Source of the DNA: Nemertoderma westbladi
Lineage: Eukaryota; Animalia; Xenacoelomorpha
DNA: 64,000 nucleotides
Direction: 5' to 3'
NCBI GenBank assembly: GCA_032718475.1
Contig: JAUCBJ010002167.1
Coordinates: 14,877 to 78,876 of the forward strand
Shown piece by piece: positions 1 through 64,000 of this stretch (position 1 is the first letter of the stretch; each line of letters starts with the position of its first letter). The notes beneath the pieces were generated by a model. That model saw only the letters and a list, made by a program, of their open reading frames with translations, had not been told where the DNA came from and did not search any database. The position numbers and the translations under genes were made by a program.

Positions 1-2400
1 CCTATGGTTGGAGTGGAATGATTTACTCTAGTCCACAAAAGTCAGGACAGCGGGGAGATTCTTTGACTTTATTCCCTCAATCAGTCTCCGTAGCGCAAAT
101 ATCTGAGCCATTGTTAATCTATTTGGTCGAAATCCGTTTTGGCTCTTACGCGGCAGTTAATCTATTTGAGGTCTATTTATAGAATCATTTTGTTGTATAT
201 TTTGGCAGCTACCACAAGCAGACAGCCTTTTTTCCCCTTTCAGCATCCGGTTGCAAACATGGTCTGTTTAGCACTCCTATTTTCCATACCTTTGTGTGAC
301 GATTTCATCTAAATGCACACGCATTATTATTGGACATACTTTTAATGCTTCTATGGAGTTCGGCGGGTGTGAAGTCTCCTGTTTCTATAGGGGACTATAT
401 CTTTTGTCATATATTTTCCTTGTAGAGCTGACCTCGATGTTTGGTGGCTTCCCAAGCAAGTTGCTGAAGTGATCTTTCCATTTCCCAACAACTTTCTTCA
501 GGACTATCAGCTTTAAACCTATTAGCATCCCCCCTCTAAAATCGACAAATTTTAACGAAAACGTCTGACTTTTTGTTTGTATGGAGATTTCATTAGTCTG
601 AATCCGACCGAAAAAAACAATTTCGAAAAAATGTGCTGGGGTGGATATATTTCAGCACCAAATGTGAACAAATTTCATAAAATTTGAAAGTTACAATTGT
701 CCGCTAATTTTTTATCAATACAGGTTTTCTAGAGCGCAAAATCCATTGGAAATTATTTAAAAATAATCGGATTACTATAAATGGCTGATTTAGTCCTCTA
801 CGTAGGCAAATAATGAAAAAAACAAGTAACCAACACTTTTCAGTTTGAACACAAAATATTTAATTCACTTGTACGATGCTATAAATTCACATTTTGAGAT
901 TTTCTGGGGCGCTGATTCTAATGGAATGCATTTCAAATTTGTCATATCATTTCTACTCGTATCATTTCTTCTATTTGGTGCTAGCACCAAATTTCGTACC
1001 CATCACCAAAAAGTACAAGTTTGTACATGATGGAAGTACATATCCAGTGCTGTTTTTATTGATTCCATTGGATTCAGGACTCTCATAAACCCGAATAACG
1101 CAAGAAAAAAAATTATGATTTATTTTATGATTTCTATTTATCAATTTGCTTATTTTCAAAAATTTGGTGCTGGCACAACAATTTTCACCCTCCGGCGAAA
1201 AATACAAGTTTGAAAACTCTTATACAATTTTTACTTATTCCATTGAATTCAGAATCCTAACAAACCCGTATAACGCAAGAAACAAGGTGACACAATTAAT
1301 TGATATATTTGATGGTTTTCAATATTTGGAGCTAGCACCAAATTTTGCACCCACTTCCGAAAAATACAAGTTTGAGATGTCTAGCTGGATAATTATTTAT
1401 TCCTTTGAATTCAGAACCGCCATAAACCTCTAAAACACGAGAAATAAGTTGTTAAAGCAATTGAACTACTGAATGGATTCTCAAAAATCTTTGCTAAAAA
1501 TTTTGCTGGTCCACCAAATTTTGCACACAGTAACGAAAAATGCAAGTTTGATACGCGTTGTGCAACTCGTATATATTTCATCGAAAGCAAAACCCCAAAA
1601 AACCCATATTGCGCAAAAAACAGGTTCAAATAATCAATTTACAAAATTGACATATTCCAAAATTTGGTGCTGGCACCAAAATTTGGAACACGCCGAAAAA
1701 AGCAAGTTTGAAATTTCCAAATTAATTTATATGAATTCCATCTAATTGCAAACACCAAACAACTGGAGTAAATTAATAATAGAGATGTTCAAATGATATC
1801 TCATGAAATGTAATTTTCAAAAAACACCTCAAAAAAGTGCCAAAAGTAGGGTTAAAAATAAAAAAAATAGTGCTATAACTCGAAAACTACTCAATATTTT
1901 TGAAAACCGTTTTCACTATGAGGAAGACAATAGATTTTTAGGAAAAGTCATAAAATTTCAGATTCCCAACTGCGTTTGTTTCAGAGTTACAACAAAAAAA
2001 CCACCTCGGGGTCATATTGACCCCCCCCCCCCCCCCGGGTTTAATAGGGTTAAGGCACCAGCGTTCCGATCAGATACCTCATTTACAATTTTTTTGTCCT
2101 GTATGTTCTTCTCATGGCTGATGTTGTGGGACAATTTAAGATCTTCCTTAGCTTTCTCAACCTTGTTGATGTTTTCGGTTGTTACTGTAGTTGTTCGATT
2201 TTTGCTTTCTAGGCTATCTTAAGATCTTCTCTCTTACAAGTAACCTCAGAGTCTTGTCATGGTCAAACTGTTTTCGTTTGGTTATCTGGGAAATATGCCT
2301 CTTGGCTGATTCCTTGTGGGATTTTATTATATTCTGGTATATTGAATGCAGACGATACTGCAATATCATGAAAGACGTTAATATGGTTAAAAAGCACAGG
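1..2400 (-). mobile_element. Degenerate RTE-clade LINE fragment (RT N-terminal region), split by a TTAA-inserted element
   Basis: Minus strand reads RKSQNGFRPNRLTMAQIFALRRLIEGIKSKNLPAVLTFVD near 45-150. Removing 517-2049 plus one TTAA restores the in-frame read KIVNEVSDRNAGALKLIVLKKVVGKWKDHFSNLLGKPP. The 5' boundary is approximate. Confidence 0.8.
517..2049. mobile_element. Non-autonomous piggyBac-like (TTAA-specific) DNA element/MITE
   Basis: TTAA at 513-516 and 2050-2053. Termini ACCTATTA... / ...TAATAGGG form a 7/8 inverted match to a CCCT-type end. Internal recurrent palindromes (e.g. tttggtgctagcaccaaa). No transposase ORF. Interrupts the RTE frame. Confidence 0.75.
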
Positions 2401-2459
2401 CCCATTGGACGGATACTTAATTATCGTTAAGAAATGTGGAATCTTGCAATATTATAAAT

Positions 2460-2683
2460 TTACAAACCAAAGACCACGTAACTATCGATAGGACAAGTTT
2501 CAGAGCGTTCTATCCCTGTACAAGGTAATCCCCATCTCCTTTTGGTGCATTTTTTCCATCGGCGATGTTGTAGAATAGAAGCTGTGGGGAGGTCGGAGAC
2601 CGGATTTGGTGGAGGGAGGTCAGAAACAGGAAGATGACAAATATTTGACCAATCAGTGGTCCACTCAGTCCACTCTCCGTCAC
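2460..2683 (-). CDS. Putative exon 4 (last coding exon) of host PAN/Apple-TSP1-like secreted protein
   Basis: Acceptor attacag|GT (phase 1). Translates DGEWTEWTTDWSNIC...QHRRWKKCTKRRWGLPCTG...C...FGL*, a thrombospondin type-1-like WxxW...C...R...C...C pattern. Confidence 0.65.
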
Positions 2684-2839
2684 CTGTAATATATAATTTT
2701 GTTTATGCTCGAGAAACAATCTAAGTTATCGGAGTCGCAAGGGGATGTAGCAATTTAAGACAGAATTTACTTAAGTTCCTGGGTTAAACTTTAATGGTGT
2801 CTTTTAAATTTTTTTTGCTTTGGCAAAAATTAATCTGAA

Positions 2840-3340
2840 CCCTATTAGTCATATTACTCATCAACCATATTAGTACCGATACCGGGCTATAAAATGTATA
2901 CCCGGAGGGGGTCATATTGACCATTTTTTATATATAGGTTTTCTGGAGCGCTGAATCCATTGTCAGTTTGATCAATACACATTTAATTTACTTATAACAT
3001 GCTATAAATGCAATTGTTATGTTTTCTGGGGCGCAGATACTAATGGTATACATTTATAATGCTCCAGATCATTGCTACTCGTATTTTTCTGCGAAATATG
3101 ACAAATTTCGGTACCCACAAAATTTCGCACCCACTTCCTAAAATTACAAGTATATGATTTCCAGTGCCATTTTTATATATTTAATAAATTGGATCCAGTA
3201 CCACCATAAACCCGGAAAACGCAAGAAACAAGATGATACTACAGTATCTATTGAACAATTTGCCTGTTTTCAAAACTTGGTGCTGGTACAAATCATGGGG
3301 TGATTTTGACACCCCCCCCCCCCCCCCCCCCCCCCCTGTT
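2840..3340. mobile_element. MITE remnant related to the 517-2049 family
   Basis: Shares ccctatta, ggggtcatattgacc, ttctgg(g/a)gcgc..., aacgcaagaaacaag and a poly-C end with 517-2049. Boundaries approximate. Confidence 0.55.
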
Positions 3341-3437
3341 AACAAATTATATGACAATTAAATTTTGAACCCTAACCTTATTGCAATATATTCCATAAAA
3401 TAATACATACATAACCACACCACGTTAACCTACTCAC

Positions 3438-3522
3438 GTGTTTTCCCTTCCATACCGCAGATATATCTTTCAATTTCTGCAAATTCCAAAGTATCAAGAT
3501 CTTCGATTTCTCGGCATTTGCA
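3438..3522 (-). CDS. Putative exon 3 of host PAN/Apple-TSP1-like gene
   Basis: ttcttag|TGC...ACA C|gtgagt, 85 nt, CKCREIEDLDTLEFAEIERYICGMEGKT. Phase 0 in and phase 1 out, matching the neighbouring exons. Confidence 0.65.
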
Positions 3523-3629
3523 CTAAGAAAACAAATATTAAATCAAATATTATGGATGAGGGGGAGGTTGAGGTCTGCAGCCAATCTGTCATCAGGTATG
3601 TCTTAAACTCATAAACAAGTAACAAGTAT

Positions 3630-4600
3630 TATGGGGCGTCCTCCAGGGAGACACACTTGCACCATTCTTGTTCATAATTGCGGTTGACTATGTTCTACGC
3701 ATGTCCTTAGATCATCATAATGATGATGGGGTGATGGTAACTCCACCTACTGGCTCCAGTAGTCGAGGAAATCCTGCCAAGTACCTAACTGATCTAGACT
3801 TTGCTGATGACCTAGGAGTACTGTCAGAATCAGGGAGCCCAACGGCTCCTCAGCTCATTAGAACTGGCTGCTTCTAGTGTTGGTCTTTTTATTAACTCCA
3901 AAAAGACCAAAATTTTGACAGTTAACTTTGAAAGTCCTCAGCAAGTCTCGGACCGGATGAGCATAATCTCAAAGGATGGTATGCTTGAGCATGTGGACTC
4001 CTTCTGTTACCTGGGATCATGGATCCGGAAGTCAGGTGAGGACCTTCGAATACGTAAGGGAAAGGCATGGGCAGCCTTGAATAGGCTTTCCAGGATTTGG
4101 AACTCACCGAGAATTAATCGGAAACTTATTTAGAGCAGCAGTAGTTCCAGTACTCCTCTATGGGAGTCCATTCTGGGCTTTAACTGCTGAGGACTCCAAA
4201 TCTCTGGATGGCACATTCACAAGAATGCTACGCGGGTTCATTGTGTCAAGTACAATGCACACATCTCCAACCAGACACTATATAACATTGGAGGTGTCTC
4301 ATTGGTTCCCCCAAGAATGTCACTAGAACAAAGTCGCCACCGCTTTTTGCAGGACATTGCTTACGCCGTGAGGACAAGCCAGTGCATATTCTTATGCTTG
4401 GCAGCCTCATGGAGTGAATAAGCATGGTGGACAGCCCATGACTTTCTTGAGACGCATCTTAAAGGACACTGGCCTTGAAGATGTGGATGATCTAGCAAAT
4501 GTCATGGGTGATAGGCAGTTGTGGTGGTACAATTTTGTCGGCAAGCCGGCACAGCATTCTTGAAAATGCAGCTGCAATGCAGCATGCTGATCCTAGTAGT
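3630..4600 (+). mobile_element. 5'-truncated RTE-clade LINE, copy 1
   Basis: GVLQGDTLAPFLFII..DYVLR and DLDFADD RT motifs, frameshifted, with a (TAG)n tail at ~4594-4600. Same family as 5351-6423 and 58125-59355. Confidence 0.9.
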
Positions 4601-5350
4601 AAACACATAAGGGATGACGTACACTGAACTCTTAATTTTTTGGTAAAACCAGTGGGTTGACATAGTTCAAGGTCATATTTAAGAAGGCATAATGCAGAAA
4701 CACCAATATTGTTATTTTTATTAATCACTGCACTGCAAGTCAAAATCAATATTTGTCTTCTTGTTAATAACCGAAAGACCAACATTGGGGGTAGCTTCTT
4801 CCCAGTTATTTAATAAATAAGAACTACCTAAAATATCTCTGACATCATATAGTGTTGACATCTCAAGTCAAAATCTGTAACTTGATTTGCTGGGGATAAA
4901 TGTCTTCTGCTATGAGATTTAAATTTTGGATTGTGCTAATGTGTAACTCTGAATGACAAACTACATAACATGAAATTAGTCTGTCCCAAAATCACTAGAG
5001 ACTGCTGAAAAACCTCAAGATGCTCTTAAAAGATCAGATCAAGATCAGATGTATTCCAATTTATGGTCCAAAACAATAAAGGTTTTGGAGGGACCGGTAA
5101 TTTAGCTTTTAATTACTCTGGAGCATATCCTTACATTCGTATGAGGTATGATAATGATATACCCTCTAAGTTTCTCATTTCGTCCAGAATGCGCTGATTT
5201 ACCCCCAAGGGATTTTTCTTTCTCTTCCATGATTTAAGGGGATACTTTCGAAGGTGTTATAAACTGCAGCTACTAACTGGTCCTGTGTCCCTAACACTAT
5301 GAGGTACTCTGGCTACTCTCCACTGTGTACGTAGTTTCTCATCATGGACC

Positions 5351-6423
5351 CACTACTACTAGGATCGGCATGCTGCATTGTAGCTGCATTTTTAAGAATG
5401 CTGTGCCGGCTTATCGACAAAATTGCACAGCCACAACTCCCTATCACCCATGACATTTGCTAGATCATCCGCATCTTCAAGGCCAGTGTCCTTTAAGATG
5501 CGTCTCAAGAAAGTCATGGGCTGTCCACCATGCTTATTCACTCCATGAGGCTACAAAGTACAAGATTATGCACTGGCTGGTCCTCACGGCGAAAGCAATG
5601 TCCTGCAAAGCGGAGGCGATTTTGTTCTAGTGTCAAGCTTGGGGGAACCAATGAGACACCTCCAATGTTATATAGTGTCTGGTTGGAGATGTGTGCATTG
5701 TACTTGACACAATGAACCCGGCGTAGCATTCTTGTGAATGTGCCATCCAGAGATTTGGTGTCCTCAGCAGTTAGAGCCCAGCATGGACTCCCATAGAGGA
5801 GTACTGGAACTACTGCTGCTCTAAATAACCGGACCTTAAGTTTCCGATTAATTCTCGGTGACTTCCAAATCCTGGAAAGCCTATTCAAGGCTGCCCATGC
5901 CTTTCCCTTACTATTCGAAGGTCCTCATCTGCCTCCCGGATCCATGATCCCAGGTAACAGAAGTCATCCACATGCTCAAGCATACCATCTTTTGAGCTTA
6001 TGCTCATCCGATCAGAGACTTGCTGAGGACTTTCAAAGTTAACTGTCAAAATTTTGGTCTTTCTGGAGATAATAAAAAGATCAACACTAGAAGCAGCATG
6101 TTCTAATGAGCTGAGGAGCCGTTGGGAGCCCTCTAGTGATTCTGAGAGTACTCCTAAGTCATCAGCAAAGTCTAGATCAGTTAAGTACTTGGCAGGATTT
6201 CCTCGACTTCTGGAGCCAGTAGGTGGAGTTATCATCACCCCATCATCATTATGATGATCTAAGGGCATGCGTAGAACATAGTCAACAACAATTATGAACA
6301 AGAATGGTGCAAGTGTGTCTCCCTGGAGGACGCCCCATAACACTTCAAATGGTTCTGTGTCACCATCAACAGGAGACACTAATGTTGTCGAACCATCGTA
6401 TACTGATCTGATTGCTGCAATTC
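5351..6423 (-). mobile_element. 5'-truncated RTE-clade LINE, copy 2, with 11-bp TSD
   Basis: ORFs 5885..6436 and 5538..5888 (GVLQGDTLAPFLF, DLDFADD, VLLYGSPCW). (TAG)n tail. CATCATGGACC duplicated at 5340-5350 and 6424-6434. Confidence 0.92.
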
Positions 6424-6654
6424 CATCATGGACCAATAATGGGTTTGCAAGACTTTTGAAGCCTCTTGATTGAACGAAGGCTAAATCTTGTAATGTCTAC
6501 AATAAGGTAATAATAACTGCAAAATTCATTTCAAGACTTATCTAATGATTGCCCCATCATCAATGGTTACCAGAATACTTACTGGAATATTGGGGTCAGG
6601 ATTACTTCCATCAATGGTTATCAAACTAGCATGTTGGTCATAATTGTCGCTTAC

Positions 6655-6805
6655 TGCCATATAGTCGTAAACTGCCGATGACTTGAGATCTGATTCTGCC
6701 ACATCCTCCGCATACTTGCTGTTTAACTGGCACGAATATGTCCTTATACCATCCTCCACAGGGCTATCAATTTTCCGATAGTTAATAGATTTGCAGTTGG
6801 AATTC
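6655..6805 (-). CDS. Putative exon 2 of host gene (C-terminal half of PAN/Apple domain)
   Basis: ttttgtttcag|G AAT TCC AAC TGC...ATG GCA|gtaagc. Translates NSNCKSINYR...YSCQLNS...DL...YDYMA. An alternative phase-0 donor cca|gtaagt ends at 6583. Confidence 0.7.
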
Positions 6806-7299
6806 CTGAAACAAAATTTAGGGAATCGTACAATTGAGGAATCCTACTGTAACCATAGATACAGTACTTACTCCCCTTGTACGTGGGACAGAATATGTAC
6901 CCATTAACATTTATACATACACGTATCGCTGGTATGACGCATCGCTGGTCAGGCCCATAACTCAACACTTCCTCGCTTCGTGATCAGATGTAGACCTAAT
7001 TAATCTTCATTGTCGTCAGCGGTGTCTTTCAGCAGAAGTTCCGGAAATGACAGACAGCAGCAGATGACCACCACAATTTATCTTTCCAGCCAGCTGACAT
7101 ACACAGATGATCAGTTCTATGATAACCGCTATGGAAATGGCCGGCCAAACTCACACGTAATGCCAGCAGGGTGGAATTGGGTTTTGGAAATTTGTTAAAG
7201 CTTCTGCGGCCTAAAATGCACATTTTAGTAGCAATAAGCTAGTCTACTCCAAACTTTTTAAAACTTAGTAGGAACTTGGAAAAACTTAGTAAATTTGCT

Positions 7300-9700
7300 A
7301 AGTCCACCAAACCCACATGCCCCAATGTGTTTGATTCCAGTATTTTGTGGACAAGTACACAGCCCCCTTCTTAATCCTATCCGGATATGGCCCAGACGCC
7401 AGCAAGGATATTTCTCAGTATGATAACTTCCAGGGAAGGTTAGAAGGATTTTTGCTTTCACACTCAGATTGTATCCCATTTGTATTGGCCGATACAAACG
7501 CAGACATTGGCTCATCACAGGGTAATCGTTTTGGCCGAATAGAAGCTACTCAACGCGGCATGAAATTAGTTAACTTTCTAAATGGAAATGGTTTAAAATG
7601 TATGGATACTTTTGCTCCTTTGTTTGCTGGACCAGTAGTAACATTTAGCTGCCAAGGGAAATCATAATTATACATTATTACCTCCCCACTTGGTGAAGCG
7701 TTAATAAATAATGGGCGTGTGCTGGATTCTAATGATTCGATACCTGCCAATCTTTTGGATAACAATGCGCTATTGGTCAACTTGGCTTTAAAAGGTTTAC
7801 AATCCCACGAGGCTGGTAGTGGTATGTGCTCTACAGCTAGAGGTACCAGTAAAGTTACTAAGAATATTTGTTTAATCAGGTTCGCATGGAACAGAGCTAC
7901 TCACGAAAATATTATCAATTATCAGACGCAAATTGAAAATGACTCCAAGTCAATTCTCAAGTTATTGGAAAATGATGATGGAATAAATTTATTTGCTGAT
8001 CGCCTGGAAGAAATAATATATACATCTGCAGTTCAACACCTCCCTATAATAAAACCAGTAAAAAAGACGAAGAACTTGCGGATCAGATCTAAGTTATTGC
8101 ACCTGCGTTCCAAATTAGTTCGCCAGTTATACAACGAATTGTTAAAGGAAGGGAAAGCTACGGATTGCGGAATTGGCCTACAATATAAAGAATCAAGACG
8201 AAGTGTTAGGTGGCTGAAAAACTGGATCACTATAAACCACGTCTCCCGGTCTGTACATGTCGCTCTGTCGCAATTAAATCGAACCCTAAAACCTTCTGGA
8301 GAAAGATTAATCCAATTGCACCTTTAGATCCACCCACATCTGTTAAAAAAATACGGAAGAATATGGAAGATACGAAACAAGGGTATAATAGTAGGATACC
8401 TAAACTTGATGATGTCATTGAAATTCTCATAAATTAATGTGAAAGCAACAATTTTACTCCACCCACCGTTACCATTCATGTAGTACAGCTATGCCTATGC
8501 CAGCTAGACATTTCTTCGGCCTTTCAAAATGTCCAATACAACTTGCTTATTACTAAGATGCAAAGTTTCGTTAATCCTTTTATTTGTATTGTTCTCGCCG
8601 ATTATTACCGCAAGACAGTAGCTTTTCTCGAGTTTGGAAAACAGCTACACTGCGAGAGGATACCGGTACATCAGGGTCTAAAGCAGGGATCACTCCTAAC
8701 GCCCATTATCTTCCTTGTAATACGGAAGATGTCATCCGTGAGCTGGTAATGAGAGGATTTGGACCAAGATTAGAAATGTTGTGGTTACATGATTTTTGTT
8801 ACGCTTACGATAACATGCTCCTAGCTGAATCCGTGGAAGGATTAGAATGTCTGATAACTATAGTGAATTCTGAGCTGTCAAAACTAAACCTTAATATTGA
8901 ACCTTCTAAAACAAAATGGTGCTATATTCCTGGGTGTAAAATAGAATAATTCTGGTGTTCCGACATTTATTAACAAAAATGGAACTTTGGTAAACCCTAG
9001 TTCCATGCTGACGTTTTTTGGTGTGAAAGTTTATTCCAAACATAGCGATGTTAGTGGCGATTGCACTAGATTCCTCCTTGTAATGGCTGAAACTTTTCGA
9101 CGAAAACGCTGGACAAAACAGTGGGTATGAGACCTTGGGTATACTGTGGAGCTCTATATAGCATTACCCTCGATCATGTGCAAGATTCGTTTTGCTGCAG
9201 GTTTACTCACCCAATCCGAACTGGTCAAACTGGACACTTTGTATCGCAAGGTTTTGCGCAGTCTCTTGCACCTGGGAACATACGCATCAAACCTCGTAAT
9301 ATACACATTATTAAACTGTAAACCATTACCTACGGAAATTTATCTGGCTAACCTCCGCACTATACTTCGGTAGAGAAACTGTCCTAATATACTAACATCC
9401 TATTTCGCGCATTGCTTCAAACCTCGAAGGAGAACTGTCCCGGTCTAATACCTCTATATATAAAAGCCAACAAAAACTTCAACCTACCAAGCACGATCAG
9501 TCTATCCTTAGTAAGCTCTGAGTATAGCAAAGGTAGTTTGAAATCTCGTTACTGCTTATGTGTACCTACAGAGAAGGATAGAATGGAAAGTCCAGTTTAT
9601 CAGTGACGTGTTGAATAGAGTGGGATCCTGTAAACTTGTAATACGCCGCGAAAGAATAAAGCAGTATTTAAATATATTTTAATTGCAATTTATTGCCTGT
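7300..9700 (+). pseudogene. Heavily degenerate non-LTR retrotransposon (APE endonuclease + RT)
   Basis: Fragments LILSGYGP...VLADTNADIG (APE-like), QGLKQGSLLTPIIF and FCYAYDNMLLAES (YADD-like), with many stops and frameshifts. Clade not determinable. Confidence 0.75.
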
Positions 9701-11639
9701 TACGATGTTCACTGACTTATATACTGTATATTATAAAGTATATTGTGGTGCTTAAGTATAGTTTTAACTTATTTGATAGTACAACTCTGCTGGGCAATAA
9801 CTGTTAGAGCCTGGTATTTTAATGATTTTAATTTTTTACTGTGGACCTTTGATTTTATTTAATAATATATGCCAGCTAGACTGGCTCCGCGTTCTTGGCG
9901 CGAGACTATTATTCACTGAAGTAAATGGCCAATAGAAGCCATTTTTCTTTGTTCCTATACAGCTGACCCTGGCTAAAACCGTAAACAATGACGAATATGC
10001 CGCATGTAAGCTTTTCATTGGATGATGATGATTTCGTAGTATTTCTAGGAATTAACCAGGCCTGGAAGCTCAGTGTTCTGCTTTTCTGATAGTGGCAGGG
10101 CGGTTTTTGCCTCGAGGCCAAAATGTTGTAGAATCATAGTAGATTAACTGGAGTACACTCAAAGTACTGAGTTATACATACTGCATAAACTAAATGCTGG
10201 TTGTTATTGTTGATATATTATACTTGATGGTTCAATTTATGTAAATATTGGTGATGATATGGAGATGCCGCTATTAATATATCTTAAAGTCTAACTTATC
10301 GCTATCTATATCAAAAGAAGTAAAGTTGTTGTCGGTAAATTAGCGGTCCCAGTTCACAATCAATTGGTGTGCATGAGAATATATGTTATTTAATAGCCCC
10401 AATGTGCACTAAACTGCATAAACTGTACAGTGTACATGTACTGTACTGTGTGCATGTGTACTAAACTCCTTATTCATGAATAAAATTGTCTCAAGTCTGC
10501 AATTCAGGCACCAGAGTGTATTTCAGTCGGTGTTAACATACCACACCCCTAAAGGATGTGGAGACTATGATTATTGTTAACAATCTGTTGTAATTACTGT
10601 AAGCCATAGAATTGTGCCCATCATGTATACTGGCATTATAATATTCCATAGGCCTACTGACTGTTATCACTTGTATATATACTAGTTAATTAGTGCATAC
10701 TGGCACCTATACTGTTACTATATATCTGTAACGCAGTATATAATAATTAACTACTGACTTTCAAACTGAGATTGAATTTATCGGTTTAATTTAATTATTA
10801 TTTGTATAATAACTGTTTAGGCCTACCTGTTTTAACCTTAAATATTTATTGGGCATACTGTTATTGTGGTTACTATATTAAATAGGCAGGTAGTTCATAG
10901 ATAACTTAAACCCCAATCTAAATCTTTCTGACAGCATACTAGATCAATCCACTTTTGACCAGTAGGTAGTTCAGCCAGTAGGAGCAAGGAGCCAGTAACC
11001 ACTTCCCCTACTGTAAGAAAATATCCTAAGACTAAGGAGATCTAGGCTGATGGATTACCATTGGTCAATCACAGGTACTAGGCCACAGGTCAGGTAAGAT
11101 CAAGCCGCCAAAAGACAGACAGCTAAACTTCCTGGTAGTGTAAGAACTAAACTCCAGACTTCTGTGGAGGATGGCCTAGCCAAATGGAAGGCCGTAACTT
11201 CCGGGGAAACCCAACCTATACAACCCGCCCCTGAGAACAGTAGCGAGACTAGCAGTCACCCTAGTACTGTAGACATAGCTCAGCTAGATCGTAGCATAGA
11301 AGACCGCCTTGGTGGAGAAATATATATATATATATATTAATTGACAAAATAAAACATTAAACGGCACAGAATTAATTGATTAACATATTGCATAATAACA
11401 ATTACACAAAAAAAACCCTTCTTTAGTCCAAATTACAAATCTTATATCATTAGAATATAAAACAATATAAGAGTTACCCTATAGCACAAAAGAAAAATAA
11501 ATAAATATGCCTACTAGTGGGGTCGCTTAAGGCTGAAATATAGCAAAATCGTTAATTGCCGGACAAAAGCATGAAAATGTGACTATATATGTAAAAAAAT
11601 GTGTAGATTAATCTGAGCCTGTGTACCAAAAAAATTGAC

Positions 11640-11990
11640 TACTTCCCTAGCAACAGGGTGACTTTTTCATAGCAACCGTTGTATATTTAATGTAATTATG
11701 ATTGAAACTTGGGATAAACAACCTGTCTAGCAATAGAAGATGGTCAATAGTGACATTTGCGCTGATACACTTTTCCTTGGCAACCGGGTGACCTTTCCCT
11801 AGCAACCGCTGTATATTTATTGAAATTTTGATTGAAACTTGGGATAAACAACATGTCTAGCAATAGAAGATGGTTAATAGTGACATTTGCGCTGATACAC
11901 GTTTCCTTAGCAACAAGGTGACCTTTCCCTAACAACTGCCTGCAATTCTGATTGAATCTTGGGATCATGTTGGGATAACCAACCTGTATA
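11640..11990. repeat. ~130-bp tandem repeat, about 2.5-3 copies
   Basis: aaacttgggataaacaac at ~11705 and ~11835, with a degenerate third copy near 11955. Recurrent (c)ctagcaac motifs, probably a non-autonomous element interior. Confidence 0.7.
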
Positions 11991-12039
11991 GCAATATATG
12001 CATATATATATGCATATATACTGTATAATGAATATTACT

Positions 12040-12485
12040 CATAAAAAGTTCAGTACTTCATAAACAAACTCACAAACGACTCTAGACGATGTACTAAATT
12101 GGCGACTAAGGCGATTATTATCTAAAACTGACATTAACTTATTATAACCCGGTGTTTTCCCGCTATAACACAGATCCAGTACTTGGTTAATTGGTAAATT
12201 ACGATTCTTACAGTTCATTAGTTTTCGTATGTAGTTTTTCCTATTTTTATTTATGATATCAACCAATCTTAGGAAACCAACTTTCAATATAGCATAAATT
12301 ATTGGGTGTCTGCAGTCTGACTGATAGTATAACTTAAATCATTTCCATGTATAAACTCTCAAAGGATTTGACATTATCAGTTAACCACGATTCACTAGCG
12401 TAAAGCATCAATGAAATTACATATGCGTTTAGCACTTGCTTTTTATAAATGAAAAGAATATCATTATTTGTACTCCAGAAAATAC
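12040..12485 (-). pseudogene. 3' fragment of a LINE ORF2
   Basis: Minus strand reads YKKQVLNAYVISLMLYASESWLTDNV, a post-RT LLY.SE.W motif. Confidence 0.6.
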
Positions 12486-12499
12486 ATCCTTACCATGTG

Positions 12500-13645
12500 A
12501 TCGCAGTGGCAGCTGCTCTAATCCCAGTGGACTCTTAGCAAGATCCTTTACGCCATCCCCACAGCAGCATCTTAGTGCAGATCTTGGAAGCTATAGATGA
12601 ACACCTCGCTGAAGCAGCACTGGGCAGACCTTCACATAAACTAGATTATGCTAGTTATGCCATAGATGAGCTAGAGGATTTAGTGCAGCAGAAACATAAC
12701 TTCCCCAGCCTCAGAGAACCTTTTGGTCTAGGACCAGCCCCTTGGGAGGATTTATACCACTTACGAGTCTCCTGAGACATTAATGATCGCGCAGTATGGA
12801 AGAACTCAGAAGCATGATATACTCAAGGATTTTTTAATTCCTTGGGACATATTGAGACTCAACTGTTTCGAGGAACCACTAATTCAGCAGGGCGAAACAG
12901 ACTAATCCTGTCTGCATTTGGATAGGTTGCATTCCTGGTACTGTATGTACAGGCCCTTTGGCAAAAACCTCAGAGAAATAACTGAGAGTGTATTTGTGTA
13001 AGTGTATTTAATACTTAATAATAACTGAGTATGGAAGTTCAAGACGAACTAGAGGTTACAGAAGTTAGCTCAGTAGAGGAGGGTTCATTCTCCTCCGACA
13101 ATGACAAAGTTCAGGTATTGTATGATAAGGATAATGTCATAGGACTCCTTATGAAAAATCAATCCTGGTCTAATCAAGTGGAGCCAAGCAACTTAATTCA
13201 TAGGAATAATGAGTTAGCAGCATTTGAAGACGACAAGTTAAATGAGGTAGTGGAACGGTATAACGCAAAATTAACGGATGAACATGCATTTAAATTCTTC
13301 ACTCAGGAAGCTGTGGAACCAAACTCTTATGATAAAAATCTGTCTATAGAAGAAGAGAGAGCGAGACAGATTCAAGCAACAACCACCCACTTTATCAAAG
13401 CAGAAGGGCATTATCTATTCTTCTCTTTCGAAAACGAGAATCTTGATTCATAAACAACTCACAGTTAAGAGAATAGAGCAACTACAAGGCCGACTTTCTG
13501 GTAATTAAAGAGCTAAGGAGATGTATAAGACGCAGCTGAAGAAGTTCATCAACAAGGGATATGCAGAACGAGTTCCCCCCTGGAACTGAAGTAACTGAGC
13601 GGATGTATTATCTTACACATCATTACATTCCCAAACCTGGAAGCC
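12500..13645 (+). mobile_element. BEL/Pao family 1, segment 1 (pre-RT region)
   Basis: LSIEEERARQI..TT...GHY and MYYLTHHYIPKP continue into KPNEVRVVFDGS at 20898. The start is approximate. Confidence 0.75.
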
Positions 13646-13745
13646 TGGAAGGCATATTTCTGACTATCAGACAGCCTACTGGAACAACCGGTAGTTTGTA
13701 TATAATCATTGGATTCTCTCGCTGCCTGCTGGTCTACCATATAAT

Positions 13746-14762
13746 ATGGATAGAAGAAAGTCCACAGATACAACAAAGAAACAACAGGTTAACATAAACG
13801 CGCGACAAACGGATACTCATTCCTCGCAGACGAGGGGTAAATCAGGTTCACTACAAAGGAACACTAAGATTAATAAGATAACCATAGCATGGGATATTGC
13901 ACGGGACGATGGGTTTACCGAAATCGAAGTTAACTGCTCTGGTTCGAACTGTGACGTCTCAATGATTTGTATAGCTAGAGAAGGGACCGAATTCGGCCGA
14001 ATCGATTTTTATTGTGGCACATGCATGAGCCAACGTCTAGCTGGTCTCGCTGCCGAACTAGAGAAACACGAGACGCGTGTATGTGATAATCTGTTGGAGA
14101 TGCAACAACAATTGGACTCTTTCACCGGTAGAACCAATAAACTGGAAAAACGGGTTAATGATAACAGAGACGCAACATTAACCAGATTAAAGGAACTTCG
14201 GGTTGAACTTGAAACAAACACTGACGATAACATGAAGAGGATCTCAAACCTTGAAACTTCTGTATCAGAATTCAACAATGCATGTACAACAGCGGAAGTG
14301 GAACCTGATATCGGAGGTGTATGGAACAAAGTATCCTACTCTTCAAAGGTTAAATCCAACAAGAAAGTGCCAAACCTTGCAGCGCTATCAAAGCAAATAC
14401 AACACGAGGAAGCAGAACACAACAAACGTAAACTTAATCTCGTAATAAAAGGTTGCGATCTGCCACCAGAATGCGACGTTAAAGATGCTGTAATTGACAT
14501 AGCTAGCGCCATTAATGTTGATCTAGTTAGGGCGGAGACTATTACAAGACGCGTTGGAAAACTGCCGAACAGTGGTCACCCGAGACCAATAGTTATTACT
14601 CTATCCCAGGAGAAACGCCAGGCTCTCCTACGGAATGCCTGGGGACTCCGCAACATAGAGCGGTACAAGAGAGTATATATCTCCCCTGATTACACACCCA
14701 AAGAAAGTCGACTTCAGTTCGAGTTACGAGAGGAGCTCAGGTCTCGGACAGCTGCCCGTTGA
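13746..14762 (+). CDS. LINE ORF1 (Cys-rich PHD-like motif, coiled coil, RRM-like region)
   Basis: C..C...C...FYCGTC followed by heptad repeats, then KRKLNLVIKG, RRVGK, PRPIVITL and VYISPDYT, typical of CR1/L2 ORF1. Confidence 0.85.
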   Translation: MDRRKSTDTTKKQQVNINARQTDTHSSQTRGKSGSLQRNTKINKITIAWDIARDDGFTEIEVNCSGSNCDVSMICIAREGTEFGRIDFYCGTCMSQRLAGLAAELEKHETRVCDNLLEMQQQLDSFTGRTNKLEKRVNDNRDATLTRLKELRVELETNTDDNMKRISNLETSVSEFNNACTTAEVEPDIGGVWNKVSYSSKVKSNKKVPNLAALSKQIQHEEAEHNKRKLNLVIKGCDLPPECDVKDAVIDIASAINVDLVRAETITRRVGKLPNSGHPRPIVITLSQEKRQALLRNAWGLRNIERYKRVYISPDYTPKESRLQFELREELRSRTAAR

Positions 14763-15139
14763 ACGGGCAGCTAAACGTTGGATTATCCAGATAAACGTTG
14801 GATTATCCAACGCAGTACTGTAATGGAAGCTACCTTTCAAAGATCAGACCGATCTGTCCGGCAATATCCTGAGGCAGGTGATATGGACAACGCACCCGAG
14901 TCTGTACAGAACCCGAAAACTATAGACCTTACGACATCACCTCCTCATAAAGCCACCCATTCATATTCCAAACGACAATTTCGAACCAGAAAGAGTTCGG
15001 GAATATCCACGCAGACAGACTGACAACCACCTGCATGCACAGCCGGGACACCGAAGGTATCCCTGTCACTTGTAAGTTTCAACCATACAATCAGTACCAT
15101 ACACTTTGACAATATACCCGGTAATGGCAATAACGATGG

Positions 15140-16265
15140 TATCAATAATGTAGACAGTTCCGGAAATGTTAGTGGTTATAAATCAACCTGTAATGAAAGT
15201 GTCAATAATGTAAACAGTATCATTACCGATGATTATATATCCGGTACCGGCAGTAATGATATTGTCAATAATGTAGACAGTTCTGGAAATGTTAGTGATT
15301 ATAAATCAACCTGTAATGAAAGTGTCAATAATGTAAACAGTCTCGTTACCGATGATTATATATCCGGTACCGGCAGTAATGATATTGTCAATAATGTAGA
15401 CAGTTCCGTAAATGTTAGTGATTATAAATCAACCTGTAATGAAAGTGTCAATAATGTAAACAGTCTCGTTACCGGTGATTATATATCCGGTACCGGCAGT
15501 AATGATATTGTCAATAATGTAGACAGTTCTGGAAATGTTAGTGATTATAAATCAACCTGTAATGAAAGTATCAATAATGTAAACAGTATCATTACCGATG
15601 ATTATATATCCGGTACCGGCAGTAATAACATTGTCAATAATGTAGACATTTCTGGAAATGTTAGTGATTATAAATCAACCTGTAATGAAAGTGTCAATAA
15701 TGTAAACAGTCTCGTTACTGGTGATTATATATCCGGTACCGGCAGTAATGATATTGTCAATAATGTAGACAGTTCTGGAAATGTTAGTGATTATAAATCA
15801 ACCTGTAATGAAAGTATCAATAATGTAAACAGTATCATTACCGATGATTATATATCCGGTACCGGCAGTAATAACATTGTCAATAATGTAGACATTTCTG
15901 GAAATGTTAGTGATTATAATTCAGCCTGTAATGAAAGTGTCATTAATGTAAACAGTCCCGATACCGATGATTATATATCCGGTACCGGCAGTAATAACAT
16001 TGTCAATAATGTAGACATTTCTGGAAATGTTAGTGATTATACTTCAGCCTGTAATGAAAGTGTCATTAATGTAAACAGTCCCGATACCGATGATTATATA
16101 TCCGGTACCGGCAGTAATGATATTGTCAATAATGTAGACAGTTCTGGAAATGTTAGTGATTATAAATCAACCTGTAATGAAAGTGTCAATAATGTAAACA
16201 GTCTCGTTACCAACAATTATATATCTGGTACCGGCAGTAATGATATTGTCAATAATGTAAACAGT
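15140..16265 (+). repeat. 123-bp (41-codon) tandem repeat x9 inside the LINE
   Basis: Unit recurs at 15181, 15304, 15427 ... 16165. One frame is stop-free: NNVDSSGNVSDYKSTCNESVNNVNSLVTDDYISGTGSNDIV. Confidence 0.95.
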
Positions 16266-16281
16266 TCAGCTGGAAACTTGA

Positions 16282-19157
16282 TTAGATTATATTCAATTTT
16301 GTAATATTAATACGCGCTCTCTGCGTCACAAAGCAGATTATTTACGTGATTTTATGGATGAAAATAATATTGATATTTTGGCTGTCACTGAGTCATGGTT
16401 GTCAGGTAATGATGATGACATACCAGTTGAAAATACTTTAACTAGTGATCTGATCTACAGGTTCCAACAAAACCCTAGAATCTATAGTCAAATTGCTCAA
16501 AGCGGGGGTGGAATAGCTTGTGTGTCAAAAATTCAGCTTGATCTGAAGGATAAAACAGATAAATCATTACAATACAAATCCTTCGAATTTATGGAGCTAA
16601 CCTGTAGTAAATCCGATACCTTAATTCGAATTATCATCATCTATAGAATACATCCAACAACTAAAAATAAGCTCACTGTCGACAATTTTATTACTGAATT
16701 CTCAGATTTTATGCAATGTATTGTCCTTGCCCCTGGTGAACTAATAATGATAGGAGATTTCAACTTTCACATGAACGATATAATCAATAATAAGGACGCA
16801 ATGGAGTTCAATGAGTTGTGTAATTGCTTTGGCCTAATCCAACTCGTTACTGAACCTACTCATCGATGTGGTAACACTTTGGATTTGATCTTAGTACGTG
16901 ATGAAACCAGTTTGGATATTAATAATGTAAATGTCAAGGACATAGGTCTTTCAGATCATTTTCCTGTTCAATTTACTTTTCTTCACAGAACACCTAAAAT
17001 AAAAGAAGATTGGACCAGAACAAGAAACTTAAAATCTATTAATATCAATGTATTATTGCCAGACATTCAACAAAGTACATTATTTAATCAGGCTGATGAC
17101 CCAAGTGATATAAATGAATTTGCTGCAAATTTTGATAATGTATTATTGAATATCTTAGATAAGCACGCTCCTTTACGCCAGAAATCGTCAAAGCCACGAA
17201 CAATCTGTGGAAAATGGTACACCACAGAAATAGCTCAAGCAAAGCGTGTCAGAAGGCAATTGGAAAGACACTATCGGAAGTCTAAATTAACTTGCGATTT
17301 ACTTATATATCGTGATCACTGTCGGAAATTGTCAAAGTTAATTGATAACACAAAGAGAGACTACTATAAAGGCATCATAGAAGCTGGTGGTGGTGATCAA
17401 CGGGTTTTATACAAGACAATTCAATTTTTAGTGTCCCCCAACAGTGCAAATGTGCTGCCATCTCGTGATAATGATATGATGTTATGCAAAGATTTTTCAA
17501 AATTCTTTGATACTAAAATCCAAGAAATGAAGGAAGGAATATGAAGGATATGCTGGAATTAGTGATTGTGAAAATGAGAAGGATGTATCTGTATCACAAA
17601 GTAACATCACCTCTTCAAGCGAGCTTTTCACCGAGTTTGAACCAGTAACAGTGCAATCTTTATCTGATCTTGTTAAAACAACACCAATAAAAACCGGTCC
17701 CGGAGATCCCCTACCTTCTACAATCCTGAAGGGTTGCATCCACTTATTAATTTCAGTGTTTGTATTAATCATCAACTTATCACTCTCTACTGCAAATGTA
17801 CCGATCCTCTTCAAGGAGTCAATATTACGGCCCCTTATTAAGAAAGTGCGCCTTGATCCAAATGTTCTAAACAACTTCAGACCAATATCTAATCTAAAGT
17901 ATATAGCTAAACTCACGGAGAGAGTAGTTGCAAGACAGTTAATGCATCATTTAACTATAAACTCACTACATAAACCTTTTCAGAGTGCCTATCGTAGCAC
18001 ACACAGTGTTGAGACCGCCTTATTGCGTGTAAATAACGACGTTTTACGATGCATTGATGATGGTGAGAGTGTTATTTTGATAATGCTAGATCTATCCGCT
18101 GTTTTCGATTCGATCGATCATGATATATTGCTTTCCACTCTAAAGAACGATTTTGGTATCTACGGCCAGACTCTAAATTGGTTCAAATCTTATTTGTCAG
18201 ATCGGACACAGAAGGTTCAGATAGGCTCAGCACAATCTGCTTCCAGAACATTGCGGTATGGTGTACCACAAGGTTCGGTACTTGGACCCCTGCTTTTCAC
18301 ACTGTATACTCGGTCACTATCCCGCGTTATTGCTAAATATGGTCTTGGGTATCATTTGTATGCCGTCGATACACAAATATATATTTCGTTCAAGCGTGAA
18401 AACTTGTCTAATGCGATTGTATAATTGAAGTAAAGCAATGGATGACTAGACACTGGATGAAGATGAACCCTGACAAAACAGAATTCATGGTATGTCAGTC
18501 AAAGTTCTCCCAACTAGTGCCAACTCAAAGTTTGCATATTGAAAATAACCAGGTGTTTAATACTTCCTCTGCACGGAATATTGGCTTTGTTGTCGATCAA
18601 CATATGATGTTTGATAAACAAATCTCTAATGTGGTTCGTAGTTGCTTTCATCAACTGAGAAACTTGTCGCGCATACAGTTATACCTACCTACATATCATC
18701 TAGATTGGACTCCAATAATGCTCTTTATTTCGGATTATCCAATAAGTCCATAAAGCGATTACAATACGTCCAAAACTGTGCTGCGCGGTTATTATGTAAA
18801 ATCGGTAGGAGGGATCATATTACACCAGTTTTAAAGCAATTACATTGGTTGCCAGTTAAGCGTAGAATCGACTTCAAGATCGCAATGACTGTTTTTAAAT
18901 GTTTGCATGGCCTAGCACCACAATATTTAACGGATCTTCTCAATAGATATGAACCACCTCGTGATTTGCGATCTGGATCTGCTAATTTATTGTCTGTCCC
19001 GAGATATAATCTTAGCAACTATGGACGCCGAGCATTCTCTATTGCGGGCCCACTAGTCTGGAATGCACTCCCGAGTGAATTGCGGCACATTAACTCATTA
19101 ACACTATTTAAATCGCGTCTTAAGACACACCACTTCATTGAAGAATACCAATCGTGA
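16282..19157 (+). pseudogene. LINE ORF2 (APE endonuclease + reverse transcriptase), disrupted
   Basis: NINTRSL, VTESWL, GDFNFH, TLDLIL and SDH (APE); YGVPQGSVLGP and YAVDTQIY (RT); HITPVLKQLHWLP (L2-type C-terminus). Broken near 17544, 18424 and ~18690. Confidence 0.92.
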
Positions 19158-19390
19158 AAGGGAGGCTACATTTTCGAATTTATAATTGTAATTAGTAATT
19201 ACCTATCACCTGCTGCACGTTTTTAAAGTTTTTTAAATCAAATATTTATTTTAACTGAACTCACCTTAGTAGATCGCTAAGTGATTTAATCTTTGGATTA
19301 TTTTAAAAACTGGTACCTGGACTCATTTTTAGAAATAAAAGCGCTTAGAGCTTAAATGTCTTATTTTGGTATTAGCGCTATATAAATATA

Positions 19391-20877
19391 CAGTCGTGGC
19401 CAAAAGTCTTGCACCATAGTAGATTTGTAATGGGTTTTAACTACGTGTATATGAATATATTGAATTTAATGCGTTTTTATGTCATAACCAAATAAGATAT
19501 CAGGTTACAGGACATAATGGAATGTTTCTGACTCTATTTATTCCAAGTGTGACATGTGATAGGTGTCAGTACCCACATTGGTAGGCCTACAGCTACGCCA
19601 TACCTACTGCAGTACTGGTAGGTTGTTTAGATTTCTACTGTGATCTTGTTGCAAGTTACTGCAATTACTAGCTGCAATGGTTAAGAAAGCTTTAATCTCA
19701 TTGGAGAAACGCGGGAAGGCAGTTGCGTTGAAGGAGGAGGGCTATACTCTCCTATATACTCCTATAGTTGGTAAGCGTTTGGGAATCAGTCACACATCAG
19801 TTTCACGACTAGTGGGGAAGGAATGTGTTCATGGAACATTGGCGGATCGACCCCGATCTGGAAGACCACGTGTTACTTCTAAGTATACCGATAATAGAAT
19901 ACGGCGAGCAGCAGTGAAATCTCCAACCATCACTTCTGCTGCCATCCAGGGATCATTAGGCCTCCTTTCAACTGATAATCAGCCAAGTGTCCGCACTATT
20001 CGAAGGCGGTTGGTGGAAGAGTTCGACCTCAGGTCACATAGGGCTGCAAAGAAACCCCTTCTAACGGCGAAGAATCGAAAGGACCGATTAGAATTTTGTG
20101 AAAAGTATAAAGACTGGGGAACAGAAGATTGGGACAAAGTAATGTTTTCGGATGAAAGTAACTTCCTGCAGTTTGGGCGAGTGGCAAAGAACGTTAGACG
20201 CCCTGTAAACGAGCGTTATAATCCACATTATATTTCGCCAACTGTTAAGAATCCTCCTCACATCATGGTCTGGGGCGCTTTCACCTCACAAGGACGGGGG
20301 CCACTATGGTTTCTGCCAAAAGGTACCACCATGAACTCGAAAGTGTACCTGAAGATGCTGCAGGAGAAGTTGGCCACCCACATGGAAATAACAGGTGCCA
20401 CAACGTTCCAGCAGGATGGTGCTCCTTGCCATACTGCTGGGATCGTGAAGAAGTGGATTGGGGATCAAGGGATCGTGCCATTAATGTGGCCAGGGAATAG
20501 CCCTGACCTCAATCCTATTGAGAACCTTTGGGTCATAATGAAGGCTAAGGTAGCACAGAAGCGCCCTAGTAGTATGGCTGAACTAATTAATATAATAAAG
20601 CGGGTGTGGGTACTGGAGATATCACAAGATTATTGTAGAAACTTAATTCACAGTATGCCGTGCCGTATAGAGTCAGTCATCATAAATAAAGGCCTACACA
20701 CTAAATACTGATACCACAGTACCTGATAACTTGCAGACTAGTATAATTGTGTTATATCTATAATTTGAACATATATACATATATAAATACAGTTATTTAT
20801 ATACAAAAAACATTATTTAACTTATACTATAAAACATACCAAATTGGCTTTTGGTGCAAGACTTTTGGCCACGACTG
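19391..20877 (+). mobile_element. Tc1 DNA transposon, full length
   Basis: Perfect 26-bp TIRs CAGTCGTGGCCAAAAGTCTTGCACCA (19391-19416 / 20852-20877). TA TSD at 19389-19390 and 20878-20879. Confidence 0.97.
19677..20711 (+). CDS. Tc1 transposase (DD34E), uninterrupted 344 aa
   Basis: GRPR linker, FSDES, QQDGAPCH and WPGNSPDLNPIENLW, with 34 residues between the second D and E. Confidence 0.97.
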   Translation: MVKKALISLEKRGKAVALKEEGYTLLYTPIVGKRLGISHTSVSRLVGKECVHGTLADRPRSGRPRVTSKYTDNRIRRAAVKSPTITSAAIQGSLGLLSTDNQPSVRTIRRRLVEEFDLRSHRAAKKPLLTAKNRKDRLEFCEKYKDWGTEDWDKVMFSDESNFLQFGRVAKNVRRPVNERYNPHYISPTVKNPPHIMVWGAFTSQGRGPLWFLPKGTTMNSKVYLKMLQEKLATHMEITGATTFQQDGAPCHTAGIVKKWIGDQGIVPLMWPGNSPDLNPIENLWVIMKAKVAQKRPSSMAELINIIKRVWVLEISQDYCRNLIHSMPCRIESVIINKGLHTKY

Positions 20878-20897
20878 TATATATTATTATTATTATT

Positions 20898-21711
20898 AAG
20901 CCAAATGAAGTCCGGGTAGTCTTTGACGGTTCTGCCTTATATAAAGGCCAGTCGTCCCTGAACTCAGAACTATTGCCAGGACCCAATCTATTACAATCTT
21001 TGTTGGGGATATTATTAAGATTACGGCATACTCCATTGCGTTTACTTCCCTAAAGCAGTCATTGATAACAACAAGAAAGATATTTATATGGACGACAACA
21101 TCAAGTCCACAACAATGTTTAAGGAAGCGATAGAAGTGGCAATGGGTCCAGTCAAGTGCTTACAAAAGGGTGGATTTAGATTAACCAAATTCATCAACAA
21201 CTCCCAAGAGTTTCTTGATAAGTAAGTGAATGAAGAAGTAAAGACTTAGGCCTCATTAAGGATGACCTACCTGAGACTAAAACACTAGGTTTGAAGTGGG
21301 ATACCATGAGAGACGTAATGTTTTTCCAGTTGAAACAGCGCGACAATCCCGTTTGAACCAAAAGGATTTGTCTGAGTATTCTGAGCACCTACTTCGACCC
21401 TTAGGATTTATCAGTCCAGTGATCCTAGTTGCTCGGAACTTAGTACAGCAGATGTGGTTAGAAAACCACTCTTGGGACGACCCGCTACAAGGAAAACTGT
21501 TAGCCAAATGGATGAAGTGGGAAGACTCGCTTCCAGCTATAGAGGATTTTAAGATATCTCGCTCATATATTGGACACATTCTCCCCTCGTATTCCTATCA
21601 ACACCATGTTATTGGAGACATTTGCAATATTGGAATAGGCATGGTAGCTTATTTTAGAGTGGAAACTCCAATGGGAATCAAGGTCTCACTCATAGCTTCT
21701 AAATCTTTTAT
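20898..21711 (+). mobile_element. BEL/Pao family 1, segment 2 (RT/RNase H remnant)
   Basis: VRVVFDGSA..G..SLN.ELLPGPNL..LLGILLR, YMDD, GGFRLTKF, PLGFISP and SWDDPL. Confidence 0.88.
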
Positions 21712-21871
21712 TGTTGTATATGTATTAGGCCATGGATTTTATCTGTCTGTATGTGTACCTTCTATCTATATATATACCGGTACCTAAGTTGAGAATATTA
21801 TATATATCAGTCAGTCTGTCAGTCAGACTACTTATCTTGTTATGTATGAACTATGGTTCAACAACACAGCA
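21712..21871 (+). repeat. Gypsy 5' LTR
   Basis: Identical by manual comparison to 26896-27055. Confidence 0.95.
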
Positions 21872-22180
21872 TGGCGCAGTCAGTGTTTAGATATTCGAAC
21901 TCTACTGATCTTTTAATTTTAAATCATCTACATATACTCTACCGCCTGCTATAAGGGGGGCTGTTCACATAACCACTATACTGGTACCGGTAAAAACGTA
22001 CTGCTGAACCTGCCAGATTCTCCACTACCGGTACCAACTTCGCGAACGTTGATATAGGCCTACATAATTACCGACCAATCCGCCAGACTAGCCTAGTAGC
22101 CTATGCCAGGCCTATTTATCTACATCCATAAACAATAAACAGTAGGCCTAAGCCACTTACGGTTCGGTAAACTTATACTG

Positions 22181-25100
22181 ATGATGGAGAGAACGCTAGA
22201 TGAGACTCTCCAACTCTCCAATGATGAGATAGAACAGCTATCTCGTGAGGAAATCCACGCGGCATTCGATGTTTTGTCCATGCAGTGGGATTCTAAACAA
22301 TCAACAGCGCGAATGTGTAGTATGCTAAAAGTGGCAATACAAAAACACCACGATAACATTACAGCTATGTCTAAGGAAGATTCAAGAGGAGCCTACCGGC
22401 AACATCCAGTAGAACAGGATTCGGATACGCTATCTATGATGCAGAGGATGTTTGCACACATGCTGCAACAACGTGAAGAAGACAGGAGGCACCAGGAGCA
22501 GGAAAGTCGAATCCGGGATGAAGAAATGAAGTCTCTTCTACAATCACTTCGACTTCCTTCTTCTTCAGGCACTGATGGAACTCCAAGAGGCGGGGATCCA
22601 ATAAACCCTGTAAGAAATCCTCGAGATACAGTTAAAGCAACTGCTAAAATCCCAGACACCTTAATGGATACTGTGGACTACAAAACATTTAAACGTTGGG
22701 AACCATCCTGGGCCAATTATGAAACTGTGGTTAAACTTCGCGAACGCACCAGAGAGGAACAATTAGCAATGTTCTGGTCTTATTGCTCTCCCGATCTTTT
22801 GGAACGAATTAAAACAATTATGAGAATCCCACAGGACACTGAGATGACTCTCAAAGAAGTTCTCATCCAAATCCGACTATACTTAAAGGGAAAATGCAAT
22901 GTAGCAGTAGACCGTTTTCAACTGGTAAGGCGAACCCAAAAGGATCGAGAATTATTTGATGATTATTATTTAAAATTGCGCGAATTGGCTGACACCGCCG
23001 AATTAGCGTCAATGACTCAAGACGATTGGCTCACTACACTTATAACCTGTGGCATAAATGACGATGAAGTACGCCAAGAGTTATTGAGTAAAAAGCCAGC
23101 TTTAACCCTAGACGAGACCTTAACTCTCTGTCGGAACATGGAGACAGCAAAGCAGGATGATGAAAAACTCCGATCAGCATCTGGTGGAAAAACAATTAAC
23201 ATTAATAAATCAGGGCAAGAAAAAGAACATGACAAAAAATTTCGTGGTCGCAGCATGAGCAGGGGTCGGAAATGGGACAGATGGAAGGAACGGAAACAAA
23301 GTCACTCTATGGAAAGCACAAACATTCAAGCCAAGAAACTTTGTTATTTCTGCGGTGGTAATTATCCCCACCAATATGGGAGACCTTGCCCAGCCTCAGG
23401 AAAAACTTGTCGTAAATGCAAGAAGAAGGGACACTTTGATCGAGCCTGCCTAACATCCACTAGGAATACAGGCGGAGGTGGCAATTCATCCAACAATAAA
23501 TCAAGTTCAGCTGTTATAATAGCACCAACTGATACCAGTAATAAACAGGTAAGCTCTAGAAAGAAACCAATAATTACAGTAAACGTTTATACATTGAATA
23601 ATACATTCCTAGGCGAACAATGTATTACAGCCGACACTGGTGCTCAGGCCACTGTATCTGGTATTTCAATGTTAACTAGTCTTGGCATCGATGAATCAAA
23701 GTTAAATAAATTTCATGAAACTGTTGAAGGTGTTAATGGATCCAAATTAGACGTGATTGGATGCTTTGACTTATTTATTATGTTGGGATCACAGAAACAC
23801 AAAGAAACTTTTATTTTTTGTAGAAATATTCCAGATAAGGATGTTTATATTTCTCTTAGCGCATGTATTGGTTTGGGCTTAGTTTATGAAAACTTCCCAG
23901 TACAATTACCCAACATTGTACCTGCTGTACAAACTTCTACAGCATCACAGCCAGAATTGAATTGTAATAATGTCTCAGAACAAAATTTCATAAAAATTAC
24001 AGAAACAGAATTATTGTCAAAATTCTCTGATGTATTTAAATCAAAAGGTGAGTTGCGAGTCATGGGAGGGCCCCCCATGACTATTGAATTACAAGAAAAT
24101 GCAAAACCGTTTGCAGTTCATACTGCTAGAACAATACCATTCTCCTATCGTGAAGAGGCAAAGAAATCCATCGATAATATGCTGGAAGCAGGTATTATTG
24201 AGCGAATAGGAGACAGGCCAGTGGCCTGGTGTCATCCCATGGTCTGCGTACCTAAACCATGTGGAGGGATACGCATAACGGCAGATTTTACGAAATTAAA
24301 TTGCCAAGTAAAACGCCCAGTACATAATGCAAAATCACCATTTGATGTGGTATCAGAGATAGCGCCCAATTCTTTGTGGTTTACGAAAGTGGATGCGGCG
24401 CATGGGTATTGGCAACTGGCACTGGATGAAAATAGTCGTGATTATACAACATTTATAACACCCTGGGGGCGATTTAGATATTGCCGTGCCCCAATGGGCT
24501 ACATTGCCACAGGGGATAGTTTTAATCTAAGGGGAGATTTAGCATTCGATGGAATTGAGAATATCCATAAGATAGTAGACGACATTCTCATAGTCGATAA
24601 AGATCTTGATACCCATATTCGTCGTGTTGAAGAACTCTTAGAAAGATGCAGAGAGTTTGGTGTAACTCTCAATCAACGTAAGTTTAAATTAGCACTGCAT
24701 CGTGTTAAATTCGCAGGTTTTATCATATCAACTGATGGCATAGAGGTCGAACCCGATAAAGTAAAGGCCATCAAAGACTTTCCGGAACCCCGAAATATTA
24801 GTGAACTGAGATCATTTCTGGGAATGGTCAATCAGCTGGGGAACTTCAATGATAAAATATCCGAGGTAACAATACCATTACGTGACTTGCTGAAAACACG
24901 TAATGAATACATCTGGCTAGAAAATCACTCTATCGCATTTCAGGATGTGAAGAAAGTACTCACAAGTTCCCCAATTTTAGCCCATTTTGATGCGAGTAAA
25001 GAAACCCGTATAGAGACAGATGCTTCAAGACTATACGGTCTGGGGTTCGTTTTGCTTCAAAAACATAGTTCTCAATGGCGATTAGTGTTATGCGGAAGCA

Positions 25101-26751
25101 GATATTTGAGCGATGCAGAATCGCGATATTCGACGATTGAACTAGAGGCTTTAGCCATGAAATACGCAATTACTAAGTGTAACCTATATGTGGCAGGCTT
25201 ATCCCATTTTGTAGTTGTCACCGATCATCGCCCTCTATTGACTATATTCAATAATTATACAATTGGTCAAATCGAAAACGCACGCCTCCAACGAATTAAA
25301 TCTGATTTACAATCACGATATCAATTCTCCGTGGCATGGTGTAAAGGAAAAAATCACTCAATTGCCGATGCTCTCAGCCGGGCTCCAGTAGATAATCCTT
25401 CCAATGGCAATGACGAAGACACCCAACCTCCCCAAAATTCATTGACACATATTGCATTAATTAGTCTAACAGAAGAAAATTATTGCACAGATCCCCTAAT
25501 TAAAGAATTACAGAAAGCGGCTGAACAAGATGAAGATTATCAATCCCTAATACAAGCAATATCTACTGATTTCATTAATCTAAACAAAGCACCAATATGT
25601 TCAACAATTTCGATCGATGCATGATCAACTATACTTGGACAATGGGCTGGTATTATATGGCACACGCCTGGTAATCCCTAAATCTCATCAGAAAGAAATA
25701 TTAAACAGGTTACATGCCTCACACCAGGGCATTATACGCACAAAACAGAGGGCGCGTTCAGCAATATTCTGGCCAGGCATAAACAACGAGATTACGCAAA
25801 TGATAAACTTGTGTCAACTATGTCAGGAACGTAGACAGAGTTTACCAAAAGAGACAATGTTATCCGATAATACAACAACTAGACCCTTTGAATCAGTATC
25901 TGCTGATTTGTTTCACTTAGGAGGGCGTCTATATCTCGTTTACTGTGATAGGTTCTCAGGATACCCTTGTGTTGCGGAATGGGCACATGATCCTAACGCA
26001 TCGCAGGTAATTCAAGTTATAAGAAAATGGTTTGTAGATACTGGTGTTCCAGTAACTTTGAGAACAGATGGAGGCCCACAGTTTGCCTCCTCAAAATTCC
26101 GCGACTTTTTGAAACGTTGGGGCGTCAATTGGACTCCTAGTACACCACATTATCATCAAAGTAATGGGCATGCAGAAATATCAGTAAAGACAATAAAGAA
26201 TATGCTTGCCAAGATGCCTACCACCCATATTGATAGCGAAGAATTTGCAGAGGCATTACAAGAACTTAGAAATACTCCTAGGGCAGATGGAAAGTCCCCT
26301 AATCAAATATTATTCGGTTTTAATCTACGCTCCCGAATACCTGTCCATCAGAGTACATTCTCAAAAAAAATGGCAGGACCTATCTGATGAAAATGAAGAA
26401 AAAGATACCGATACTGCAAATGATTTGTATAATATATCATATTATAACGCCACAGCACATGACTTAAAACCATTCCGGGTTGGCGATAAAGTCCGGATTC
26501 AAGATCCATCAAACAAACGGTGGGTCAAGACAGGGGAAATCGTAGCAGTTGGGAAGAGGCGAGATTACATGGTAAAACTCACCTCTGGAAGGACATATTG
26601 GCGGAACCGAAGGTTTTTACGCCACAACTATATACCAATCGATAACAATCGAACTGATGATCACTCGAACGAACCCAACAGTGAATCATTTATACGCAAA
26701 CCCTATGAACTACGTAATAAAAAGAAGCATGTAACATTCAATATAGAATAA
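22181..26751 (+). CDS. Gypsy Gag-Pol polyprotein (two apparent 1-nt frameshifts)
   Basis: Tandem CCHC knuckles, protease ADTGA, RT IVDD, RNase H TDAS/ELEA/TDH/ADALSR, integrase HHCC and D..D..E. Breaks near 25595 and in the A-run near 26365. Confidence 0.93.
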
Positions 26752-26895
26752 TTGTTATTATCATCTTACATGAGTTATACTTTCAGTTTTAAAGTTAAAG
26801 GAAAACATATGCAATAACCTATCATATAACTGTATTATTTGAAATGGTGATGGGTTTGTCTTATATATATTTTGTAAACATTTGAAAAGGGGAGT

Positions 26896-27055
26896 TGTTG
26901 TATATGTATTAGGCCATGGATTTTATCTGTCTGTATGTGTACCTTCTATCTATATATATACCGGTACCTAAGTTGAGAATATTATATATATCAGTCAGTC
27001 TGTCAGTCAGACTACTTATCTTGTTATGTATGAACTATGGTTCAACAACACAGCA
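26896..27055 (+). repeat. Gypsy 3' LTR
   Basis: Follows the PPT and matches the 5' LTR. Confidence 0.95.
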
Positions 27056-28382
27056 TTTATCAATAACAATTTGAGAGTTCCTTGAGCGGAATTAAAGGCA
27101 GCTTTATATGCCACAGCCATAGGAAAGAATATTACCAAACAGATCGACTATAAACAGGACAGAACCTTCTATTGGACAGATGCTGTACTGGTCCTAGAAT
27201 ATCTCACCAACCAAGGCTGTCAATTTAGAGTCCTTGTTACAAACAGAGTTGCGATTATCCTCAGTTGTACAAATATAGAAAAATGGACACATTGCTCGGT
27301 AGTCATCAATCCAGCCGACATAGCTTCCAGAGGAGCCACACCAAAAGAATACACTGAAACACCTTGTTGGTTGAGTGATCCAGCTTTCCTGAACCAACCA
27401 GATGATAAAAGCCCCCCACATTAGACCCCCTGTGAGATTATATAGGCCAAGGGAGCGGAGAAGGTTAAGACCAAAACTAGTACGGTCAAGGCTACGTTAT
27501 TCAGACCAGCAGTAGATCTGTTGGTATTACATTTATCTGGCACTGTTGATACAGACGATAGATACAGACGAGATAATAAGGAGATCTTGTTAGACCACTC
27601 TCCCAAGACCCAAAGTAAAGAAGTTGCTAGTATGTCATCTAAGGATGTGAAATCCAGTATTCCAGACATTATCCAATGGGCAATGGCCAATTATAGCTCT
27701 TGGAATCATCTTTGCAAAGCCATCACTTATCTAAAAAGGTATTTTCATAAGAGATATAGAAAGCTGAAAGACAAAGACACCCCCAAAAGAACTGAAGTAG
27801 CTAATGCAGTGAAGAACCTTTCCACCTATCGACCATCGACACAGTTTATCCCAGACAGGACAACTCATCAGTTCATGGCGAAATTAGAACACACTATTAT
27901 TTTCAAGGAACCTCGTAGAGCTTTGAAATTAATCTTGCGAAATTGTATCAATGTAGGAAAGCATTTGGTAGGCCTTTAATATAGCGAGAGGCAGAATTAC
28001 CTACCTTTCACTAATACTGGTATGGACTTATTTGGCCAAATAGAAGTATAGAACCATGGTCAAGCAATGGTGCATAATATTTATATGTATGACCTGTAGA
28101 GTGATTTATTCGGATATGGTTAATGACTTATCTATGAATAGTTTCCTACTTCGCTTGCACCAACAGATCGCTCGTTTTGGGACCAGCAACACTATGCGAT
28201 CAGACAAGGGAACTAACTTCATTGGAGCCAATAATGGGATAACTGCTTACATGGAAAACTGGAACACAATCATTTACACATGACAGCTTCCAGCTGGATG
28301 TTCAATGCAGCAGACGCTCATTGATGGGGAGGTAGAGACTCATATGCAGAGTAAAGACTGGGTTTCACTTTGTAGTGCCATG
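27056..28382 (+). mobile_element. BEL/Pao family 1, segment 3 (RNase H to integrase remnant)
   Basis: VP*AELKAA, FYWTDA, NRVAII, NPADIASRG, GMDLFG and RSDKGTNFIGA. The reading continues across the Gypsy TSD. Confidence 0.85.
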
Positions 28383-28723
28383 AGTAGTATATGACGATTC
28401 GTTATCCACTCAGAGTCACCCATAGCCCAGCATTACCATGTTTTCTACTCCTGCTGACTAATCAGAAACCACCATTTCAACCATTACCAGTGGTTGTTAT
28501 TATTTCAACCAGTCAGAAGTCAGCATTTCAACCGCAACCATGGTGAATTCTCAAGTTCCCGCATATTCCGCTAGAGGCATTATTAGTCACCCAGTAAACT
28601 CCCTCTCTACTCCTTCCAACCAATCGCCAGCCTTTATTTTACAGGCGCTCAGGTGTCTACAGGTAACTTCTACTATTTTTCAAATCGCTATTTTTCACCA
28701 ACCAGTATTTTCAAATCTTTTAT
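28383..28723 (+). repeat. Polinton left terminal inverted repeat (truncated internally)
   Basis: Reverse complement of 46859-47198, with about 26 differences by hand count (~92% identity). Confidence 0.93.
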
Positions 28724-31700
28724 CGAGTCGACGCGCGACGACAACGGTGGTTGGAGTACCGAATTCGCCAGCCAGCCACAGGCCGAGGGCAACGGACAGC
28801 CCACCGGAACGGCGACGGTGGGGCTGCCGGTACGACGCCGGACGAGGAAAGGAGGCGGAGTCGGCGAAGATGACGTCGGGACGAGTGATCGGCTACGACG
28901 GGCGTACAACGCCACCAAGAAACTACTTAAGGAGGCCAAGGAGGGGAGAAAGGTAGACCAGCCTAAACTATACCAGAGGCTAGGTGAGTCGAATAAACAC
29001 TTTCGCTATTTAGTCCGTTTTGGACAGGGAGAACTGGTGAGTGAGAGAGCGAGGGGGGTCGCCACAGAACTGTTTGAGTTGTGGCAGTCCGGGGTAATGG
29101 AGCCTGAAGTAGTGTACGTAGGGCCTTACTTAGTGGATAATAGGGGAATTAAGTTAGTGGGTTGGGCGGACCCACACGATGGCGAACCCGAGGTTAACCA
29201 CGAGGATTCGGTGTCGTCGGTTAGCGAGAACCCCAGAAAGTGGGGGGAAGTTAGTAGGACAGAGAGGTGACAGGAGTCCGTCGCGACTGATAAGTCTGCT
29301 ACATCCTCCGCAAAAGCAAGAAGGGTGCTAGAGATAGATCTGGCGTGTGGCGCTAGATCAGCAGGAGTTGGAGAGGCAACTGGACGAGGCAACCGCGTTA
29401 TTAGAGAAAGAGAGAGAGTTAGCAAGGGAATGTAGAGAGAGAGAGCCGAGAGGGTGGCGAGAAACTACAGGGAGCGGGAAGAAAGAGATGAGTGAGCGTA
29501 AAGAGGGCAAGGAGTGGGAGGCGAAAGTAGAGAAAGCGCACGAGGAGCGGGAGGCAAAAGTAGAGAACGAGCGCAAAGAGCGAGAGGCGAAAGTAGAGAA
29601 CGAGCGCAAAGAGCGAGAAGCGAGAGAGGAAGCGAGGCTAGAGAGAGAAACGAACGAGCGTAGAGAGCGGGAGGCGAGGGAGGCAGAATTGGTCAACCAA
29701 AGTTTGAGAGAGGACAGAATAATCCGAATAATAATTCTAATTTAAATGTACAAAATAATCCAAATAATAACCCTAATTCTGAACAAAATAATTTAAATAA
29801 TTTAGGTAACAATATTACGTTAGATAATAACCCAGAGGAAATTAACCAAAATAATATTATTAATAACGGTGCAATTAATACGAACATAGGGGAGACAGGT
29901 GGTCCGGCCAGCAAGAGCCTGCAAGGCCACGTAGTTATGCAGGGAGTAGCAGGGGTGAGTCAACCCAACAAGAGCCTGCAAGGCCACGCAGTCGCACAGG
30001 GAGTAGCGGGGGTGAGTCAACCCAATGGGAGCTTGCAAGGCCACGCAGTCGCACAGGGAGTAGCGGGGGTGAGTCAACCCAATGAGAGCCTGCAAGACCA
30101 CGTAGTCGCACAGAGAGTAGCGGGGGTGAGTCAACCCTACGGGAGCCTGCAAGGCCACGCAGTCGCACAGGGAGAGACAGGGGTGAATAGAACCAGCCAG
30201 GGTAGAGAGAGTGCGTCGACTAGAGAGGGGCGTAGTAGCGAAGTAAGAGGTGGTGAATGGGGGGGGGGGGGGCTATGGAGGGCGAGAGGGGGGCCAGAGA
30301 ATGCCCCACAAGTGTCGGCGGACAATGCGTGCGGCGACTTAGGTGAACCATGGCACCCGACGACAGAGAATGGTAAGGGATTGTGAGTATCCCCAGAAGC
30401 GTCCAACCGGGTAGAGAGATAGAGGTTGGCGCCGTGAGCAGGCAAGCGACAAGACGTCGAGCCCAGTTGGAAGACGGAAGAAGAACAGTGGAGTTTATCC
30501 GGGAGGTCGAAGCGAGATCTCACGAGGGGAATCGCTATACTGAAGAGAGATGAAGTGAAGAGAATAGAAGAAGCGTTGCTACGAGCAGTCGAAGAGGAAG
30601 GACGGATAGTGAACCATCGGTAGTAGAGATGGAGAGTCAGTGGGGTCGAACTCCGGGAGATTGCCATCGCCCCGGAGAGACGCAGCCTGGTGAGATATAT
30701 CACACACCGGGTGAAGGGTACAGGATGTACCGGTGCGAGGACGAGGACAGGAGAGGGGATCGAAGAGAAACTTCCCGACAGGACATAGCTGCCAATCGAG
30801 AGTATGGTGGTCACGGGGAGGACTTCTTGGAATATTCGAGAAGATTAAACTTCGATCCGGAAGGACACAGGCAGACTGCAGGACATACTGTAGGCCTTAC
30901 TGCACATACTATAGGCCATGTTGGAAGAGATCGTGTAGGCGATACGGCAGCGCGGACAACGGGATTAGATCCGGAAGTCGCGGCATACATACCAGTATGT
31001 AGGCAAGAGGTAGATAGGCCTATACCGCTACCTGCACACCAGTATGACTATAATATGCAAGGATATAACATATACCCAGGGGATGGGGGAGCTATGCAGC
31101 TATGGGGGCTAGCAGGGTGACATTCCCCCATTACAATATCGCAATATACTCAACCAAGAACAAAAACCCCAAAACCCTCGGACCAAAATAGATCGTGTGA
31201 CACAGAGATATGGAGGGGACCATTACCCCCAATGATATATCCAATGCAAAAGAAGTCGACAGGCCCGACGGGCGAACTGCACCCGGTAGCAGGGGAATCT
31301 GTACAGCATCCATCGAGCCCACTAGAAGTACAAGCGATGGGAATGTCAACACTCATCGACGTGCTCAAGACCAGGATTGAGCTGCCGCCAGTGGAGCCGT
31401 TCAAATTCGATGGAAGCAGACTGGAAGAATATCTACAATTCCGATGTATGTACAGTAATTAAATATTGACAAAGAACCTGACGCAGGCGGAGTGCCTAAA
31501 ATACTTACAAGTTTATACAGGGGGGCCAGCATATGACATCGTAAGGCAGTACCAAGGTATCGAAGGTGGATTCACGACTGCATGGCGGGCCCTAGACAGG
31601 GAATACGGACATCCTGCTAAGATCATCCAACAAACCTTAAGGGGAATTACATCAGGAAGACTACACCAGTCAGCATCAAGACTTTCGCTAATAAAGTCGA

Positions 31701-34700
31701 GAAGGCGCTGATTGTGCTGAAGACCTTGGATGCGCCTTACGAACTCAATGCATCGAATAACATCACCACAATAGCGCAGGCACTGCCGATCTGGCTAAGA
31801 AACAAGTGGAGGAAGATCGCCTTCTCCACCCGGGAGAAGAAAGGTATGGAACCATGCCTAGAGGAAATGTCGAACTTCCTCAATTACGAGGCGGAACTAA
31901 TCATGGACCCAGTCTATAGCGAGGATAGTCTGGGGAGGGCGCCGAGGGCCAAATACAACAGGCCGAAACCAGAGCATAGTGCGGCAAATGCATTACCAAA
32001 GTTAAGACAATCGCTACCATACGCGACGACGCAGGAGACTGCAAGTCCACAGATAGCCGGGGGTAGGGCCACACCGTGGCATGAACAGGGACAAAATAAT
32101 AACACGAACAAATATAACCCTAACACGCCCAGTAGGCCAAACCCAAATAATAAGAACGCCAGACAGCTAAGTATGAATATACGTGCGATACGCAATACGC
32201 TGTATAGAGAAGGCTATAATCCGAGAAACAAATGCCAATTACACTCGAACGCACTCCATCAGACCATGAACTGCAAGTATTGGCAGGCGTTACCCAAACA
32301 AGATCAGGTTGAATATGCGAACAGAAGTGGAATCTGTCATTGATGTGTGGTAGGCGGACACAATGTTGAACAGTGTAAGGAGACGCCAATAAAATTCGGT
32401 CAAGGCAAAGGTCAAACGATGGTGACAAGTACCATAGGAGCGAAGAAAAGGGGAACGGTACTACTCGGGGTGGTATCGGTAAGGGTGATGGGAGAAGGCA
32501 GCCGATCAGTCACGACATTGATGCTGGTCGACAGCGGAGCAGCCTTTATGCTGGTGGAGAATTGGGTGGCCAAGGAGATAGGGTTACAGACGAGGCCGAG
32601 TAGGATGGCAGTAACTACTATCTCGAGCAAGGATGAGGTCCTGGAGATGAAAACGGGATGGTGCGAGATATCAGCAATAGCACCAGGATGTGATTATGGG
32701 GCGTCCATCGACCCCATTCAAATAATAGATGTAAATATAGAATAATCAATGTAAACGCCAGGCGACCCACCAGGATCGAGGTCGAACAATACCGGTTCCT
32801 GGACGATATTGATTTCTCAATACTGGAAGTGGACGTCTCGAAGGTATCCATCATAGTCAGAATAGATTTTCCGACGGCCCACGAGAGAGTATGGACCATA
32901 TTCGGAGAGAACAGGCAATCCGATGGCGATTCTCACGCCGTTCGGATGGATGCTTAGCGGCCCAATTAAAACCAAAATTCCATTCAGGGTGTCGGAGACA
33001 TCAGGGTGCATGTTTGCAGGGACAATGAGGGAGATGGAGGATGAAGGAGCAGATGAACAGCTTAATAGGCTGTTGAAGCAGGATTTCGAGGGATTAAAGG
33101 AGGCCGGGGTTGGAACCTCAGTAGAAGATAAACAAGCTATAGAGAGCGTAAAGGAGTCGATGAAGCGCAAAGGGGGACGGTACACCATAGGAATGGTGTG
33201 GAAACAACCAAAGGTACTGTTACCAAATAATAAAGGGATAGTACTCACGAGGCACCGCAAACTGAAACAGACGCTCAGACGGAGCCCCGAGAAGGACGAG
33301 TACATCCACAAAACAGCCGTGGAGTTACCGGTCGACGAGCCAAACAAGGACAGGACCTACTATCTGCCACTGCACGTGGCTTTAGATCCAAAGAAGGGTA
33401 AACTGCGGATGGTGGTCGACGCATTGGCCAAAACGAATGGCAAAAGCCTGAACGACTATCTGCTAGAGGGCCCAAACATCTACAACTCAGGGATAGAGGT
33501 CCAGTTGAGATTCAGAAATGGGAGGCACGCCTTCACGTGCGACATTGAAGGCATGTTCAACCAGGTCTGTGTGACGGAAGAAGACAGCGATAGTCAGCGC
33601 TTCCTATGGTACAACGGCGACTAAGAACCATCTGAGTTACCGATGTACAAAATGGTGGTGCAGAACATGGGGGCCAAGTCGTCCTCATTTACAACGACTA
33701 TGGCTGTGAGAGATACGGTAGAGGGCAAGGAAGGAGAGTATAGTGCGAAGGCGATCGATATGATTCGACATGGTTTCTATGTAGATGACGGGATGGGATC
33801 TGGAAACATGGTTGAAGAAATACTGGAGATAGGGCACGAGGTTTGCGACATCCTAAAAGCATCCGGGTTCAACCTTACTAAGTTCCAGTCCCGCTCCGAG
33901 GAATTCATGAAGGCCATAGAGGACAAACGACCAGTAGTGTTAGGGTGGTTACATAATGAGAAGATGAGATACCCTATATTCGTCGCGAACAGGATAGACG
34001 AGATAAGAGCGACGACTGACCTAGAAAGGTGGGATTACTGCCCTACCGACGACAATCCAGCAGATCTGTTATCAAGGGGAAGAGATATACAGCCAGTTGG
34101 TAAGGGAGATCAAGGAAGTGCCACCAAAATCAGAATACCATGCGATAATCCGACGGATAGGTTGCTTAGTTACAGCTCCAGCTGGTACAAGACTAATAAG
34201 TTGGTAGCATATTGGAGGGCCTACGGGGATTTCCTCATGGGAGTTGGCAAGGATACCAAAAGGACGCCAACCATCGATCTGGAAGGAGCGGCTAAAGCCG
34301 TAATACGATATGAGCAAAGAAAGGGGTACACCGACGAAGTGGACAGAGTCAGCAAACAACAACACCTTCATCGAGACAGCGAACTCAACACGTTGTCCCC
34401 GCAGCTGAACGATGATGGGAATCTGGTAATGAATTCCAGGGTGGTGAACAACAAAAACCCAAAATAATCCCCAACAAATCACCAATAGTCCACCAGATCA
34501 TATGGGACTCACATAAATCGATACTACATGGAGGCATAAATCAAACCCTCACGGAGATACGAAGGATGTTCTGGATCACCCAACTTAGGAAGAAGGTGAA
34601 AGCGGTAGTGGGGCAGTGCCAGACCTGACGACGGACGAGAAAGGAGAGGGCCGTACAGGAGATGGCGCCATTACCGGCCAACAGAGTGAGACATCACAAC

Positions 34701-35431
34701 CTGCCATTCACACACTGCGGCGTGGACATGTTCGGGCCGATTAAGATAAAGGTGATGCGACACACAGAGAAACGCTACGGCATTATATTCGTCTGCAACA
34801 ACACAAGAGCGGTGGGAATAGAACTTTCACAGGATGCTACGGCATCGGCATTTATTAATGCCTTGGAGAGGTTTGTTTCCCGCAGAGGGGGAACGCTGAG
34901 GGTGATATATTCAGATAACGGGACCAACTTCGTGGGAGCAGAGAACGAGTTGGCCGAGGCCTTTGACATCCTAGAGGGAGACGATGTCAGGACGGCTGTG
35001 AGAAAGCATCGAGTGAAGTGGGAAAGGAGAATGCCGTACGCGCCACACACACTAGGGTGTGTAGAGAGGCTTGTCGGAAGTTCCAAGCGCTTGAAGACCA
35101 AGCTGATGAACAACCACATGGTCACCGAGGAGGTCACCGAGGTGCGGAGTATTGGAGAAGATGGATAGAAGAGTACCTTCCGACCTTACATAGGAGAAGT
35201 AAGTGGAGAAATACCAATAGAGAGTTGAAGAAGGGTGACTTGGTAATCGTCACTGACGACACAATTATCAATAACCAATGGAGACTAGCGAGAGTGGTAG
35301 ATACTTACCCCGACGAGGATGGAAGAGTCCGGTCGGTGGAAGTGAGGATAGGAGGGAAGATAGGGGCCAAAGATAGGAAGACCTACAGGAGGGCTGTGGG
35401 AAAGTGTTGCCTATTGGAAGGGTTACCTTAG
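28724..35431 (+). mobile_element. BEL/Pao family 2, copy A: 5'-truncated, disrupted gag-pol
   Basis: Gag LPPVEPFKFDG...LDREYG, protease LVDSGA, YYLPLH, SLNDYLLEGP, DIEGMF, FYVDD, NPADLLSRG, integrase GVDMFGP/SDNGTNFVGA, and W..EYLPTL. Stops and internal deletions near 33927 and 35140. Confidence 0.93.
29910..30185 (+). repeat. 57-bp (19-codon) tandem repeat x~5 in gag of copy A
   Basis: Repeated SLQGHAVAQGVAGVSQPNx; absent from copy B. Confidence 0.9.
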
Positions 35432-35596
35432 AGTTTAGTCGTCCAATATGTTGGACTGAGGGTGGTGGGAATGAGGGTGAGACGCCCTTCCCATACATAA
35501 AAAATACAAAAAATAAATAATAAGCAAATAATAAAATAAGAAGCAAGATAGTAGAAAGTTAGAAAGTAATAGAAGTAGATAGTACGTAGCACTAAG

Positions 35597-36125
35597 TAGT
35601 TAGAAGTTAGGGAGTGTGGTATATAGACATACCACGAGAGTAGTAGCAGGGTACATAGTACCGGAGTAGCTGGGTACATAGTACTGTAAGAGGAAGTAGT
35701 TAGAAGTTAGGGAGTGTGATATATAGACATACCACGAGAGTAGTAGCATGGTACATAGTACCATAAGAGGAAGTAGTTAGAAGTTAGGGAGTGTGGTATA
35801 TTGACATACCACGAGAGTAGTAGCAGGGTACATAGTACCATAAGAATGAGAAGTTAGAGAATAGGGAGTGTGGTATATTTACATACCACGAGAGTAGTAG
35901 CAGGGTACACAGTACCGTGAGAGTTAAGTTAGAGATTAGGAAGTGTGGTATATAGACATACCACGAGAGTAGTAGTAGGGTACATAGTACCGAGAGAGTT
36001 AGAAGTTGTGGGCACTGAGGGCGCCACGTAGTAAGAGAGTAGAGGGTATGGTATATAGGTATACCATAAGAGTAGCAGTAGGGTACATAGTACCGTAGAG
36101 GCTGTGGGTATTGAGAGCACCACGA
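35597..36125 (+). repeat. ~78-bp tandem array (about 6 units), each with two hairpins
   Basis: GTGGTAT-N6-ATACCAC and GGTAC-N3-GTACC in each unit, lying between the pol stop and the extra ORF. Confidence 0.9.
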
Positions 36126-36621
36126 AAGGGAGAGGGGGCCACATGGGTAGAGTAGGATAGACTGTGTAGGCCGCACGAGACAGACTATTGTACTGCACAG
36201 CCCATAGTGTAAGTTTAGGATATTTGTTACAGGGCCAGGAAGTTGCCTGGTACGTAGCTAGCACAGTAGAGAATGGCTAGTTTTCCCTGTATACAAACTA
36301 TAGGGGTTATCTAGGTTAAAAATAACCCGCCGATAACTGATAATAGCACAGTAAGAGAGAATAAAATAGTATTAGGAGCAAATTCAACAAATTATGACAA
36401 CAGTAGGCAAGGGATTCTAGAATCATAATTAAAGTAACGGACAGATTTGTAAAATTTAGGAAAATTGGCACTTTGGGGGACGCATACTTAAACATATAGC
36501 ATAAAATAGGGTTTCTAGGAGATAGGCCATTACTGAGCACAAACATCTTGTTAGACAGCACTCATCTAATTGAGCCTTGGTAAGGCACCACCAATAAGGT
36601 GAGCGCGCGAGAAAGTTCGTA

Positions 36622-39062
36622 ATGGTGGAGAGACTAGTTAAGAAGAGAAAGACGGAGAGGAGTGGAAAGGAGATACTAGTGGACTTCACGACGCAGAGGC
36701 ATCTGGCGATTTTCGAGCATTTTTTCAAGCATTTTCACTACGTAGTGAAAGGAGATGATGCAAAGTTCGGGATACCGAAGTATCCGAGGGAACCACCGAG
36801 GAAGGAATGGAAGAGGTTTGTAGAGTCTGTGAGTAGGGGCGGATATATGGTCCTAGACGACGAAGGGACTGTGGAGGACGATGAGGGCCCGAGAAGAGGG
36901 TCGACGGGATCGGCTAGAATCATACTAGTGCATTTGGCTGCGCCAAATGGAGAAATCTTTCTATTCGATCTGGGGACCTACGGGAAGAAGAGCGGGCCGA
37001 GTTGAACCGGCTGCCGAGGGTGGTGCAGGACCTAGTAAGGGAGAAGACTATGGTGAAGGTGGGATTGGCGATCCGCGACGATGCGGAGAGGATCGTCGGA
37101 CCGGAGACCCCCAACCTCCTGGACATGTAAGTGGTCTATATGGCCATGACAGGGCCAGAGGGGTTGGGATTGGTAGATAACACAGGACATTGCGGAGCAG
37201 TGGCGATGGGTCAGCTCATGGGGCTCGTCTGCCACAAGCCGATGGACTGGGGTAAGTTCCGGGGGGAGTATGGAGCAGAACTGGCGAACTCGCTGAAATG
37301 GGGAGCGAGGCCAGGGAAACAGGAGGTGAATCAGTTCCGAAGGGGAGCGATAAAGATATATCAGAAGAGATATATCCTACAGGAGGATTGGATAATGATA
37401 GGTTTACTAAACCTATTCATTTGCCGTGGTTATTGGAAGAGAGCCAATGGTGTTTCTGCTATCAGGAACACCTCATCTGTAATCTACAGAAGAGCCTTTA
37501 AGGTGGCCTTTGAAGGTCTGGTAGACCACCCGGAGCTGAAGGGTGAGTTGGTGTACTACGATAGCCGGCACCTAGTGGACAGAGAGTTGGATACACCATA
37601 CAAGAGGTGGGAGAAGCTGGAAGTGGATAGGGTCGAGGAGAAGAGGCTGGAAGAAATCGCCAGGCGAGAAAGGAGGGAAGCAGACAAGAGAGAGGCGGAT
37701 ATAAGGAGAGAGGAGTACGGGTTCGAAGCCCAGGACTTAGATGAGCTGAGGTGGGGATCAGGGAGCTCGGGCGAGTTTCTGGGGAGGAACTGGGATGGAC
37801 GGAGGGATCGCCAAAACAGTCGACATCGGGATTGCAAGTGATGCCCATACCAGGGGGCTCTGAGGACGATTTCGCAAGGAAGAGACCAAGGGAGCAGGAA
37901 GGGTGGAAAATTTCGGGTGGAAACCAAGGTGGAAAGGGGCACAGTGGATCTACCGGGCTTCCGGGTCTGGATCCACTCCCAGCGAGGGAAGAAGATGACG
38001 ACGATTTTGGGGAGATGCAGCCCATCGAGAGGATCGGCCACTCAGATACAGACTGGGTGGGTGGGGGAGTGGTGACGGCTAGCGGGGCGAGAGCCTTCTG
38101 GGATAAACCCGGCAAGCGGGCCTGGGTGCACGAGGAGCCGGCGATAGATTTCGCGGGGAGCACCATCAGGTTGGGCGAGCAGCCGGGAACGGCGCCACGG
38201 GTAGTGTTTGGGGAGAAGATGACGAGGGGGGAGGAGGACGTGGATATGGGTAGGGACCATAATGTCCAGATGTTTGCTTATCAACGGCTCCACAGACCTA
38301 GGAGACCGCTCGGGGCAAAGGACGACTTGGGGCAGGATTTGTTGATACACGGCTGTGACTACTGTGGGAGGCTGACTCACCAGGAAAAGAGCTGTTTGTA
38401 TCGATTCCAGAAGGGGGCGAGTTGCCTCTACTGCCGCGAGTCGACCCATAGGATGGGTGCGTGTCCTAGGCTGCACAAACCGCTGCTCAAAGTGTAACTT
38501 TCGAAGGCACTATGGGCGCCAGTGTGACTGGATGGACGATGAAGAGACGTTTAAGATCTTCGAGGAGTGGGCCGACGTCGGCGTTATGACGCGGCAGAGG
38601 ATGAAGGCCAAGGAGTTCCGGTGGGGCTTCTTCAACATCAATCCTGGAGCCCACCAGGAGATTATCAAGTGGAGACTGCCATTGACATACCAGGAGGTAG
38701 CGACAGTGGCATCATATGGAGGAGTCATCAATACGCAGAGATACTTGGATAGATGGACGCCAGAGAACAGGGGCGAGTTCAGGGACTTTTTGGCAGAACA
38801 CTTGCCGCAAGCAATGAAAATGATCCTGTGGGACGCTACCAGGGGGAAGCAGGAGGGGCACTTGGAAGGGCCACCTGCAAAGCGTTACCGGGAGTTGATA
38901 ACACCAGCGCCCCAAGAATTGACGATGGGGATTAGCAAGGCGGTAAGGGCGAGAATGAGGAGTCTCAGGGAGGACAAACCAGAGGGAAGGAAGCGGCCCA
39001 GGCAAGATGATGACAGGGGCAAAGAACTAAGATGGTTCCCGAAGATGGGAGGAGCGAACTAG
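36622..39062 (+). pseudogene. Extra ORF of BEL/Pao family 2: DEDDy-like 3'-5' exonuclease + three CCHC zinc knuckles (frameshifted)
   Basis: Joining frames gives YMVLDDEG...IILVHLAAPNGEIFLFDL...LPRVVQDLVREKTMVKVGLAIRDDAERI...YILQED, then CDYCGRLTHQEKSC, CLYCRESTHRMGAC and CSKCNFRRHYGRQC. Confidence 0.7.
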
Positions 39063-39496
39063 AACTCAGGGAGATGTGGGCATGCCTGGAAGGCACCACA
39101 TGTGGGAATGAATACGAACTCCTAAGTGCAAATAATTAAGTGCAATTAGTATGTATGTGTGTAGATAATAAATATAATCAATATGAATATAATCAAAGTA
39201 AGTACTATAGTCATATATAACCTTTTCCAATTAGCTACTGGGATTAGGGACCACTTGACTACGATAACTGGACGAGACACTAGACGGATCCCATTTCTCA
39301 AGTGTGGCCACACTAATGAGGATGTGGGAGCTCCACAGGAGGGTACGGAGGATGTAAACAAATGTGGGTTGAGTATAGGAGAACGGGGGAAGTATGTAGC
39401 GGAGGTGTTGACATGTGTAGAAGTGAGAGGAGTGCAATTCAAGTGTGGGGAGCGAGCAGTAAGAGAGAAAGCGAGGACGAGGTCCGTGAGAGAGAG

Positions 39497-41802
39497 TGTT
39501 ACGATATATGGCGCTGTGTACCAATATTAGCCGTTATACAGTATAATCATTTAGTTAGATAAGCCATAATGACGCCATAATGATGAACCGGCTTTGTGTA
39601 AGCAGATGTATAGTCTAGTACAAAGATATCCGGTAGTAGTGATGGGTTCGGATTTGACAGTGTTCAATAGAGAATAATTAAGACGACTTTCCTCTCCCTT
39701 ACTTACACCCAACCCCCACATTACGATTACCCCTCCCTTACTTACACCCAACCCCCACATTACGATTACCTCTCCCTTACTTACACCCAACCCCCACATT
39801 ACGATTACCTCTCCCTTACTTACACCCAACCCCCACATTACCCCTCCCTTACTTACACCCAACCCCCACATTACCTCTCCCTTACTTACACCCAACCTGT
39901 ATTTAGAAAAGGAAAATAAAACGCCCATATTTGTGAATGTTATCCATTTGTACAGTATGTAGTCCTACCTATGTAATTTTGTAATAAAATATAAATAAAT
40001 AGTTCTACGGTAGCAAGTTTCCTATAAAACCCTTGATGTAAGCTTGCTGTTATTAGTATCAATAGGGCTAACTGTCTATTTGCTTTAATTTCTATTATAT
40101 TTGCGCTAAATTAGATTTTATGTACTGTGCTTTTAGTACCGCTAAATTAAGCAACGCCAAAATTACCATATATGGTGGCAATTTGTGATTCTGAGGGGGA
40201 ATAGGTTCACAATCCGGCTTCCTTATTGGCCTAGCTGCTTCCAGGTTGGTCTAATGGTAGCGCGGATTGGGGAACCAATCAGAGGATTATTGCATCATCC
40301 TTGATGAATCACATATAAATTGGCTGTATTTCCGGTATGTGCATCTCAGTTATCCATAATCTCATTCTCAGTCTGTGTATAATCTCTTATTTTGTATTTC
40401 CGTTTGTTTCTTGCAATAATTCGCAAATTTTGTAATTTCTGCTTTATTTCTTGCTGCGTTTCTTAATTAATCTCGATGATTGCTGCAAATTACAATCCGA
40501 ACTATGATTTCTACCTTTTCATTAATGGTTCTATGTTATTAAGATGCGATAATCCTACGGGATTTCTTTAGACTGTCAGACTGTTTGTGATTGCATGCGC
40601 CGTTACGGTAGCTATTCATTTTAATGGAGGGCTAAGGTACCGGTAGGCGCGGCGGGTGCACCGGGGGGGTAGCGACGAAGGGAGTGCAGAGGATTCAAAG
40701 GCGAGCAATGCTGGCGGGGGTCACCGTTGCGGTCGGAAGGCCAGCAGTGTAGAGGGAAGACCGGTTGCCGGTACAGTAATTAGGGGGCTGACGATCCAGA
40801 TTTTGTCTCTATTTTGTAGTATTAGGGGGGCAGGAATCGGTTTAGTTAGGAAGCCTATATGTACCCGGGAGAGGCCTTCGTGTTCTACACTACAAACTGC
40901 AAACTGTACATTGAGAACTGCTAACTGTTAAGTATTCGCTATTGATTGTTACGCTGATTTGTGTGTTGCTAAAGTGTGCCTGATTAAATTATGAATGCTT
41001 AGATAGGCGCCTTTTTCCCTTGATTGATTTCTATTTCTTAGTTTACGATAAATAATTACTGATTAGGCCAAAGTAATACGGTATTTAGGCTGTTACTAGT
41101 GTAACCCGGTGCGTAATAAATTAGAATTGCGCATTCTGGAACACTTAGTAATTAGTACGCTGTTTCATATTTGTGACTGTAATTAATTAGTAAAATTAAG
41201 AATTTGTACGCAGCATAGCGGAGAGTAGTTAAGGTAATTATTTGGAGTACTGTAAACTATTCACGCTGGGCGGTTATTTGAAAATAGCGGACAATAAGCT
41301 AGATAGCAGTATCCAGTACACAGTAGTAGATTGCTGGCCTAAAGCCAGCCGAAGGCAAGTTTAGACCCATAGTACCAGCCCCAGTAGGACATTCTGTCAC
41401 ACTTTGAGTTATTTTAAACATTCTCACATTCACATATTCCGTTAGGGAACACCAGTATTTGCGATTAGAAAGGACGCGTTTATTTGCGCGTTTTTTAACA
41501 GTAAGATTAGGCAATAAAAATACACTCTGAGTGTAAGCCTCTAACACTCGTTTTAAGTAGCCTAGGGAGCCGTCTCGGGTTTATTGTTTTGGTTATTCCC
41601 GCGTGGCTCATAGATTCGAACAGTTAGCTCTCTATCGAGCAATCAGTAGAGAACGGAACAAGCGATTTGGAGGAGGCATATAAAATTAGTAAAATATATT
41701 AGCGGACGGCAGGTTAGCGCCATCCAGCGGTGAGTAGCGGTTTTGTGTTTAGCAGTAGTGCAGTAGTAGTAATAATGCGCTCCTGATCGCCCCTGTTTAA
41801 CA
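39497..41802. mobile_element. 2.3-kb non-coding insertion, probable solo LTR
   Basis: TGTTA...TAACA ends, TSD GAGAG/AAGAG. Excision restores a gaggtccgtg(ag)5taagggac unit like its neighbour at 41821. Confidence 0.7.
39690..39897. repeat. 30-36-bp minisatellite (ctcccttacttacacccaacccccacatt[acgatt]ac) x~6
   Basis: Direct tandem units visible. Confidence 0.9.
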
Positions 41803-42928
41803 AAGAGAGTAAGGGACTATGAGGTCCGTGAGAGAGAGAGTAAGGGACAGAGAGGTCCGAGAGTGAGATTAGAGTGAGGACGTATAAAATTGTGTGAAGA
41901 AAGAGCACAATTGTCTCGAACAGAGACACCAGATACCTTGGTGCAACATAGCTCGCGATTGCACCAAGGAGGGGTAGTAATAACATACTCAGGGGGGGGG
42001 CGGTCAGTAAAGCTGACCCCGAGAAAAGAACTCCACCCCACACCCAATATTAGATTGGGTTCCAGCGGAATTGAAGCGCACTTAAGGTTGATGCTATCTT
42101 ATCACCGGGAAGATAGCATGGGGGGAGTGTAAGCGGATTCAATTCCATTACACTATCCACCTTAGAATGGGACCAGTGGCATTTTATCAATATAGTTGGG
42201 GATACGAGATTACCAATAACAATCTCGTCTCATAACCAACTTTGGGGGGGCGACACAAGCCCTAAAGCCACAGAGAGAGGTGAGAGGTCAAACCACATCG
42301 GAGGGAGAACACAGCTAGTAGTAGAGGCTAGCAGCGGGGGGAAACACTCACGGGGAGTGCCAAAGTGACAATTAGTATATTAGCCAATAGCGGGGAGGGA
42401 AGCACGTGATTAAAGATAGGAAAGCATCCACTGGGTACAGAGGGCCAAGTACAGTAAGTGGTGAAACCAATATCTGTGTGTATCAATCATATATTATTCT
42501 GTATTACTGATTTACTGGTCATTTCATTAGTAACAGAGTTGCAGACCGGTCATAGTTTATGACCGTCACCGCTACCAACATAACCGATTAATATCTGTGC
42601 CTTTCTGCTGTTATATCTGTGTTATCGTGATACCCATTACATACTGATTGTGCTATTATCATTCGGATTATTAATATTGAGAAGCAGAAACTCTATTATT
42701 TTCCCCGATGGCCTTGGGCCAAAACGAATTAGTGCTACTTCCTAGCAGAACGGTGATGCGTACAAATCTAACCCGGTCGGGATCTTACGATCCCGTCATA
42801 CGTGGCGACGCATATAACACACACACCGGTCGGGATACATACTGCCAACTCCAGGATCCCATCACAGTTAAAAACTGCCAACAACCCAACAAGCATTTAA
42901 ATAAACTGTGACCACAACCAGCGCCAAC

Positions 42929-45908
42929 ATGAGTGAACACGAGATGACCAAGGTCCAGAGGAAGAGACCCCGAGCGACAGAGACGAAAGGATTCGGTAAG
43001 CAACGATGAGGTGGTACTGGCCCGCCACATCGGATTCGACAATGAGGGACGCTCCGGTCGTTGAGGAGGAGGGTGGCAGAGTACGAGGAGGAAAGGGGAG
43101 CGAGTCGACGCAAGATAAGAGCGGCGAACGAGGTACCGAAATCGCCAGCCAAACCAGTGGCCGAAGGCGGCGAACGGCCCACCGGAACGGCAATGGTGGG
43201 GCCGACGGTACGGCGCCGGACGAGGAGGGAAGGTCAAGTCCAGGAGGAAGACGTCAGGATGAGTAATCACCTACGACGAGAGTACAACGCCACCAAGAAG
43301 TTGTTGAAGGATGCTAGAGAGGGAGGGAAGGTAGAACAGCCCAAGTTGTACAGGAGGCTAGGTGAGTGCAACAAACATTTCCGCTACCTAGTACGATTTG
43401 GGCAGTGGGAACTAGCAAGTGAGAGGATGAGGGGGGTCGCCACAGAACTGTTCGAATTGTGGCGATCTGAGGTGAAGGAGGCTAGTGTGGTGTACGTAGG
43501 GCCCTATCTAGTAGATGCAAGGGGGATTAAGTTAGTGGGATGGGCGGACCCACACGGCACCAAACCCGAGGTTAACCCCGAAGATTCGGTGTCGTCGGTT
43601 AGTAGGAATGCTAGTAAGCATGGGAAAATTAGTAGGATGAACAGGCGACGGGAGTCGGTCGCAACCGAAAAGTCTGCTACATCCTCCGCGAATGCAAGAA
43701 GGGTGTTAGAGATAGATCTGGCGTGTCAGCTAGACATAGTTGCACTGGATCAAAAGGAACTTGAGAGACACCTGGATGAGGAGACCGCGTTACTAGAAAG
43801 GGAAAGGCAACTAGCGAGACAGTGCAAAGAGAGGGCCGAGAAGGTGGCGAGAGATTATAGGGAGCGGGAGGCAAGGGAGGCTGAAAGGATTGAGAGAGAA
43901 GCTAACGAGCGTAGAGAGCGTTAGCTGATCAGAGTATTAGAGAGGACAGAGAGAGAGAGAGGGCAGGTAAACGTATGAGGGATGATATGCATACCCAGTT
44001 GAGGGGGTTAATGCAATATCAGGCGAAACAAAAACGCCGATTAGAACTGGCAAAAATGGGTTTATCAGAGAGCGAGGCTGGTTCAGGAAGTATTTATGAG
44101 GAACCAGGGGTGATGGAAACCTTTGTTAAAACCCCACTTACAGGTACCAGACAACAGACCCTAAACTGGTGTGACCGGAAGGGCGGGGGGGAGGGTAATG
44201 ACAATATGTTTGATGAAAACATTAATATTAATAGTACCGTAGTAGATAACCGGGCAGAGGGAGGGACGTTGGTACCGTAAGCGGCCAAACGAGAAAACGT
44301 CGAGCCCACTCGGAAGACAGGAGAAGGACAGTAGAGTTCATCCAGGAGGTCGATACGAGATCTCTTGAAGGAGAACATTACGCTGAAATCAGAAGAAGTG
44401 AGGAGGGGCAAGGAAGTGTTGCTACGGGCAACCAGAGACGTCGAGAGAGGATGGACAGTGAACCGTCGATAGTTGAACTGGAGAGAGAAAGCCGGTGGGG
44501 TCGTACTCTGGGAGATTCCCATTACATGCGCTGAAAACTAGAATTGAGCTGCCACCAGTGGAGCTTTTCAAGTTTGATGGTAGCAAGCCGGAAGAATATC
44601 TACAGTTCCGGAGAATGTACAGTAATGAGATTTTGACAAAAAATCTCACGCAGGCGGAGTCCCTTAAATACCTACAAGTCTATACAGGGGGGCCAGCTTA
44701 CGACATAGTGAGGCAATACCAAGGTATTGAAGGAGGATTCACAACTGCATGGAGAGCCCTGGACAGGGTATTTGGCCATCCTGCAAAGATTATCCGACAA
44801 ACCTTAAGGGGAATAACATCAGGCGGACTCGCAGATAACCCCGTTAGCATCAAGACTTTCGCTAACAAAGTAGAGAAAGCGCTAATAGTATTAAAGACTC
44901 TAGATGCACCTTACGAACTCAATGCATCGAACAACATCACCACGATAGCGCAGGCACTACCGATCTGGCTGAGAAACAAATGGAGAAAGATCGCTTTCTC
45001 CACTCGAGAAAGGAAAGGTGTGGAGCCAGGATGGAGGAGATGTCGAACTTCCTTAACTACGAGCCAGAGCTAATAACAGATCCAGTCTATAGTGAGGACA
45101 GTCTAGGAAAGGCACCGAGGACTGAATACAGCCGGCCTAAACCCGAATGTAGTGCGGCGAATGCACTTCCGAAGGTGAGGCAGTCACTACCGTATGCGGC
45201 CACACAGGGGACTTCAAGTCCACAGAGAGCTGGGAGTAGAGCCACACCATGGCAGGGACAGAAACCAAGTAACAACATGAACAAATACAAACCCAATACA
45301 CTCAGTAGGCCGAGTCCAATTAACCAAAACACTAAACCGCTAGATATGAATCTAAGCGCAATACGTGAAGCACTATACGAGGAACGCTACAATCCTGATT
45401 ACAAATGTCAATTGCATAGAAACGGGACCCATAAGACCATAGACTGCAAGCATTGGCAGGCGTTACTTAAACAAGATCGGATAGCCTACACTGGTAAGAA
45501 TGGACTATGTCATCGATGCATGGTAGGAGGACACAGGAAGGATGAGTGCCAGGAACCGCCGATCAAATATGGCGAGACTGATGGGACTGGAGGTCAGATG
45601 ATGGCAACGAGCACGATGGGAGCAAAGAAGAGGGGAACGGTACTACTCGGAGTGGTACCAGTGAGAATAATAAGGGAGAACGAGCTATTGGTTACGACGC
45701 TAATGCTGGTCGATAGGGGAGCAGCGTTCATGCTGGTGGAAAGTTGGATGGCCGAAAGAATAGGGTTATGGACAAAGCTAAGTAAGATGGCGGTGACCAC
45801 AATTTCCAGCAAGGACGAGGTCATGAAAATGAGGACGGGACGATGCGAAATAGCAGTGATAACACCAGGGTGCGACTATGGGGCTACCATCGAACCCATC
45901 CAGATCCA
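42929..45908 (+). mobile_element. BEL/Pao family 2, copy B: gag-protease only, 3'-truncated
   Basis: Co-linear with but diverged from copy A (YNATKKLLK, IELPPVE.FKFDGS, TVLLGVV, LVDRGA). Ends abruptly at AT-rich Polinton sequence. Confidence 0.9.
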
Positions 45909-45954
45909 AAATCGTAAAAATGTTGATAAAATATTTATAATATAGCTGAAAAAG

Positions 45955-46386
45955 TCAAGAATCATCTTCATTGTCATCGGATTCATCAGTGGTTACAAGG
46001 GTTTCTTTCGAAATAATAACTATAAACAAAGCCATAATTTCATAAGCATTTTTACGATCTAATTTGATCTCAAACTTTTCACCTTTATTGACCACTATAT
46101 TGCCACTATATTGACTAATAACAATAAAGTTATCTGACAATGAGAAAATTGTGATTGATTCTAAATTTCCATCATCTTTTATTTTGTAATCTAAAAGGTA
46201 ATTAGTAGAATCTACCTCGCCGAAAATATCAATACAACGTAGTTCTATTCTTGCTTGTTCAGAAATATCTATTTTAAAATTAGGTTGTGAAGGACAATAA
46301 ATAGTGTTACCAATAACAATACAAGTAAGATTATCTACAGTATTAAATGTATGTCTTATTACAGGTGTAGGTGTATCAGAAGACAT
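45955..46386 (-). CDS. Uncharacterised Polinton terminal protein (143 aa), homolog of 61047..61490
   Basis: Intact ORF ~810 bp inside the right terminus. Shared motifs RH.F, IVI..TIY, LLDY, IVI.QY, GEKFEI.L.R.N.YEIM..FIV.ISKE. Confidence 0.8.
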   Translation of the reverse strand: MSSDTPTPVIRHTFNTVDNLTCIVIGNTIYCPSQPNFKIDISEQARIELRCIDIFGEVDSTNYLLDYKIKDDGNLESITIFSLSDNFIVISQYSGNIVVNKGEKFEIKLDRKNAYEIMALFIVIISKETLVTTDESDDNEDDS

Positions 46387-46858
46387 TATTATTATTATTA
46401 TTTAATGTAATAACAATTAAATAACCGCGCCAAGACAGACAAATAAATATTCTATTCATATATTTAAATAGATAATTTTTATATTCACCCAATCAACTAA
46501 TAACACGTGTAACCAATAGAAAGTGAATAATAACAGCAAATGAAGCAAATGAAGTAAATGAAAAAATAGATATTATTATTAATAGTTGAATTAATGCATT
46601 CTATGCTATAGAAATCATGTTAAGGAACTAGAAGCTATAAACATCTGCTACCAGTTGAGAATGAAGAATTCAACGGCTACGGTATAACCTGGATATTTGT
46701 CGCCTTTTTCTCTCGAGGTTGGATGGAAGAGTGAGCGATGAATTGTAGCAAAACATAATGGTCCTCTGTTCGATCCCGGTTGAATATTTTGTTATCTGAA
46801 AAATTGCTAAATGAAATTTAGTTACTGGTGAAAAATTACAGGTAGAAAGACACCTGAA

Positions 46859-47198
46859 ATAAAAGATATGAAAATACTGGTTGGTGAAAAATAGCAATTT
46901 GAAACATAGTAGAAGTTACCTGAAGACACCCGAGCGCCTGTAAAATAAAGGCTCGCGATTGGTTGGAAGGAGTAGAGAGGGAGTTAGCTGGGTGACTAAT
47001 AACGCCTCTAGCGAAAATGCGGGAACTTGAGAAGTTACCATCGTTACGGTTGAAATGTTGACTTCTGATTGGTTGAAATAATAACGACCACTGGTAACGG
47101 TTGAAATGGTGGTTTCTGATTGGTCAGCAGGAGTAGAAAACATGGTAATGCTGAGCTATGGATGACTCTTAGCGGAGAACGAATCTTCATATACTACT
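46859..47198 (-). repeat. Polinton right terminal inverted repeat
   Basis: Ends ...ATACTACT followed by TSD GCCATG. Confidence 0.93.
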
Positions 47199-47302
47199 GC
47201 CATGCTGCGCGTATCTCACCAACGAACTCTTACGCACATTCATGGAGGAAATCGCCACCTATCTCAACGAGCGACCATTGATGACTGTATTGTCAGACCC
47301 GG
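47199..47302 (+). mobile_element. BEL/Pao family 1, segment 4 (integrase remnant)
   Basis: NELLRTFMEEIATYLNERPLMTVLSDP matches the Pao integrase E..+N.RPL motif. Confidence 0.8.
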
Positions 47303-47399
47303 AATATATATATAACAAAATTAACAATTAACAATTTTTTCCTAATAACAATATCACAAAACAACATCATTGTTATTGAAAGTTTTTTATGATTAATGG

Positions 47400-48060
47400 A
47401 ATCCCGACTCTAAGTTCTCTGTTTCGATGCCCCTAATTTTTTATTTCAAAGCATCTTTATTGGTTTTCTGGGTCGCTGAATCGATTGAAAGTAATATAGA
47501 AGCCTGAAGACTTAGAGGTTAGCCATTTTTTGAAATCAAAATTCCGAATAAAATAATTTTGAAAATTTGAAGTGCCACGCCCTAATTTTGGGGCACCAAA
47601 AATTACGTACACCAAGGATTTGAGGCTTTTATATTACTTTCAATCGATTCAGCGCTCCAGAAAACCAATAAAAATGCCTCGAAATCAAAACTTTGGTAAA
47701 TTTTCCGAATAAAGTAATTTTGAAATTTTAAAGTGCCACGCCCTAATTTTGGTGCTCCAAAAATGACGTACCACTAAACTTACATGCTTGTATAGAGCAT
47801 TAGAGTGATCCAAACCAATAAAAATAAATAAAAATAGCACAAACATAAATAATTACTAAATCACGAATGACTTTGTAAAATTCGAAAATTTCAAAAAATT
47901 TGGTGCTGGAGACCAAATTTTGAGGTGGCACCCACATCGAATCTAATTGCAACGTCATTTTTTGCAAAAGATGCGGCATTAAATTTGGCTAATTCTCAAT
48001 AAAAATTGGGCCGGTACGTAATGTGGTTGCATAGTTACAGCAACTAAAATCTAGGAAGGG
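47400..48060. mobile_element. MITE remnant related to the 517-2049 family, with internal inverted/direct repeats
   Basis: ttggttttctgg..cgctgaatcgattgaaag at ~47460 is inverted at ~47640-47670; aagtgccacgccc duplicated; tttggtgctgg motif. Confidence 0.55.
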
Positions 48061-48672
48061 GCCGATTCGCTCTCTCTCTGTTTTTCTGCATGACGGTCTG
48101 CATGGAATACTAGATGTAAAAAAAAAAATGTAGAATAAATGAAGTCAATAGAAAAATCTATTAGTTCATGTAGAAATGTACTGTAGGTAGGGTCTGTCCG
48201 GCCACGCGGCCCGTTAAAAATAAGAGAACACCCAATACTTAAATAAAACTTTAGCTATGGTCGTTTCCCAGATCAGTAATTCCATTTCTGTCAGTTTTTA
48301 GTAATTATTATAAAAATAATCCACAGTTATGTCTGAACTGCCCCTCACAAATATATACAATTATACCTAACAATTATATACCAACGCCTCTGGCATTACC
48401 TGATGATGCAATGGCAATTGTTAGGATGCATTAACTATTTTTAAAAACAGAATAAGTCAATTATCATTTTATGGACGCTACACAGACAAGGAACAGCCGA
48501 CACTGTTGTTGGGGGCCCACACATTTAGGTTGTGATTTATTTGCTGTCTTGTTAACTTTGTTTAACTTTGTCTTGTGAAATTGATTTATTGACTTGGCTT
48601 GTGGCCCTGATATATTTGTTTGATTAATTCTTGCGCGGACGATATTTCGAGATTTCAAATATTATACATTAC

Positions 48673-48884
48673 CTCAGACACAATGCGGTGCATCGTATTC
48701 TAGAAACGCGGCTATTGATATTACTAATCCAATGATTCTGTAACTGATGATCCACTGATGATCCATGAATACCCATTCCAAATGTCGCTGCCCTGTGACA
48801 CAACATTCCTATGTCGCAACAACATAAATGAGTTCCCAAGACGACCATTAAACCTGCTGTGATTAGAAGGTATTGCGGATTCAT
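48673..48884 (-). CDS. Putative exon 1 of host gene: signal peptide + N-terminal half of PAN/Apple domain
   Basis: MNPQYLLITAGLMVVLGTHLCCC is a hydrophobic leader, followed by DHQLQNHWISNI...RCTALCL. The CTG AG|gtaat phase-2 donor matches the phase-2 acceptor at 6805. Confidence 0.7.
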
Positions 48885-50374
48885 AATTAAGTTTCCCAGA
48901 AGCGGTAATTGTCTGAATCAGTGGCTGGTTAGTTAGTGTCTGGAGAGCTATTTATTCAGAGTGTACAATAATTACTTGATATAATTGATGGTAATCCTAC
49001 ACACAAACATATAAATATAATACAAAAATTGCAATTGACAGGTCACTAAAAGAAATCGGATTTTAAATTATTTAAACAATTCAAAATAATTTCGAAAATA
49101 TATGCACAAAGTGTGTGGGTGTGGGTGTTGCCATTAAAAATAGAAGACTCAATCACCAACATTGAATTTTTTGACAATTTTTTCCAAAATTTACAGCGAT
49201 GTGCAATAGTTTATATTTTTTGTTACTTGAGGATTGCAATTTTTCCTGATACCGATTAAAATAATACTGAAATAAATTTTGCAATTGAATGAAATTATGT
49301 GGGTATTTATGTTGGTTTGTCTTATTAGCACAACAGTTCGTAGTTGTTGTTGTGCTTCTTGATTCAATTATATACATATTGTAGTAAAAAGTGCTGATGA
49401 ATTTATATTTATAAATTTAGTCTGATACTGCTGTTGTTAAGGGTTGATTTGTATGCCTTATATAACGCAGGAATATAAAGATAGCAGATGATAATTATCT
49501 ACACAATTACCTCAATACTATAAGGATTATAGATTAATAAATAATATGTAATAATTGGAAAGGTAATAATGCATTGGGGGGATAAAGCAACGCCGATAGT
49601 ATCAGAAATATATAATTATGCGAAAATCATTATATACATGTTACTTAATTTATCCTAGCAGGTGCACTAGATAATCAAAACTAGAACCCTAATTCATATC
49701 CTTTTGGCTGATATCAATAACTCACCTTCACTCCCGATGGTGTCGTCGCGTTTCGGCAACTGTCGCGATTCGGCAACAGTCGCGTTTCGGCAAAAATAGT
49801 TACGTTTCGGCAAAAAGGTGCGATTCGGCAAAACAGTTGCGTTTCGGCAAAAAGTTGCGTTTCGGCAACAGTCGCGATTCGGCAAAAAAAGTTGCGATTC
49901 GGCAAATGGTTGCGTTTTGGCAAAATTATTTCTTTATTGCAGGAGAATACACTATACTATCAACAATACAAGTAAAAGTGAAACAAGCAGGACATTATAA
50001 ATATACAACACTACTGTATAGCACTTTCGTTTGTTAGTTGCATTGCTAATAAAAGTTTAACTTCCCTGCCCTGGAATAGTGTTGTATAGGATACTCTGTG
50101 CGTCGTGTTAACCATGTATTTTGGTGAGGCCCAGATGGGGACTTAAGAAAATACACGAAAGCGACTTTCATTGCATGAAAGTAAAAGAGGCCGCTTTCCT
50201 AAAACGTAAAGATTTTGTAAAAATAGCAGTTTCCTGTTGCATTTATTGTTACATAAATCATAAAACACCTTACGGTAGTTCAATTCAAAACCTAAATAAT
50301 GCACTAAAATTAAACTGCAAAGCACAATTGAACATAATAAATCAAAACCAAATAAATACATTACAGTACGTGCC

Positions 50375-50600
50375 AATTTGAGCAAGCGAACATACATTAA
50401 CTTGCCAGTTTTGGCAAGCTAATATATTTAACTTGCCAGTTTTTGCAAGCTAATAGATAACTTGCCCATTTGGGCAAGCTAATATATTTAACTTGTATTG
50501 TCAGTTTGGACATGCTCATATATTTAACTTGCCAGTTTGGGCAAGCTAATACTGTAGATAACTTGCCCATTTAGGCATGCTAATATATTTAGCTTACCAG
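50375..50600. repeat. ~30-bp minisatellite ttaacttgccagtttgggcaagctaatatat x~7
   Basis: Each unit contains a cttgcc...ggcaag hairpin. Confidence 0.8.
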
Positions 50601-50654
50601 TCATGCATTGCAGTCATGTAGTCTTGGAGAGTCGCATATTGCAGACCTATGATG

Positions 50655-50852
50655 ATATATGTAAGCCGACGAGCCGACCACTTACTTCACTCAGTTCACT
50701 CACTCGTTCGAATAGTCACTAGTCAGTCGCCTTTATACTTGACCCAAGAGTGGTTGGAACTTGGCCTAACCTAAATACTTCATATGTAAACTAGTCGACT
50801 TCTAGCGATCCTCCATAAGTCACCTGTGGTCGGCTGGTCGGCTTTCATATAT
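50655..50852. mobile_element. Small MITE-like inverted-repeat element
   Basis: atatatgtaagccgacgagccgaccac ... gtggtcggctggtcggctttcatatat. Confidence 0.6.
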
Positions 50853-53229
50853 AAAAGTTAACACATACACAATAATTCAAATAGATATTAAATATATAAT
50901 TAATATAGTAAATAGTAATAACTGGCCAATAAAAGCCACCCCCCCCCCCCCCCACCCCCCTATCTGGGCGATTTGGTAGTGCGAAATTAATTCCATACAA
51001 ATAAAATAAATAATATTAGTACTGTACCACCTACCTTGCATAATTGACATAAAGAAAGACCACTACAATTTTAATAATTGAATTCAACCCGATCTAACAT
51101 CTAGGAATTTATCTTTATCTTTTGCCGAAACGCAAATTTTTGCCGAAACGCAACTTTTTTGCCGAATCGCGACTTTTTGCCGAATCGAGACTTTTTATGC
51201 CGAAACGCATCTTTTTTACCGAAAGGCAACTTTTTTGCCGAATCGCGACTGTTTCCGAAACGCGACAGTTTCCGAAACGCGTTGTAACCCTACCGATACA
51301 TCGCAGCAAATAGAAGAGGTACTAAATGTGTTTCCGCATTTAGAGCCCAACTTGGACTGTTGGACTGCCATAGAGCAGCACAGGCCCTGCTGCTGTCCGA
51401 AATAAACTTACCTTAAGATAAGGTATGATTCCATGTGATTTCCTACGGAAGCCCATAACGGCCATGCGACGCATTATTTAATCTCCGACATGATGCGTTA
51501 TACAATGAAATTAATACACAGAATCATGTAATATTAGTACATTAGACTTTTATTTACGGTGCCCACCACACCAATTACTTTTGTAGGTTTGTCAACTTGT
51601 TTAATAAATTAATAAAATATTTAAGTTCGTACATAAAAAAAACTTAATGATTGATTTGAATGCATCAACCTTGCCTGCACAGAGGGGACCCTAAAGCGAG
51701 CTAGCACGTTATTGGACTACGCTGTTTCGTCAGAAACAGTGAAATCGAACGAGAGAAAGCCGCCCCAATATCAGATTATTACAACAACATATCCATTGGG
51801 TAAGAAAGTGGAGGAGAGCTCTCTTAATTTTTTACTTTATATTACGCGATCAATTTTCACTCATCTCGTCATGAACCCAACATGTATGTAACCTTTTGTT
51901 AAATTTGTTGGCTATGCGTTTGCGGTTGTTTGGGCGGAGTGTGGTAGGCCTACACTTTTCACACTTAAATATTTTGGTTGTGAAATGTTACAGGGCATAG
52001 CGATCTGAGATATTTCATTTATATTTTATTATGAGAGGAAGAAGAACATACAACGTTATTTACTATATATGTAACAAAATAATTGTTTTCGGGTTTAACT
52101 TGGAAGCCTCCCCAAATAGTTGATATACAATTATATTTAAAATTATTTCCATGGTCATGGTCATTCACCCGTCTTTAGTTAGAAATTTGTTTGCATGAAA
52201 TACAGTTTAGTTTAGTTTTTACTGATTTATTATCTCTTATCTGACTGGGGTAATAATAAGGATAGGATAAATGGAAGCAAAGTGTGACAGTAACAAATAT
52301 TTCCCCGTCACCCTAGCATGTCTTAAATATATGATATATCAAAGGGGGAAGTTTGGATTCACTGCATAAATGCAGTTCACCAAACTTCCCCCGAATGCAC
52401 ACTGTAACTTCCCCCTTCCCCCAAATATCCACTGTTGAATTAATTTGAAGCGATATAATAAGTACAAAATTGTGCGAGTTTTTAATTGTGTGGTCCAATT
52501 GTTATTTGATTTCTATTTATTATTTAAAGTGCATTTAATATCACACTGGTTTTTAGAATATTATACTATACAACCTTATGTTTTATTAATTTACCCAATC
52601 GAAGCCTCATAAGGGCCGGTTATTTGTACGCATATCCCCTAATGCGCTCAGTAAGGTTCAAACAACATATTAATATGAAAATAAAGTATCTGCAAAGAAA
52701 AGAACCCAATACTATATAATTTGACCTTATTAAAAAATTTGCACTTTTGCACACTTATTTGTACAAATGCACTTTAGCAGATCGTAATGGTGGCTCTTAT
52801 TTAACAAACTTATGTTTATCCTCTACCGATCTACGATGGTGTATGATCAAGTGTCAGTCGCTAAAAGTGTCAAAAATCCAATTTAATAAATCTGGATTTG
52901 CGATTTTGGACCATATTCATGGACATTTTAAAGTCACTTTATAGACATAAAAAGTTAAACATATGTTACGATTATAGTTAGAAATCATTCCAAACTACAT
53001 TTTAATCCAAAAAATAATATTCTACGATGAATAGAACTGGAAATAACAGTGTTTGAAATATCGAAAAAAATTTCACTATTTAAGTGCATTTTGCACTAAG
53101 TGCACATAAGTCTTTTCCCAAGTTGTATCATATTTCACACACTACAATCTATCCTCTATCCAATGAAAAAAGTTTCAGATTAAGTTATTGATGTTTAAAA
53201 ATAGTCACTCGAAAATTTCAAATTCTCTT

Positions 53230-53305
53230 GGTCACATAGTCTAGTAGTGGTTATCAATCACGTTAATGAAACCTAAGTTCGCGGGTTCGAAATCCAATAT
53301 TGACC
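53230..53305 (+). pseudogene. tRNA-like relic (tRNA-derived sequence), not a credible functional tRNA
   Basis: 76 nt, GGTCA...TGACC ends, A-box-like TAGTCTAGTAGTGG and B-box-like GGTTCGAAATCC. The anticodon stem is not intact. Confidence 0.4.
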
Positions 53306-54866
53306 TGACCATTCTTAATTTTTTTGCAAAAAAAATTATTTTTATTTTTTCACTAAAATCGCTCTAACTTCGGTTCTGGTGGTCCAAATTCAATAAAATT
53401 GGTATATTCTTTGCCGTAATTTTTTTCTTAATCTTTTGAGAAGGGGTTATTTTTGGCCCCAAAAAAATTAAAAAAAAGGGCCAAAATAAAGCGATATTTT
53501 TCGACCCTTAAAATTCGTAATTTTAATTATATATGTTAAGATAAAAGATAGCGGAGTTAATTTGATACTTTTTACAGGTACTTTTGGCGCAACACGCTAA
53601 ATTATAATGGAATAGCGATTTGTTAAAAAAAAAATTTTCGTCCCTTTTTATAAATATTATATTTCACACGATCGCCTGCCGCTCCAGTTTTATAATACCT
53701 CCGGCGCTGTGATTAACGCTGTTAGATAGATAATTTAACGCACTATAAGTCTGTGTAAACAAATCTCCCGTAAGTTAAGTAGTTTTCGAGCTAGACGATT
53801 TCCCGCGAAGCAAGTTTGAAGCGCGAAATTATAATTTTGGCCCTCATTTTTTTAATATCATCCTTGGAGCAAAACCGATAGCATATTTGAATTCCCCGTA
53901 TGGATATTGACTGTATAGAATGTACCTTAACCAACTAAAGTTAAAAAAAAAAATTATTCGATAAAAACTACTTTACAAATTCTGGCCCTTTTTGGCCCCT
54001 ATTGCCGACATATTTTTTGTACCCCCATTCGATAGGAACGTAGCCCCAATGGTCTTCTACGAGTTTCATAAAAGAATAAGTGGATTCCTACCCGCGTTGT
54101 CGAATTAAACATTTCGGAAATAAGTTTTCCAAAAAAGACGGACAAAAACGTACAAATTTACAGCCCCTTTTTCCACCCGAAATTTTAATAAATATCTTAC
54201 CCCCATTCGATACGAAGGTAGTACCACTCTTCCCCATTCCAACCGCGTTACTTTCGTCCCCGTACGATTAATATTAGCCGAGTTATAGCGGATCCCGCAA
54301 AGTCATTTTGTCAGTTTTTTCAACTTTGACGGACATTTTCGGAAAAAAGGCGTGGTAATCTTTTTTGAAAAAAAAAAACGAATTCACTAATTAATCCCTT
54401 CTATCGTATCCCGGCGTCGGCTAAACAATAACCTAGGGTTTTTTCGAGCCACTGTAGAGCGCCTTTCAAAAAAATTTTAAAATTGTCGAAAAAATGACGG
54501 ATTTTTGTCCGCCGTGTCCGTCGAAGGGTTAGATTTAATAATGTTAGAGTTGCTAATATCTTAGAATTCCGAGCCGCTCCCCTGGTGAGAAAATAAAAAA
54601 ATTTGGTCTGTTCCTTCATCGAAAAGTCCCCCAGAATCCCAAGTTAACCTATATAGTTAGCGATGGCCTGCGGCTTTAGGAGCGGCCGCGGTATTCACCT
54701 CCCTCATAGCGGCCGCGGCGGTGTTGCGTCAAATGGAGAAATATTTATCCCACCAAGAGTCTTAAATTTAGTAATATAAATGTTAAAGATATGAAACCCA
54801 GTGAAATACATAATAATAAATACGTAGCAGTATTTTTTTATTGAGAAACATAATAATAAAATATTT

Positions 54867-56387
54867 TTCATAGGCATGCACAGCACAATCACAAATCATA
54901 AGGAATAATGTACAGAAACTAGAACACGAGTGCATTCAAAAGTATGTATATTATTCATAGGCATGCACAGCACAATCACAAATCATAAGGAATAATGTAC
55001 TGAAACTAGAACACGAGTGCATTCAAAAGTATGTATATTATTCATAGGCATGCACAGCACAATCACAAATCATAAGGAATAATGTACTGAAACTAGAACA
55101 CGAGTGCATTCAAAAGTATGTATATTATTCATAGGCATGCACAGCACAATCACAAATCATAAGGAATAATGTACTGAAACTAGAACACGAGTGCATTCAA
55201 AAGTATGTATATTATTCATAGGCATGCACAGCACAATCACAAATCATAAGGAATAATGTACTGAAACTAGAACACGAGTGCATTCAAAAGTATGTATATT
55301 ATTCATAGGCATGCACAGCACAATCACAAATCATAAGGAATAATGTACTGAAACTAGAACACGAGTGCATTCAAAAGTATGTATATTATTCATAGGCATG
55401 CACAGCACAATCACAAATCATAAGGAATAATGTACTGAAACTAGAACACGAGTGCATTCAAAAGTATGTATATTATTCATAGGCATGCACAGCACAATCA
55501 CAAATCATAAGGAATAATGTACTGAAACTAGAACACGAGTGCATTCAAAAGTATGTATATTATTCATAGGCATGCACAGCACAATCACAAATCATAAGGA
55601 ATAATGTACTGAAACTAGAACACGAGTGCATTCAAAAGTATGTATATTATTCATAGGCATGCACAGCACAATCACAAATCATAAGGAATAATGTACTGAA
55701 ACTAGAACACGAGTGCATTCAAAAGTATGTATATTATTCATAGGCATGCACAGCACAATCACAAATCATAAGGAATAATGTACTGAAACTAGAACACGAG
55801 TGCATTCAAAAGTATGTATATTATTCATAGCCATGCACAGCACAATCACAAATCATAAGGAATAATGTACTGAAACTAGAACACGAGTGCATTCAAAAGT
55901 ATGTATATTATTCATAGGCATGCACAGCACAATCACAAATCATAAGGAATAATGTACTGAAACTAGAACACGAGTGCATTCAAAAGTATGTATATTATTC
56001 ATAGGCATGCACAGCACAATCACAAATCATAAGGAATAATGTACTGAAACTAGAACACGAGTGCATTCAAAAGTATGTATATTATTCATAGCCATGCACA
56101 GCACAATCACAAATCATAAGGAATAATGTACTGAAACTAGAACACGAGTGCATTCAAAAGTATGTATATTATTCATAGGCATGCACAGCACAATCACAAA
56201 TCATAAGGAATAATGTACTGAAACTAGAACACGAGTGCATTCAAAAGTATGTATATTATTCATAGGCATGCACAGCACAATCTCAAATCATAAGGAATAA
56301 TGTACTGAAACTAGAACACGAGTGCATTCAAAAGTATGTATATTATTCATAGGCATGCACAGCACAATCACAAAAGTATGTATATTA
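54867..56387. repeat. 87-bp satellite, 17 near-identical units plus a partial unit
   Basis: ttcataggca recurs at 54867, 55041, 55911 and 56346 (multiples of 87). Confidence 0.97.
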
Positions 56388-56812
56388 TAATGTCCAATAT
56401 ATTCAAAAATGGGATAAACAACAATAATAATTAGTATGTGATAGTATTAATCACCGCAGACTTGTATTACTTGATGTATATTGTCCTACTGTACCTATAA
56501 AACCTACCACCGGTAATTAACTGTAGGCCTCCCTGTCTTTGCTACCGTCGAATTTTTGTATTCTTAAATTTGTATTTTTATTAGATTTTTTTGTTTTACA
56601 GTATATTGTCTGAAGGAGTTCCTTTATATTAAAAGGTTTTTTCCCGTTACGCTAGTATTATTATTCTTATTTAAACTTGATATATTTTTATTCGCATAAC
56701 AACCCTAAATTAGTATTTCCATAAAACAAAACATTCATATCATCAAAATTCAAATTGCAAAATTTATTACTTAAGTTTCTACGTAGTGGTTAAAGGACAG
56801 AAAATTAATACG

Positions 56813-57808
56813 TGGGGTTCACTTTGTACAGAAACTTTGTCGCACACTCACACACACGTTGATCTGGGGGGGTTCACTTTGTACAGAAACTTTGTCGCAC
56901 ACTCACACACACCCGTTGATCCGTTGGGGTTCACTTTGTACAGAAACTTTGTCGCACACTCACACACACGTTGATCTGGGGGGGTTTACTTTGTACAGAA
57001 ACTTTGTCGCACACTCACACACACCCGTTGATCCATTGGGGTTCACTTTGTACAGAAACTTTGTCGCACACTCACACACCCGTTGATCCATTGGGGTTCA
57101 CTTTGTACAGAAACTTTGTCGCACACTCACACACACCCGTTGATCCGTTGGGGTTCACTTTGTACAGAAACTTTGTCGCACACTCACACACACCCGTTGA
57201 TCCGTTGGGGTTCACTTTGTACAGAAACTTTGTCGCACACTCACACACCCGTTGATCCATTGGGGTTCACTTTGTACAGAAACTTTGTCGCACACTCACA
57301 CACACCCGTTGATCCGTTGGGGTTCACTTTGTACAGAAACTTTGTCGCACACTCACACACACCCGTTGATCCGTTGGGGTTCACTTTGTACAGAAACTTT
57401 GTCGCACACTCACACACACCCGTTGATCCGTTGGGGTTCACTTTGTACAGAAACTTTGTCGCACACTCACACACCCGTTGATCCATTGTGGTTCACTTTG
57501 TACAGAAACTTTGTCGCACACTCACACACACCCGTTGATCCGTTGGGGTTCACTTTGTACAGAAACTTTGTCGCACACTCACACACCCGTTGATCCATTG
57601 TGGTTCACTTTGTACAGAAACTTTGTCGCACACTCACACACACCCGTTGATCCGTTGGGGTTCACTTTGTACAGAAACTTTGTCGCACACTCACACACAC
57701 CCGTTGATCCGTTGGGGTTCACTTTGTACAGAAACTTTGTCGCACACTCACACACCCCGCTCGGTTGGGGTTCACTTTGTACAGAAACTTTGTTGCACAC
57801 TCACACAC
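56813..57808. repeat. 55/57-bp satellite, ~18 units
   Basis: ggggttcactttgtacagaaactttgtcgcacact(ca)n ccgttgatcc. Unit length varies with the CA count. Confidence 0.95.
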
Positions 57809-57829
57809 CTACCGGCAAACCACTCGAAA

Positions 57830-58125
57830 CGCTAACGTGCTCTTTTTCGTCCAAAGTGCTAACTGTTCCAGACGCATGCAAATCAACTATACACCTAACT
57901 AACAAATTCTCTGGAAGGTCGCTAGAGTACAAGGGTGGTAAAGACTACACATATACCATAGCCCTAACTGCATTGTCTATTAATGTTGTGCTAACTGCAA
58001 ACCTGAACAGTATTACTATACACCTAACTGCAAGGTCTAATTAATGTTGTGCTAACTGCAAACCCGAACAGTATTATTATACACCTAACTGCATGGTTTA
58101 TTCATGTTGTAAGCCTACTAACTAA
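57830..58125. repeat. Degenerate ctaactgca-containing short repeats
   Basis: ctaactgca recurs about every 30-35 bp, with a ~60-bp duplicated block. Confidence 0.6.
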
Positions 58126-59355
58126 GTGTTTAAACAGGATCAAACATTTCAGCATTTCTGTAATTCGTCTCGTGATCCTTATTTTGGCATTCGGCCAATT
58201 CGGCATTCGTGGGACCATGGAGCCCATAGGATACCCGAAGGATAATTGAAGAGATAACAAAAAAGAAAGATAGGCATCTGGCTGTTATCTTTGTTGACTT
58301 TTTCAAGGCCTTTGATTCAGTCTCTCTCTCACGTATGTTCAGCATACTTTCATTATATGGGATTCCTGATGAAATTATTGCAGCAATCAGATCAGTATAC
58401 GATGGTTCGACAATATTTGTCTCTACTGTTGACGGTGACAGAGAACCATTTGAAGTGTAATGGGACGTCCTCCGGGGAGACACACTTGCACCATTCTTGT
58501 TCATAATTGTGGTTGACTATGTTCTACGCACGTCCTTAGATCATCATAATGATGATGGGGTGATGATAACTCCACCTACTGGCTCCAAAAGTCGAGGAAA
58601 TCCTGCCAAGTACCTAACTGATCTAGACTTTGCTGATGACTTAGGAGTACTCTCAGAATCACTAGAGGGAGCCCAACGGCTCCTCAGCTCATTAGAACAT
58701 GCTGCTTCTAGTGTTGGTCTTTTTATTAACTCCAGAAAGACCAAAATTTTGACAGTTAACTTTGAAAGTCCTCAGCAAGTCTCTGATCGGATGAGCATAA
58801 GCTCAAAGGATGGTATGCTTGAGCATCTGGACGACTTATGTTACCTGGGATCATGGATCCGGAAGTCAGATGAGGACCTTCGAATACGTAAGGGAAAGCA
58901 TTGGGCAGCCTTGAATAAGCTTTGCAGGATTTGGAAGTCACCGAGAATTAATCGGAAACTTAAGGTCCGATTATTTAGAGCAGCAGTAGTTCCAGTACCT
59001 CTCTATGAGAGTCCATGTTGGGCTCTAACTGCTGAGGACACCAAATCTCTGGATGGCACATTCACAAGAATGCTACGCCGGGTACATTGTGTCAAGTACA
59101 ATGCACACATCTCCAACCAGACACTATATAACATTGGAGGTGTCTCTTTGGTTCCCCCAAGCTTGACACTAGAACAAAATCGCCTCCGCTTTACAGGACA
59201 TTGCTTTCGCCGTGAGGACCAGCCAGTGCATAAACTTATACTTTGGTAGCCTCATGGACTGAATAAGCATGGTGGACAGCCCATGACTTTCTTGAGACGC
59301 ATCTTAAAGGACACTGGCCTTGAAGAAGCGGATGATCTAGCAAATGTCATGGGTG
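58125..59355 (+). mobile_element. RTE-clade LINE, copy 3 (truncated at both ends)
   Basis: FVDFFKAFDS upstream and ORF 58497..59249 with DLDFADD; nearly co-linear with copies 1 and 2. The 3' end is cut at 59355. Confidence 0.92.
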
Positions 59356-59960
59356 CAGGGTTGATAAAAATCATGATTTTTTTTTTAATCAAAAAAATCA
59401 GATTTTTTTTATTTAAATCAGATTTATTTGATTTAAATCAGATTTTTTTCATTTAAATCGGGTGACTAAAAAGCAAAGACCCAAATAACAAAGACTTGTA
59501 TGAAACACATGTGTTAACTTTCGTTTATTGTTTTGGTTCCCCAAACACGCCTTTGTAACCTGCTCCTTTACTAAACTGCTCCTGTAAATGGCAATGGGAC
59601 CTAACGCTATATGGCAATGGGACCTAATCCCCTTTAGGACGTAACGCGACTTTATATCTTTGTTTTGTACAGGTGCCAAAGAGCGTTAGGTTACATTGCA
59701 TTTAAAGGAACAGGTTAGTAAAGGAGCATGTTACAGAGGCTTGTTGGGGGAACCAAAACAATGAACGAAAGTTAACACATGTTAAAAAGATGATGCAGGT
59801 CTTTATTATTTAGGTCTTTTGTCTTTGTTTTGTAGTCACCCATTTAAATCACTTTTTTCTTATTTAAATCAGATTTTTTTATTTAAATCAGATTTTTTTA
59901 TTTAAATCAGATTTTTTTATTTAAATCAGATTTTTTTATTTAAATCAGATTTTATATTTA
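59356..59960. mobile_element. hAT-like MITE end with atttaaatcagattttttt subterminal repeats
   Basis: Begins CAGGGTTG exactly where RTE homology stops. The other terminus was not found. Confidence 0.55.
59460..59841. mobile_element. MULE-type MITE, nearly palindromic, 9-bp TSD
   Basis: GGGTGACT...AGTCACCC ends, ATTTAAATC at 59451-59459 and 59842-59850, and ~140-bp imperfect arms. Confidence 0.85.
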
Positions 59961-61046
59961 AACAAACGGAAGACTTCTGGCTTCATCAATGCACTAATGT
60001 TTAAAAAAAACCGATAAACCGGGATCCCAGCGAAATATCGAATTCCGATTCCGACTTTTTTGAAACGGGATCCCGAAGTTTAAATGGTTAAATAAATTTG
60101 TTGAACATCTAAAAAAAAGTTCCAGCAGAACGGAAATGTTTTGATTATATCTAATTTTTATGTTAGTAAACCATCCAGTAATCAAATGCAAAATAATTTT
60201 AATAAAACTTTTTCTTACTAATATTTCAGAAGTGTAAAATAAAGTGAGTGTTTACTGAAAACCTGCGTCATATACTATTAACTTTGATGAATTTAATCCA
60301 AAATTGCAATACCGATCCCGTAAAACGGGATCTCGAGAGGAATAATCCCGGTCCCGATCCCGGAAATCCCGAAAAGTCTGAATTCGAATATAAACTACAG
60401 TAAATAAACAACAAACTGAATAGAACTCTAAAGTACAACTTAATTAATGGGAGTAGTAGATAAAGCATGGCCCCCAACATAGTCCTCCCTAAGCCTGGGC
60501 TATGCACATTCCATTCGGAGGGCTATTAAAAAATGCCAAATTCCGGTGCTAAATTGCGGTGCGCGCCACATCTGTCACGTGTTTTCGCCACGTCACCACC
60601 ACCACCACCGCTGTATACTGTATATGATGACAACAACGACGACGTGGCCACCAACTACACGCATATACCCTCCCTCGATATTATATTATATTATATCGAT
60701 TGCCAACTCAACGATTTAGCCCCCGCTAGCTAGCGCTACTCCTCGACGGCTGTCACCAACCTCCTAGTATGATACATGAAATTCCATTCCGTTCCAGCTA
60801 CGCGTATACGAGCATTAGTGATTATTATTATTACGCAATAATTTTTGTTTAAACTGCATTTCCCTACCGGCTAATCAACCAATCAATAAACCGAATTTAG
60901 GCTATTTTTTCAGTTTAAGACCTGTATTATTTTTGAAAATATCTTATATATAATCTCTTGCTTTAATCACAATTAATCATTTGTAATGGTTTTAGTTTAA
61001 AAGTTTTTACTTTGTTTGTTTGATTTACAATAAAATAAATTAAATA

Positions 61047-61490
61047 ATGTCTTCTGATTCCGATATGGTTATGCCAATAGTAAGGCATTCATTTTTTGCA
61101 GAAGATGGTGAAGCCTATATTGTTATTGATTATACAATTTACCGTCGGGGAGATGATAAATATAAAATTGAGTTTTCTGAAAAAGCCAGGAAAGTTTTAA
61201 GCTCAATTGATATTGATGCTTCTGATAATAGTATTCATCTCTTAGATTACAACCTGAAAGTTGAGCATGAGGGAAAATTAAGCAACATCTTACTATTATC
61301 CATGATAGAGGGGTTAATTGTTATTACACAATACAACGAAGCTGGTGAAAAGTTTGAAATACAGCTAAATCGCCATAATCCCTACGAAATTATGTCTTTC
61401 TTTATTGTAATGATTTCAAAAGAATCCTTTGTCGAAACTGAAGAATCAACAGATAATGTTGAATATGTTGATAATATCATTGATTCTTGA
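61047..61490 (+). CDS. Uncharacterised Polinton terminal protein (147 aa)
   Basis: Aligns end to end by eye with 45955..46386. Confidence 0.8.
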   Translation: MSSDSDMVMPIVRHSFFAEDGEAYIVIDYTIYRRGDDKYKIEFSEKARKVLSSIDIDASDNSIHLLDYNLKVEHEGKLSNILLLSMIEGLIVITQYNEAGEKFEIQLNRHNPYEIMSFFIVMISKESFVETEESTDNVEYVDNIIDS

Positions 61491-61652
61491 CTTTTCCCCC
61501 TATATTATAAATATTTTATGATTATATATAAAATTTTGATGTTTTTAAATAATCGAAAATTGTAGTAGTATTTGTATATACAGTATAACAGTTTTGTTTG
61601 TTGTTGTTGTGTATTGTGGTAATTATTTTCAATTTACTTTAAAATTTGGAAA

Positions 61653-62105
61653 ATGGATATTTTAAATGAAAAATGTCCAGTTTGCTATTCTAAGTTATTG
61701 CAACAACATTGAGATTATTATAAATGTGAAAATAAACATGCAACTTGCGTACAATGTATTGTACAATATTCCGAAATGAATAATTATTGTTCTAAAATTT
61801 GTCCTATTTGTCGCGCACCCATATCTAAGTTTAATATAAAGTTGGCAAGATACCAACCCTATTATTGGAAAGAGCTTCGCAATATAACTTATATTTCTGC
61901 GGAAAGTAATGATCCAGGAGATTTATTTACAATATTGGAGAATATTTTTTATAGAAATGTAGTACGACGGTGTTGCTACTATATTCCTTATTTTTTTAGC
62001 AGCGAACATAAAAAAATCATTAGCGCGAAATTCTCGGGAAGTGATTTCCAAACCGCCGATGTTACCTATCATTATTTCGCGTATAAAGATGCTCACCATG
62101 CTTGA
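61653..62105 (+). pseudogene. C3HC4 RING-finger protein (putative E3 ligase) with one premature stop
   Basis: MDILNEKCPVC...H*DYYKCENKHATCVQC...CPICRAP. TGA at 61710-61712 is in frame with ORF 61776..62105. Confidence 0.8.
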
Positions 62106-62321
62106 AATTACATCAGTCTATACTATAATTGGAAATAGCACCTTTTGTTGCAGCGAGCGTCACATACTGTAGCGGCGTCATATGTTAATTAAATATACAG
62201 TACTCTAATATTGTAGTTACCTCAATTATTGTTATATACATAGTAATGGTGATGGTTTATTGATATTGATATTTATATTATATTATATTGTATTGTTGAT
62301 ATATCTTAATAATAATAATAA

Positions 62322-62921
62322 ATGGCTGACTTTAATTCAGGTCCATATAATTTAAACTTTCAAATGGGAACGAGTATGATAATTTCTGGGCCATCTGGTT
62401 CTGGAAAGTCAACCTTTGTAAGCAATTTAATTAAACACAAGAATGGTTGTTTCAACGAAGCCCCCTTGCGAGTATTGTATTGTTACGGGAGCAATCCCCC
62501 AACTATTCCGGGTATTACTCACCTTTACAAAGGTTTGCCAGAAAATATAGATAGTTTAGTGAATAGTCGAGATTTATTAATTATAGATGATTTATTAACA
62601 GAAACTGAGTCCAGTACAGCTTTAACTGTATTGTTTACTAAGGTAGCTCATCATTCCAATATATTTATTTGTTTTATAATGCAAAACATGTTTTACGGTG
62701 GGAAGCATAACCGCACAAGATCAATTAATAGCCATACTTTAGTATTAATGAAAAATCCGCGAGACAGTTTATCGGTTTTAAATTTCGCGAAGCAGATGTT
62801 ACCAGGGCAGACCAAATTTTTAGTTGATTCCTATCAAGATGCGACAATTGAACCATTTTCGCATTTGGCTCATTCCATGAAAAGGTCAACCTCCCCACTA
62901 ATTTCTAAAAATGAAATGTAG
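62322..62921 (+). CDS. Polinton/adintovirus genome-packaging ATPase (FtsK-HerA/A32-like), C-terminally truncated
   Basis: Walker A GPSGSGKST, Walker B LLIIDD, FIMQN, RTRSINSH and KNPRD. Homology appears to stop after EPFSHL. Confidence 0.9.
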   Translation: MADFNSGPYNLNFQMGTSMIISGPSGSGKSTFVSNLIKHKNGCFNEAPLRVLYCYGSNPPTIPGITHLYKGLPENIDSLVNSRDLLIIDDLLTETESSTALTVLFTKVAHHSNIFICFIMQNMFYGGKHNRTRSINSHTLVLMKNPRDSLSVLNFAKQMLPGQTKFLVDSYQDATIEPFSHLAHSMKRSTSPLISKNEM

Positions 62922-63229
62922 CTTTGAATTTATACTTATTTTAGGTTAAAATTTATCGTACTTCATGAATTCAGTGCTAAAAATTGTATCAACACAGGTG
63001 GTTTATCAAAAATAGTCGAATTACAAATTATGCACCTGCTCTGCACAAAATGTGAATAAAAGTGTGCAAAAGTTTCGTTTCCTGTAGGCACTTCCTATGA
63101 CCAATAAATTAACATTTCTGAGCATGTATCAAATCAAAAACAAACCCATTTTCAAATTTTTTTGGTTTTATTTAATTTCACCAGTGTTTCGTTCCTCTGT
63201 AATGAAATCGATAAAGTTAATCTTGTGAT

Positions 63230-63945
63230 GTCCCATACTTTACCTAAAATAGTGAAATTTTTAGTTTATTCACAGAGATGTAACTCAGCCTAATCACCCA
63301 GTGGAATGCAAAGCACGTTTGTGTTGCATCATCGTATAAAACAATTAGTTTCATCTTCACTCCCTCAGAAATATCATGGCGGCCAATTGAAAATTGTCCC
63401 ATACTTTACCATCAAAATGGCGATTATATTAGTGCACTGTATTAATGTAATATGTGAAGCCATGAGTGTTATAATACTCTAAGGTCATAGTCGGCCGTAA
63501 GAATAGGAGTCTATATTTGAACTGAGAATCATTCCTCAGTCAAGAAATCCTTGGGTTTATGCATGTAAAGTCCCATACTTTACCAAAAAATAGTGAAATT
63601 TTTAATTTATACACAGAGAAGTAGTCTAACTCAGCCAAATCACCCAGTGGAATGCAAAGCACGTTTGTGTTGCGTCATCTTAAGAAACAATTACCTGTAG
63701 TTTCATAATCTACTCCCTCAGAAACATCATAACGGCCAATTGAAAATTGTCCCATACTTTACCATTATAATGGCGATTACATTAGTGCACTGTATTAATG
63801 TAATATATTAAACCTGGAGGGCAGGAGTGTTATAATGCTTTAGGGTGATTGTAGGGAAAAGCATAGAAGTATGTATTTGAACTAAGAATCATTCCTCAGT
63901 TAACTAATCTTTGAGTTTATGCATGTAAAGTCCCGTATTTTACAA
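63230..63945. repeat. ~340-360-bp diverged direct duplication (2 units plus the start of a third)
   Basis: gtcccatactttacc...cacccagtggaatgcaaagcacgtttgtgttgc at ~63230 and ~63570. Confidence 0.85.
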
Positions 63946-64000
63946 CAAATTTCAAAGAATTTAGTTTTTTAGCAGATAAGAAGATCGGTAAGTACAGTAA

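Follow-up and report, generated by a model that had tools for sequence, protein, structure and literature searches.

What kind of protein is encoded by the third open reading frame (ORF3), located behind gag and pol, of a retrotransposon of Nemertoderma westbladi, and what could it contribute to the element? The original prediction had read this frame as a DEDDy-like exonuclease followed by three CCHC zinc knuckles, placed where an envelope gene would be expected in a BEL/Pao retrotransposon. The window, that is the whole stretch of DNA analysed here, is 64 kb long and all positions below refer to it. Features of the element and of ORF3 are collected in Table 1.

Table 1. Coordinates of the BEL/Pao-type element, its ORF3 and the flanking signals within the window.
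Feature	Position	Strand	Basis or remark
gag, decayed, BEL/Pao element	28724..32343	+	homology to second copy starts at 28724; 5' end lost to another repeat
DUF1759 piece within gag	31463-31708	+	Pfam DUF1759, E 6.7e-7
pol, decayed: aspartic protease, RT, integrase zinc finger and core, DUF5641	32344..35431	+	Pfam
Six repeats of ~77 nt between pol and ORF3, two predicted hairpins each	35589..36104	+	folding prediction
ORF3 N-terminal part, likely DEDDy 3'-5' exonuclease domain (WRN/EXD2/Mut-7 group)	36622..37418	+	profiles, motifs
ORF3 middle: damaged stretch (37420-37484), charged R/E-rich run, glycine-rich linker	37420..38353	+	sequence; length differences and loose ends of contigs
Three C-x2-C-x4-H-x4-C zinc knuckles	38354..38525	+	exact motif
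ORF3 C-terminal region	38526..39062	+	no credible match in Pfam, NCBIfam, Atlas, PDB or Foldseek
Candidate polypurine tract	39377..39392	+	sequence, position
Candidate 3' LTR	39395..40168	+	starts TGT; both ends inferred

The gag and pol domains support the predicted BEL/Pao nature of the host element. Within pol, Pfam matches are obtained for the aspartic protease (Asp_protease_2, E 8.3e-6), the reverse transcriptase (RVT_1, 0.0055, weak), the zinc finger and core of the integrase (Integrase_H2C2, 4.2e-10; rve, 7.1e-7) and the integrase tail (DUF5641, 8.3e-25), in the order protease, reverse transcriptase and integrase, and the frame stops at 35431 as had been proposed. The combination of DUF1759 in gag and DUF5641 in the integrase tail is one which we take to be typical of BEL/Pao elements. 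According to Pfam, neither domain is present at 22139-26387 in the neighbouring Gypsy-like LTR element (22139-26751), whose long open gag-pol frames match reverse transcriptase, RNase H and integrase profiles. An RNase H profile match is absent from the BEL/Pao pol (Pfam), where the core of this domain looks deleted by eye, and the gag and pol frames are interrupted at many places. A 341-bp repeat with two copies in opposite orientations and 92% identity (28383-28723 and 46859-47198) borders the element, with the first of them, where its 5' end is cut off.

Several other elements lie within the window. A second BEL/Pao copy (43100-45905) shares 73-80% identity with the element in gag and protease and ends after the protease, and fragments at 27086-28380 and 21281-21787 resemble by eye the pol of other BEL/Pao families, the two pieces scanned giving no Pfam match. 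A LINE-like element, also identified by eye (13695-19157), contains an array of ten 123-bp tandem copies (14984-16390), open as a 426-codon, N/S/D-rich frame which directly precedes an endonuclease-like ORF. On the reverse strand, an uninterrupted ORF of 355 codons (19644-20711) resembles by eye a Tc1-type transposase. In addition, a P-loop ATPase ORF of 199 codons (62322-62921) shows a weak Pox_A32 match (E 5.8e-4) and is possibly a Polinton-type packaging ATPase.

ORF3 consists of four pieces which, joined by an X at each break, form a protein of 811 residues, in agreement with the ~800 codons anticipated. All of the motifs quoted in the original prediction are present, namely VLDDEG at 36850-36867, LVHLAAPNGEIFLFDL at 36925-36972, LPRVVQDLV at 37011-37037, KVGLAIRDDAERI at 37056-37094 and YILQEDW at 37371-37391. 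The three CCHC knuckles (38354-38395, 38423-38464 and 38484-38525) are likewise exact; six-frame translation of the whole 64 kb holds five C-x2-C-x4-H-x4-C motifs, three in ORF3 and two in gag genes, while 2000 base shuffles of the ORF3 region yield none. Weak matches of the knuckle piece to Radical SAM, CofG and the like were dismissed as cysteine-pattern matches. An env-like nature of ORF3 is ruled out because it harbors no membrane segment, the highest 19-residue hydropathy being 1.37 and falling in a region of predicted strand, and there is no match to env families in Pfam.

Recognition of the N-terminal part relied on home-made reference profiles, for which 56 bacterial PF01612 stretches were used together with eight longer proteins, WRN and EXD2 among them (nine less one WRN isoform). 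A 13-sequence profile (A1), whose best PDB matches are WRN (top), Mut-7 and EXD2, aligns with three unaltered ORF3 pieces in the correct order (E 0.033, 0.0049 and 0.29). With a mixed WRN/EXD2/Mut-7-like HMM, the X-read-through of ORF3 ranks first among 937 sequences at 11.1 bits, compared with 2.7 for the best of 500 shuffles. The hhalign probability is only 34% in local and 2% in global mode. Membership of the RNase D subgroup was rejected, with the bacterial RNase D-like HMM giving -2.2 bits against 11.1 for the WRN-like one and no HRDC match in Pfam; the Pol I profile is also negative. Seven ordered WRN-like blocks, picked together with their gap ranges by hand with the exonuclease hypothesis in mind, score 48.7 on ORF3 (z 7.8, reached by 0 of 400 shuffles) and fall on the quoted motifs. 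Blocks derived from RNase D select identical places at z 3.2 (1 of 400 shuffles), and those of Pol I reach z 2.2 (11 of 400).

The catalytic set would comprise D, E, D and Y, followed by E where the canonical residue is D. The D-x-E of Exo I (D 36856, E 36862) is placed by the ordered chain, its block scoring 0.5 against the WRN-like and 5.5 against the RNase D set, and the W block is approximately zero against the WRN-like set. The Exo II aspartate (D 37080) lies in a block which scores 16.7 and is recovered by hhalign at E 0.0049. Exo III (Y 37371, E 37383) takes the form Y-x3-E, followed by D and an aligned W, a conservative departure from the canonical Y-x3-D; YILQED, put forward as a possible Exo III, is present; the aligned acid is the E of YILQE and not the D. 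Furthermore, three strands are predicted at the places in the exonuclease region where the profile expects them.

Public sequence libraries do not confirm this assignment. Searches of the ORF3 pieces against Pfam, as the original prediction had suggested, and against NCBIfam and the PDB sequences gave no exonuclease match, and two word-seeded searches of longer proteins with the first and middle pieces returned no match. No homologue of ORF3 was found among 1.84 billion protein representatives and no ORF3-related locus among viral contigs; two metagenome matches were discarded as bacterial chance matches without similarity to the window. Atlas provides two leads, one cluster at 0.88 in which 13% of members bear PF01612 and another at 0.91 made up mostly of Rotifera, with a recognition of 1892, under the 2300 mark, and no usable match for the C-terminal region. 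The suggested folding and Foldseek comparison was run on two single-sequence models, with pLDDT values of 41.5 (first ORF3 piece, low confidence, no Foldseek match) and 42.9, both too poor for use, and is uninformative. With the home-made profiles in favour and the empty Pfam result and uninformative folds on the other side, the N-terminal part of ORF3 very probably adopts a DEDDy fold and is likely a member of the WRN/EXD2/Mut-7 group. Because no relative is detectable in the databases searched, it would represent an unannotated DEDDy branch.

The relation of ORF3 to the retrotransposon was addressed by a family test, in which short contigs of three public DNA runs, from two studies and one organism, were placed on 28400-40200. 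Each run contributed 13,000-21,000 short contigs, and all 30 bins of this interval are covered. Summed contig depth, which is not a copy number, amounts to ~3,800-18,600 over ORF3 and ~4,600-27,600 over pol across the three runs; the lowest depth, 590-730 at 36280-36673, adjoins ORF3 on its upstream side, and contigs of run X3 tile the junction of spacer and ORF3 (36224-36688). A joint from pol at 34286 to 39111, beyond ORF3, occurs in all three runs with sides of just 23-29 letters. It skips 4824 bases, including integrase and ORF3, and may derive from a non-autonomous deletion derivative. ORF3 and gag-pol have in common G-rich third codon positions and a high purine fraction (0.633 and 0.624, respectively, against 0.50 in the flanks). 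No contig in the three runs spans pol to ORF3, and for this reason their linkage is reached indirectly. ORF3 is nonetheless linked to the BEL/Pao gag-pol family in all probability, and its repetition together with gag-pol in three DNA runs bears out the claim that it belongs to the family rather than being an unrelated insertion. In these runs the family is highly abundant, with thousands of divergent fragments.

The copy of ORF3 in the window is dead. Its TAA stop at 37128 is confirmed, as is the existence of three frame breaks, of which the first two lie ~25 bases further downstream (36999 and 37780-37786) than the predicted 36975 and 37755, and the third, expected near 38480, is situated beside 38477, between knuckles 2 and 3. 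A cluster of differences at 37420-37484 constitutes an additional damaged stretch which the earlier count of lesions had missed. The stop is changed in 31, 22 and 17 contigs of the three runs, representing nearly all depth at this position. Contigs with length differences are found beside 36999 (5, 6 and 5), 37780-37786 (7, 5 and 4) and 38477 (3, 1 and 1), such differences being carried by 3-27% of the depth only. The breaks are likely lesions of this copy, given that other copies depart from it at the stop and next to each of the three frame breaks. Four listed contigs span the first break, two with one gap, one with two and one with none. A run X2 contig over 36835-37050, at ~85% identity, crosses it ungapped, from which it follows that a diverged copy has the same state there as the copy in the window. 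An uninterrupted ORF3 was not seen among the contigs of the three runs. The 40 best-supported of 368 substitutions are distributed over codon positions 1, 2 and 3 as 15, 10 and 12, with 3 skipped, and this even spread indicates that the present copy is drifting. The pattern fits neutral decay of this copy and says nothing on selection across the family. No catalytic codon is hit by these best 40 of 368, and one of them affects the third codon position of the last Cys.

Signals are also found on either side of ORF3. The repeat array between pol and ORF3 has a folding z of -4.33 (20 shuffles), with 98.7% of cells paired; the stems are kept and the loop of the first hairpin is variable. One two-sided change was detected, a number reached by 85 of 500 shuffles and not significant with six copies, and neither Rfam nor ARAGORN gave a match. 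On the folding prediction the array is a candidate packaging or protein-binding signal. On the downstream side, a probable polypurine tract and LTR had been placed at 39395. The purine run and the TGT are indeed present, but the LTR is a candidate only, with no matching 5' LTR in the 64-kb window. It contains a 39-bp tandem repeat (39689-39897) and AATAAA at 39983 and 39994, a CA at 40167-40168, shortly before a PBS-like TGG at 40173, is its putative end, and its sequence is repeated in the three DNA runs up to 40200. Upstream of the second BEL/Pao copy, a 39-nt match of 85% scores 54, which is marginal when shuffles reach up to 51. If the LTR ends at 40168, with the PBS-like TGG at 40173, the two BEL/Pao elements may share one tandem LTR.

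The preferred reading of these features, plausible but held with some reserve, is that ORF3 encodes a 3'-5' RNA exonuclease guided by its knuckles, and that the RNA ends it would trim are those of the element itself. The closest working analogue is TbRND (PDB 7C45), a host mitochondrial DEDD exonuclease of Trypanosoma brucei with four CCHC fingers; without the fingers, this enzyme loses almost all RNA binding and cleaves far less (PMC7797062). By analogy, the knuckles of ORF3 would hold single-stranded RNA and direct its 3' end into the exonuclease site, and the RNAs trimmed in this way would most likely be the element's own transcripts. Intact family members could start ORF3 at its own ATG and produce a soluble protein aiding the RNA cycle of the element, for which the upstream hairpin array is a candidate binding site. 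Two of the ORF3 knuckles, compared with the PDB, give nine weak matches (E 0.36-5.2), seven of them to LIN28, one to TbRND and one to a nucleocapsid protein.

The substrate might instead belong to the host. As TbRND depletes guide RNAs, the ORF3 enzyme could attack the precursors of host piRNAs or siRNAs directed against the element, shortening or destroying them, which is considered unlikely, as is the broader proposal that an independently acquired WRN/EXD2/Mut-7-type nuclease with three RNA-binding knuckles acts as an enzymatic suppressor of small-RNA silencing. Mature piRNAs carry protective 2'-O-methyl groups which shield their ends, an argument against this substrate. Pointing towards it are the abundance of the BEL/Pao family in the DNA runs, the separation of ORF3 from the Gag-Pol polyprotein and a closest profile group which includes Mut-7/Nibbler, a trimmer of piRNA 3' ends in the available part of its description (PMC13269885), together with the finding, from the accessible TbRND text, that overexpression lowers a small-RNA population (PMC7797062). 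In rotifers, on the other hand, small RNAs cover the DEDDy ORFs as well, and some of the elements with such an ORF are low-copy (PMC5408684). If counter-defence were nevertheless the function, then, with the rotifer ORFs, nuclease-plus-knuckle would be a counter-defence module that recurs in the env position among LTR elements of animals.

It is rather improbable that the domain is a DEDD fold with little or no catalytic activity, binding only RNA or host proteins in the manner of EXD1 or Maelstrom, as could be suspected from the E for D in Exo III, the lack of a YAA pattern and the low score of the Exo I block. An acid or Tyr occupies all five catalytic positions, untouched by the best 40 of 368 differences, and in the Klenow fragment a D-to-E exchange at the matching position leaves much activity. 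EXD1 and Maelstrom are inactive derivatives according to the accessible part of the rotifer study (PMC5408684). Action on DNA in the manner of WRN, with proofreading or trimming of cDNA ends before integration, would accord with the first place of WRN among the PDB matches of the reference profile and with the 3' end processing proposed, in the portion of the source available, for the DEDDy domains of Dada DNA transposons (PMC3706591); it is very unlikely given that ORF3 lies outside Pol and that seven of the nine knuckle matches are to LIN28 and one to TbRND, all RNA binders and all weak. The idea of a passenger, either a separate repeat or captured host fragment without benefit or an accidental exonuclease likeness, draws on the empty homologue searches, the absence of a contig spanning pol and ORF3 and the depth minimum directly upstream of ORF3, and is highly improbable in the face of the shuffle controls of HMM and ordered blocks, the strand and codon bias in common with gag-pol, the junction-tiling contigs and pol-to-39111 joint, and the catalytic and knuckle residues kept, among the differences listed, in copies down to 80-85% identity.

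For a nuclease trimming the element's own RNA, comparison with TbRND extends to the order, in which a DEDD exonuclease precedes CCHC knuckles in tandem; the knuckle match is weak (E 0.4) and orthology is not claimed. In the accessible description TbRND has four knuckles and a linker of 28 residues, whereas ORF3 has three, a linker of ~280 residues between exonuclease domain and knuckles, and an extra C-terminal region. With WRN, EXD2 and Mut-7 (Nibbler), all PF01612 proteins, ORF3 has seven blocks in common in the same order and spacing, and the likeness is strongest in the KVG-x-x-I-x-x-D block of Exo II and the W six residues past the Exo III Tyr. Unlike them, it has diverged so far that Pfam does not detect it in the pieces, carries E as fourth acid, and would be a retrotransposon-borne nuclease fused to knuckles.

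Among LTR elements, the closest parallel is found in Juno and Vesta of rotifers, which belong to Ty3/Gypsy lineages. The precedent of bdelloid DEDDy ORF3s invoked in the original prediction is real: Juno and Vesta LTR retrotransposons and Terminons possess DEDDy ORF3s with a DEED motif, in Juno and Vesta likewise after pol, in the env position and without a membrane segment, so far as the available text describes them (PMC5408684). The same text places these elements in retrovirus-like lineages, unlike the BEL/Pao element, and their motif DEED differs from the ORF3 set with E as fourth acid. A Cys-His-Cys motif is noted there for Vesta2 and Vesta5, with knuckles mentioned, in the accessible text, only for gag and pol; neither a clear link of the DEDDy ORFs to copy number nor a within-genome departure from neutrality is reported in it (PMC5408684). 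These elements are compared with ORF3 by description, the mostly Rotifera Atlas cluster being a lead only.

Belpaoviridae have two LTRs of 0.2-1.2 kb, a PBS and PPT and an element length of 4.2-10 kb (PMC8742986), a range which the present element exceeds even with its 5' end missing. As in members with a third ORF, whose gag-pol layout is PR-RT-(RH)-IN, PR, RT and IN are in this order and the third gene lies ahead of a candidate polypurine tract. Their third genes are env-like fusogens (PMC8742986), including those of Roo and mosquito elements in the portion of PMC13524379 available, unlike ORF3 with its lack of a membrane segment. The word 'exonuclease' is absent from the main text of a BEL/Pao survey (PMC3118150), and neither a BEL/Pao exonuclease ORF nor a three-knuckle layout was found in the literature covered, Repbase Reports and most subscription journals lying outside it. 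In that literature, exonuclease cargo as a third gene is so far known only from rotifer Gypsy-type and Penelope-like elements. With a nuclease-knuckle ORF3 repeated in a very abundant BEL/Pao family, enzymatic cargo in ORF3 would reach a further LTR superfamily, which suggests that RNA-trimming enzymes have been captured repeatedly. The thousands of divergent fragments make both selection and substrate, element RNA or host small RNAs, testable.
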